DNA of 63,922 nt, filler included, from Nemertoderma westbladi (lineage: Eukaryota > Animalia > Xenacoelomorpha), in assembly GCA_032718475.1 (NCBI GenBank). It is 3 parts of 3 records of this genome, joined end to end, with 100 filler letters (N's around TTAATTAATTAA, not from the genome) between each part and the next. Parts side by side here need not be neighbours in the genome. Positions count along the whole stretch, not along the records: positions 1 to 23,996 come from JAUCBJ010003293.1; 2 more parts are not named here. The stretch is one strand, 5' to 3'. The notes below the pieces were generated by a model. The model was not told the origin of the DNA, did not search any database, and saw only the letters and a program-made list of their open reading frames with translations. Numbering within the stretch: the first letter of the stretch is position 1; the number at the start of each line of letters is the position of its first letter. The position numbers and the translations under genes are program-made. This document shows positions 1 through 63,922 of this stretch, piece by piece.

Positions 1-362
1 AGCTCAAGTGTGACCCTGGCCTAAGCATACCACAGTACAACATTACTGTCATAGTGGTAACGGGACCTGATTCAATTGTTCTAAAACCATTTCTACATTA
101 ATATCCATGTTCTAGAACATTTTCCAGAAAATAGCAGAAACTGGCATGTAAGTCAATTTTTTCACATTTTTATACAAACGTTCTGTAACATAAAAACTGT
201 TTTGAACTTTTTTTTGTTTTTATTAGCTAACATATTATAGAACATTTTCAACAAAAATATCAAAAACTAGCTAGTATACAAATTTGGAAGGGGTATACTG
301 TACCTATAACACAGTAATACCCAATTACAGAAAGGTGCCAGAAGGGCCTTTCGAATGGAAAT

Positions 363-953
363 ATGCCCTTGAGTAAAGCCACGGCAGTAGGAAGGGCAGT
401 GGAGAAAGTGACTGCAAACCTCTTCGGATTCAAGGATATCAAGGTATTAGTTGTCGGACTGGATGGGGCGGGAAAGACCACAATAGTTGAACAATTCAAA
501 CACGGACGTTATCGCAGTACAACTCCCACTAAAAGCTACGACGTTAGACGACTCACTAAACTCAACACTAAGTTTATATTCTGGGACATGGGCGGGACAA
601 CGGAGAGTAGACAACGGGTGTGGCATCGGCACTTCGAGGGTACGAAGGCGATGATCTTTGTGTTCGACAGCGGTTCGACACTGGCGAGACGGAGACTCGC
701 CAAGCTGGAGTTCTGTCGACTGATCCAGAACCAGGACCTAAAAGAAGCGATCATACTAATTCTAGCCAATAAACAGGACGCACCTCACGCGATATCCGCG
801 TCAACCATCCGCGAAAAGTTGGCGGATTGGCCGTCGCTACAGAACCGAACGTGGCACGTTGTCGGCACGTGTGCCAACGCCAGTACCGGGGACGGGGGCA
901 GCGGTCTAGACGAGGCCATGGCCTGGTTAACAGACCACTACGCCACTAAATAA
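363..953 (+). CDS. Arf/Arl-family small GTPase, atypical, intronless (196 aa)
   Basis: G1 GLDGAGKTT, G3 WDMGG, G4 NKQD, G5 TCA, Arf-like W-x-H-F-E-G-T and terminal GLDEAMAWL; single ORF followed by AT-rich sequence. Confidence 0.9.
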   Translation: MPLSKATAVGRAVEKVTANLFGFKDIKVLVVGLDGAGKTTIVEQFKHGRYRSTTPTKSYDVRRLTKLNTKFIFWDMGGTTESRQRVWHRHFEGTKAMIFVFDSGSTLARRRLAKLEFCRLIQNQDLKEAIILILANKQDAPHAISASTIREKLADWPSLQNRTWHVVGTCANASTGDGGSGLDEAMAWLTDHYATK

Positions 954-1828
954 TGTTATCCATAGTAGTTCATGCGTAATAACACAATTTACAAGTTGTA
1001 ATGTGGTTAAATTCATTTAATTTACGTTATGTTGATAATGTAGTATTGAGGGGCGAGCCATGTAGTGAGTGACTCCATTAAGAACGGTTATAATTACTTA
1101 ATGGTTTGGGTGGGTGCCCCCCCCCCCCCCCCCCTGTCTATTGCCAATTTTTTCCAACATTTTGCAGTTTAAGTTATTATCTGGAGGCAAAAACTAGACA
1201 ACTACACTGTAAATGCCTATAAATGTATAAAAAATCGTTAAATTTTAAAAAATGATTGTCATGTTGATTATTTATTTGAGTCAATCTAGCAAAAAAACCA
1301 TAAAAGTAATTCGCAATCAATCCGAACCACATATTATGGATTCTATATTACCTTGTTAATGACCCAAAAAAGTCTATAAAATTTTATTTGCGGATCATAT
1401 GTTTATTCATGGAAATTCTGCGTAAATTTGCATAACAGAAGTCAAGCAAAAGGAACAGTAGGGAAAAGTACATAAGTAGCAAATTGGTGATGTTCCAGAA
1501 TAATTTAATTAATTTCACAATAAGCTGTGATTCAATGGGAAATTAGTAATATTTACACTGGCGTGTTACACATTAATTGCCAAATCTCGGTAACTAGTAG
1601 TACACTACAGGTTGTCTCCTAATCATTCTCCGAAATTAATCAAATTAAATTTCTCAAATTCGCAGAACTCATTTTCAAACTCCGAGTTTTATTAGAGAGA
1701 TTTGTTTGACACGGTTTAGAGGGTTTAATACCCGAAGAAACGATAGTCCCCAAACGTAATATAATAATAATAATGGAACGACGTTAATAGGTGTAATAGG
1801 TGTGAACAATAATTAATAGGACGTTGGT

Positions 1829-2892
1829 GGGTATAACTTTTCGCCGTATCCGTATCCGTATCCGTATCCGTATGCATTTGCCGTATCCGTATGTACATAC
1901 GCGTATGTGCGTATGTAATGGATTCCTATGGAGAATAATCCGTATGTGATTTTAAAGATTAGGCATTGCGGACCAGTAAGAAGTGCACAGCACACATGCA
2001 GACTGAAGACAGCTGTAGGCCTACTTAAAGCTAAGTGATTTAAAGAGTGTGGCTGCCGCTACCTTATGTCAAATAAACAATGCAGGACAGGTCCAGGATG
2101 AGTGACAGCCGGTGTCCGCCAGCCCAGGGATGCGCCACAGCGCTTGTTTTATTGTACTAACTGACACCTGGACCGCTGGACGCCCGGTTGGATTTAGATA
2201 ATTACTGACACTCGTGTTGCACTCGCAGACACGTGGTTTGACTAACTGGAACGAGGTTGGACTTGTAAGCACTTGGTTGCATATGCATATGGTTAACTAT
2301 AACTGGCCCGAAACAGCGAAAGTTAAGCTATTATATTTGTTAATAAATTCACAAAGAAGGACAAACTGACACGACGGTTTTTAATATCTGTGCGAATGTT
2401 TATTCCCTTAGCATTCTCATTGCTGCTTCTATCAGTCTATACAGTATTATACATGTTAGTGCCATATACTGTAGGAACCAACAACATTCTATAGCCAGGT
2501 TGGCGGAAAAACAGTTCAAAAATAAATCACGGTTGGTTAGTTTTCCAAGCGGCGTCAAGAAGAGTTATGGTTAATAGGTACTGCACTGCTGGCGCATCCT
2601 GGGGCTGGCGGACACCGGCTGTCACCCATCCTGACCTGTCCTGCATTGTTATTTGACAAAAGGTAGCAGCAGCCACACTCTTTAAATCACTAAGCTTTAA
2701 GTAGGCCTACCTCGCTCTTCTCAGTCTGCATGTGTGCTGTGCACTTCTTACTGGTCCGCAATGCCTAATCTATAAAATCACATACGGATTATTATCCATA
2801 GGAATCCATTACATATGCACATACGCGTATGTGCATACGGATACGGCGAATGTATACGAATACGGATACGGATACGGCGAAAAGATATACCC
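1829..2892. mobile_element. Non-autonomous Mutator/MULE-like foldback element (MITE)
   Basis: ~310-bp imperfect terminal inverted repeats starting GGGTATA and ending TATACCC; exact 9-bp flanking duplication GACGTTGGT at 1820-1828 and 2893-2901. Confidence 0.85.
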
Positions 2893-3894
2893 GACGTTGG
2901 TGACATTAAATTGAAGAGTCATTGAAGAAATCTATTTCCTACAACTCATTTGGTGTATAACGTGACTGCAATCAACTGATTATTTACAGGAAAATTAAAT
3001 TAAATAGCACTGCGAGGTGTACGGTGTACGGTGCACGGTGTATTACTGAGAAGAAAAAAATTTGATGAAAACTCTAAAAATTGTTGTAAATATAAATACC
3101 TCAATAAATTATTTAAAGGTTTAATTAATTACCGAATACAATTATTATTTGATAACAACTTGCTTCAATTCTCGACATTTAGCATACTCTTATTACCACC
3201 ATATTGTATACTATATTTTGTATTTAATTGTCAGAATTTTTATTTTCGCTTTCAAACTTCTTTTATGAACGTTTAATAAAACGTGACACAATTATTAATA
3301 AAGTTTCGCCTGAATTTTCTTCACTATATTTTACTTCAATTGTATTTTTATATTATGAGAACTCATTTACTACGGGAAGCGAACTTAGTTCCTATTGCAG
3401 TCAGCGTAATAATATTCTTCTAATTATTGCGAACTTTGTCCCAATTTTGTTATACGAACAAGCGACAAAAGGGTGGTATAGAGTGATTCAATTCGCTGGT
3501 TTAGGTACAAAGTTCGCTAAAATACGAACAAAGTTCGTATGTATTAAAAAAAATAGCATCTTAACATTTTAGAAGCCAAGTTCGCGCTCCCTAATAAAGT
3601 ACCCATTCTAGTTGGGGGGCCCCGAGGCTAATGCAGTAATATCGCGAATTGGGGGTGTTGCCCGGCAGTCCTCCAAGTCTGTATGCTGTATCTACGCATA
3701 AAGACAACCTAACGTGGATGAGTGAACATTAGTAATCAACTCATTAATAGTTTGGGACCTTCGAACTGAAGTATTACGTGCTTACAAAGCCCAATAACGT
3801 AGTGCCACCTTCCCCTAGGATACAAGCCAATTATTTTAGAACTAAATAATTGAATGTGCCCGTAGTGTTAGAACATTATTTTTACTATGTTCGT

Positions 3895-4213
3895 GATATT
3901 TTACTAGTGAGGTAAATAAATGATCGATATTTTACTAGTGAGGTAAATAAATGATCGATATTTTACTAGTGAGGTAAATAAATGATCGATATTTTACTAG
4001 TGAGGTAAATAAATGATCGATATTTTACTAGTGAGGTAAATAAATGATCGATATTTTACTAGTGAGGTAAATAAATGATCGATATTTTACTAGTGAGGTA
4101 AATAAATGATCGATATTTTACTAGTGAGGTAAATAAATGATCGATATTTTACTAGTGAGGTAAATAAATGATCGATATTTTACTAGTGAGGTAAATAAAT
4201 GATCGATATTTTA
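3895..4213. repeat. 31-bp minisatellite, ~10 copies
   Basis: Unit GATATTTTACTAGTGAGGTAAATAAATGATC repeated near-perfectly. Confidence 0.95.
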
Positions 4214-4835
4214 CAAACAATACTTAATTGCTTAATATTGGACTTGTCTCACTGCGATAATGTTCTCTCATTATTCTGAACTGCTTCATGACTCGACTTC
4301 CGGGAACCGGAACCGGATTATAATAACGCGAGATTTTATCATTAATATATAAGCGTCAGTCTTCAGGCTTTAGGGTTGTTGGCCAATGGCCAATCGTAGT
4401 ACACATTTTACTGTCAGTAACAATTTTTAAACAGGTCGCCAGAAATTGATAAACGGGATTTTATAAAAAAGGGCGCGGGCCTGGGTATATCCCTTTCAGC
4501 AAGCGAATCCCCGTTCCTGTGTATCGGGTGGAACTGGGAGTGGGTGGGTTTGCCCTATATAAACATCAATTTAAACACCGCCATTGCTACCTCGAGATGC
4601 TACCTCGGGGTCTTGGATCAACAAGAGAGATTGCTCCTCCTGCAATCTCTCACATTATCATCACAATAGGATATTTTAAAACAATGTTTTCAATATTAAT
4701 TTATTACCAACTTGGTTTTACTTTCGCAGTGTCTTTCGTAATGTTCTGTTCCAATTTTCCAAACAAACACTGCCACCCCCCCAGCAAGTATACTGCGTCC
4801 TACGTCTGTCGTCTGTTCCAATCATGTAAACTCAC

Positions 4836-4976
4836 TTTATAAGCGCTTTTGTCGTCTGTTCTAAACACGCGTGTCTCCCATCCATCTCATCAACTAATTG
4901 CTTCAACCGCCCTTCCGTTGCCAGTAAATCATTGGTTAGTTTGCTCCTTTCCTTAGCAACAGTTTCTAGTTGATTC
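4836..4976 (-). CDS. Ninein/NINL-like gene, internal exon (coiled coil)
   Basis: AG acceptor and GTGAGT donor; encodes NQLETVAKERSKLTNDLLATEGRLKQLVDEMDGRHACLEQ, recalling ninein EKLRSDL...EVDDHHAAIE; phase 2 matches the preceding exon. Confidence 0.7.
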
Positions 4977-5290
4977 CTGTAGAAATTTAACAATTACAAA
5001 TTCTAGACCTACATCATAGCCTATCCTACTGATTTCAATGTTAATTACCCAGATTATTTAGGCGAATTATATTATATTGTCCGGTTGTCCCAGGGGAATA
5101 TCTCGATTTGAAAGAATATTGTAAAAGTTGTTATGTAGTGTATCAGGAATGTTTCGTACAATTAGGCCTACTATATACCGGAGCCGGAGCTCTGTTACAT
5201 CCCTACTATATACTGGAGCCTATGCTGGAGCTATTCAAACAGGATCCCGATCCCCGATCCCGAAAAATTGGGATCCAGGCGAAAAATGCA

Positions 5291-8200
5291 ATCCCGGTCA
5301 CGACTTTTATGGAACGGGATCCCGGTCACGACTTTTATGGAACGGGATCCCGGTCACGACTTTTATGGAACGGGATCCCGGTCACGACTTTTATGGAACG
5401 GTATCCCGGTCACGGCTTTTATGGAACGGTATCCCGGTCACGGCTTTTATGGAACGGTATCCCGGTCACGGCTTTTATGGAACGGTATCCCGGTCACGGC
5501 TTTTATGGAACGGTATCCCGGTCACGGCTTTTATGGAACGGTATCCCGGTCACGGCTTTTATGGAACGGTATCCCGGTCACGACTTTTATGGAACGGTAT
5601 CCCGGTCACGGCTTTTATGGAACGGTATCCCGGTCACGGCTTTTATGGAACGGGATCCCGGTCACGGCTTTTATGGAACGGGATCCCGGTCACGGCTTTT
5701 ATGGAACGGGATCCCGGTCACGGCTTTTATGGAACGGTATCCCGGTCACGGCTTTTATGGAACGGTATCCCGGCCACGGCTTTTATGGAACGGGATCCCG
5801 GTCACGGCTTTTATGGAACGGGATCCCGGTCACGGCTTTTATGGAACGGGATCCCGGTCACGGCTTTTATGGAACGGTATCCCGGTCACGGCTTTTATGG
5901 AACGGTATCCCGGCCACGGCTTTTATGGAACGGGATCCCGGTCACGGCTTTTATGGAACGGGATCCCGGTCACGGCTTTTATGGAACGGTATCCCGGTCA
6001 CGGCTTTTATGGAACGGTATCCCGGCCACGGCTTTTATGGAACGGGATCCCGGTCACGGCTTTTATGGAACGGTATCCCGGTCACGGCTTTTATGGAACG
6101 GTATCCCGGTCACGGCTTTTATGGAACGGTATCCCGGTCACGGCTTTTATGGAACGGTATCCCGGCCACGGCTTTTATGGAACGGGATCCCGGTCACGGC
6201 TTTTATGGAACGGGATCCCGGTCACGGCTTTTATGGAACGGTATCCCGGTCACGGCTTTTATGGAACGGTATCCCGGTCACGGCTTTTATGGAACGGTAT
6301 CCCGGTCACGGCTTTTATGGAACGGTATCCCGGTCACGGCTTTTATGGAACGGTATCCCGGCCACGGCTTTTATGGAACGGGATCCCGGTCACGGCTTTT
6401 ATGGAACGGGATCCCGGTCACGGCTTTTATGGAACGGTATCCCGGTCACGGCTTTTATGGAACGGTATCCCGGTCACGACTTTTATGGAACGGTATCCCG
6501 GCCACGGCTTTTATGGAACGGTATCCCGGCCACGGCTTTTATGGAACGGGATCCCGGTCACGGCTTTTATGGAACGGTATCCCGGTCACGGCTTTTATGG
6601 AACGGTATCCCGGTCACGGCTTTTATGGAACGGTATCCCGGTCACGGCTTTTATGGAACGGTATCCCGGCCACGGCTTTTATGGAACGGGATCCCGGTCA
6701 CGGCTTTTATGGAACGGGATCCCGGTCACGGCTTTTATGGAACGGTATCCCGGTCACGGCTTTTATGGAACGGTATCCCGGCCACGGCTTTTATGGAACG
6801 GGATCCCGGTCACGGCTTTTATGGAACGGTATCCCGGTCACGGCTTTTATGGAACGGTATCCCGGTCACGGCTTTTATGGAACGGTATCCCGGTCACGGC
6901 TTTTATGGAACGGTATCCCGGCCACGGCTTTTATGGAACGGGATCCCGGTCACGGCTTTTATGGAACGGGATCCCGGTCACGGCTTTTATGGAACGGTAT
7001 CCCGGTCACGGCTTTTATGGAACGGTATCCCGGTCACGGCTTTTATGGAACGGTATCCCGGTCACGGCTTTTATGGAACGGTATCCCGGCCACGGCTTTT
7101 ATGGAACGGGATCCCGGTCACGGCTTTTATGGAACGGGATCCCGGTCACGGCTTTTATGGAACGGTATCCCGGTCACGGCTTTTATGGAACGGTATCCCG
7201 GTCACGACTTTTATGGAACGGTATCCCGGCCACGGCTTTTATGGAACGGTATCCCGGTCACGGCTTTTATGGAACGGTATCCCGGTCACGGCTTTTATGG
7301 AACGGTATCCCGGCCACGGCTTTTATGGAACGGGATCCCGGTCACGGCTTTTATGGAACGGGATCCCGGTCACGGCTTTTATGGAACGGTATCCCGGTCA
7401 CGGCTTTTATGGAACGGTATCCCGGTCACGACTTTTATGGAACGGTATCCCGGCCACGGCTTTTATGGAACGGTATCCCGGTCACGGCTATTATGGAACG
7501 GTATCCCGGTCACGGCTTTTATGGAACGGTATCCCGGTCACGGCTTTTATGGAACGGTATCCCGGTCACGGCTATTATGGAACGGTATCCCGGTCACGGC
7601 TTTTATGGAACGGTATCCCGGCCACGGCTTTTATGGAACGGTATCCCGGTCACGGCTTTTATGGAACGGTATCCCGGTCACGGCTTTTATGGAACGGTAT
7701 CCCGGTCACGGCTTTTATGGAACGGTATCCCGGTCACGGCTTTTATGGAACGGTATCCCGGCCACGGCTTTTATGGAACGGGATCCCGGTCACGGCTTTT
7801 ATGGAACGGGATCCCGGTCACGGCTTTTATGGAACGGTATCCCGGTCACGGCTTTTATGGAACGGTATCCCGGTCACGGCTTTTATGGAACGGTATCCCG
7901 GTCACGGCTTTTATGGAACGGTATCCCGGTCACGGCTTTTATGGAACGGTATCCCGGCCACGGCTTTTATGGAACGGGATCCCGGTCACGGCTTTTATGG
8001 AACGGGATCCCGGTCACGGCTTTTATGGAACGGTATCCCGGTCACGGCTTTTATGGAACGGTATCCCGGTCACGACTTTTATGGAACGGTATCCCGGCCA
8101 CGGCTTTTATGGAACGGTATCCCGGTCACGGCTTTTATGGAACGGTATCCCGGTCACGGCTTTTATGGAACGGTATCCCGGCCACGGCTTTTATGGAACG

Positions 8201-8628
8201 GGATCCCGGTCACGGCTTTTATGGAACGGGATCCCGGTCACGGCTTTTATGGAACGGTATCCCGGTCACGGCTTTTATGGAACGGTATCCCGGTCACGAC
8301 TTTTATGGAACGGTATCCCGGCCACGGCTTTTATGGAACGGTATCCCGGTCACGGCTATTATGGAACGGTATCCCGGTCACGGCTTTTATGGAACGGTAT
8401 CCCGGTCACGGCTTTTATGGAACGGTATCCCGGTCACGGCTATTATGGAACGGTATCCCGGTCACGGCTTTTATGGAACGGTATCCCGGCCACGGCTTTT
8501 ATGGAACGGTATCCCGGTCACGGCTATTATGGAACGGTATCCCGGTCACGGCTTTTATGGAACGGGATCCCGGTCACGGCTTTTATGGAACGGGATCCCG
8601 GTCACGGCTTTTATGGAACGGTATCCCG
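5291..8628. repeat. 28-bp satellite, ~119 copies, intronic
   Basis: Unit ATCCCGGTCACGGCTTTTATGGAACGGT with a few recurrent variants (GGAT/GTAT, GTCA/GCCA, CTT/CTA). Confidence 0.97.
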
Positions 8629-8833
8629 AAGTTAAATAGCTGAATATCCGATACATAGTTGCAGCAGAACATAAATGTATCGATTATATCGAATTAATTT
8701 CTCTGTAAACCATAAATTATAAATTTATTTTAATAGAATTCACTTTACTAGTAATTCAGAGAGCGAAATAGAGTGATATAAATAGGTACTTATTAATTAG
8801 TACCAGCTAGTTATACATAGTAACTCCACAATT

Positions 8834-9385
8834 ACACCATGATGACCCGTAATATAGTGTCATTTTCTGATGACACGGACCCCCCCCCCCCCCCCCCCCA
8901 GATTTCTCTACAAACCTTTATCATATTGCTTGAAATTAGAAACACAACAATTTCCACTCACCGTCGATGTCCACATGAAGCCGGAATTTTCGATTTTTTG
9001 ATTAAGCGTTTTAAAAAAAATGTAATTTGCGAAATCGAATACTGTGTATTGTAGCCATATTCTCATTAGTCGTATCATTAGAAAGCTTGCGTTGCAAGGA
9101 TTCGAAATATGTAACAATGTTTGAATTTCGTTGAGAAACAGCTGGGATATTGGCGTTCAAAGATTGCAAGAATTATCGTTCTCTATATTTATTTAATGAG
9201 TAGGTGGGCAACAACGATAAAGGTGAAAATCGAAAATTCCGGCTTCATGGTAACAACCACAGTGAGCTGAACTAGTTGTGTTTCAAATTTCAAGCAATAT
9301 GATAAAGATTTGTAGAAAAATCTGGGGGGGGGGGGGGGGGGGTCCGTATTATCAGAAACTGACACCATATTACGGGTCATGGTGT
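8834..9385. mobile_element. MITE with ~165-bp imperfect terminal inverted repeats
   Basis: Left arm TACACCATG..ACCCGTAATAT..polyC..GCCGGAATTTTCGATTT is mirrored at ~9225-9385; superfamily not determined. Confidence 0.75.
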
Positions 9386-9663
9386 AATTAATTATAATAT
9401 AATGCCTGACAGTTATACAGTATATCTAATTATGATTTACTAAGATCTCGGTGACTTTCTACTGTACACTGCTAGCATTATGTGACGTATAATGAAGGTC
9501 AAATACTACCGTATCGATGTCAACTTACATAATTAGTTTTTTGCGAATTTAGGGAGGAAATTGTATCTCACCATTTCATAATAACTACTAAAATATGACG
9601 ACAATTTCCTATCTTGTAACATTATTTCTGCCACAATCAATATATCAAAAATGGGGTACTTAC

Positions 9664-9894
9664 TTTACATAAGCGAGTTCGTTTAACAATGTAGACAGGG
9701 CCACCTTGCGTACCCAGTGGGAACTGGGCATTGGTTGATGTAGCACTTCGTATAGGCTTTGGGTTAAAGTGATTGCCAGTATGCGGCCACTAGGGGGCGT
9801 GTTGAGTTCGCTTAGAAGATTTTCTGTGGCAACGTCAGATAAAGAAGGGTGTAAACGCATCCACAGGTCAACAACATCGCTCACTGCTACAGAC
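9664..9894 (-). CDS. Ninein/NINL-like gene, internal exon
   Basis: AG acceptor and GTAAGT donor, 231 nt, phase 2/2; SVAVSDVVDLW...GRILAITLTQSL...VALSTLLNELAYV recalls ninein W...GNINLTELTLALENE...AALASFKAE. Confidence 0.7.
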
Positions 9895-10193
9895 CTTAGA
9901 AAGCAACATTAGCAAACTTAGTATGCAAAATTAATATTAATTGGGCAATAATTATTAATAATCAGATTAAGGCCATTTATTCTATTGAATAAATACCCAA
10001 CATTCTGGAACATCATATATATAACAATCGATATAATAATAATAATATAAAATTTATAGAGCGCACTTTCTAAAGTAACCTAAAGTTATAATAGTTCAAA
10101 TGCGCTGTCTCTGGATTGGCAAGTGAGTTCTGGCTGCGAAGACTGCGTGGTAAACTATTAAAAACTGTGGGTGCAGCATAAGGAAACGCACAA

Positions 10194-10851
10194 TCACCAA
10201 ACGACTTGTAGCATGTTGATGGTATGATTCACCAAACGACTTGTAGCATGTTGATGGTATGATTTACCAAACGACTTGTAGCATGTTGATGGTATGATTC
10301 ACCAAACGACTTGTAGCATGTTGATGGTATGATTCACCAAACGACTTGTAGCATGTTGATGGTATGATTCACCAAACGACTTGTAGCATGTTGATGGTAT
10401 GATTCACCAAACGACTTGTAGCATGTTGATGGTATGATTCACCAAACGACTTGTAGCATGTTGATGGTATGATTCACCAAACGACTTGTAGCATGTTGAT
10501 GGTATGATTCACCAAACGACTTGTAGCATGTTGATGGTATGATTCACCAAACGACTTGTAGCATGTTGATGGTATGATACACCAAACCACTTGTAGCATG
10601 TTGGTTGATGGTATGATTCACCAAACGACTTGTAGCATGTTGATGGTATGATTCACCAAACGACTTGTAGCATGTTGATGGTATGATTCACCAAACGACT
10701 TGTAGCATGTTCATGGTATGATTCACCAAACGACTTGTAGCATGTTGATGGTATGATTCACCAAACGACTTGTAGCATGTTGATGGTATGATTCTCCAAA
10801 CGACTTGTAGCATGTTGATGGTATGATTCACCAAACGACTTGTAGCATGTT
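10194..10851. repeat. 35-bp minisatellite, ~19 copies, inside the LINE fragment
   Basis: Unit TTCACCAAACGACTTGTAGCATGTTGATGGTATGA. Confidence 0.95.
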
Positions 10852-11047
10852 GGTTGGTGGTACTGTGTGATCAAAGTTTTTTCATATTGGCTGCGGGTAG
10901 TCTTTGTGTTTTCTAAGATTAAATCGGTGAGATACTCCGGCGTTTGTGAATTTAAAGATTTCCAACATTGTAAAGCTAGTTTATACTTGATCCTGTATCG
11001 GACAGGTAACCAGTGCAGCTCCCGTAATAGCGGAGTTACATGTCTTC

Positions 11048-12232
11048 ATTAATCTCACCGGTTGTGCCTCACTGATTAATCTCACCGTTTGTGCCTCACT
11101 GATTAATCTCACCGTTTGTGCCTCACTGATTAATCTCACCGTTTGTGCCTCACTGTTAATCTCACCGTTTGTGCCTCACTTATTAATCTCACCGTTTGAG
11201 CCTCACTGATTAATCTCACCGTTTGTGCCTCACTGATTAATCTCACCGTTTGTGCCTCACTGATTAATCTCACCGTTTGTGCCTCACTGATTAATCTCAC
11301 CGTTTGTGCCTCACTGATTAATCTCACCGTTTGTGCCTCACTGATTAATCTCACCGCTTGTGCCTCACTGATTAATCTCACCGTTTGTGCCTCACTGATT
11401 AATCTCACCGTTTGTGCCTCACTGATTAATCTCACCGTTTGTGCCTCACTTATTAATCTCACCGTTTGTGCCTCACTGATTAATCTCACCGTTTGTGCCT
11501 CACTGATTAATCTCACCGTTTGTGCCTCACTGATTAATCTCACCGTTTGTGCCTCACTGATTAATCTCACCGTATGTGCCTCACTTATTAATCTCACCGT
11601 TTGTGCCTCACTGATTAATCTCACCGTTTGTGCCTCACTTATTAATCTCACCGTTTGTGCCTCACTGATTAATCTCACCGTTTGTGCCTCACTGATTAAT
11701 CTCACCGTTTGTGCCTCACTGATTAATCTCACCGTTTGTGCCTCACTGATTAATCTCACCGTTTGTGCCTCACTGATTAATCTCACCGTTTGTGCCTCAC
11801 TGATTAATCTCACCGTTTGTGCCTCACTGATTAATCTCACCGTTTGTGCCTCACTGTTAATCTCACCGTTTGTGCCTCACTTATTAATCTGACCGTTTGA
11901 GCCTCACTGATTAATCACACCGTTTGTGCCTCACTGATTAATCTCACCGTTTGTGCCTCACTGATTAATCTCACCGTTTGTGCCTCACTGATTAATCTCA
12001 CCGTTTGTGCCTCACTGATTAATCTCACCGTTTGTGCCTCACTTATTAATCTCACCGTTTGTGCCTCACTGATTAATCTCACCGTTTGTGCCTCACTGAT
12101 TAATCTCACCGTTTGTGCCTCACTTATTAATCTCACCGTTTGTGCCTCACTTATTAATCTCACCGTTTGTGCCTCACTTATTAATCTCACCGTTTGTGCC
12201 TCACTTATTAATCTCACCGTTTGTGCCTCACT
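11048..12232. repeat. 27-bp minisatellite, ~44 copies, inside the LINE fragment
   Basis: Unit TTAATCTCACCGTTTGTGCCTCACTGA; reads SEAQTVRLI in the LINE frame. Confidence 0.95.
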
Positions 12233-12534
12233 CTGATATTTCCTGATCCTATAGAGATTTCGCAATTGGTAGTTCAGAGATTTGACAACAGTTTTTTTTT
12301 AATTTAATTTTATCTAATTTTTTAATTTTAATTTAATTTGATTTAATTTTATCAAGCTCATTTAGATTATTTAGTTTTTGATTTTGATTTGACAACAGTT
12401 AACAGCTGTTTCTCCATATTCATTTTATTATCGAAGAAACAACCCAGTGTCTTCAAATTGTCCATTGTTAGGAAATTTTTGATATGAAACAACAACAAAA
12501 TTATACAGGTAGGCGATCGGTGTTCTCTACTAAC

Positions 12535-12764
12535 CCATCTGTACTCCGCGTAACGCAACTCAGCCAATTTCTGTCGCAGAAATCACCGGATGTGACGTAA
12601 TTGTTATTGTTGACTCCCCGGTAACTGTAGTTGTCACGGATACGACTGACTACCGGAGTGGAGTGAACGGGATCGTGTTCAGAGAATAAACCCGAAATAA
12701 ATTCTCCAAATGACACACGACCGCTGTTTCCGGTGTCGAGATCTGTAAACAACTCACCGACGCG
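12535..12764 (-). CDS. Ninein/NINL-like gene, EF-hand exon
   Basis: TTTGTTTAG acceptor and GTTAGT donor; ELFTDLDTGNSGRVSFGEFISGLFSEH is an EF-hand resembling NINL [25 protein letters not shown]; splices in frame to 9894. Confidence 0.75.
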
Positions 12765-12794
12765 CTAAACAAAAACAATATCAACAAGGATACG

Positions 12795-14253
12795 TTGCTA
12801 CGGTCTGTACGTTAGGTTGCTACGGTCTGTACATATTGACTATAGGTTGCTACGGTCTGTACATTAGGTTGCTACGGTCTGTACTTATTGACTATAGGTT
12901 GCTACGGTCTGTACGTATTGACTATAGGTTGCTACGGTCTGTACATATTGACTATAGGTTGCTACGGTCAGTGCGTTAGGTTGCTACGGTCTGTACGTAT
13001 TGACTATAGGTTGCTACGGTCTGTACGTTAGGTTGCTACGGTTTGTACGTTAGGTTGCTTCGGTCTGTACGTTAGGTTGCTACGGTCTGTACATATTGAC
13101 TATAGGTTGCTACGGTCTGTACATTAGGTTGCTACGGTCTGTACTTATTGACTATAGGTTGCTACGGTCTGTACGTATTGACTATAGGTTGCTACGGTCT
13201 GTACGTATTGACTATAGGTTGCTACGGTCTGTACGTATTGACTATAGGTTGCTACGGTCTGTACGTATTGACTATAGGTTGCTACGGTCTGTACGTAAGG
13301 TTGCTACGGTCTATACCTATTGACTATAGGTTGCTACGGTCTGTACGTATTGACTATAGGTTGCTACGGTCTGTACATATTGACTATAGGTTGCTACGGT
13401 CAGTGCGTTAGGTTGCTACGGTCTGTACGTATTGACTATAGGTTGCTACGGTCTGTACGTTAGGTTGCTACGGTTTGTACGTTAGGTTGCTTCGGTCTGT
13501 ACGTTAGGTTGCTACGGTCTGTACATATTGACTATAGGTTGCTACGGTCTGTACGTTAGGTTGCTACGGTCTGTACGTATTGACTATAGGTTGCTACGGT
13601 CTGTACGTTAGGTTGCTACGGTCTGTACGTATTGACTATAGGTTGCTACGGTCTGTACGTATTGACTATAGGTTGCTATGGTCTGTACGTTAGGTTGCTA
13701 CGGTCTGTACGTATTGACTATAGGTTGCTACGGTCTGTACGTTAGGTTGCTACGGTCTGTACGTATTGACTATAGGTTGCTACGGTCTGTACGTATTGAC
13801 CATAGGTTGCTACGGTCTGTACCTATTGACTGTAGGTTGCTACGGTCTGTACGTATTGACTATAGGTTGCTACGGTCAGTGCGTTAGGTTGCTACGGTCT
13901 GTACGTATTGACTATAGGTTGCTACGGTCTGTACGTTAGGTTGCTACGGTCTGTACGTATTGACTATAGGTTGCTACGGTCTGTACGTATTGACTATAGG
14001 TTGCTACGGTCTGTACGTTAGGTTGCTACGGTCTGTACGTTAGGTTGCTACGGTCTGTACGTATTGACTATAGGTTGCTACGGTCTGTACGTTAGGTTGC
14101 TACGGTCTGTACGTATTGACTATAGGTTGCTACGGTCTGTACGTATTGACCATAGGTTGCTACGGTCTGTACCTATTGACTGTAGGTTGCTACGGTCTGT
14201 ACGTATTGACTATAGGTTGCTACGGTCTGTACGTTAGGTTACTACGGTCTGTA
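12795..14253. repeat. 22/30-bp two-monomer satellite, left part
   Basis: Core GGTTGCTACGGTCTGTACGT followed by either TA (22-mer) or ATTGACTATA (30-mer). Confidence 0.97.
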
Positions 14254-14962
14254 AGTAGTAATGGTTACCCCTCTTTGGCGACAGTTTGGTCCCACTTCGC
14301 ACCTTGGGTGTTAAGTAGGTCATTAATTAATTAAACAATTAATTAATTGGTCGATTAAACAATTAATTAATTGTTTAATCAATCGATTTGTATCAAATAA
14401 TGTTGCCAAAGGCAATTTAATTTGATACAAATCAATCAGATAGGGGATGCGCAATGAATAAATTGTACTACAGCAAATGAAATATACAATACTATAGGCA
14501 CTGTGCAATACAATATACAGTACATTTGTATTATTTTTGCCGTACAGTAGGTAAAGATAGAAAGAAATATAAAGAAGCGAGCGGGGCCCAAAACATAAAT
14601 TACCCTTTCAAGAAAATAAAATGGACCAGTTTGGCCCTGGTTCAGTCCCTCAATAATCTGCGGCCGTTTGGGCTCTTATTAGACGTAGCATGACTAATCC
14701 CACCATTGAATCCTATGTTGAGTTAAACCATTGTCAATTCGCCTAAGAAAATTATAATAAACATCTGGTCTTGCAATAGATTATTCTTCTTTCACAACTC
14801 CATTCTAGCCTCCCTCTATAATAGCCCCCATTCACCGCATTCCCATTCATTCTCTAATTTTATTTTTAAAAGTTTTATTTATTTTCATAAAAGTTTTATT
14901 TATTTAAAATTTTGTAAAATCATTCAGCGAAAATTCATAATATCAATTGACATTGCTATATA

Positions 14963-15904
14963 ATGCCTAGTTATGAAAGATGTTTGGTTTGTAATAAAGA
15001 AATGAGACAAGACAATCTATCTCGTCATATGGAAAGACATAGAAAGGATAAACTAATGGATCCATTACCAAAGAAATTTAAAAAATCCGAAGATATTTTT
15101 AGTGAAGAAGAAAAGAAAAAGAGAGTTGAGCGTGATATATTAAAGATAAAACAGACAATGGAAAATAAATTTCATAAAGTTATGAATATTTTGAAAGGGA
15201 TACAAAAACAGTTACCCCTAGAAAATGATGAGAATTTGAGTGAGAAAGATGAAGAAGAAGAGGACGATGAGATGGAGAATGAAAATAGTGAGGATCAAGA
15301 TGAAGTTGAAGAGAGTAAGGTTGAGAACGAAGTGAGTGAAGGTCATGAAGATGACGAAGAAAGTGAAGGTCAGGAAGAGGGTGAAGAAAGCGAAGGTCAG
15401 GAAGAGAATGAAGAAAATGAAGAACAGGAAGAGGATGAAGAAAGTGAAGAACAGGAAGAGGATGACGAAAGTGAAGGTCAGAAAGAGGATGAAGAAAGTG
15501 AAGGTCAGGAAAGTGAAGAAGATGATGAAAATGATAATAATAAGGAAATATTGAGACAATTACTTGGAAATAAGAATAAATTGCGGAAAATTATTAAACA
15601 TTTAGAAGAGAATGATGAAAATAAAGAAGAGATATTGAGACAAATATTAGCAAACAAAAATCAAATGCGGAAATTTATTAAACAAATGGAAGAAAACGAG
15701 GAAAATAGAGAAGAGATATTAAGACAGGTTTTGGGAAATAAAAGTAAATTATTGAAAATTAATGAACAATTGAATAAAATTAAGAAACCGTTGGTTAATG
15801 AGGAAGATGAAAGTAAAGAAAATCAACCAGCTTTTACTTATTTTCGAAGACCTATAACATCAAACTCTCGTACAGTATTTGCCCGCGCAGGCGGACGCTA
15901 TTGA
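14963..15904 (+). CDS. Zinc-finger/acidic-tract/coiled-coil protein, left-arm copy (313 aa)
   Basis: Intact ATG-to-stop ORF in AT-rich DNA; CLVC-x11-HMERH finger, basic PKKFKK, long E/D tract, three ~27-aa EILRQ(I/L/V)L(G/A)NK repeats; TATA-like TATAAT ~145 bp upstream. Confidence 0.75.
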   Translation: MPSYERCLVCNKEMRQDNLSRHMERHRKDKLMDPLPKKFKKSEDIFSEEEKKKRVERDILKIKQTMENKFHKVMNILKGIQKQLPLENDENLSEKDEEEEDDEMENENSEDQDEVEESKVENEVSEGHEDDEESEGQEEGEESEGQEENEENEEQEEDEESEEQEEDDESEGQKEDEESEGQESEEDDENDNNKEILRQLLGNKNKLRKIIKHLEENDENKEEILRQILANKNQMRKFIKQMEENEENREEILRQVLGNKSKLLKINEQLNKIKKPLVNEEDESKENQPAFTYFRRPITSNSRTVFARAGGRY

Positions 15905-16282
15905 CATTTGTTTGTTTGAGTTCCTTTCATAATAGTATTAGGACTATTTATCCATAACAATTATATTGGTATTAGGAGTATTTATCCTTAATTATTATTA
16001 GTATTATAAATGTATTTGCCAACAATATTTATTGCTATTAGGTCTATTTATTCAAGAAATTATATGTTTTTTATAATATATTTTGGAAAATTAGCCGACT
16101 AAGTCATAATTTTTAAAACTTTAAATAAGGGTGGAGTTATTTTATAAAGTTAAGAAGAGTGAATCAATGGAGGCAACATGAAGTCTAATCTCTTGCCCTT
16201 TACTCATAAGACCGCACATTAACTCCCAAGGTTGCATACTATCACTATAGCTGGGAGAGTCAAAGCTAGTGTACAGGAATGA

Positions 16283-17121
16283 GGAAGTGAGGGAAGTGAG
16301 GGAGTGAGGGAAGTGAAGGAAGTGATGGAAGTGAGGGAAGTGAGGGAAGTGAGGGAAGTGAGGGAAGTGAGGGAAGTGAAGGAAGTGAGGGAAGTGAGGC
16401 AGTGAGGGAAGTGAGGGAAGTGAGGGAAGTGAGGGAAGTGAGGGAAGTGAGGGAAGTGAGGCAGTGAGGGAAGTGAGGGAATTGAGGGAAGTGAGGGAGT
16501 GAGGGAAGTGAGGGAAGTGAGGGAAGTGAGGGAAGTGAGGGAAGTGAGGGAAGTGAGGGAAGTGAGGCAGTGAGGGAAGTTAGGCAGTGAGGGAAGTGAG
16601 GGAAGTGAGAGAAGTGAGGGAAGTGAGGGAAGTGAGGGAAGTGAGGGAAGTGAGGGAAGTGAGGGAAGTGAGGGAAGTGAGGGAAGTGAGGGAAGTGAGG
16701 GAAGTGAGGGAAGTGAGGGAAGTGAGGGAAGTGAGGGGAGTGAGGGAAGTGAGGGAAGTGAGGGGAGTGAGGGAAGTGAGGGAAGTGAGGGAAGTGAGGG
16801 AAGTGAGGGAAGTGAGGGAAGTGAGGGAAGTGAGGCAGTGAGGGAAGTGAGGCAGTGAGGGAAGTGAGGGAAGTGAGAGAAGTGAGGGAAGTGAGGGAAG
16901 TGAGGGAGTGAGGGAAGTGAGGGAAGTGAGGGAGTGAGGGAAGTGTACAAATCTGGGAAGTGAGGGAATGAGGGAAGTGAGGGAAGTGAGGGAAGTGAGG
17001 GAAGTGAGGGAGTGAGGGAAGTGAGGGAAGTGAGGGAAGTGAGGGAAGTGAGGGAAGTGAGGGAAGTGAGGGAGTGAGGGAGGGAGGGAGTGAGGGAATG
17101 AGGGAGGGAGTGAGGGAAGTG
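16283..17121. repeat. 9-bp purine-rich minisatellite (GAGGGAAGT)n, ~90 copies
   Basis: Directly visible; occasional 8-bp variants. Confidence 0.95.
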
Positions 17122-17147
17122 ACGTCACTTATATATTTACACTTATT

Positions 17148-17820
17148 TGCAGATGGATTCGCCTCCTTTGAAAGTCACAGCTAATGGTCTAATACATATC
17201 TGCCAAGTTTCAGCTTAAACGGATTGAAAGCAAAGAAATGGGAGGGCATTTAATGTTTAGACATGTGGCCCTCTAGCGGGAGACCATTGCACTGATGGTG
17301 TCTGAAAGTCTCTCAAAAATCTCAACTTTTGCTCATATTGATACCTACAAATTTTCAACTTGGCAGCTTTAAATCCGACAAAGTTATTAGCATGTCAAAA
17401 TCGTAACGACGACAACGATTTCACTTTCAGACCTTTGGCCCTTTAGCGGCAGACTGGAGAACTGCAGATGGATTCGCCTCCTTTGAAAGTCACAGCTAAT
17501 GGTCTAATACATATCTGCCAAGTTTCAGCTTAAACGGATTAAAAGCAAAGAAATGGGAGGGCATTTAATGTTTAGACATGTGGCCCTCTAGCGGGAGACC
17601 ATTGCACTGATGGTGTCTGAAAGTCTCTCAAAAATCTCAACTTTTGCTCATATTGATACCTACAAATTTTCAACTTGGCAGCTTTAAATCCGACAAAGTT
17701 ATTAGCATGTCAAAATCGTAACGACGACGACGACGACAACGACGACGACGACGACGACAACTATTTGCATAAATTGACCCACCCCCTAACAGTGTCAATT
17801 CGCTAAGGCTCCGCCAACTT
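17148..17820 (+). repeat. ~315-bp tandem duplication followed by (ACG)n and a stem-loop; Helentron/HINE-like fragment
   Basis: GCAGATGGATTCGCCTCC... recurs at ~17149 and ~17465; (GAC)n tract, then AATTGAC...GTCAATT inverted repeat. Confidence 0.55.
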
Positions 17821-18018
17821 CATAATATAATATAACTGTAAATATATTATAAAAAACATATAATTTCTTGAATAAATAGACCTAATAGCAATAAATATTG
17901 TTGGCAAATACATTTATAATACTAATAATAATTAAGGATAAATACTCCTAATACCAATATAATTGTTATGGATAAATAGTCCTAATACTATTATGAAAGG
18001 AACTCAAACAAACAAATG

Positions 18019-18987
18019 TCAATAGCGTCCGCCTGCGCGGGCAAATACTGTACGAGAGTTTGCTGTCATAGGTCTTCGAAAATAAGTAAAAGCTGGTTGA
18101 TTTTCTTTACTTTCATCTTCCTCATTAACCAACGGTTTCTTAATTTTATTCAATTGTTCATTAATTTTCAATAATTTACTTTTATTTCCCAAAACCTGTC
18201 TTAATATCTCTTCTCTATTTTCCTCGTTTTCTTCCATTTGTTTAATAAATTTCCGCATTTGATTTTTGTTTCCTAATATTTGTCTCAATATCTCTTCTTT
18301 ATTTTCATCATTCTCTTCTAAATGTTTAATAATTTTCCGCAATTTATTCTTATTTCCAAGTAATTGTCTCAATATTTCCTTATTATTATCATTTTCATCA
18401 TCTTCTTCACTTTCCTGACCTTCACTTTCTTCGTCCTCTTCCTGACCTTCACTTTCTTCATCCTCTTTCTGACCTTCACTTTCGTCATCCTCTTCCTGTT
18501 CTTCACTTTCTTCATCCTCTTCCTGTTCTTCATTTTCTTCATTCTCTTCCTGACCTTCGCTTTCTTCACCCTCTTCCTGACCTTCACTTTCTTCGTCATC
18601 TTCATGACCTTCACTCACTTCGTTCTCAACCTCACTCTCTTCAACTTCATCTTGATCCTCACTATTTTCATTCTCCATCTCATCGTCCTCTTCTTCTTCA
18701 TCTTTCTCACTCAAATTCTCATCATTTTCTAGGGGTAACTGTTTTTGTATCCCTTTCAAAATATTCATAACTTTATGAAATTTATTTTCCATTGTCTGTT
18801 TTATCTTTAATATATCACGCTCAACTCTCTTTTTCTTTTCTTCTTCACTAAAAATATCTTCGGATTTTTTAAATTTCTTTGGTAATGGATCCATTAGTTT
18901 ATCCTTTCTATGTCTTTCCATATGACGAGATAGATTGTCTTGTCTCATTTCTTTATTACAAACCAAACATCTTTCATAACTAGGCAT
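18019..18987 (-). CDS. Zinc-finger/acidic-tract/coiled-coil protein, right-arm copy (322 aa)
   Basis: Inverted copy of 14963-15904 with an in-frame 27-bp insertion and four amino-acid differences (K/E, A/G, I/M, S/A). Confidence 0.75.
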   Translation of the reverse strand: MPSYERCLVCNKEMRQDNLSRHMERHRKDKLMDPLPKKFKKSEDIFSEEEKKKRVERDILKIKQTMENKFHKVMNILKGIQKQLPLENDENLSEKDEEEEDDEMENENSEDQDEVEESEVENEVSEGHEDDEESEGQEEGEESEGQEENEENEEQEEDEESEEQEEDDESEGQKEDEESEGQEEDEESEGQESEEDDENDNNKEILRQLLGNKNKLRKIIKHLEENDENKEEILRQILGNKNQMRKFIKQMEENEENREEILRQVLGNKSKLLKINEQLNKIKKPLVNEEDESKENQPAFTYFRRPMTANSRTVFARAGGRY

Positions 18988-19698
18988 TATATAGCAATGT
19001 CAATTGATATTATGAATTTTCGCTGAATGATTTTACAAAATTTTAAATAAATAAAACTTTTATGAAAATAAATAAAACTTTTAAAAATAAAATTAGAGAA
19101 TGAATGGGAATGCGGTGAATGGGGGCTATTATAGAGGGAGGCTAGAATGGAGTTGTGAAAGAAGAATAATCTATTCGCAAGACCAGATGTTTATTATAAT
19201 TTTCTTAGGCGAATTGACAATGGTTTAACTCAACATAGGATTCAATGGTGGGATTAGTCATGCTACGTCTAATAAGAGCCCAAACGGCCGCAGATTATTG
19301 AGGGACTGAACCAGGGCCAAACTGGTCCATTTTATTTTCTTGAAAGGGTAATTTATGTTTTGGGCCCCGCTCGCTTCTTTATATTTCTTTCTATCTTTAC
19401 CTACTGTACGGCAAAAATAATACAAATGTACTGTATATTGTATTGCACAGTGCCTATAGTATTGTATATTTCATTTGCTGTAGTACAATTTATTCATTGC
19501 GCATCCCCTATCTGATTGATTTGTATCAAATTAAATTGCCTTTGGCAACATTATTTGATACAAATCGATTGATTAAACAATTAATTAATTGTTTAATCGA
19601 CCAATTAATTAATTGTTTAATTAATTAATGACCTACTTAACACCCAAGGTGCGAAGTGGGACCAAACTGTCGCCAAAGAGGGGTAAACCATTACTACT

Positions 19699-22600
19699 TC
19701 TGTACGTATTGACTATAGGTTGCTACGGTCTGTACGTATTGACCATAGGTTGCTACGGTCTGTACCTATTGACTGTAGGTTGCTACTGTCTGTACGTATT
19801 GACTATAGGTTGCTACGGTCTGTACGTATTGACTATAGGTTGCTACGGTCTGTACGTTAGGTTGCTACGGTCTGTACGTATTGGCTATAGGTTGCTACGG
19901 TCTGTACGTTAGGTTGCTACGGTCTGTACGTATTGACTATAGGTTGCTACGGTCTGTACGTTAGGTTGCTACGGTCTGTACGTATTGACTATAGGTTGCT
20001 ACGGTATGTACCTATTGACTATAGGTTGCTACGGTCTGTACTTATTGACTATAGGTTGCTACGGTCTGTACGTATTGACTATAGGTTGCTACGGTCTGTA
20101 CGTATTGACTATAGGTTGCTACGGTCTGTACGTTAGGTTGCTACGGTCTGTACGTATTGACTATAGGTTGCTACGGTCTGTACGTATTGACCATAGGTTG
20201 CTACGGTCTGTGCCTATTGACTGTAGGTTGCTACGGTCTGTACGTATTGACTATAGGTTGCTACGGTCAGTACGTTAGGTTGCTACGGTCTGTACGTATT
20301 GACTATAGGTTGCTACGGTCTATACGTTAGGTTGCTACGGTCTGTACGTATTGACTATAGGTTGCTACGGTATGTACGTTAGGTTGCTACGGTATGTACG
20401 TTAGGTTGCTACGGTCTGTACGTATTGACTATAGGTTGCTACGGTATGTACCTATTGACTATAGGTTGCTACGGTCTGTGCGTTAGGTTGCTACGGTCTG
20501 TACGTATTGACTATAGGTTGCTACGGTTTGTACGTATTGACTATAGGTTGCTACGGTCTGTACCTATTGACTATAGGTTGATACGGTCTGTACGTTAGGT
20601 TGCTACGGTCTGTACGTATTGACTATAGGTTGCTACGGTCTGTACGTATTGACTATAGGTTGCTACGGTCTGTACGCATTGATTTTAGGTTGCTACGGTC
20701 TGTATGTTAGGTTGCTACGGTCTGTACGCATTGACTATAGGTTGCTACGGTCTGTACGTTAGGTTGCTACGGTCTGTACGTATTGACTATAGGTTGCTAC
20801 GGTCTTTACGTTAGGTTGCTACGGTCTGTACGTATTGACTATAGGTTGCTACGGTATGTACCTATTGACTATAGGTTGCTACGGTCTGTACTTATTGACT
20901 ATAGGTTGCTACGGTCTGTACGTATTGACTATAGGTTGCTACGGTCTGTACGTATTGACTATAGGTTGCTACGGTCTGTACGTTAGGTTGCTACGGTCTG
21001 TACGTATTGACTATAGGTTGCTACGGTCTGTACGTATTGACCATAGGTTGCTACGGTCTGTACCTATTGACTGTAGGTTGCTACGGTCTGTACGTATTGA
21101 CTATAGGTTGCTACGGTCAGTACGTTAGGTTGCTACGGTCTGTACGTATTGACTATAGGTTGCTACGGTCTGTACGTATTGACTATAGGTTGCTACGGTC
21201 TGTACGTTAGGTTGCTACGGTCTGTACGTTAGGTTGCTACGGTCTGTACGTTAGGTTGCTACGGTCTGTACGTTAGGTTGCCACGGTCTGTACATATTGA
21301 CTATAGGTCGCTACGGTCTGTACGTTAGGTTGCTACGGTCTGTACGTATTGACTATAGGTTGCTACGGTCTGTACGTTAGGTTGCTACGGTCTGTACGTA
21401 TTGACTATAGGTTGCTACGGTCTGTACGTATTGACTATAGGTTGCTACGGTCTGTACGTATTGACTATAGGTTGCTACGGTCTGTACCTATTGACTATAG
21501 GTTGCTACGGTCTGTACGTTAGGTTGCTACGGTCTGTACGTATTGACTATAGGTTGCTACGGTCTGTACGTATTGACTATAGGTTGCTACGGTCTGTACG
21601 CATTGATTTTAGGTTGCTACGGTCTGTATGTTAGGTTGCTACGGTCTGTACGCATTGACTATAGGTTGCTACGGTCTGTACGTTAGGTTGCTACGGTCTG
21701 TACGTATTGACTATAGGTTGCTACGGTCTGTACGTTAGGTTGCTACGGTCTGTACGTATTGACTATAGGTTGCTACGGTCTGTACGTATTGACTATAGGT
21801 TGCTACGGTCTGTACCTATTGACTATAGGTTGCTACGGTCTGTACGTTATGTTGCTACGGTCTGTACGTATTGACTATAGGTTGCTACGGTCTGTACGTA
21901 TTGACTATAGGTTGCTACGGTCTGTACGCATTGATTTTAGGTTGCTACGGTCTGTATGTTAGGTTGCTACGGTCTGTACGCATTGACTATAGGTTGCTAC
22001 GGTCTGTACGTATTGACCATAGGTTGCTACGGTCTGTACCTATTGACTGTAGGTTGCTACGGTCTGTACGTATTGACTATAGGTTGCTACGGTCTGTACG
22101 TATTGACTATATGTTGCTACGGTCTGTACGTATTGACTATAGGTTGCTACGGTCTGTACGTATTGACTATAGGTTGCTACGGTCTGTACCTATTGACTAT
22201 AGGTTGCTACGGTCTGTACGTTAGGTTGCTACGGTCTGTACGTATTGACTATAGGTTGCTACGGTCTGTACGTATTGACTATAGGTTGCTACGGTCTGTA
22301 CGTTAGGTTGCTACGGTCTGTACGTATTGACTATAGGTTGCTACGGTCTGTACGTATTGACCATAGGTTGCTACGGTCTGTACCTATTGACTGTAGGTTG
22401 CTACGGTCTGTACGTATTGACTATAGGTTGCTACGGTCTGTACGTATTGACTATAGGTTGCTACGGTCTGTACGTATTGACTATAGGTTGCTACGGTCTG
22501 TACGTATTGACTATAGGTTGCTACGGTCTGTACCTATTGACTATAGGTTGCTACGGTCTGTACGTTAGGTTGCTACGGTCTGTACGTATTGACTATAGGT

Positions 22601-23996
22601 TGATACGGTCTGTACGTATTGACTATAGGTTGCTACGGTCTGTACCTATTGACTATAAGTTGCTACGGTCTGTACGTTAGGTTGCTACGGTCTGTACGTA
22701 TTGACTATAGGTTGCTACGGTCTGTACGTATTGACTATAGGTTGCTACGGTCTGTACGTATTGACTATAGGTTGCTACGGTCTGTACGCATTGATTTTAG
22801 GTTGCTACGGTCTGTATGTTAGGTTGCTACGGTCTGTACGCATTGACTATAGGTTGCTACGGTCTGTACGTATTGACCATAGGTTGCTACGGTCTGTACC
22901 TATTGACTGTAGGTTGCTACGGTCTGTACGTATTGACTATAGGTTGCTACGGTCTGTACGTTAGGTTGCTACGGTCTGTACGTATTGACTATAGGTTGCT
23001 ACGGTCTGTACGTATTGACTATAGGTTGCTACGGTCTGTACCTATTGACTATAGGTTGCTACGGTCTGTACGTTAGGTTGCTACGGTCTGTACGTATTGA
23101 CTATAGGTTGCTACGGTCTGTACGTATTGACTATAGGTTGCTACGGTCTGTACCTATTGACTATAAGTTGCTACGGTCTGTACGTTAGGTTGCTACGGTC
23201 TGTACGTATTGACTATAGGTTGCTACGGTCTGTACGTATTGACTATAGGTTGCTACGGTCTGTACGTATTGACTATAGGTTGCTACGGTCTGTACGCATT
23301 GATTTTAGGTTGCTACGGTCTGTATGTTAGGTTGCTACGGTCTGTACGCATTGACTATAGGTTGCTACGGTCTGTACGTTAGGTTGCTACGGTCTGTACG
23401 TATTGACTATAGGTTGCTACGGTCTGTACGTTAGGTTGCTACGGTCTGTACGTATTGACTATAGGTTGCTACGGTCTGTACGTATTGACTATAGGTTGCT
23501 ACGGTCTGTACGTATTGACTATAGGTTGCTACGGTCTGTACCTATTGACTATAGGTTGCTACGGTCTGTACGTTATGTTGCTACGGTCTGTACGTATTGA
23601 CTATAGGTTGCTACGGTCTGTACGTATTGACTATAGGTTGCTACGGTCTGTACGCATTGATTTTAGGTTGCTACGGTCTGTATGTTAGGTTGCTACGGTC
23701 TGTACGCATTGACTATAGGTTGCTACGGTCTGTACGTATTGACCATAGGTTGCTACGGTCTGTACGTATTGACTATAGGTTGCTACGGTCTGTACGTATT
23801 GACTATAGGTTGCTACGGTCTGTACGTATTGACTATAGGTTGCTACGGTCTGTACGTTAGGTTGCTACGGTCTGTACGTATTGACTATAGGTTGCTACGG
23901 TCTGTACTATTGACTATAGGTTGCTACGGTCTGTACCTATTGACTATAAGTTGCTACGGTCTGTACGTTAGGTTGCTACGGTCTGTACGCATTGAC
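19699..23996. repeat. 22/30-bp two-monomer satellite, right part, running into the gap
   Basis: Same monomers and orientation as 12795-14253; 850-bp higher-order duplication (19933 vs 20783). Confidence 0.97.
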
Positions 23997-24096
23997 NNNN
24001 NNNNNNNNNNNNNNNNNNNNNNNNNNNNNNNNNNNNNNNNTTAATTAATTAANNNNNNNNNNNNNNNNNNNNNNNNNNNNNNNNNNNNNNNNNNNN
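23997..24096. other. Artificial contig linker (N44-TTAATTAATTAA-N44)
   Basis: Exactly 100 nt with an all-frame stop 12-mer at 24041-24052. Confidence 0.95.
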
Positions 24097-24192
24097 ACCT
24101 CCAGACCTAGTTGTGGACGCTCTAATCAATTGAACCTGGTTGGCGCCGGGGGTTTTCTCCGTTTCAAGGTACCACAAGTCTTTGCAACAAAC
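24097..24192 (-). CDS. HCFC1: Host cell factor 1, exon 7 (truncated by the gap)
   Basis: AG acceptor, [13 protein letters not shown]...VQLIRASTT (kelch end/Fn3 start); small indels near the contig end. Confidence 0.85.
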
Positions 24193-24743
24193 CTTTAATA
24201 TAGTTAGAGTTGTATGTTATCAGACCCAATTTAGTTATAACAACGGTCACAAACCCGTTTATATTGTTCCGTTTCCGGTTATAATTGTTCCACCACGCCT
24301 TCCTCTCCTATCCATCTCTACCAACACGTGAGACAGGGAGGAAACTTACCCAAATCCCATCTCGGCGAATTCGCCTCAATTTTAAATTATCAATTACGGG
24401 AAAGGAGCAGGTTATGGCACGGTACGTTATTTTAACCAAAAAACTGCATTGAAACTGCACATTGAGATGCTACGCTAGTTTAACAAAAACATTTTGTCAC
24501 CACCATGCAATCCACAATTGGCAAGCCAATGCAGCGTGCATTAAGAATGCTATGCCGGCTTGTCGACAAAGTTGCTCCGCCACAACTCCACTATCCCCCA
24601 TGACTTTGCGAGATTATCCGCATCTTCAAGGCCAGTGTCCTTTAGGAGGCGTCTCACGAAAGTCATGGGCTGTCCACATGCTTATTTTCTCCATGGGGCT
24701 GCCAAAGCACAAGATTGTGCCTAGACTGGCTGGTCCTCACGGC

Positions 24744-26096
24744 TGTATCCATCTCTCCCTCTCTCTCTCTACCAATACGTACCTGATTGTTCCACGCCTT
24801 CCTGTATCCATCTCTCTACCAATACGTACCTCATTGTTCCACACCTTCCTGTATCCAACGCCTTCCTGTATCCATCTCTCTCTCTCTACCAATACGTACT
24901 GATTGTTCCACGCCTTCCTGTATCCATCTCTCTCTCTATCAATACGTTCCTGATTGTTCCACGCCTTCCTGTATCCATCTCTCTCTCTCTACCAATACGT
25001 ACCTGATTGTTCCACACCTTCCTGTATCCATCTCTCTCTACCAATACGTACCTGATTGTTCCACGCCTTCCTGTATCCATCTCTCTCTCTCTCTCTATAC
25101 CAATACGTACCTGATTGTTCCACGCCTTCCTGTATCCATCTCTCTACCAATACGTACCTCATTGTTCCACACCTTCCTGTATCCATCTATCTCTCTCTAC
25201 CAATACGTACCTGATTGTTCCACACCTTCCTGTATCCATCTCTCTATCTCTACCAATACGTACCTGATTGTTCCAAGCCTTCCTGTATCCATCTCTCTCT
25301 CTACCAATACGTACCTGATTGTTCCACGCCTTCCTGTATCCATCTCTCTCTCTACCAATACGTACCTGATTGTTCCACGCCTTCCTGTATCCATCTCTCT
25401 CCACCAATACGTACCTGATTGTTCCACGCCTTCCTGTATCCATCTATCTCTCTCTACCAATACGTACCTGATTGTTCCACGCCTTCCTGTATCCATCTCT
25501 CTATCTCTACCAATACGTACCTGATTGTTCCACGCCTTCCTGTATCCAGCTCTCTCTCTCTACCAATACGTACCTGATTGTTCCACGCCTTCCTGTATCC
25601 ATCTCTCTCTCTACCAATACGTACCTGATTGTTCCACGCCTTCCTGTATCCATCTCTCTATCTCTACCAATACGTACCTGATTGTTCCACGCCTTCCTGT
25701 ATCCATCTCTCTCTCTCTACCAATACGTACCTGATTGTTCCACGCCTTCCTGTATCCATCTCTCTCTCTCTCTACCAATACGTACCTGATTGTTGCACGC
25801 CTTCCTGTATCCACGCCTTCCTGTATCCATCTCTCTCTCTCTACCAATACGTACCCGATTGTTCCACGCCTTCCTGTATCTATCTCTCTCTCTCTACCAA
25901 TACGTACCCGATTGTTCCACGCCTTCCTGTATCCATCTCTCTCTCTCTCTACCAATACGTACCTGATTGTTCCACGCCTTCCTGTATCCATCTCTCTACC
26001 AATACGTACCTGATTGTTCCACGCCTTCCTGTATCCATCTCTCTCTCTCTACCAATACGTACCTGATTGTTCCACGCCTTCCTGTATCCATCTCTC
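24744..26096 (-). repeat. ~48-56-bp minisatellite, ~25 copies, made from the HCF-1 exon 6 end plus its donor site
   Basis: Sense unit (GA)nTGGATACAGGAAGGCGTGGAACAATCAG|GTACGTATTGGTA; the first copy is the real exon junction. Confidence 0.95.
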
Positions 26097-26176
26097 CCGC
26101 TCCAAATATACAGACGGGAGTTGATAGAAACCGAACAATGACCGGCTCGCGCGCGGGGTAGAGAATCCTCGAACGA
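26063..26176 (-). CDS. HCFC1: Host cell factor 1, exon 6
   Basis: TTTCAG acceptor, GTACGT donor; [38 protein letters not shown]; phase 0/0. Confidence 0.95.
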
Positions 26177-27618
26177 CTGAAATACAAACACATTGTTTAT
26201 TATTCATTAATTATTGGTTTGTCAATGTTTTATCATCGAATTGATTAGCATTAACCCTTTGGAAGGAAGGAAGTAGGGAAGGAAGGAGGAGGAAGCAAAG
26301 TAGGAAGGAAGGGAAATCAAGTAATATTAATATTTATATATTATGATTAATGTAAAAGGAACAGGAAAAGGAACAGGTTAATGTAGCAGTATTTTCTAAC
26401 TGAAACAATAAACGATACTCAATCAAACTATATGGTGAGAGACGGTGTTTTCTAACCAAAACATCAAATGATACTTAATGGTTATGGTAGATACAGAAAA
26501 TACACAAATCACGGGAAAAGGATATGTTTCAGTGGCGGTGTTTCCAAACCAAACAAAATGAACAATAGTCAATATAACTATGGTGATATCGTCGATACTT
26601 CCTTCTGCCCGTCTGAGCCGCGTTGTATATTATATTACACAATACAAATGTAATGACGAAAACATGATGCAGAAGTGACCCCCCCCCCCCCCCCCCCCCG
26701 GGCAGTATCATCCACTAGCAAATTGCTATTCGCTACTCTCCGAGTTCATATACGTTTCCTCCTCCCTCCTACCATAATTTCACGGGCAACCCTATCTATT
26801 ATTTATATTACTTATAATGTGCTAGGTGGAGGGTGGAGGGTGTAAAATCTTCAATCTTGAAACAATAAACAACATTAACAATCCATTCTTCCTTGTTTCC
26901 TACCTCGAATCATTCCTACCTTCCTTCCTTTCCTTCATGCCGCCGCCCAACCTCATCCAACCGCTATCCATAATTCTCAGAGACAACATATATCATATCA
27001 GCAAAATGATCTCGTACAAAATGACCCCATGTCAAGTTTCCTGTACCGTTTGTGAAAGTAACTCACAATCTCTAAATTCTGCCAATGGTTGTCGATGAGG
27101 AATGCGCTCCGAGATGGTAGTTTTTTTCCTCCGGGAATGTGAAATACAGGAAACATCACGTGGACCAAAAACAACCATTTTCCACTTAGTCACATGACAT
27201 GTATGAGTTCAAGTGTTCAACACCGAATGTATGATACAATTGTATACAGTCTGGCAATCCGTAAAATATATATATATTTTTTTTCTAATTAGTGCCTATT
27301 TAGTACAGAAACGCGTTTGAAATATTTTTTGTTTAGTGTCGAACATAATTCTGTATTGGATTGGGTAATATTGTAATGACAACATATGAGACAAGGGGTG
27401 GGTGGGGGGGGGGCGCAAATCCCATCTCAGCGAATTATTATCCCGTCTCAATGTTAAATTATTCATTTAGGGAAAGCAGCAGGTCGCATGAACTTGTTAT
27501 TCTAACCAAAACAATAAACTAAAGTCAATAGAACATGTTACAGTTTTAGGAGTAATCAGCTGTTATTTGCGTCGAATTTCCCCTGGATGGGGATGGACAA
27601 TCTAACTAACAAATAATT

Positions 27619-28447
27619 CGATGGTGTTTTATCATAACCACTCAACACTCAAAATCCGAATTGTTCAGGGGAGCATTTTTCTACATTCTAACTCCCCTAC
27701 GGTACCTAAGAGATAATTTTTGGTATCATAAGGTAGATAATAAATCTTTGATGCGGTAAAACACCACAATTAGGATTTTTAGTGACATTTAACCAATTTA
27801 TCGATGTTTTTTTAGGATTATAGTGGTTATGCAAAATTTTTTCACTTAAATTGTGATTTTTCATAACGACATATCTATTAATATGTTAGGCATACGAACA
27901 AAACAATCAGTGAAATCTGTCCGAGAGAGTCTTTTCATGAACTGCTAACTATCTGTCCTCCTATCCATCACTTTCGGCTCCATAAAACCTGGACTTCATG
28001 ACCAATACAGTGCATTGTTTGAACAAACACAATTACAGGTATTCAATTAAATGTCAATTAAAAATGTAAAATATTTATTTACTCTGAAATCTGAAAAATC
28101 AGTCATGTAAAGAAGTACTTGCAGTAGTTACAATTCGAATTTCCCGCCCATTGATAGTATATTGAGTCTGTAAGGGACGAATTTCAATCACCATCTCCTT
28201 ATCTGTAATGATGGGCTATGGGTTTAAGTGGTTATGAAAAAAAAGGCCGTTTCCCTTGACTTAATGTAAAATTGGCATTTGAGTGGTTATGCAATTTTCT
28301 GAAATGCGCTGTAACTCAAGCACACGCAACAACTCTAGGCTCTAATACTTTAATAGAAGATTCGTAGAAGTCTAAATATGCCAAAAAAACACCAAAACTC
28401 TATTTTGACAAAAATGACATTTGAGTCGTTATGATAAAACACCATCG
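27619..28447. mobile_element. Non-autonomous TIR element in HCF-1 intron 5
   Basis: 27-bp inverted ends CGATGGTGTTTTATCATAAC(C/G)ACTCAA; internal GTGGTTATG repeats; TSD unclear. Confidence 0.7.
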
Positions 28448-28553
28448 AAATATTACTTATATTTCTGTACAAATTAAAATTAATGCAAAAAATATTAATT
28501 ATTTTTTATAAAATAAATGATTCCACCGGTGGAGCGATTGTTTACTAACTGAC

Positions 28554-28777
28554 CTCCATAGACAGCGCCTCCCACTTCCGGTCGCCGATGCTCAAACAGG
28601 CCAGATTGTTTGTGCACTTCCATTCCTTCTCGTGGCTGGCCACCTTAATGTCATCCATAACCAGGGGGACCCACCCGCCGAATATAAACATACGATTGTT
28701 TATGGAGGCGGAGGAATGTAAACTCCGTGGTAGCGGTGGGGTCCCGTCAATCTCGGGTTTAGTCCAAGTCGAACTGT
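28554..28777 (-). CDS. HCFC1: Host cell factor 1, exon 5
   Basis: PLPRSLHS...[28 protein letters not shown]; AG/GT boundaries, phases consistent. Confidence 0.95.
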
Positions 28778-29070
28778 CTGTTAAATAAAAATATAAATGA
28801 ACCGCTACCTTTTTAACTTCCTGGGCACTTTCTGGAAGGAGTCCGAATTTTGTGACATTATGTGGGATGTTTTCATCTCCGTTACCTCAAAATAATAGCA
28901 ACTTTATAATTAAAAAAATGTTTAAATGTGAAATTTTGCCTGTTTGTGTTTATTTTCATTTTGTGGGAAATAAATATTTGCTTTTATTTAAGGCGTTTTT
29001 TTTTTACAATTTTTTATGCACGAACAAACCCACTAATCATACGATTAATGTTTGCAAATGTGAAACTAAC

Positions 29071-29282
29071 CGACGTCGTATATCCAGAGGTCGCCCAGAC
29101 GACAGCCACTCATCCCGCCGTACACAATAATCCGCGGGTTGAGCGCCACGCCGTCCGAGTAGTGAACCACTGCGGTGTGGGACTCCCGCGGGGAGGGCGA
29201 TGTCCCGTACGTGATCGGTTTCTCCCAGGAAACCGCCCCGCTAACCGGTTTCAGTTCGAGAACGTACAGGTCGTGGAGGTAT
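29071..29282 (-). CDS. HCFC1: Host cell factor 1, exon 4
   Basis: [10 protein letters not shown]...[10 protein letters not shown]...[13 protein letters not shown]; AG/GT boundaries. Confidence 0.95.
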
Positions 29283-29292
29283 CTACGGGTGG

Positions 29293-30690
29293 GAGTGAAA
29301 TAAAGTTAATTATACACCGGGCGAGAGTGAAATAAAGTTAATTATCGACCGGGCGAGAGTGAAATAAAGTTAATTATCGACGGGGCGAGAGTGAAATAAA
29401 GTTAATTATCGACGGGGCGAGAGTGAAATAAAGTTAATTATCGATCGGGCGAGAGTGAAATAAAGTTAATTATCGACAGGGCGAGAGTGAAATAAAGTTA
29501 ATTATCGACAGGGCGAGAGTGAAATAAAGTTAATTATCGACCGGGCGAGAGTGAAATAAAGTTAATTATCGACCGGGCGAGAGTGAAATAAAGTTAATTA
29601 TCGACAGGGCGAGAGTGAAATAAAGTTAATTATCGACCAGGCGAGAGTGAAATAAAGTTAATTATCGATCGGTCGTGAGAGAAATAAAGTTAATTATCGA
29701 CCGGGCAAGAGTGAAATAAAGTTAATTATCGACCGGGCGAGAGTGAAATAAAGTTAATTATCGACCGGGCGAGAGTGAAATAAAGTTAATTATCGACAGG
29801 GCGAGAGTGAAATAAAGTTAATTATCGATCGGTCGTGAGAGAAATAAAGTTAATTATCGACCGGGCAAGAGTGAAATAAAGTTAATTATCGACCGGGCGA
29901 GAGTGAAATAAAGTTAATTATCGACCGGGCGAGAGTGAAATAAAGTTAATTATCGATCGGTCGTGAGAGAAATAAAGTTAATTATCGCCCGGGCAAGAGT
30001 GAAATAAAGTTAATTATCGACCGGGCGAGAGTGAAATAAAGTTAATTATCGACCGGGCGAGAGTGAAATAAAGTTAATTATCGACAGGGCGAGAGTGAAA
30101 TAAAGTTAATTATCGATCGGTCGTGAGAGAAATAAAGTTAATTATCGACCGGGCGAGAGTGAAATAAAGTTAATTATCGATCGGTCGTGAGAGAAATAAA
30201 GTTAATTATCGACCGGGCGAGAGTGAAATAAAGTTAATTATCGACCAAGCGAGAGTGAAATAAAGTTAATTATCGACCGGGCGAGAGTGAAATAAAGTTA
30301 ATTATCGATCGGTCGTGAGAGAAATAAAGTTAATTATCGACCGGGCGAGAGTGAAATAAAGTTAATTATCGACAGGGCGAGAGTAAAATAAAGTTAATTA
30401 TCTACAAGTAGAGAGTTAAATAAAGTAATTATCTACCAGTAGATAGTGAAATAAAGTAAACTATCTTTAGGGGTAAGTGAAATATAGTTAATTTTCTTCC
30501 AGGTAGAGAGAGTGGCGTAAAGTAAATTAACTACCAGTAAAGAGTAAAATAATCTTAATTATCTACTAAAAGAAAGTTGAAGTGAAATATCTAATATCTG
30601 CCACGTAAAAGTGAAATGAAGGTACCAGGAGAGAGTGCAATAAAGTTAATTATCTAACAGAAGATAGTGAAATAAAGATAATTATCTACT
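29293..30690. repeat. 32-bp minisatellite abutting the exon 4 acceptor (~35 good copies, then degenerate copies)
   Basis: Unit GAGTGAAATAAAGTTAATTATCGACCGGGCGA; decays beyond ~30400. Confidence 0.95.
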
Positions 30691-30772
30691 GTTCTGTTAT
30701 CAACCCTGTTGTAAACTGTAACAAGTTGTAAGTCCCATAGCATAGCGGATAGCATGAATGCTGGTGGGGCGA

Positions 30773-30804
<32 letters not shown>

Positions 30805-30898
30805 TTGTGCTAGGGCTAGCCTCATGTGTATTATATGAACAACTGTTGGTTGTTAGACCGCTATTAAACGTAATTTGGACCTGATCTCCGTTACTTAC

Positions 30899-31106
30899 CT
30901 GGGTATGTTACTCTTCGGATCGTCACTGTCATTGGCCAATCCCCCGAACAAGAAGACCCGCTGGCCAACCAGCGTGAAGCTGTGTCCCAGTCTGGGGCAG
31001 GGGTAGGGCCCGTTCTGCGGCCCCTTCGGCTTCAGCCGTCGCCACTCCCACCGACTCGCCTGCAGTTCGTACAGTTCGTTGGAATACTTCCCGTACTCTA
31101 TCATAC
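30899..31106 (-). CDS. HCFC1: Host cell factor 1, exon 3
   Basis: [22 protein letters not shown]...[12 protein letters not shown]...[19 protein letters not shown]; GTAAGT donor. Confidence 0.97.
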
Positions 31107-31371
31107 CTGGGTGGGGAAATATAACGCCATAGTTGACGATTATATATGTTTGAATAATTCCTTAACTCTAGGACATGAAGTGTACCTAATTAAATTAACC
31201 CCCACTCTACTAATCTGTACATGACAGGCTGACAGGCAGTGATTTGGTGTTACAAAATTAAGATAAATAAAATAACCGTAAAACTATAGGCCTATAGCAG
31301 GTACTGTAGAAGTGACCCTTGACAGCTGGATATAATGGTCATTGCAGCATTGAGATAAATTTCAAACTTAC

Positions 31372-31473
31372 CTCCAAATATAAGGAGTCGCGTCCCGTCG
31401 CATACGAATCCAAAGGCGGCGCATCCTGGGGGAATGTCGCCCTTTACAGCTGGGACGAACCATTGATTGGTGG
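31372..31473 (-). CDS. HCFC1: Host cell factor 1, exon 2
   Basis: [34 protein letters not shown]; TTTCAG acceptor, GTAAGT donor. Confidence 0.97.
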
Positions 31474-32153
31474 CTGAAATAAATTCAATACAATTATAAA
31501 GATTCGCCTGTTAAAAATTTTCAAATATACAAATGTTGGCAGGTTGGCGGAATTGATTAAACTGAATTTCCAACAACCAACCACCAACAGTGAACAGATC
31601 AAACCACAGCATTAGCAATAGGCTGATAGGATAGCCAATAGGCCTACCGGTACTGCAATAGGCCCTACCTAGTATCTGTACGAACAACTTTTAAGCCAAA
31701 ACAATACAATTGACTGATTGACGTCAGTGGTTGACCGGAAAGCTATGGATGATGGAGAAATTGTACTGTTGTAGGCCAACAGGCAGACAGAGACAGGTAA
31801 GCTCAATTTTTTAGTCTTTCCTTTCCCAGTTCTATTTCCTTGACTAATTCCCAAATCAGTTTCTAATTAACAAAACAAGATTAACAAAATTTAAAGTACC
31901 GGCTGACCGGTATAAATCAATATCATAATTACGAATTATCAATTAAATAGGCCTAGCCCTAAGTGCTAGGTCACTATGAAAGTATAATACAGTTATACGT
32001 CTCACTGGAGCCTAGGCTACGCTACACTACAGCACTACTGCACTACAACAGTAGTAGGCCTACAAATCACGAAATCAGATAACTGGACTGCTGGACCAGA
32101 GAAACGCACGGAAAGGGATGACCGGTACGGCGGTACGGTCTGATGGTACGCAC

Positions 32154-32313
32154 CTGTATTAAAAACGTGAAGTTCATCAACAATTCCTTCGTTTCCGCCA
32201 CCGAAAACTACCATCAATTCTTTAATAGCAACCGCTCGATGACCATGCCGTGGTCGTGGACAAGGTCCTGTTGTGTTGACAACCTTTCTCCACTTGAATG
32301 TGGGGGCCGCCAT
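32154..32313 (-). CDS. HCFC1: Host cell factor 1, exon 1 (kelch domain start)
   Basis: MAAPTFKWRKV...GPCPRPRHGHRAVAIKELMVVFGGGNEGIVDELHVFNT; GTGCGT donor. Confidence 0.97.
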
Positions 32314-32560
32314 TTTGAAATTTGCAACAGCAATCAATGAACATTCACTAGCCTGCTCCTGCAACCTTTCTTCATAGGCACGCCGTGTAGCTTACAGCCT
32401 AGCTGGTGAATCGTCATTGAATCGCATATTATCTTAGATTTTACCCATAATGCATTTCGGTAAAGCTTGCTAATCATAAGAAGGAGCCAATCAGTAGAAT
32501 TTACGACAGCCATGTGTTCAGTAATGGTCCAATCGCAGAGCAGTGGAATTTGAATCAACA
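32305..32560 (-). promoter_or_regulatory. Putative HCF-1 proximal promoter
   Basis: YY1-type AAAATGGCGGCC overlapping the start codon; CCAAT boxes at ~32487 (AGCCAATCAG) and ~32529. Confidence 0.5.
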
Positions 32561-35017
32561 GCCAACTACAAAACAACAGAACACAGAACAAAACTGTACT
32601 GTAAGGTACAGTGTATAATTATATATTTTGTTTAGAGATACATTGTGTAGCCCACGCCTACGGCCTACATGTAGGCCAACATAATGAAATATATTGTAAA
32701 TTGACACCGCTGTGCGTGTCTTGTATTCAACCTTGGCTTCTATCAAAATAACAGGAACAAACTGCACGCAGAGAGGAGCTTCTCCACGGTTTATTAGTTG
32801 TGTGGCATTCCTTTTGAAATTACAGTAAAACGGGAGCAGTTCCACTCTGACGCGAGGAGGAGTGGCGAGTTGGGCTCGTCGTCCCATAAACTATGTACAG
32901 TACAATGAATATATCGCCGACTTAATGTCAATGATAATGATATGAATAGCAATTCAATGTCAATGATGTACTTACTATGTATATAATGATATCCTATACT
33001 CTTGATTTTGGATTTTTGTCTGGTAAGTGTTCTAAAACATTAGTAGATATTATTTATTAATATCTAGCAAGTTTACACTATATAATTTATATAATTACTT
33101 ACTACAATAGAATTACTAGCTAACACAAAATCAAAATTACTAGCTACCCTCTTACATTCAGAGGTTAAATATAAACCTCTTGATACTGTAAAAGCCATTT
33201 TCATGTGAAAAAATTGGTCAAAAAGTGGCTACCCAATACCTAAAAATTTGAGACACTTAGAAAATTTACTTTTTGACTTTTAGTGTCCCAGAAGGTTTTC
33301 TACACACAAAGTGGCGCATAGTAGGCCAGTTCAAATATCGGATTCGGATTTGGATTGAGATTCGGTTCTGAGGTATCAATAATACATACTGTAATATACT
33401 AGAACGCCATCAAGATGGCTTTAAACGAACCTGTCTTAAATAGACTCCAAGAAACAGATGGGATTGGAAGTTGCAAACCAAGAATGACTTGCATCAACCA
33501 AAAAACTGCACATGTAATACACATTCGCCTAGGCAAACAAATCATAATCACAATTACTGCGATGTGTGAAATATTATCATTATCCGCAACCTGGGTAACG
33601 GCCCCAAAAAGCAGTGTATCTGCATTATATACAGCAGTTCTCCGGTTTTGTTAGTTTAATCGACAGCTGTTGTAAACGTCTCAGATATACAAAACCTACT
33701 AAGCCTTTGCATTACAATTGAGCTTAGCCTGAGTTGATGACAGTATTATAACGATGACAATAGGCCCTATAGATATATACGATATATAAATGATGTACTG
33801 CTTGACATTAGACTAACTGACTGAATACAGATAGAACAATAATTAACGATACAATTAATATACGTAACTCCAATTGTGTGTGCTAATTCGGTATGTGTCA
33901 CCCAATTGGGAAATTTTACAAACTCACCTATAATATATATATAATATATATACATATATATGGATAACATGTCCCTGACAAGCCTTCACTTTTGCGTCAT
34001 GTTCGAAATTGCTACAGTATAACACTAAATTACACAACATTACATTATCAACTACAATGGAATTCCAATATTAACTACTGAATATTATCTACCGATTTGT
34101 TTTTGTTTCATCAAATTTCGCCCAATAGAAAAAAATATATATTTTGAAGTCTACTTCAGTACTCAGAAATGCAGGAAAAACGAAAAAAATTACGAAAAAA
34201 ATTCCAGTAGCCGACAAATATTATCCGCAGTACATGCCGGGTGGAACTGGGTTTGACAATTCGCGGTAATTTACGAGATTTTACAGTGACTCGTTTGTTT
34301 ATTGAGATTCGCATTTTATGACGTACAGTAGACCCTGCGCAGGATCCCGTTTGTCGTAGAGAGATCTGGTAGCTTCTGCAGTAAGAATCTAACAGGGACT
34401 GCCATTGCTGCACAGTGTATTGGTAGGTAGTTCTCCACATCTACCACCAATAGCAGGTTGTATTTCCACCCCACCTACTGTATATTATATTAGTCAAAGT
34501 AGTCAAACGTAGACCACGACAACAATGAATTGGAAAAGAGGATTCGTTTCACCAAAATGGTTCTCCATCTGTTGTTGACACCAACGTTGTGGAACCATCA
34601 TATGATATTTTGATTGGATTTTATCTCATGAAATTATATTTACTTTAATCTTTGATGGATATATATATATAGAATTAATTAGCAAATTAATAAAACAAAT
34701 AAATATATATTAAAATTATTGCACAACGTATTTATTATTAAAACGATTTTATCTAATCGGGGATCCCTTAGGCCTCAATGAGGGAGGCAGAGTCAAAGGT
34801 CTTGAAGAAGTCCACAAATATTATATAATCAAGTTAATAAAGATTATTTTATTGTATTAATTAATACATTATAATTACACTGTACTGTGTGCTAATAAAT
34901 GTTGCAGCTCGTCCTTCTCTACTACATGTATGTATACAGTATAATATCAAAGCTAATTGCAGAAGTGTTGAATTAATTAATTATGTCTACCAATAACAAG
35001 ATTAGTATCTCCTAACA

Positions 35018-35793
35018 ATGGGTGAAGCCTATAGCATTCCAGCAGCCGACCCAAACCTCCAGTACATGTCAATCAACCTACGAGCACCGGATACGTTTAC
35101 AATAATCCACGGAGGAGGCCGCGAGACCGAGGCATTCCGCCAGGCCATCGCGACGGCATGGCCTGAAGGAATACAGGAGGAACACAAACTGCATGGCTGT
35201 TTCCACATTAAACTCCGGGGTAACCCGATGTTCGACGGCCTATTTGCATTTGCTACCGACGCCGTGCGATTTTGCCGCCTCGCTTGTAACATATTCCAGA
35301 ACTTGTGGGACATCGGCTGGGAGTTCTACCTCTCCTCAGATCTAACACGTTGTGACCAGTGCACCTGGTTCTTTAAAAGGCGATCTTCGTTGGATCCCTT
35401 AGAGTTTCCTATGTTCTGTTTAGCACCGTATGGCCGCGATAAATTGCGAGTTATCAACGCTCCTGATGATGTTATTGGAGTTATACTGCAGAGCATCGTT
35501 AGCGTTTGGTCCCGCGGGATTCAAAAGCAATATGTTGGGGACGCGGGGGAATATGTGTTTAAATTGAATGGATATCCGTCGCACAACAACGACTACGAGC
35601 AATCTACGGACGCTATACGATTGATTATGGAGATGTTTAGCCAACTGGGTCGCTTTAACTGGACGCTGTACACTGCGACCAACCTCAAAGGAACCTGCGA
35701 CTCCTTCTTCTTCCGACGGGATCCGGAGTTTGTGTTCGATCGCGATGCCGGATGGCTATTCGCTGTTTATTTGAATCGGCAGGATAGACTAAG
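35018..35793 (+). CDS. Uncharacterised four-repeat-domain protein, exon 1
   Basis: Long ORF with two copies of a D-K/R-L-R-x-I-N-A-P...W..GIQ...KL.G.P domain; GT donor at 35794. Confidence 0.8.
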
Positions 35794-37951
35794 GTTCGGT
35801 TGCTAGGGAACCTTGTCCTTGTCTGTCGATCATTTTTGCACGCTCGAACAGGGATCGAACCCAGTACATTCATCTCTAAAAGGGAATCAGACCTAGAACT
35901 GTTTCACATGGTGCATTCATTTTATCCAACAAAAAAAAATTTCCTAGCTACCCAGTTATTTTATAATAATTAAGCAATCAACTAATTATTTGCAATTTTT
36001 GTAATTATTATACTGTATATTATTATCTCTCATTTTTATTATTGTTTAAAACTAAATAATATACATAATATTAAGAAAACAGATAAAATAAAACCGTAAC
36101 TGAGGAGGAGAACACAACCCAGGCTGCATGAGCTCTTACGGGATGTCATAAAATTGTATGTGGGGCAATAAAACACGTTTGTGGGGCCTTCGCGCAGCAC
36201 GAGAGCCTAAATTAGAAAGTGCATTATACTAATCTCTATTAGATATACGAAAACCGTCTTTCCCAAAAAATGTATGAGTGAAGGCGATGCTAACAGTTTG
36301 TGATAAACTAGTTGTAAAAATAGAGATCCATTTCAGTTTGCCCTCACACACTTTAACTGTCATTTGAAAACCTTCTAACTAGGGCTATTTCCTATTTAAG
36401 TTATAACATTTTCATTTTTAGTTTTACAATACTCTTCTCCTTCATTAGCCTCGTTGCGCTCGTCCTGTTTTGTCTTAAAATAATTTCCCTAAAAGGAGAA
36501 TAACGACCTTTATAATTGTGCAAAGTCTCGAAACTGTGAGAGTAACTGCTGATTTATGGCAGATGGGTACTCGTATCCACTGTAAACCCGTTGCGTTCGT
36601 TCGTTTTTACCAAATTTGAGATTCTTTCTAAACTTTTGTCGAACTACATACGTACCAAGTTTCGTTTAATTTCATCAAGTAATAACGGAGTTATTAGCGA
36701 TCAAATATTTACGACGACGACAGACGACGACGGCACCCGTATGTTAAGGCTTCGCTCACTTCGTGGCTCGCCCCACACTCAAACACAAAATTTAATAAAA
36801 CAACTTGCAGATATGTTAAAATATGGTAAAATTGAGATCACAGATTTTGATTATCAACGATTGAACTTACAATTCGACAAAATATTCCAGTTATCAATCT
36901 AAAGTTCCTGAATATATATTAACTTTATTATGTAGAGTTCTCGTTTCTATTATAAATCCTCGCTTTCACTCGGGTTTTAAAAAGCCTCACATTGCGCTCT
37001 TATAAAGTAGGCCTAGTGAATAACTTACAATTATTAAGTTGTTTCTGGTTGTGGAAGCAGGAAACCCACAGGTCTGTCTGTATTAGACCACTAATTATTT
37101 AAGTCACTAGTAATGCTTTTTTTCTCTTTCATTAGAATTATAATTAGAAAGTAATTAATTTTTAATCTTTTCTAATCTTTGAATCAGGTTCTGATTATTC
37201 AGACTAAAATTACAATTCGGAAAACAAACTTCCTATCGGGAATAAGTCACCAGTTTTAGTTGACCAAATTCAGATATTCTTACGTTGTTTATTGAGTTAG
37301 AACTCGTTTGCAATTAGTACTCGCTTTTCTCGTTGTTTAAACATACCAAATCTTGCAATACTCAATACACAGAACAGTTTAACACATCATAACACGATTG
37401 GGGCCTTCGTGCAGCAAAAGCTGCAAGCCATCTTGCGAACTGTTATAATTATACTTTGGCTAGTTATATATATATATATTTTTTGGTTGGAACTGCGCTA
37501 TCACTATATATATATATATTAAAATCCGGGATGTCCCCGGCGCTATAATATTGCCATAAATAAAATCATTAAAATCGACGCACATAACGCTTAAAATAAT
37601 AGAGTAAGGGCACATAACATCAGAAAGTGGTTAAATTGGTCCTAAAATAATACTATTTCTAAGGCCTATTCTGATATTGGCTTCCGACAATATTTTCGCT
37701 TCCGACAATATTTTGGCATCCGACACACACACTGACACACACACAGACTTTTGGAAAACGGCCATAGTATAATTATAACAGTTCGCTGATGGCTCGCAGT
37801 TTTGACTCGCCCCACAATACACACTGTAACTGTTTAACACAGGAGAACAGCACAGAATAGTTTTATTTTGTCTGCAAATGGACAGAAAGACAAAATGACA
37901 CAAAAGTGTTTATTTACGATGGATGGTTCCCTAGCAACTACTGTAACTCAG

Positions 37952-38750
37952 GTTAATAAACGCACCGGAGCAAATAAAGTTTATTGTCCGAGACGCCATA
38001 AAGATAGGCTGGCCGTGGGGAGAGCCGGGGGAAAATGATAAGTATAAAAGTTGGGAGCTCAAACTGCCTGGCTATCCCTGGTGGGCAACAGGACGGGACG
38101 CGGTAAAGTCTCGTCACACGATCAGTCTCCTACTGAGGCGTCTTCAGTCCCAGGGTTGGCGCGTATACCAGTCGTTGGACATTTCCCGAAAGTACAAAGA
38201 CAAATCCATGTTGATGTTCAAACGAGACGTTCCGTTCGACACTCCGTTCTTCTGTCTGAGTCTCAACGAGACGGATAAGATCGAAGTTATCGACGCTCCG
38301 GACGTTGTCCGGGACAATTTGCGAGGCCTCATTGAGAGGCATTGGACCCCGGGGATACAACGCTTGCTAGTTCGCGAGAATTCCTACGAGTTTAAACTCA
38401 CAGGGAACCCGTGGTCCAGCTCAGACGACGGAGAGCGCGACATGGCTCGTTCGCTGTTGTGTCACGTCCTGCAGGAGTTGGCCGGGTTGCAGTGGGTGCC
38501 GGTCATGTCCGCCGACGTTTGCGCCCAGTACGTGGAGGACGACGGACCGGACTACCCATCGGACTCTCACTCCTGGTGGTTCATGTACTTCCAGAACCCC
38601 CGGGTGGCGGCCGCCGCAGCTGCCGCAGCCGCAAATTACTATCCGTCACTTAGTTACGGGTGGTACGGGATGACATTATCCGATGCCCCCTCTGTGCCCC
38701 CGCTGGAGGGGGCATTCAGTGAGTACCAAGGCCTAGCAAAAATTAATTGA
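37952..38750 (+). CDS. Uncharacterised four-repeat-domain protein, exon 2 (spliced total 524 aa)
   Basis: CAG acceptor at 37949-37951; in-frame join gives DRLRLINAP; two further domain copies (KLPGYPW, KLTGNPW); Ala/Pro/Tyr-rich tail. Confidence 0.8.
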
Positions 38751-39119
38751 GATTACTGGGTGATATTACATCAATTAATTGCAAATTGTACTATATTAGC
38801 TGGGTAGAAATTATATGTATTTTCATTATTGCACACTGATAAGCACACTGATATTATTAATTAATTACACTCTACATTTTGCCACGTCTTCGTTTCCAAT
38901 TAATATAGTGCTATATTTTTCATTATTTACATGGTTTATGCAACATATTTATACCAATTATATATTTTTTCTGTCTGATTATTATTTATTTTTCTTCGAT
39001 TATATTTTATCTTAAGATAGAATATAATTAATCAATATATATTACAAATAAAATTGATTTAATTAATATACAGTATAAAAACGTTGGCAATCTCGTTGAA
39101 TCTCGCCTTTCTCTGTCAG

Positions 39120-39270
39120 GTGGAAATGGTTAGGGCGTCAGACTTCCAACCGGAGGTCACCAGTTCGATCCCACCTGGACGTCATTACCGACTTTGCAAA
39201 AGCTGGGCCAACAAAAAGTTATAATAATATGAAACCACTCATTCACCCATAACACCAATAATAAATTATA
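39120..39270 (+). mobile_element. tRNA-derived SINE, degenerate copy
   Basis: A-box TGGTTAGGGCG and B-box GTTCGATCC; body CTTTGCAAAAGCTG..AACAAAAAGTTATAAT shared with the 39540 copy. Confidence 0.65.
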
Positions 39271-39539
39271 AATATAGCGGTCGAATTTATCTATGGGTGT
39301 AACTGTCCTACCTAAATTAGTAGTTGGGAGTGTATAATTAATCATTGTGGTCGTGATGGTTCATGGTTAATATATATACACTACCCTTTCATTGTAGCGA
39401 GTGGTTTAGAGGCGACCAAATACTGTATGATTGAGCACAGTGGCAGCAGATAATGTTATTGACAGATGGGACGCCATGAGGAGGTAAATTGCGGACATAC
39501 AAGGTATCATATAGTATTTCCATGTCTATCTTTTACCTG

Positions 39540-39690
39540 AGCCGCTAGTTGAATGGTTAGAGCGCCAGACTTCCAACCCGGAGGTCACGTGTTCGAACCC
39601 ACCTGGACGCCATTGTATTGAACTTTGCAAAAGCTGTGCCAAACAAAAAGTTATAATTGATGAATAACACCAATAATAAACTATAATGCG
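39540..39690 (+). mobile_element. tRNA-derived SINE
   Basis: TGGTTAGAGCG A-box, CTTCCAA anticodon-like loop, GTTCGAACC B-box; poor acceptor stem; shared downstream body. Confidence 0.7.
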
Positions 39691-40029
39691 TTGAAGTAGA
39701 AATCTGTGACAGCGGGGTTCCAAGGTTTCTGTGTGTCTCCGACCATGGAGAATGGAGATCTATCATGGAGAATGATTCTAGTTGTTGGAGAGGGGCGACC
39801 GAAGCTTTCAAAAGCAACCGGGTAGAAAAGGAATCCGCGGTTTACATGTTCTTTTTTATTTTCTTTTGTTTATTCGATTCTCCAAAAATATTCAATCCAA
39901 CTTTCTTCGATCTCCAATACTTACTGTTACCTACTTTTTTTTCTATGGACTGGATATTATGGTGGCAATCAAAATTGATAATATTATGTGCTGTGTATAA
40001 AAATTAGAAAGTCAATAATAAACATAACA

Positions 40030-40240
40030 TCTGAGGCACCAGATCACTGTGAGGGCTATACTGCCTTCACAGAAGCAATTAAGTTAGCAGCTGCAGAAAC
40101 AGTTCCTGTATACCCTCGAAACAGGAAAAGGGCCCCCTGGACTGATCACAAAATTCAGAAGTGCCGAAATGACCTCTATAAGTAAGACGCAGAAAGAGTC
40201 CAGACTCAAACAGACTACAGCGGCCAAGAATGCAGTTAAG
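40030..40240 (+). mobile_element. Fragment of the RTE-like LINE family found at 57940
   Basis: Highly similar to ~59594-59800 (DHCEGYTAFTEA...KIQKCRNDLYK). Confidence 0.85.
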
Positions 40241-40577
40241 TTAATCTGCATGACCTTATAAACAGTAGACTTTGCTGACTTATAGGAGTACTCTCAGAAT
40301 CACTAGAAGGGGCCCCATCGGCTCCTCAACTCATTAGTACAGGCTACCAGGGGCGTATTAAGTTAATTAAATTCGACGCAAATAACAGATGATTACTCTC
40401 AAAAATAAAACTCTAACCTGTTGTTCTATTATGTTTATTTTATTGTTTTGGTTAAAATAACGAGCCACTGTAACCTGCACCTTTCCCTAAATTGAGAATT
40501 TAACATTGAGGCGGGATATTAATTCGCCAAGGCGGGTTTTGCGTCCAGTTTCCCCCCCTGTCTCATGTAGCATGTAT

Positions 40578-41793
40578 ATATGAGAGCATGTATATAGAGG
40601 GCATATGAGAGCATGTATATAGAGGGCATATGAGAGCATGTATATAGAGGGCATATGAGAGCATGTATATAGAGGGCATATGAGAGCATGTATATAGAGG
40701 GATATGAGAGCATGTATATAGAGGGCATACGAGAGCATGTATATAGAGGGCATATGAGAGCATGTATATAGAGGGCATATGAGAGCATGTATATAGAGGG
40801 CATATGAGAGCATGTATATAGAGGGCATATGAGAGCATGTATATAGAGGGCATATGAGAGCATGTATATAGAGGGCATATGAGAGCATGTATATAGAGGG
40901 CATATGAGAGCATGTATATAGAGGGCATATGAGAGCATGTATATAGAGGGCATATGAGAGCATGTATATAGAGGGCATATGAGAGCATGTATATAGAGGG
41001 CATATGAGAGCATGTATATAGAGGGCATATGAGAGTATGTATATAGAGGGCATACGAGAGCATGTATATAGAGGGCATATGAGAGCATGTATATAGAGGG
41101 CATATGAGAGCATGTATATAGAGGGCATATGAGAGCATGTATATAGAGGGCATATGAGAGCATGTATATAGAGGGCATATGAGAGCATGTATATAGAGGG
41201 CATATGAGAGCATGTATATAGAGGGCATATGAGAGCATGTATATAGAGGGCATACGAGAGCATGTATATAGAGGGCATATGAGAGCATGTATATAGAGGG
41301 CATATGAGAGCATGTATATAGAGGGCATATGAGAGCATGTATATAGAGGGCATATGAGAGCATGTATATAGAGGGCATATGAGAGCATGTATATAGAGGG
41401 CATATGAGAGCATGTATATAGAGGGCATATGAGAGCATGTATATAGAGGGCATATGAGAGCATGTATATAGAGGGCATATGAGAGCATGTATATAGAGGG
41501 CATATGAGAGCATGTATATAGAGGGCATATGAGAGCATGTATATAGAGGGCATATGAGAGCATGTATATAGAGGGCATATGAGAGCATGTATATAGAGGG
41601 CATATGAGAGCATGTATATAGAGGGCATATGAGAGCATGTATATAGAGGGCATATGAGAGCATGTATATAGAGGGCATATGAGAGCATGTATATAGAGGG
41701 CATATGAGAGCATGTATATAGAGGGCATATGAGAGCATGTATATAGAGGGCATATGAGAGCATGTATATAGAGGGCATATGAGAGCATGTATA
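40578..41793. repeat. 25-bp minisatellite, ~48 copies
   Basis: Unit CATATGAGAGCATGTATATAGAGGG, nearly invariant. Confidence 0.97.
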
Positions 41794-43211
41794 TAATGTA
41801 TAAAATACATTATTTCTACATTATTTATGACATTATTTTTAACGGAATAAGCCACTTACAAACCATTTTGTTATTAAATCACCTTTGGCTTGGAACAATA
41901 AAGCTATTATCTATCGTTATTTATATCTAACCCATCGCCCATGTCATAAATATTCATTCCAGAACATATATTTCCTTTAACATTGGGTGAAGGTGAAACA
42001 GTCAGCTCGTAGTAGCAGAAACAAGTAGAAACATAGTAAAAGTATAGTAAACATGAGTTGATTATATTGGTTGTGTGGCAACTGGAGTAGGAGTAGCCGG
42101 CTGGGTGGGTATTGGGCAACCCCATGTGTGGGCCTTCCATCCAATGCTAACATGTATTGCAACTGTACAGTACAATGTTAAGAATGCCAGTGAAACTAAA
42201 TATGAGGGCCCTTAGTAGTCACAGGAGCGCAGCCAATATCGTAAATATTCATTCCAGAACATGTATTTATTTAACATGACGTGGTATATGCAGTAGGACA
42301 GACAAGGAAACACATTGTATATTGAAGGTGAATTTATTATATTGGATTGGCTGTCTGACTCGACGGTTGAGGTATCCCAGTCAGCGTAGGCCTAGGCCTA
42401 TACAGTACAATAGGGCTTCCCTCTAATAATGGTAACACAATGCTATATATTATACTATAGTAGTTGTTACTTTTCATGGCTTGCGTTTATGGGCTTTTTA
42501 ATCAGTAGTATTTAGTATTGTAACTGCAACAACTGTGTTGTTAATAATATTTATTATAATTGTATATATTTCATGTATTTGCGGCTATTAAATTTTACTA
42601 CTTTAATTTTTTATTTAATTATTACTTAAACTAGTTTTAATTTATTAATTGGCTATTTTAATTTCTACATAAAATATCAATATATAAAAAGTTAAAAAAA
42701 AGTGTAAATAAAAAAGTTTCCAAAAGTTATCATTAATTTGTTTTGCCAATTTACATTATTGCAGGTTTTGTTACATTTTGTTTTATAGTTTCGGTTTGTA
42801 ATTTTTCACTTTGTCGCACAAACTTAAATTTGTAATAAATTAATATTGATTATTAATATATAATAATAAATAATTATATATAAATATATTAATTTGTATT
42901 AAATTTGTTTTTGACAGTTGACAGTTAACTGAATTTGAGACTAACAAACAATCACGTATTAGTAATATCGAATGCACGATATATCGAATACCTCATGGCT
43001 CCTCCAATTTCGTGCCTTATTGCCACGCAGCCATTATTATCTGATACATATCTGACTACCGGTACTGCATATTAATTTGTAATTGTTCATCTCTCAATCT
43101 TACCATAGACAGATCACTGATTGAAAGCTACTGTTCAATTATTTCAGAATATTACTGCGTGTTCTGCCGCGCTGCTACATACGCTACCGTACCTGGCTGC
43201 AATACAGCAAT

Positions 43212-44588
43212 ATGGCACCAACAGCAACAATGAATGAAACAGAAACAGCGTCTGTAACTGTAGAAACAGTTTCAACGCGAACAAACGTCGTCTTTAATTC
43301 CTCAAAAAATGAGGTGTTCACTCATCTCCAGGGCTATAAGAACTTCAACAAAAAACTTCGATCAAAATGGAAAGTTGTCTCGAGCAAAGATGAAATAGTT
43401 GAGGAGAAACTCAACTTGGCGAAAGTTTTCATCACGTGCGGACCGCGTGATTCGTTTACTCGAAACGAGATGGACGCCATGAAGAAATACATCGAAACGG
43501 GAGGGAGTCTGTTAATGATGATGGGAGAAGGAAAGTTCGATACAAACCTGAACGACTTCCTCAAAGGCTACGGTGTCGAGTTGAAGTCGGACAGCGTTGT
43601 CCGCACCGTCTACTACAAGTACTTCAATCCCAAAGAAGCCCTCATTTCCAATGGGGTCTTAAACCGGGCCTTCAGTCAGGCCGCGGGCAAGCGAACGGTA
43701 GAGCTAGGCGAGGTAGACGAGAATAAGTGCACAGCCTTGCAGTACGTGTACCCGTACGGATGCACGCTAACCGTGGACCCACCGTCTGTGCCGGTACTGT
43801 CAACCGGCAGTGTTTGCTTCCCGTTGAACAGACCGACTCTCTCCCTCTACTCCGATAAGAACGCGGGTAAACTAGCTGTTCTGGGATCCGTTCACATGTT
43901 CAGTGATGCCTACCTTGACAAAGAAGAAAACGCTAAGATACTAGACGTTGTGTTCAACTGGCTGGCCGGCGAGACGGAACTTAAACTGAACACGATCGAC
44001 GCGGAAGCTCCTGAGATAACGGAATACCATCAGATCCCTGAGGTCGCTACCCTCTCGCAGGAACTGAAAGTTAGTCTCCACGAGAGTGAAGATGTCTCCA
44101 GGGACTTCTCTACTCTGTTTGACTGCACGCTGTACTCGCTGGACAACTCCATGGTCCCAGACGTTCTCAACTCTTACAAGGAGCTCTCGGTTAAACACGA
44201 CCCCATCTCGCTTATCGTTCCCACCTTCGACACCCCCTACCCGCACCTCCAACCCGCTGTTTTCCCCCCGGCTTTCCGCGAGTTGCCCCCGCCCGGTTTG
44301 GAGCTGTTCGACCTGGACGAGCACTTCTCCTCGGAAGCCTCTCGGCTCGCCCACATCACCAACAAGTGCACCGAGTCGGACCTCGAGTACTACGTCCGGG
44401 AGTGCGGCGACATCCTCGGGATCAGTAAGCGTCTACCCGAGGAGATTCGCGACGCCAAACACATCCTCGATCACATATTCTTCCAGATCGTCGAGTTTAA
44501 GAAGTTGAATCAGGAAGGCGACATGGTGGCGGTTAGCAACATGGGGTTGCCGGAGGGAATCTCTGCTGGGTCGAGCACGCGACTATAG
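43212..44588 (+). CDS. IFT52: Intraflagellar transport protein 52, intronless (458 aa)
   Basis: VVFNSSKNE, DSVVRTVYYKYFNPKEALISNGVLNRA, YVYPYGCTL, LQPAVFPPAFRELPPPGLELFDLDEHFSSE, DLEYYVRECGDILG, FKKLNQE. Confidence 0.97.
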   Translation: MAPTATMNETETASVTVETVSTRTNVVFNSSKNEVFTHLQGYKNFNKKLRSKWKVVSSKDEIVEEKLNLAKVFITCGPRDSFTRNEMDAMKKYIETGGSLLMMMGEGKFDTNLNDFLKGYGVELKSDSVVRTVYYKYFNPKEALISNGVLNRAFSQAAGKRTVELGEVDENKCTALQYVYPYGCTLTVDPPSVPVLSTGSVCFPLNRPTLSLYSDKNAGKLAVLGSVHMFSDAYLDKEENAKILDVVFNWLAGETELKLNTIDAEAPEITEYHQIPEVATLSQELKVSLHESEDVSRDFSTLFDCTLYSLDNSMVPDVLNSYKELSVKHDPISLIVPTFDTPYPHLQPAVFPPAFRELPPPGLELFDLDEHFSSEASRLAHITNKCTESDLEYYVRECGDILGISKRLPEEIRDAKHILDHIFFQIVEFKKLNQEGDMVAVSNMGLPEGISAGSSTRL

Positions 44589-46321
44589 AGATCTATTATT
44601 ATTTTATTATATTTTATAGGGTAATTAATTACTAATCAGGGGTAATTCGGCAAAAAAATCACCTAGCATGTAAAGAAAGAAGGTAAAACGAGATACAGGA
44701 AACAGGGGGGAATCTCAGTGAAACAATACCTCGTCTCAATGTTAAGTTAATTTAATTAATGGAAAGGAACAGGTTACAGTGGCACGTTATTCTAACCAAA
44801 ACAATAAACTTAAGTCAGTATAACTCAGCTGTAATCCCCCCCCCCCCCCTCTCCCTATCTGTAAAACGAACAACCATCATCTACTATACTATTAGCACTG
44901 CAACTAGCACTGCTTATACTTTTAGTTTATTAACCGTACTATATTTCATTCCTTAAGACCTTTTTTTTTCATTCTAATTTGATTGGTTGGTCATGTCGAG
45001 TAAGATTCATATACATTTATTTACCTTGTTGTTGATAGGATAACTGAGTTCTTTGCAAACCTATATTTATATCACTACGAACAAGATATTTTACTGTTTA
45101 ATAGTATGACTGTAAAGGCTGAACTTAACGCAGTTATTAGACCCTTGAGTCTTTTTATAATCCCGTTGCCATGAACGCGAGGAAACTTATTCATCTTGTA
45201 TTTTAATTATTTATTTTTATTACTATAACTTTATGTACAGACTAAATTTAGTAGGTATATCGCCGCTTTCATGGTCGTATCTATTATAGTAGGCCATTTG
45301 GAACAAATAGCACCAAGTCCGTTTACCATTTACACCATTAGACCCACCAGCACCAGAGCACCATTTACAACCCCAAGTCCAACACACGTAATGTAAGTAA
45401 TTATATATTTTTAATTTATGTGATTATTTTTATATAAATATTAAATTTGACTATTGTATATAACTGTAAATAATATTAAATATGTGCACTGTTGGAAATT
45501 CAGTTTCCTACAATTTATTACAACTCCATTTGAACTGTTGGATTAGCAGGTGATCCTACTTGATAGTATTTGTTTGTGTTTTGCGTCATCTTATTGTTCG
45601 TTCCGTTGATATTTAAAATAAAATTAAAATATACATTTTTGTAACTTCAAACACTTTTTGATTAACTTATACCGGGTAGTCTAGTCTGTCAATACTGTTG
45701 GTCGCACCAATGAACATGCGTGTCTAGCAACTGACTGGTAATATGTCGGCCTGGCGCAAGTAAATCCTTACTGCTCAAGAAGACAACCCCCTACCCCCTG
45801 GCTGGAGCGCTAGCTAACATTGAAAAGTAAGATCTATTTTTTTTATTTTGATGGAGTGTGGAATTTATGTTAAATAAAATAAAATAATCTGATAAATCAT
45901 CAATGAAACTTGGAAATAGACATGGAATACTAAATATACACTAGGGATGTGGCGAATGTCCGCATCCGCGGATATCCGCATTCGCATCCGCACCCACGGC
46001 ATGCGGATGTGACATGCGGATGTTACATGCACTATTCAAGCATCCTGTCTGAAGGCCCAACAACCACTCAATTAAATTTTCAATATTTAATAATTACTTT
46101 TTCCGTTAAGAAATTTTTTTATTTTATCTTAAAATTATCAAAGTATAAAATATCAAAATTATTTCTTATATCAACTTGGCCAGATGCAAAATAAACTACT
46201 GTACTGTATTATGCCAGGACCTAATGTCCCAAGACCTCATGACGCAGGCCAGGACCCAACGATCGACGTGTAAGTTTGTCTGTCTGTCTATCTGTCTTAA
46301 CTTAATGATAAAAACTATTTC

Positions 46322-47852
46322 GAGGCTTATCGTCTCGACTACGGGAACTCTCGTCGAACGTCCCGCAAAGCTGCTGGACTCACTCATACAGCCACTACTG
46401 TTACGAATGCCACATTATGCCAAAGATTCAAAATCGGTGAAAGAGAGGATTCCCGTAGGATCATACCCCAGGGCGACTTTTATGTCCCTAGATGTAGTGG
46501 AAATGTACCCTTCAATATCCTTTGAAGTCGCTGTTGAAGGGATTACCGCCGCCGTAAGGGAGAATGAGGACATTTTAGATAAAACGGGGTATACTTTAGA
46601 TCAAATTATTCAGCTGTTAATGTTTGTAGTATCCCACACATATTTTAAGTTTAAAGAGGGATTTTACGTACTGACCAAGGGGTTGGGTATGGGTGTACCG
46701 GCGGCGAAGGCGATTGCCGTTTTAGCCGTCCACCGCCTACACACCCACGTGGGCCTTATCACCATGTACGGTGCCATCTTTTTCCATACCTTTGTAGACG
46801 ATGGTGAAGCCATTTTCGATTACGCCGTATCGGATCGAACCAAAGAGAACATTATATCTGAGTATAATAACGCGGGGAGGGAAGTGTTTGGAACCGATGA
46901 CATTAAGTTTACATTTGAATTTTCAAACACTACATCCGTATTTTTGGATATGGAACTGTATAAATCAGTACGGGGTGAAATAAAAACCCGAGTGTATTTT
47001 AAACCACTTTCGCGGAAGTTACCCGTTCCTTATTTAAGTAACCATGACAACCAGTTACTGAAATCAGTGGTTAGAGGCCAATTGTTACGATTTTGGCGCC
47101 TGACCGGCGGGGTAGGGGGTGTTGATTATGAATCTGCGAGGGATCGGTACCTCACAGACTGTTGGGTGTCGGGATATCCGCAGGAGTTCCTAGAGCGACT
47201 CCGAGAAATAAAGTGGGATAAACGACGGACCCCTCGAAACAGAAATGACGAGAGGGGTGGGGATTGCTTTTATTTCAAAATTGATGGAACTTTTAGACCG
47301 TGCGTAAAGACTGTGTTGGTCAACAACAAACGCGCCTTAGCCGAGGTAGGGGCTAAGGTTATTGTCACGAAGAGAGGTGGACTAAACTTGGGGAATTCCT
47401 TGATAGTGAAACGCGACTCATCAAGAGGACAGGGAAACGCACCATGTGGACGCGGGGGGTGCCTTACGTGCCCGTTTTTGTTTGACCTTCCTGTACTACC
47501 ATGGGGTGATCGTGTTACGGGCTCTTTCTCGTGTGTATCGTCAAATGTATTATATGCAATCACGTGCAAAGACCACCCGGGGGGTTTTTATATTGGCCAG
47601 ACCGAGCAAAAGCTGGCCGAGAGAGTATCTAAACATAAATCGGTCATAAACGGGTATAGGAAACAACCACCCCAAGATTACCATGAACTAGCAGAGTTTT
47701 TATTGTGCGAACACTTCCGTATGTGCCCTTGGGAGAGTTTTAGGATCACGGTTTTTCGCCAATTCCGGGACAACAAATCAAGAGTACATGCGGAAGCGAA
47801 TTATATTTTTCAGTTCAACCCCCCGTGGAACAAAGTGAGACCAGCTGTATAG
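46322..47852 (+). CDS. Penelope-type reverse transcriptase/GIY-YIG endonuclease, N-terminally truncated
   Basis: RLIVS, SLDVVEMYPSI, GLGMG, FVDD, FLD, PCGRGGCLTC linker, VLYAITC..YIGQT..ER..H; the ORF-track start at 46176 is flanking DNA. Confidence 0.9.
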
Positions 47853-47958
47853 TTGTATATTTATCAACTCATTATTTTTAGTGTAATACCCCGGGGAACT
47901 AAATGATCTTACAGTGTTATTTGATGCAATATGTAGTTATAATGCTAATAATTTTGGA

Positions 47959-48262
47959 AACTTCCAGTCTTTTCTACAGTACGTTTTCCTGTGGTTTATA
48001 TTTTTTTATGCTGAAACAGTTCCACCCTACTTAACTTCCAGTCTTTTCTACAGTACGTTTTCCTGTGGTTTATATTTTTTTATGCTGAAACAGTTCCACC
48101 CTACTTAACTTCCAGTTTTTTCTACAGTACGTTTTCCTTGTGGTTTATATAAATTTTTTTTATGCTGAAACAGTTCCACCCTACTTAACTTCCAGTTTTT
48201 TCTACAGTACGTTTTCCTTGTGGTTTATATAAATTTTTTATGCTGAAACAGTTCCACCCTAC
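47959..48262. repeat. 74-80-bp tandem repeat, 4 copies, in the Penelope 3' region
   Basis: AACTTCCAGT...CAGTTCCACCCTACTT at ~47960, 48034, 48108 and 48188; flanked by a ~40-bp direct repeat at ~47882 and ~48421. Confidence 0.85.
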
Positions 48263-48518
48263 TGTACAATACGAATACTGGTGGGCTTTGCCTACACATT
48301 GACTCAAATGTCCCAACTCAAATTTTACATACAGTACATGTGTGCTGAAAATACCGATTGTTTTTCATTGGAAATACAAGGTTATAACGGCCGCATTCTT
48401 TCACGATTGGTTATCGTGCTTGTAACACCCCGGGGAACTAAGTGATTTTACAGTGTTATTATCAGATTAATGTAGTTGGTTCGATTTAGTAGTACGATAG
48501 AGCTTGTTGTTGTTGCGA

Positions 48519-48554
48519 ACCCTGAGGATGCCCCGAGGGGCGAAATTAATTGGT
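48519..48554 (+). ncRNA. Minimal type I hammerhead ribozyme
   Basis: ACC-CTGAGGA-T-GCCC[CGAG]GGGC-GAAA-TTAA-T-T-GGT: catalytic core, helix II, palindromic helix III and 3-bp helix I. Confidence 0.75.
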
Positions 48555-50719
48555 AATTGAATTATATTTTATTGATATTATACATTACTGCATTATATGG
48601 GCGTGTAAAACTCCAACTGAAATAGTTTTTATCATTAAGTTACAACAATAATATGAACGCCCTGAAGACGGCATGTCGTTATTTAAGCAATGTCTATCTG
48701 TCTGTCTGACTCAGCGACATACATAGACATAGACTCAAAGACATACATAGAAACAGACAATCAATATGCTGTCAAAAGTAAAAACTGACATCGGAAATAA
48801 GTTCGCCCCCAATAGACATACTTTGGTGAGGATATATGATTTTGTTTATTGTTTGACCGACATACATACAGACAAACAAACAGACTGACTGACAGATATA
48901 CAAAGAAACAGGCAGTCAAGATGCTGTCAAAAGTAAAAACTGACATCGGAAATGAGTTCGCCGACCTGGAAAACCCACATAGGCATATTTTGGTGAGGTT
49001 AAATAATTTTGTTTATTTTTTGACAGACAGACAAAAAGACAGACAGACATTTAGACAGTTTCTGTAAGAGAAGCAACCTTAGAAGTTCGATTTTGTGTTC
49101 ACCAGTGTGTGTACACGTATATTCTTGTACACTATACAGTATACACTAACACTCAACGGGAACAATATAAAAAATGTTTGTTGTTATTGTTTTGTTATAT
49201 TATGTCCCATTCTGTTCTATAACCTTAGACTCTTGTTAGTTTATTAATATAAGATTAGAATATAATATTAAAATGCTGGTTTAACCTTGATGTAAAAGGG
49301 AGGCCAGGCAAAAATATATATGTTTTAATAGACATCCGCATCCGTGCGGATGTTAAAAATATGACATTCGCAACATCCCTAATATACACGTGACAAATGT
49401 ATCAAACGACCCCTGGAGGCAATCTTATTATTTTATAAAACGATAGATATGGATGACAGAAAACCGCTGCTAAATTTTTTCAAATCTGTCGCCGTTTTTT
49501 GAGATATAGCATTTTATATAACGCTCCCATGGCCTACTATATATACACGGCCTAATAAGCTGCATTTTGAGGCCATTCAAAAACCAGTTTTTCTTACAAC
49601 AATTTGATATTTTGATATAATTCTTTAATTTGACTGAATTGAAGTCTCCTCGTTAAGCAAATTACTAAATTTTATGGTAGCTAGTGTTTTAGGTAGGTTT
49701 AGCTAGTAATTTTGACACTGGTTCCGACATCCTACTTCCCTCTATAAATATTTTGTAGTAGCTAGTTATTATTACTATTCGTATAGAAAATGTTCCAGAA
49801 CATGTTAGCTATTCATTTTTAAAAAAAGAGCTAGAACTCTAGAAAGAGCTCTAGAACAGATATTTTTTGTTCTAGAACATTTTTTTGAAAAAAATCTGGA
49901 TTCTATTTAAAACGCTTGGAATCGTTCTAAAACGTGTTTAAAATCAATAAAAAAAAATTCAAATTTTTTTTTTCTAAAACTTTTTTTTGACAATATTTTT
50001 TTCAAAATTTTTTTTATTGATTTTAAACACGTTTTAGAACGATGCCATGCGTTTTAAATATTAAAGATATCGAAAGTAAAAATATCGAGAGTAAAAATAT
50101 TGAGAATAAAAAGATCGAGAGTAAAAATATCTATAATTTTTGGAATGAAACACTAGCTACCAAAGAAAACAGTAGCTACTGTAGCACCATTGAAACTAAA
50201 ATAAAAATTGTTTTTTGAAAAACACTAGCTGCCGTAGAAATGTATTTTACTTGCGATATTTTTACTCGCGATATTTTTACCCCCGATATTTTTGAAGTCT
50301 CGATATTTTTCACAATACCCTTATATTAAATAAGGTGTGTAGTAGGATCTACTAATGCACTCATCCTCCTTGATGCTTTGTTTGACAGTCTCAAGAATAG
50401 GCCTACACACACTCAGTCACAATTTACTTTATCACTTTACCAAATGCGCTAACATCTTCACGGGCCTAATTCAATGCAGTGCGTATTACATACTGTAGTT
50501 GGTTGCTGCTCGCAACTTAGTCGCATATAATGGACTTTGTTTCTGGTAATGTTCAAGAATTCCCATTCGCTAATTAAATTTTTGTCCTTTAAAGTTTCCC
50601 ATTATCTCGCAGAAAGAAATCATGCATCACTCAAATTTCGATACGTATGGCATACTTTTGGTATTTTAATTCGATATAATTTTATGACGGTCGATAAAGC
50701 TACCAACATCGACCATCAC

Positions 50720-51083
50720 TAATTAAATACTGTAAATTATCGACCGTCGTAATTAAATACTGTAAATTATCGACCGTCGTAATTAAATGCTGATAATTAT
50801 CGTGCGTCGTAATTAAATACTGGAACCAGATCGACCGTCGTTATTAATGTTGACATTATCGACCGTCGTAATTAAATACTGGAACCAGATCGACCGTCGT
50901 TATTAATGTTGACATTATCGACCGTCGTAATTAAATACTGGAACCAGATCGACCGTCGTTATTAATGTTGACATTATCGACCGTCGTAATTAAATACTGG
51001 AACCAGATCGACCGTCGTTATTAATGTTGACATTATCGACCGTCGTAATTAAATACTGGAACCAGATCGACCGTCGTAATTAA
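50720..51083. repeat. Subterminal ~30/59-bp tandem repeats
   Basis: Recurrent ATCGACCGTCGTAATTAAATACTG units, with an inverted copy of the core at ~50686. Confidence 0.85.
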
Positions 51084-51335
51084 TAGCTGTTGTTGTTGCT
51101 ATGATACCATGAATAGGCGGGATATTTGAATTATGTCCTGCAATAGGCCTAGATTTGGGTACTGCAGCTGTCAGGCTGTACTTTACTGCAGCTGTTATTT
51201 ATAGTATTTATGCATTATTTGAAGTTTATTCAGTAATACAGTTTGTTTGCTATAGAGGCTAGTGCACTTTATGTACTGTACTACTGCCCTGCCCTGAATA
51301 TAGGCATATAGCTGTATAGGGGTAGACCTAGTATT

Positions 51336-52215
51336 ATGAGTGAACCTCCTCCATGCCCGAATTGTCACCACCATCAGAGTGCTTCCGGTAATGATACCGC
51401 ATCAACTAGTTCAGCTACGACTACCAGTGGCGGGAACTCTGTTAGCTTGTTCAATCCAGGCCGATTACATTATGAAATTGCAAACGTTGTCGCACCGTAT
51501 AACATACCGACTAGAGAGCGTACTGGTAGGAGAGTTCCAGCAGCCAGACGACTTACTTCAACAACTGCAAGACGTGCAGCGACTCCACCTGGCCGACCAT
51601 CGGCTACCGAGTTCTCTAAACCCGTTATAGTGTTAGCTGTTGGCGTTAAGAAAATTGGAATTCGGTCGATTATCAAACATTGTTTAATAACATTTAGCCG
51701 TCTAGATGACGACGATGTCATAGCAGAAAAACTCCGCTCAGTACTACTAATGCCCCCAATTTGTAACACAGATTTTAGGTTTGTGAAAGATATCGATAAG
51801 AGGGTCGAAAGTTTGTGTGTTGCTGATGATTTTAAGTTTAATGGTAGTGCTTTAATCTCTCTACCCAGGTAAAGTTAACATATACATCCAGGTTCAGGCC
51901 AATCAAGATACCGGTATCAGTCAATGTAGTGATGATGACAATAACATCCAGGTTCGGACGAATCAAGGAACCAGTACCGATCAGCGTAGTGATAATGGCG
52001 CAATACATGAAACACCGGTAAATGTACCAGATGTTATTTGGGTTGATAGCAGCGACGATGATGGTCATTCCGATTCCGACATTCCGATTCCTACAGCTCC
52101 TAACATTCCAAGTTATACAAAAATAGCACCTGGTGATTTAACTGAACTTAAAAAAGTACAGAAGCTGGAATTATTATTCCACATGGATGCAACGAAGCAC
52201 AACGACGTAACATAG
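51336..52215 (+). pseudogene. Probable transposon accessory ORF with one frameshift near 51865
   Basis: 178-aa ORF; a shifted frame (PGKVNIYIQ...) stays open to TAG at 52213-52215. Confidence 0.5.
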
Positions 52216-52821
52216 CAGAGTTATATTTACAATCATTACTATTAATTAATTGGAAATTAAATAATTGTGTTATTTGGAGTTTTTTTCGTGATTACTTTTT
52301 TTCTTCAGTTTTTTAATAATTATCACTATGCGATGATCAATTTCGATTTTGCGCGGGGGGGGGGGGGGGGGGGGGTAGGGTATTGAAATGTTACTTTTTC
52401 TCATGTAATATATGGTGGACCTGGATGGATCCGCACTGATGCACAGGCGAACAATGTCAACCACACTGAACGGCAGGATACGGGGGGATAAACGCAAATT
52501 GGCAGTGAAAACAGGAGTGAAAAATAAAAAAAAACGAAAAATATAAGTGGTCTTTTTGATAATTAAGTTGATAATTAAAATAGTCATAATTTTTGACTGA
52601 CAGACAAACAGACCAAAAGACAGACCGAGAGACATGCATGCAGACTCTGTCTATGTCTGCCTGTTTGCCTGTTATATTTTGACAGACATACTAACATGTT
52701 AATAGTTAATACCATGTTTAAGCAAAAACACTGGCTAATATTTATTGCATTGCCAAGATATAGTATGCAATGCATCCTTAGTAATCAGAGATAAAATTGA
52801 CTTGTCATTTACAATATGAAA

Positions 52822-54074
52822 TTAGTTTAGGTTTACTCTCCTATATACGTAGTCCCGACAGTGCATATACAATTCTACATTGAAGTTATTATTAGTCAGT
52901 ACAACAGTTTGTAATAACTGTTGGAGTACAGTCCAGTCATCTTCGTTGAGTGGACATAGAACATCAGGGACATCAACAACAGTTTCATTGTCTTCAACGA
53001 CTGGTCCCTCCCAATCAATACCGTATGATTCAAGTTCAGGCGATTCCTCGAGGGAAGTGGACAATCGGCTATTAATAAATATCTTAGTTGGAGACCAGTA
53101 GCTTTCTGTACGTAAACCATGGCGATTCCATGCGTTACGGAAAGTTTCAAGATAATTGTTTATCCTATCCTTATAGCAAGTATGGAGTACGAATAAGTCC
53201 ACTGTGTTCGTTGGATCCAACAAACAGTTATCTTCCATCCAGTAAAACAACTCGTAGTACAAACTTCGGACAGACCTAAAGACATCTCGCCATAATCTCT
53301 CAATTCTCTGATTGTGGGTACTTTTACCCGCTATAAAGCTACCCCTGTTATATCCTCTATTAGCTATCATTAACGAAGCGACGTCACGGCTCTCCCCACC
53401 CTTATCCCCCCTGACACGAGATGGTAATCCATAATACTGCATAAGGCACTTTCGCGCTTCAGCATCAGTGGTTTCACACATACATAGTATATATATATAT
53501 ATATATCGGTACAATGAACCATGCTGTTAACACCCCCCCCCCCCCCCCCCCCCCCATTATTTTTAACCCCCACCGCACCCCGTCGCTATTCCTGTTAGAC
53601 CCCCATACACATCCAATATATTGTAGTATTACTATTCTCTTTATTGATCTGTAGACTTTATTAAAACCGTCTCTTTTATTAAAACAAAATTATCTTTATT
53701 AACAATAACAATAATTTATTTATTTATTAATTTTATTTTATTAATTTAAAAAACACTGATGATGAAACCCGATACTCTCCTGTACTGCTTCCTGAAACAA
53801 CTTCAATACAGTTTCAGCACAATTATTCGTTGATAGCCAAAGATATGTTATTAACCGTGAATAACCGTCAATGGCACCATGTACAACAAAACACCACCTC
53901 ACTAGGCTGTGGTGGCCGTCTATATGCCACAGCGAATTTGCACCCCTAACATTATACTTACGGCGACTAACAAGGGCCCCCCAGCGGTAGGATGAAGAAA
54001 CGGGATCGATTTCTCGTAGAATTGAGGAAACACGATTTAACCCTACATATATATTCTTCATCCGTAGTAAAGAA
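52822..54074 (-). pseudogene. Integrase-core (DDE) transposase, split by ~330 bp of non-coding DNA
   Basis: SLWHIDGHHSLVRW..VHGAIDGYSR (53775-54061); [31 protein letters not shown] (52822-53440). Confidence 0.85.
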
Positions 54075-54174
54075 NNNNNNNNNNNNNNNNNNNNNNNNNN
54101 NNNNNNNNNNNNNNNNNNTTAATTAATTAANNNNNNNNNNNNNNNNNNNNNNNNNNNNNNNNNNNNNNNNNNNN
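54075..54174. other. Artificial contig linker (N44-TTAATTAATTAA-N44)
   Basis: Same 100-nt design as 23997-24096. Confidence 0.95.
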
Positions 54175-54379
54175 TACTTTTAATGTTAGTGTGAAGTATT
54201 CTAGCCAATATTTTCAAAAATACTAGCTAGTAAAAAAAATTTAGCTACCATTAAAAATTATCTTCTAAGGTTCTAGAACATTATCCAATAAAAAATCAAT
54301 AAAAATAAAAAAATGGTTACACAAACTATACCAGTGCTATTCCGCCCATCCCCCCCATATTCAGACACTTTGTAAAACG

Positions 54380-54690
54380 TTTGTGAAATTCACGAATTTC
54401 GCGACGTTTGTGACATTTGCAAAGCCAATATTTTATCTAACAAAAAATTCCCGACGTTTGCAAAATTCGCGAATTTCACGACGTTTGCGAAGTTTTGTGA
54501 AATTCGCAAGTTTCGCGACGTTTGTGACGTTTGCGTAGCCAATATTTTACCTAACAAAAGATTCCCGACATTTGCGAAATTTACGACATTTGCAAAATTC
54601 GCGAATTTCTCATTTGCGACGTTTGCGTAGCCAATATTTTAACTAACAAAATATTCCCAACATTTGCGACGTTCCCGAAATTTGCGACGA
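54380..54690. repeat. Degenerate TTTGCGACG / GCCAATATTTTA repeats, probably transposon subterminal sequence
   Basis: Three ~110-bp imperfect units containing AGCCAATATTTTA-CTAACAAAA-ATTCCC. Confidence 0.6.
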
Positions 54691-54800
54691 ATCCGTCAGT
54701 TTCTGTGCCCTACTCTACATTTGTTATTTAAACATTATAAGTTCAGTTTAATATTTTGTAGTTTATTTTGGATTAGATGATTAGTACTTTATTAATTCAC

Positions 54801-55736
54801 CTGTTCAATTGTAAACGCAACAACCCAGGGTGTGCTTGATATAATAAATGAAGATGCAGCTCCAACTAATTGTAATATCATCTTTCTGTTCCGCGCTAGC
54901 ACTCTATCACGTGATGCAGATTTAGCAACTGGTACAGTTACTTGTACATCAACTGAATCAGTGGTGATTGGATTATCTTGGGTAGTTTCATTGAATGTAG
55001 CCTGAGCACTGATTGGTCCATCCTTTAAAGGAGCAGAATACCTCATAATATCCCAGAAGGATATTCCTTTGTTTTTTGCTTGCCCTTTAAGCCATAATAG
55101 GAGATTGGCGGTTACCACCCCAACAAATATTATTGGGATGTGATAATTAGCAAATGATACAGCCAATTGAAAGTGCTTGTTTATACCAGATCCTACCATG
55201 CACATATTGTATTCAATGGATGCATAATAATCCTCTGCAGCACTTGATATATAATTGTAAAGTATGGGAATTGCTTGCAGGGATATACTGATTAACCATG
55301 GAAATGATATGAGGATTTTAATAATTAACTGTTGGTGGTTCATGTAAATTATTGGGATATGAACTGCAGCATATCTATCGAGAGCTATTGCTAATACAGT
55401 TAGACTGGAGCAACTGGATGCAGTCCAGTCAATTACGCTGTGTACAAAGCAGAATGGATATCCAAGGGGTAGGCCCCCCAACAATACGGTATGTAGGAAT
55501 GATGGCCACATACCAAATATAGCGGTAAACATATCGGTAATAATAAGAGATATTATTAAGTAGTTATTCATTGTCTGGAGAGATTTATCTGAGATATAAG
55601 TGATTATAGCGGTGAGGTTTATCAATATGGTTACTAATGTGATAATCCCATATATCGTTCCTATACTTATAACAATTTCTTCATTTAATTTAAATGGCCC
55701 ATATAATGTGATGTTTTTAAGTACAATATCATCCAT
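54801..55736 (-). CDS. Class A (rhodopsin-like, aminergic-like) GPCR, TM1-TM6 exon
   Basis: TM1 N, NYLIISLIITD, IALDRY, TM4 W, TM5 P, TM6 TPW; ends at a CAG|GTGAAT candidate donor; TM7 not seen. Confidence 0.85.
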
Positions 55737-56379
55737 ATTGTTAAATACAACTCAGATCAGATATACTGAGAAGATCACTAGCAGATGGTTTGATAGATAC
55801 AAGTATTGTTCACTTGTACTGTACGTACAGTAGAGCGCATTAACTACATTATACAAATAAATTATAGATCAGTTGAGGTATAGCTGGGCCTGATTTAGGT
55901 TGTGTCCCCTAAGTTTGGGACATATGTTTTTGGGGAACCCCCTATTAAAATTTGTTTTATATTATTTTATAGTGTTTATTAGTGCGTTATAGTATCAATA
56001 CAAATTTTTAGCGTAAATTTCGTAGTGTTTCAATTATTTGTGTTTTTGTGGTTCGCTATATCAATCCGATCCTATTGGATATGGCATAGGCCTACATTTA
56101 GTATCAATATTATGGCATACATTTAGTATCAATATTATGGCATACATTTAGTATCAATATTATGGCATACATTTAGTATCATTATTCAATAATTTTTAGC
56201 TATTTTATTGGAACTTTGGTAAATAGTTACTAATTAATTTCAGACAGATGTAAGATGCACAACAGTTCAGTATATACCACACAATAATTAATCACATTCT
56301 GCTAACAGGTGTTTAGTGGAGTGGGTTTGAAAACTTAACTTGTATTAATTTAATACGTTACGGGGAAGGAGCAGGTTAC

Positions 56380-57760
56380 AGTATTGGCATTTTCTAACTA
56401 ATTCAATTTGCACTGGAGATCAATTTCTTCAAATGTGCTCAATACGTGGGTAGATCACGAGGTCATCCGCATAGAATATGAATTGCAGGAAGGCCGATGC
56501 TGCTTCTCGAAGTGTTGAAGCGAGATCGCAATAAAAATGATAAAGCAGTAGGTGAAAAACAGTCTCCTTGAAGCACACCGCAGAGTTGGGTTATTATATT
56601 TGAGAGTGAGATGCCATCGAATATCCGGATAGAGTTTTCCAACAAGGCCTTGACAAGGTGGTATATCTTCCCACGAATTCCAACGTTATAAAGCTTATAA
56701 AGCAGAGCCGCATGGCTGACTGTGTCGAATGCTTTCAGGAAGTCTATAAAGACTACATACATAACATTCCCTCCAGACCATGAGCCATGAAGAGCAGTTG
56801 ATATGTCGCACAGAAGTTTAGAAATCGCCTCACCAGTGTTCTTCCCAGACATGAAACCGTATTGCTCCCTCGGAATTTGCGACTTTGTGTGATAGCTAAT
56901 CCGCTTATTTATAATTGCAGTGAGAGTTTTTAGGAAAATACACAGTAAGGCTATTCCTCTATATTTGTTTGGCTTTGTATAGGATTTTTATAAAGCTCTG
57001 TTTCCAAATGGCAGGAACTCTACATGCATGGAGACAAAGGTTAAATAGTGCAGTTTAAATGATGATAATTATAGGCAGTGCCTGTTTGGCATGTTCTGTT
57101 CATAATATAAACGATCTGTGCCACATGCTTTCTTATTGGCTGTAGAGTTTACGGATTCCAAGACCTCTTCCTTTGTGATTGGTGCGTTGTACCAAGTGTC
57201 CCTGGCAGTCTCATCTGTAGGTTGTTCTATAACCAGTGTATTGCAAGGGTCGTTTCTATGGCCTACGAGTTTGCTGAAATGAGACTCGAGTTGTTTTAGT
57301 TCAATCGGAGTGGCAGTAGGTTTGCAGTCTTTAAGGACAGAAGCCATGGGTTGCTCTCAGCTGAGTTAACCTGCTTATTTAATTACACTTCTTCGTACGC
57401 CTCATGTTAGGTCTTTATTAGTTGTTTATACTCTTTCTGCAGATTCCACTAATTTGAATTTTCCAAGTTACGGCTTGGCATTTCCTCTAGGACGCGGTGT
57501 TTCAGGTTTGTACAGTCCTTGTCAAACCATTTCTTCGATGGTGCGTCTTGAGTATTGAACCTAGGGAGAGTAGAGTCGGTGAGACATCGGATAAGTTTAT
57601 CCGCAGCGAGTTCAATGATTTCTTCAGAGATTCTGATTGGATTGGATATGAGAACAGCGGCAGTGTTTACGGCTGGATGAAAAGCCAGTTTGTACAACTC
57701 GACCGACTCGAACAACCCTGTTCAGGGCAGGAGGCCGAGGGTTAATTGTGGTTTGTATGT
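56380..57760 (-). mobile_element. Degraded non-LTR retrotransposon RT region
   Basis: KACGTD, QYGF, FIDFLKAFDTV, GVLQGDCFSP and YADD motifs across frameshifts. Confidence 0.85.
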
Positions 57761-57939
57761 GCAATGACAATGTTGGGATTTCAATGAGAGCTGTAACACG
57801 TTGATGTTTGTGTGTTGGTGAGTTTACCACAGTTGCTGAATTAAGTGGGTTAGGGATGATGTCAGTATATGTAATGAACAGCAAATCGATATCGTTTTCC
57901 CCCTGGGCGAAATATATGTCTGTTTCCTCGACATTTTCA

Positions 57940-60256
57940 CAGGTCAGGTCAGGTATTCTAGGTCATTGATCAGGAAAACTTGCCACCTCCATGCAGCATA
58001 AAGGAGATGCCACCTGTAGCTGCATAAACCTTCTTACTAGGGCAAATCTGGTCCTGTAACTAGGACCGCCTTCGTTCTGGGATAAGGACGCCCTTGGTCC
58101 TGGATTAAGGACCCATATACTTGGCTGCAGGGGTATATGGCCTGACCAGGCAGATGGTGATCTGCCAATGGCTGGTCAGGAGTAGAGTGTTCTCATGTCC
58201 ACTCTGAGAGCACTTCATTGCAACCTGCACCTGGCAGCAAGGGTACAGGGCATGACCCAGCAGATGAGCTGCAACAGCCAATGGTGGGTCATGTGCGCCA
58301 GAGTAGATATGGGTGATGGGCCTTATATCTGACTCCATTGCGACACCCACCCTGTGGAATGGCAAACCAGGGTGTGGTATTTGCCCCGAGAGCTGACTCG
58401 GCAAAAAATCACCCCCAACCCCCACTATGGATTACATTAGCAATGCAGAGGTCCGACCACTAGAGGCCAGTGGAATTACCGGACACAATCGGCCTCACAG
58501 GCGTCAGTTAACTCCTGACCAGCTGCCTGTCTCACCCCCCACTGGAGAGAGAGCGGCAAACAATTTCATTGAGTTCCTTTCCTGATGACCTTTCTGGCCC
58601 AAACCCTGGGTCACCAGGGAGGCCAGATTGTGAGGGGGATAGGGATTCTGGAGTTGGGGGCTACTCTCATGTTCCACCCCGACCAACAAAGCCATTGGTG
58701 AATCTGAGGCAAGTCACTAGACTAGCCTCAGTAAACACCCTAACACTCGGGTACCCAATGCGACAAGGTGAGCTGACTGCCTTGGCAGATAAGCTTCCTC
58801 TTAGTGCAGTGGGTGTTCAAAACCCCCCAATGCAGACTGGTCAGACTGATGAGGTTCTGATTAAGGACATGGGGGGCGGTTGGCGACTCGCCCTTGCTTC
58901 AGCAGATGATAGTAGCAATGGTGGAATTGGTCTATTGATGAATCCAACTGCACATGCAGCATTGGACAAAATAGACCAAATCTCTAACCGCATCATCCGT
59001 TGCCACTCATGTTCTGGAAGACTGGCTAAGAAGTTTCCTAAGGTGGTTCTGATTGTGTGCTACTCTCCAACTAGTGTTGCCCCTGTAGAGGAGATGGACA
59101 ATTTCTACCAGAATCTACAAGCAGCTACTGATGGAGTGGATCAGCATGCATTCTTAACATTCGTGGGAGACTTTAATGCAAGTCTGCATCAATCACCTAC
59201 ATCACCCTGGGTCTATAGCAATAGTGTTAACCGAAATTCCGTCCATCTTCAGGATTTTATCTCTGGAAATGGATTGTTTTCGGCTGGAACCCAGTTCAAG
59301 AAGCAAACTGGAAAGCTATGGAATCATAGTGGACCCAGTGGTCACAAGTCCCAGATAGACCATATCCTGTTTCGTAGGAAATACAGGAGCTCTATACAAG
59401 ACTGTAATGCATTTACACTACCACCCTTCTCCAGTGATCACCGCCTTATTGTGGCCAAGGTAAGACTTAGTCTGCGTGCTAGCAGAACAACGAAATCTGC
59501 CTTGCCACGGCATGACTGGTCCTCTCTGTTGCAACAGCCAAGTGTGAGATCCAGCTTCACACTACAGCTGAGCAACAGGTATGAGGTTCTTGCCTCTGAG
59601 GCGGCAGATCACTGTGAGGGCTATACTGCCTTCACAGAGGCAGTTAAGTTAGCAGCTGCAGAAATAATTGCTGTATACCCTCGAAACAGGAAATGGGCCT
59701 CCTGGACTGACAACAAAATTCAGAAGTGCCGAAATGACCTCTACAAGGCACAGAAAGAGTCCCGACTCAAACAGACTACAGCGGCCAAGAATACAGTTAA
59801 GGCTGCATCTAGGTCCCTGAACAGGCAGTACTCTGTTAATTTACAGGAGCTAATAAACCAACAGGTTGATGCCATCAATGATGCTGACGACAGCAGGCAA
59901 TCATCCCAGGCATGGAGATCTATCAACTTGCTTGCTGGTCGAAAAAGCCAACCAACCACCAAGGTTTAGGCTGAATCAACAGCCGATCGCCTCAATGGTT
60001 GGAAGGCCCACTTTGAAAAGCTCCTCAATAATGACAGGGTATTGCCTGATAACTTTATAGAAGTAAAAGTGTCTGAGTCTATACTCCCAGATATTCCCAT
60101 TGGTGATATCTCCTTTGCAGAAGTGAAGGTTGCTTCAAAGAGCATTAAGACCAATCGTGCCAGTGGAGTAGATGATGTTCCCCCTGAGGTCTTTAAAATA
60201 CCTGAGTGTTTAAAGCTCATCTATCCCATCATAGTAGACATGTACCGAACAACAAG
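57940..60256 (+). mobile_element. RTE-like LINE, 5' part (UTR, APE endonuclease, start of RT)
   Basis: SVN, GIG, CYSPT, VGDFNA, QIDHIL, SDH endonuclease motifs; premature TAG at 59967; RASGVDDVPPEV; starts with (CAGGT)n. Confidence 0.85.
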
Positions 60257-60329
60257 TTTGTTGTTCGGTACATGTAGTAGATGGTATAGATGAGCTTTAA
60301 ACACTCAGGTATTTTAAAGACCTCAGGGG
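60181..60329. repeat. ~150-bp imperfect foldback hairpin ending the LINE
   Basis: CCCCTGAGGTCTTTAAAATACC...GAACAACAA is mirrored immediately by TTGTTGTTC...AGACCTCAGGGG. Confidence 0.9.
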
Positions 60330-63300
60330 TGTGAGCGGATTCAATTCTATTCTTCAATTCTCACTATCCCCATAGAGTTGGGAAGTGGCGCCCTTTTTTC
60401 CGCAATATTGGAGATACGAGATTGATAGCAATCAATCTCGTATCATACCCAATAATGGGGACAACAAACCCCAAAGAGCCACACAAAGGGAGGTTAGAGG
60501 TCAAGCTACCTTGAGAGGGCAGATAACCAACAGCGGGGGGGGGGGGGGGAAACACTCCCACAGAGGTGAGAGGCGTGAAGTAGGTTGTTAGCAAATAAGG
60601 GGCGAAGGAGAGCATCCGCTAAGTAATAAGGCCACAGTACCGTAAGGGTGATTAGATATATTATCAGTATATTCACATACCAGTTTAATTTACTCAGTAT
60701 AGACCAGTGACATTTCGCACCGTCGCAGTCACTACATATTAGATATACATTATTAACCTTTTCCTGTATTGTAACTGTAATTCAACTGTGCTATCATATA
60801 TTATATCAGTTAATCTATAACAATATCAGAGTGATAACGACAAACTATCTTTCTCAATTACACGGTGACGCGTAACTTAATAAACTGGTCGGGATCCCCT
60901 GATCCCGTCACAGTGCAAAATACCAGGAACCACTACAAACTGTGACTGCCAGCCACCAGAAAAGAATAAAGATGAGCACAGAGCCCCGAGAATTAGAGGG
61001 AGAGAGGACACCACTGCGGACCCCGGATGATACCAACGAAATGATCCGCGAGGCCGCGAAGCGACGGTATCGACCCGCAATGCCGGATTCGCCGGCGAGA
61101 GACGATCCGGCAGCTCAAGCGCAGGGCGGCCGTCTACTACGAGGAGTGGATGAGTCGACGCACCACGGAGGTCGAAGTACCGAAGTCGCCGGCCAGCCAC
61201 AGGCTGAGGGCGACGGACGGCCCATCGGAACAGCGACGGTGGGGCCGCCGGTACAACGCCGAACCAGGAGAGAAGGAGGAGATGTCGGCGACGAGGACGT
61301 CGGAACCAGCGATCGGCTTCGACGGGCCTACAACGCCACGAACAAACAGCTCAAGGAGGCCAGAGAGGGAGCAAAGGTAGACCAGGGGAAGTTGAGCCAC
61401 CGACTAGGTGAGTCGAATAAACATTTCAGATACCTAGTTCATTTCGGGCAGGGAGAACTAGCGAGTGAGAGAGCGAGGGGGGTCGCCACCGAACTATTCA
61501 AACTGTGGCAGTGCGGGATTATGGAGCCCCAAGTAGTGTATGTAGGGCCATATTTAGTTCGATGCTAGGGGAATTAAGTTAGTGGGTTGGGCAGATCCGC
61601 ACGAGGGCGAACCCGAGGTTATCCCCGAGGATTCGGTCTCGTCAGTTAGTGAGAACCCCAGAAAGTGGGGGAAAATTAGTAGGACAGAGAGGCGACGGGA
61701 GTCCGTCGCGACCAATAAGTCCACTACATCCTCCGCGAAAGCAAGAAGGGTGTTAGAGATAGATCTGGCGTGTCAATTAGACATGGTGGCGCTAGACCAG
61801 AAAGAATTAGAGAGGCAGTTGGATGAGGGGACTGCGTTGCTAGAGAAAGAGAGAGAGTTAGCGAGGGAGTGTAGAGAGAGGGCCTAGATGGTGGACAGGA
61901 GTTGTAGAGAGAAAGAAGAGAGGGAGAAAGAGGAAAGTAAAGAGCGAGAGACGAGAGCAGAGAACGAACGTAAAGAGCGAGAGACGAGAGCAGAGAACGA
62001 GCGTAAGGAGCGAGAGATGAGAGAGATGAACGAGCATAGAGAGCGAGAAGCGAGTGTAGAAAGCGAGCGTAGAGAGCGGGTGGCGAGAGAAACAGAGTTG
62101 GCAAACCAGAGTTTGCGAGAGGATAGAGAGAAGAGAGAGAGCGGGGAAACGCATGCGGGATGAAATGCACGCCCGGCTAAGGGGGCTTATGCAATATCAG
62201 GCCAAACAGAAGCGCCGGCTAGAACTGGCGCAATTGGGGCTATCAGAGAGTGAGGCCGGCTCTAGTAGTATTTACGAGGAGCCAGAGGTTATGGAAACGT
62301 TTGTTAATACCCCACTTACAGGGACCGACGACAGACCCAAGACTGGTGTAACCGTACGGGCGGGGGGGGGGGGGGGGGAGGGGGGGGGGGTAATAATAAT
62401 ACGTTAGGACACGTTAATATTAATAGTACCATAGTAGACAACCCTAATCAAACTTTCATTGCAGGAAATAATATTTTGCCCGGTAACAATAATTTAAATC
62501 CGAACGGTCCTAATTTAAATAATCCAAATAATAATCTAGACTCGAATATACAAAGTAATTCAAATAATTTAAATTTAAATACGCAAAATAATCTAAATAA
62601 TAATTTTAATTCAAATGAACAAAATAATCCCGATTCTAATTCAAATATACAGAATAATTTAAATAATAATCCGAATTCAATACAGAGTAATTCTAATAGT
62701 TTAAATAATTTAGAAAATAATATTGATAATGGTGCTATTAATATAAACGCGGCAGATGTAGGTGGCCCGGCCAACGAGAGCCTGCCAGGCCACATAATCA
62801 GTACGCAGGGGGTAACGGGGGTGAGAGACCCCGACGGGAGCCTGGTAGGCCACGTAGTTAATACGCAGGGAGTAGCGGGGGTGAGTCAACCCGACGAGGA
62901 GCCTTCCAGGCCACGCAGTGATAGAGGGAGAGGCGGGGGTGAATAGACCCAGCCGCAGTAGAGATAGTGCGTCGACTAGAGGGGGGCGTAGAAGCGAAGC
63001 GAGAGGTAGTGAAGTGGTAGGTGGCGAGTGGGGGGGGGGGGCGGGGGGGGGGGGGCTACAGGAGCCCCACAACAGAGAGATTAGCGGGGCGAGAGGGGGG
63101 GGGGGGGGGGGGCAGAGAGCGCCCCACAGGCGTCGGCGGATAATGCGCGGGGCGAATTAGGTGAACCGCAGCACCCGGCGACGGAGAATAGTAGTGGGAT
63201 TGTGAATATCCCCAGCGGCGTGCGACTGGCTAGAGAGAGGGAGGTTGGCGTCGCGCGCGGGCGAGCGACGAGACGTCGGGCCCAGTCAGAAGAGGGAAGA

Positions 63301-63490
63301 AGAACAGTGGAGTTTAACCGGGAGGTCGACGAGAGATCTCGCGAGTGGGGACGCTACACTGAAGAGAGAAGGAGAGAAGAGAGTAGAAGAGGTGTCGTTA
63401 CGAGCGACCGGAGAGCGAGGATGGGTAACGAGCCGTCGGTAGCAGAGGTGGAGTTGGAGAGTCAGTGGGGTCGAGCTCCGGGAGATTGCC
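60330..63490 (+). mobile_element. Decayed LTR retrotransposon 5' part, BEL/Pao-like gag
   Basis: Begins TGT; ~530-bp non-coding LTR-like block; then a stop-interrupted R/E-rich frame containing IPEDSVSSVS...SSAKAR, a coiled coil and an N-rich tract. Confidence 0.5.
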
Positions 63491-63922
63491 GGTCAGGTCA
63501 GGTATTCTAGGTCATTGATCAAGAAAACTTGCCACCTCCATGCAGCATAAAGGAGGTGCCACCTGTAGCTGCATAGACCCTCTTACTAGGGCAAATATGG
63601 TCCTGTAACTAGGACCCCCTTCGTTCTGGGATCAGGACACCCTTGGTCCTGGATTAAGGACCCATATACTTGGCTGCAGGGGTATATGGCCTGACCAGGC
63701 AGATGGTGATCTACCAATGGCTGGTCAGGAGTAGAGTGTTCTCATGTCCACTCTGAGAGCACTTCACTGCGACCTGCACCTGGCAGCAAGGGTACAGGGC
63801 ATGACCCAGCAGATGAGCTGCAACAGCCAATGGTGGGTCATGTGCGCCAGAGTAGATATGGGTGATGGGCCTCATATCTGACTCCATTGCGACACCCACC
63901 CTGTGGAATGGCAAACCAGGGT
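63491..63922 (+). mobile_element. Second RTE-like LINE copy, 5' UTR, running off the window
   Basis: Near-identical to 57942-58373. Confidence 0.9.

What the first reader, a model, noticed from the sequence alone, without database searches (positions are those of the whole stretch)
14248..19704. Miniature Maverick/Polinton-like element whose giant inverted arms each carry an intact gene
Seen: a 5445-bp element with AGTAGT...ACTACT ends, a perfect 6-bp TSD, ~1.83-kb near-identical arms, two convergent copies of one ORF and a 1.75-kb non-coding core. Known: Mavericks have AG...CT simple-repeat termini, 6-bp TSDs, TIRs usually under ~1 kb, and encode pPolB, integrase and capsid proteins. Inference: a non-autonomous satellite or defective-interfering (copy-back-like) derivative mobilised in trans by a helper Maverick/adintovirus, keeping only the origins and one doubled regulatory gene. 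Alternatively it is a one-off internal deletion of an element with unusually long TIRs.
Basis: partly seen in the sequence, partly recalled or inferred. Interest (0 to 1): 0.85.

Follow-up and report, generated by a model that had tools for sequence, protein, structure and literature searches.

The report
Scarred mirror-image mini-Maverick transposon
This 5.4-kb insertion with Maverick-type ends and two intact, mirror-image copies of one gene is real, but much of its middle is a captured piece of an unrelated repeat, so it is likely a damaged copy of a many-copy, helper-dependent, almost fully palindromic offshoot of these virus-like transposons.

Summary
Observation confirmed: 5445 bp (14254-19698), AGTAGT//ACTACT ends, a true 6-bp target duplication in a host satellite, paired arms of 1830/1859 bp differing at 7 sites, and two intact convergent ORFs (C2H2 finger, acidic tract, coiled repeats). 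It is not a fold-back artefact. Contigs of four public runs show a many-variant family, but the 1.75-kb 'core' is not a designed core: relatives run unbranched across the left arm's inner end into it, and its right 0.7 kb is a truncated piece of a far deeper, unrelated repeat whose junction to the right arm was not seen. A 14-bp palindrome ends the central 9-bp array. Best reading (0.5): a snap-back, nearly fully palindromic, non-autonomous Maverick derivative (~5.7 kb) whose centre broke and was patched. Rival (0.3): internal deletion of a full Maverick with gene-bearing TIRs of 2 kb or more. No helper could be sought (no genome held). Non-autonomous Polintons and ~2-kb gene-bearing TIRs are in print; this scan's earlier notes report palindromic Polintons and mini-Mavericks in other genomes. 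New variant of a known kind; interest 0.45.

The parts
14248..14253 (+). left copy of the 6-bp target-site duplication, in a 30-bp host satellite
14254..16083 (+). left arm, the part that has a partner; begins AGTAGT; AT-rich perfect palindromes at 14323-14380 (likely origin/protein-binding region, inferred)
14963..15904 (+). ORF, 313 aa: N-terminal C2H2-type finger (6-26), helix 48-83, acidic tract (66 D/E in residues 86-195, 27-nt repeats), 28-aa repeats predicted as one long helix (187-283)
16084..16282 (+). continuation of the family's arm that has no partner on the right in this copy
   Evidence: cover in all 4 runs, contigs 16022-16269 (X4) and 15996-16205 (X5) cross 16083; loose ends
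16283..17122 (+). 9-bp minisatellite, about 95 units, one orientation only
17117..17130 (.). 14-bp perfect palindrome at the end of the array; candidate fold-back centre 17123|17124, or snap-back filler of a repair event
   Evidence: chance 0.5% with no loop, 3% with loops up to 20 nt
17148..17821 (.). piece of an unrelated very abundant repeat: two 315-bp-period units (271 bp, 99.3% alike), (ACG)n, cut short at 17821 where other copies go on
   Evidence: 17419-17821 laid directly; 17148-17418 assigned by identity
17822..17839 (.). 18-nt AT-rich filler with a 9-nt inverted match to the adjoining arm
   Evidence: 257 of 5000 shuffles reach 9 nt: weak
17840..19698 (-). right arm, cut short at its inner end relative to the family; ends ACTACT
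18019..18987 (-). second copy of the ORF, 322 aa (one more 9-aa acidic unit)
19699..19704 (+). right copy of the 6-bp target-site duplication

Best explanation
The element is a real insertion with Maverick-type ends and a 6-bp target duplication, and it is likely one damaged copy of a many-copy, helper-dependent family that arose as a snap-back (copy-back) product of a Maverick and was almost wholly palindromic. Shown: ends, TSD, paired arms, two intact ORFs, no replication or capsid gene, relatives with many variants whose arm runs on past 16083, a foreign repeat in the right part of the middle, a 14-bp palindrome at the array's end. Inferred: (1) a Maverick polymerase copying from one end switched template at the 9-bp array and copied back, giving about 2 x 2.87 kb, so that one end-proximal accessory gene was doubled passively; (2) both ends keep the origin and integrase sites, so a helper's protein-primed polymerase and integrase would copy and insert it in trans, the displaced strand folding into a hairpin that remakes an origin; (3) in the chromosome the spacer-less centre broke, about 1.03 kb of the right half was lost and 0.7 kb of an abundant repeat plus short fillers was patched in, leaving a 1756-bp spacer that would stabilise the arms; (4) the protein is likely a nucleic-acid- or chromatin-binding accessory factor (one finger, acidic tract, coiled oligomerisation repeats) of the parent element, not needed for this copy's insertion.
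For: Ends and TSD equal the commonest vertebrate Maverick motif 5'-(AGT)2//(ACT)2-3' with 6-bp TSD (PMC8097293). Family: 2755, 734, 99 and 64 contigs of runs X1, X2, X4, X5 lie on 14240-16290, in all likeness bands, with variant termini and one listed contig that enters the terminus from another flank. Arm longer than 1.83 kb: 2 of the 32 listed pieces cross 16083 unbroken (X4, X5), depth in X4 is 38.6 just inside and 35.2 across, and none of the 24 listed loose-end rows lies at 16083; the 4 of 20 listed loose-end rows at 17840/17852 all read the mirror of the left sequence, none reads this window's junction; bin depths show no X4 or X5 contig on 17833-17851. Foreign patch: 17419-17821 is far deeper than the arm (X4 contigs 1742 and 1540 against 86 and 39), and 34 (X1) and 7 (X4) contigs go on differently behind 17821. 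Centre: perfect 14-bp palindrome exactly at the array end, reached by 0.5% of 20000 random joins. Long spacer-less palindromes break, and spacers stabilise them (PMC7999016 passages). Gene: no stop among 16 and 10 listed in-frame changes; 11 of 12 listed indel rows lie outside the ORF and the twelfth is 3 nt.
Against: The centre itself (16290-17419) was never laid on reads, so no second copy with a mirrored array or with this centre was seen. The 7-nt mirrored stub could equally be snap-back filler from repair (PMC2943611 passages), and the other junction shows a similar 9-nt inverted match. The runs differ from the window at many fixed sites (best share of words 0.58), so they are another population or species; 248 and 535 loose-end rows were not shown, and contigs drop rare branches. 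No helper was found in any collection searched. Selection on the ORF is weak: 6 of 12 family-level changes are synonymous (p 0.007 against all changes, 0.19 against transitions only; 4 sites where the two arms differ were set aside), 9 of 10 in the C-terminal tail are non-synonymous, all 4 inter-arm substitutions are non-synonymous, and two shallow X1 contigs skip parts of the ORF. The protein has no relative beyond the finger.
Confidence: 0.5

Rival explanations
1. A full-size Maverick with TIRs of 2 kb or more that include the ORF integrated here (or at a donor site) and lost its whole coding interior in one deletion, from the 9-bp array to 17840, patched by a captured repeat and templated fillers. 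It is a relic, not a separate mini-family.
For: Same read evidence for a longer arm and a foreign patch. ~2-kb TIRs with duplicated genes exist in butterfly polintons (10.1101/2025.02.07.637071 section 12); 96% of vertebrate Maverick loci are degraded (PMC8097293). Snap-back end joining makes short inverted repeats at junctions (PMC2943611); both junctions here have short local repeats (252 and 257 of 5000 shuffles).
Against: Needs TIRs above the vertebrate maximum of 1447 bp. The deepest single arm contigs in X1 and X2 (about 2400-3950) are some 100 times the shallowest listed contigs (12-30), more like an abundant non-autonomous family, though the tool warns that depth is no copy number. The stub is a loop-less mirror of the array end, exactly where a fold-back centre would be.
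Confidence: 0.3
2. One reading: the 5445-bp form with this very middle is itself the mobile satellite, present at many sites in the window's own genome.
For: Arms 99.8% alike by substitutions and a perfect TSD mean a young insertion; a 1.75-kb spacer would make the element stable; the public runs are not the window's own strain, so their lack of the junction does not exclude it.
Against: The junction 17822-17839 was in none of the listed rows of 4 runs, and X4 and X5 have no cover there; the captured repeat is cut short and bordered by filler, as in a single repair scar; no other copy in the 63.9-kb window.
Confidence: 0.15
3. Assembly or library fold-back artefact, or a foldback element of another transposon superfamily.
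For: Long near-identical inverted arms inside a satellite, 4.3 kb from a gap.
Against: Arms differ at 7 sites; both flanks are satellite in the same orientation and in register around a 6-bp duplication; the ends carry the Maverick motif; independent runs hold the arm with its terminus.
Confidence: 0.05

Closest known systems
Maverick/Polinton elements (adintoviruses) of animals; PMC8097293 (passages and section 7), PMC8502044 (passages)
   Same: 5'-(AGT)2//(ACT)2-3' ends, 6-bp TSD, long TIRs, intronless ORF in the end-proximal 'accessory' position
   Different: 5.4 kb instead of 12.7-24.6 kb; no pPolB, integrase, ATPase, protease or capsid gene; arms at least 2.0 kb in relatives against 46-1447 bp
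Butterfly polintons with ~2-kb gene-bearing TIRs, and polB-less polintons that stayed mobile; 10.1101/2025.02.07.637071 (passages, section 12)
   Same: TIRs of about 2 kb that double the genes inside them; loss of polymerase with continued mobility
   Different: There the doubled genes are hexon and adenain and the elements exceed 12 kb; here one finger/acidic gene and no other gene
Non-autonomous Polintons (Kapitonov and Jurka 2006, recalled, paper not held; Tlr1 'sometimes viewed as non-autonomous polintons', PMC5499653, one passage)
   Same: Polinton ends without the polymerase, dependence on a helper
   Different: I found no printed account of a mirror-symmetric one with a doubled gene in searches (listings and abstract starts only)
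Snap-back/copy-back defective-interfering genomes of viruses (recalled)
   Same: One end region copied back on itself, both termini functional, genes of the interior lost
   Different: Here a germline, integrated, many-variant family in dsDNA; the copy-back origin is inferred from one 14-bp palindrome

Membership tests
Maverick/Polinton (autonomous) | terminal motif (AGT)2//(ACT)2 or (AG)3//(CT)3 | tested here: met
   definition in PMC8097293 section 7
Maverick/Polinton (autonomous) | 6-bp target-site duplication | tested here: met
Maverick/Polinton (autonomous) | terminal inverted repeats of hundreds of bases | tested here: met
   1830/1859 bp here, longer in relatives
Maverick/Polinton (autonomous) | protein-primed PolB and retroviral-type integrase genes | tested here: not met
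   only the doubled ORF and repeat-derived frames
Maverick/Polinton (autonomous) | ATPase, protease, major and minor capsid genes; 12-25 kb | tested here: not met
non-autonomous Maverick derivative family | ends shared with a pPolB/integrase element of the same genome | not testable with these tools
   no genome held; collection scans empty
non-autonomous Maverick derivative family | several copies at different sites | tested here: inconclusive
   many variants of the arm and one other listed flank in public runs; contigs do not give whole copies or TSD pairs
non-autonomous Maverick derivative family | copies share this internal structure | tested here: not met
   left part of the middle is shared, right junction was not seen in the listed rows; the runs are not the window's strain
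snap-back (fully palindromic) derivative | mirror symmetry reaching a central turn-around point | tested here: inconclusive
fold-back assembly artefact | identical arms, mirrored flanks, no TSD | tested here: not met

The most novel reading that the evidence does not exclude
A snap-back defective-interfering genome of a Maverick virus became a germline parasite of its helper: a ~5.7-kb perfect hairpin element, turned around at an enhancer-like 9-bp array, that spread to many copies while keeping a doubled zinc-finger/acidic gene under some selection, perhaps to steer the helper or host chromatin; this copy records how such palindromes are tamed by a centre break and capture of a spacer.
Probability: 0.3. 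Interest if true: 0.7.

Novelty: new variant of a known kind. Interest (0 to 1): 0.45.

Why it matters
How Mavericks replicate has not been shown directly; the model (recalled, Kapitonov and Jurka 2006) has a single strand folding on its TIRs to be copied by a protein-primed polymerase. A natural, many-copy, hairpin-shaped derivative would be the product that this model predicts, would mark the minimal cis sequences for copying and integration, and would show a defective-interfering genome fixed in an animal germline. If instead it is a deletion relic, it is an ordinary broken Maverick and only the long gene-bearing TIR and its orphan gene are of note.

Tried and rejected
Genome-wide search for helper and sister copies: no genome held. 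No RNA holder listed (says nothing on expression); X5 is RNA only by guess and was not used for expression. Homolog searches: whole protein, 0 of 7985 candidates; residues 1-90, 0 of 29; phmmer of the first 92 aa gave 8 hits at E up to 0.001, all on the finger; the finger profile against longer proteins gave 38 hits of 5933 candidates, 34 with Pfam zinc-finger families and 4 unnamed without. The nearest finger (P0014, 16 of 22 identical) is fused to a domain that I recall as the N-terminal part of invertebrate Polinton polymerases; this could not be confirmed (Pfam only finger hits below cut-off; no viral contig; Atlas only unnamed clusters; model pLDDT 33.8, so no fold search was run) and is not used as evidence. 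Atlas search of the ORF: best 0.85, leads only. Viral and metagenome contig scans by protein or terminal pattern: nothing. Rfam: 0 matches. Model of the ORF: pLDDT 63.6, pTM 0.25, three helices and disorder; no fold search run. Earlier notes by sequence or place: none. Papers opened without useful content: 10.1101/2022.07.12.499685, PMC8363768, PMC6431247 (passages only). Rejected: chance TSD from the satellite; fold-back artefact; reading the 1.75-kb middle as one functional core.
Full report
1. The observation. The element runs from AGTAGT at 14254 to ACTACT at 19698, 5445 bp, with TCTGTA on both sides. It lies in a 30-bp host satellite (12813-14234 and 19699-23968) whose unit contains that hexamer, so the duplication was tested: without the element and one hexamer the satellite is in register, and 0 of 5693 cut points of the satellite have the same hexamer on both sides. 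The paired arms (14254-16083, 17840-19698) differ by 4 substitutions, two 1-nt indels and one 27-nt unit. Each holds an intact ORF pointing inwards, 313 and 322 aa. No other copy of any part of the element lies in the window (blastn and tblastn). Differing arms, flanks in one orientation and a true TSD rule against a fold-back artefact. The host is an animal by inference from a rhodopsin-family receptor, IFT52 and Arf in the window. No genome is held.

2. The arm belongs to a many-variant family. Five of 9 listed public runs, from 4 studies, hold words of the arm, the best 0.58 of them; I laid 4 of the 5 holders. On 14240-16290 lay 2755, 734, 99 and 64 contigs (X1, X2, X4, X5), spread over all likeness bands, with cover in 30, 30, 30 and 23 of 30 bins. 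Twelve X1 and 8 X2 contigs carry variant termini, and one listed X4 contig enters the terminus from a different 73-nt flank (24 of 272 loose-end rows shown). The deepest single contigs in X1 and X2 are about 100 times the shallowest, which suggests tens to a hundred or more arm copies; the tool warns that depth is no copy number. Many letters differ from the window in all contigs, so these runs are another population or a close species. Around 14500-14800 relatives skip or leave the arm (joints and loose ends), a lead for where the TIR of other family members may end.

3. The middle is a scar, not a core. (a) Cover goes on past the inner end of the paired arm: an X4 contig spans 16022-16269 and an X5 contig 15996-16205 (2 of 32 listed pieces), X4 depth is 38.6 just inside and 35.2 across, and no listed loose end sits at 16083. 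If the family's TIR ended there with two different neighbours, contigs would break at that point. (b) On 17419-18100, 17419-17821 is far deeper than the arm (X4 contigs 1742 and 1540 against 86 and 39; bins in X1 mostly 700,000-920,000 against 6,000-161,000), joins many other flanks, and 34 X1 and 7 X4 contigs go on behind 17821 with letters that the window lacks. It is an unrelated abundant repeat with 315-bp units and an (ACG)n tract, cut short here; 17148-17418 is assigned to it by 99.3% identity. (c) The 4 listed loose-end rows at the right arm's inner end (of 20 shown, 555 in all) read the mirror of the left-hand continuation; none reads the window's junction, and the depths of bin 17833-17855 in X4 and X5 are fully explained by contigs starting at 17852. 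(d) 17- and 18-nt AT-rich stretches border the captured piece and have short local matches (252 and 257 of 5000 shuffles: weak), as in synthesis-dependent end joining (PMC2943611, passages). (e) The ~95-unit 9-bp array ends in a perfect 14-bp palindrome, 17117-17130; random DNA joined to the array end gives this in 0.5% of 20000 trials, 3% if loops up to 20 nt are allowed; such palindromes occur 21 times in 37.7 kb of other window DNA. With a centre at 17123|17124 the left half is 2870 bp; 1033 bp of it has no partner and 709 bp of other DNA stands in its place.

4. The gene. Pfam sees only a sub-threshold C2H2 finger at residues 6-26 (E 0.28-0.38); phmmer finds 8 proteins at E up to 0.001, all through the finger; no full-length relative was found. 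Residues 86-195 hold 66 D/E; the single-sequence model gives helices 4-31, 48-83 and 187-283 around a disordered acidic tract (pLDDT 63.6). For a real gene in the family: no stop among the 16 (40 of 168 rows shown) and 10 in-frame changes, 11 of 12 listed indel rows outside the ORF and the other one 3 nt, an in-frame 84-nt unit gain in X2 and X4, and 6 of 12 synonymous changes once the 4 inter-arm sites are set aside (p 0.007 against all changes, 0.19 against transitions; 6 of 16, p 0.03, with them). Against: 9 of 10 changes in the C-terminal tail are non-synonymous, two shallow X1 contigs skip parts of the ORF, and all 4 inter-arm substitutions are non-synonymous, as drift after insertion would give. 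I read it as an accessory nucleic-acid- or chromatin-binding protein of the parent Maverick, doubled because it lay in the mirrored part (inference).

5. Mechanism. Most likely (0.5): copy-back of one end of a Maverick at the 9-bp array gave a hairpin-shaped element with two working ends; a helper's protein-primed polymerase and integrase copied and inserted it (6-bp TSD); the spacer-less centre then broke, as long palindromes do (PMC7999016, passages), and was patched with the captured repeat. The ends, TSD, gene content, longer family arm and foreign patch are shown; copy-back origin, helper and order of events are inferred. Rival (0.3): one deletion of the whole interior of a full Maverick with TIRs of 2 kb or more, the 7-nt mirrored stub being repair filler. 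Rival (0.15): the patched 5445-bp form is itself mobile in the window's strain. Artefact or other superfamily: 0.05.

6. Comparison with what is known. The ends and TSD are the commonest vertebrate Maverick type; intact vertebrate elements are 12.7-24.6 kb with TIRs of 46-1447 bp and accessory ORFs flanking the core modules (PMC8097293, passages and section 7; its supplements were not opened). Butterfly polintons have ~2-kb TIRs that double hexon and adenain, and polB-less ones stayed mobile (10.1101/2025.02.07.637071, passages and section 12; its supplements are closed). C. elegans Polinton TIRs are 744 bp (10.1101/2024.01.15.575659, passages); the anole element has 584-bp TIRs and no non-autonomous copies (PMC3014272, passages). 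Non-autonomous Polintons are known (Kapitonov and Jurka 2006, recalled, not held; PMC5499653, one passage). It therefore works like a non-autonomous Maverick derivative but is not an autonomous member (no pPolB, integrase or capsid genes), and the tie to a helper is untested. Searches listed no paper whose title or abstract start describes a palindromic Polinton; most subscription papers and Repbase entries are not covered. This scan's unchecked notes report gene-less palindromic Polinton families and mini-Mavericks in other genomes; they prompted my look for a centre and are not counted as support.

7. Verdict. Real and correctly described in outline; a new variant of a known kind. What remains of interest is the open chance of a gene-bearing snap-back Maverick family, which one search of the assembly and long reads would settle. 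Interest 0.45; novel case probability 0.3, interest 0.7 if true.

Noticed in passing
window 16283-17128: The 9-bp array holds 72 GGAAGT hexamers (ETS-type site, recalled) and ends in an ETS-CRE-like composite (recalled); it could act as an enhancer. Not tested.
   Followed up: partly
window 17148-17821: A very abundant interspersed repeat with 315-bp units and an (ACG)n tract; its build recalls Helentron-associated non-autonomous elements (recalled, not tested).
   Followed up: partly
window 23997-24096 and 54075-54174: Two 100-bp gaps, each N44 + a 12-bp AT linker + N44: the window is likely three joined contigs.
   Followed up: no
window 1829-2892 and about 8834-9388: Two small elements with inverted ends, MITE-like.
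   Followed up: no
window 43125-44588 (+): Whole IFT52 coding sequence in one uninterrupted frame; Arf-family ORF at 318-953 and rhodopsin-family receptor at 54792-55751 are also unbroken frames.
   Followed up: partly
window 46149-47852 (+), 52822-53526 (-), 56463-56987 (-), 58512-59969 (+): Other mobile-element pieces: a reverse-transcriptase plus GIY-YIG-like frame (Penelope-like, recalled; no Pfam hit), an integrase core (PF24764), and LINE-type pieces (PF14529 on the last). No link to the element was tested.
   Followed up: partly
window 35006-35806 and 37947-38750 (+): Two frames of about 266 aa that look like repeats of one domain type and have no Pfam hit.
   Followed up: no
proteins P0023, P0025, P0031: Unnamed proteins join the same type of C2H2 finger to a P-loop helicase-like domain (motif recalled, no Pfam hit for it), suggesting that this finger type is common in small mobile DNA elements.
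   Followed up: partly
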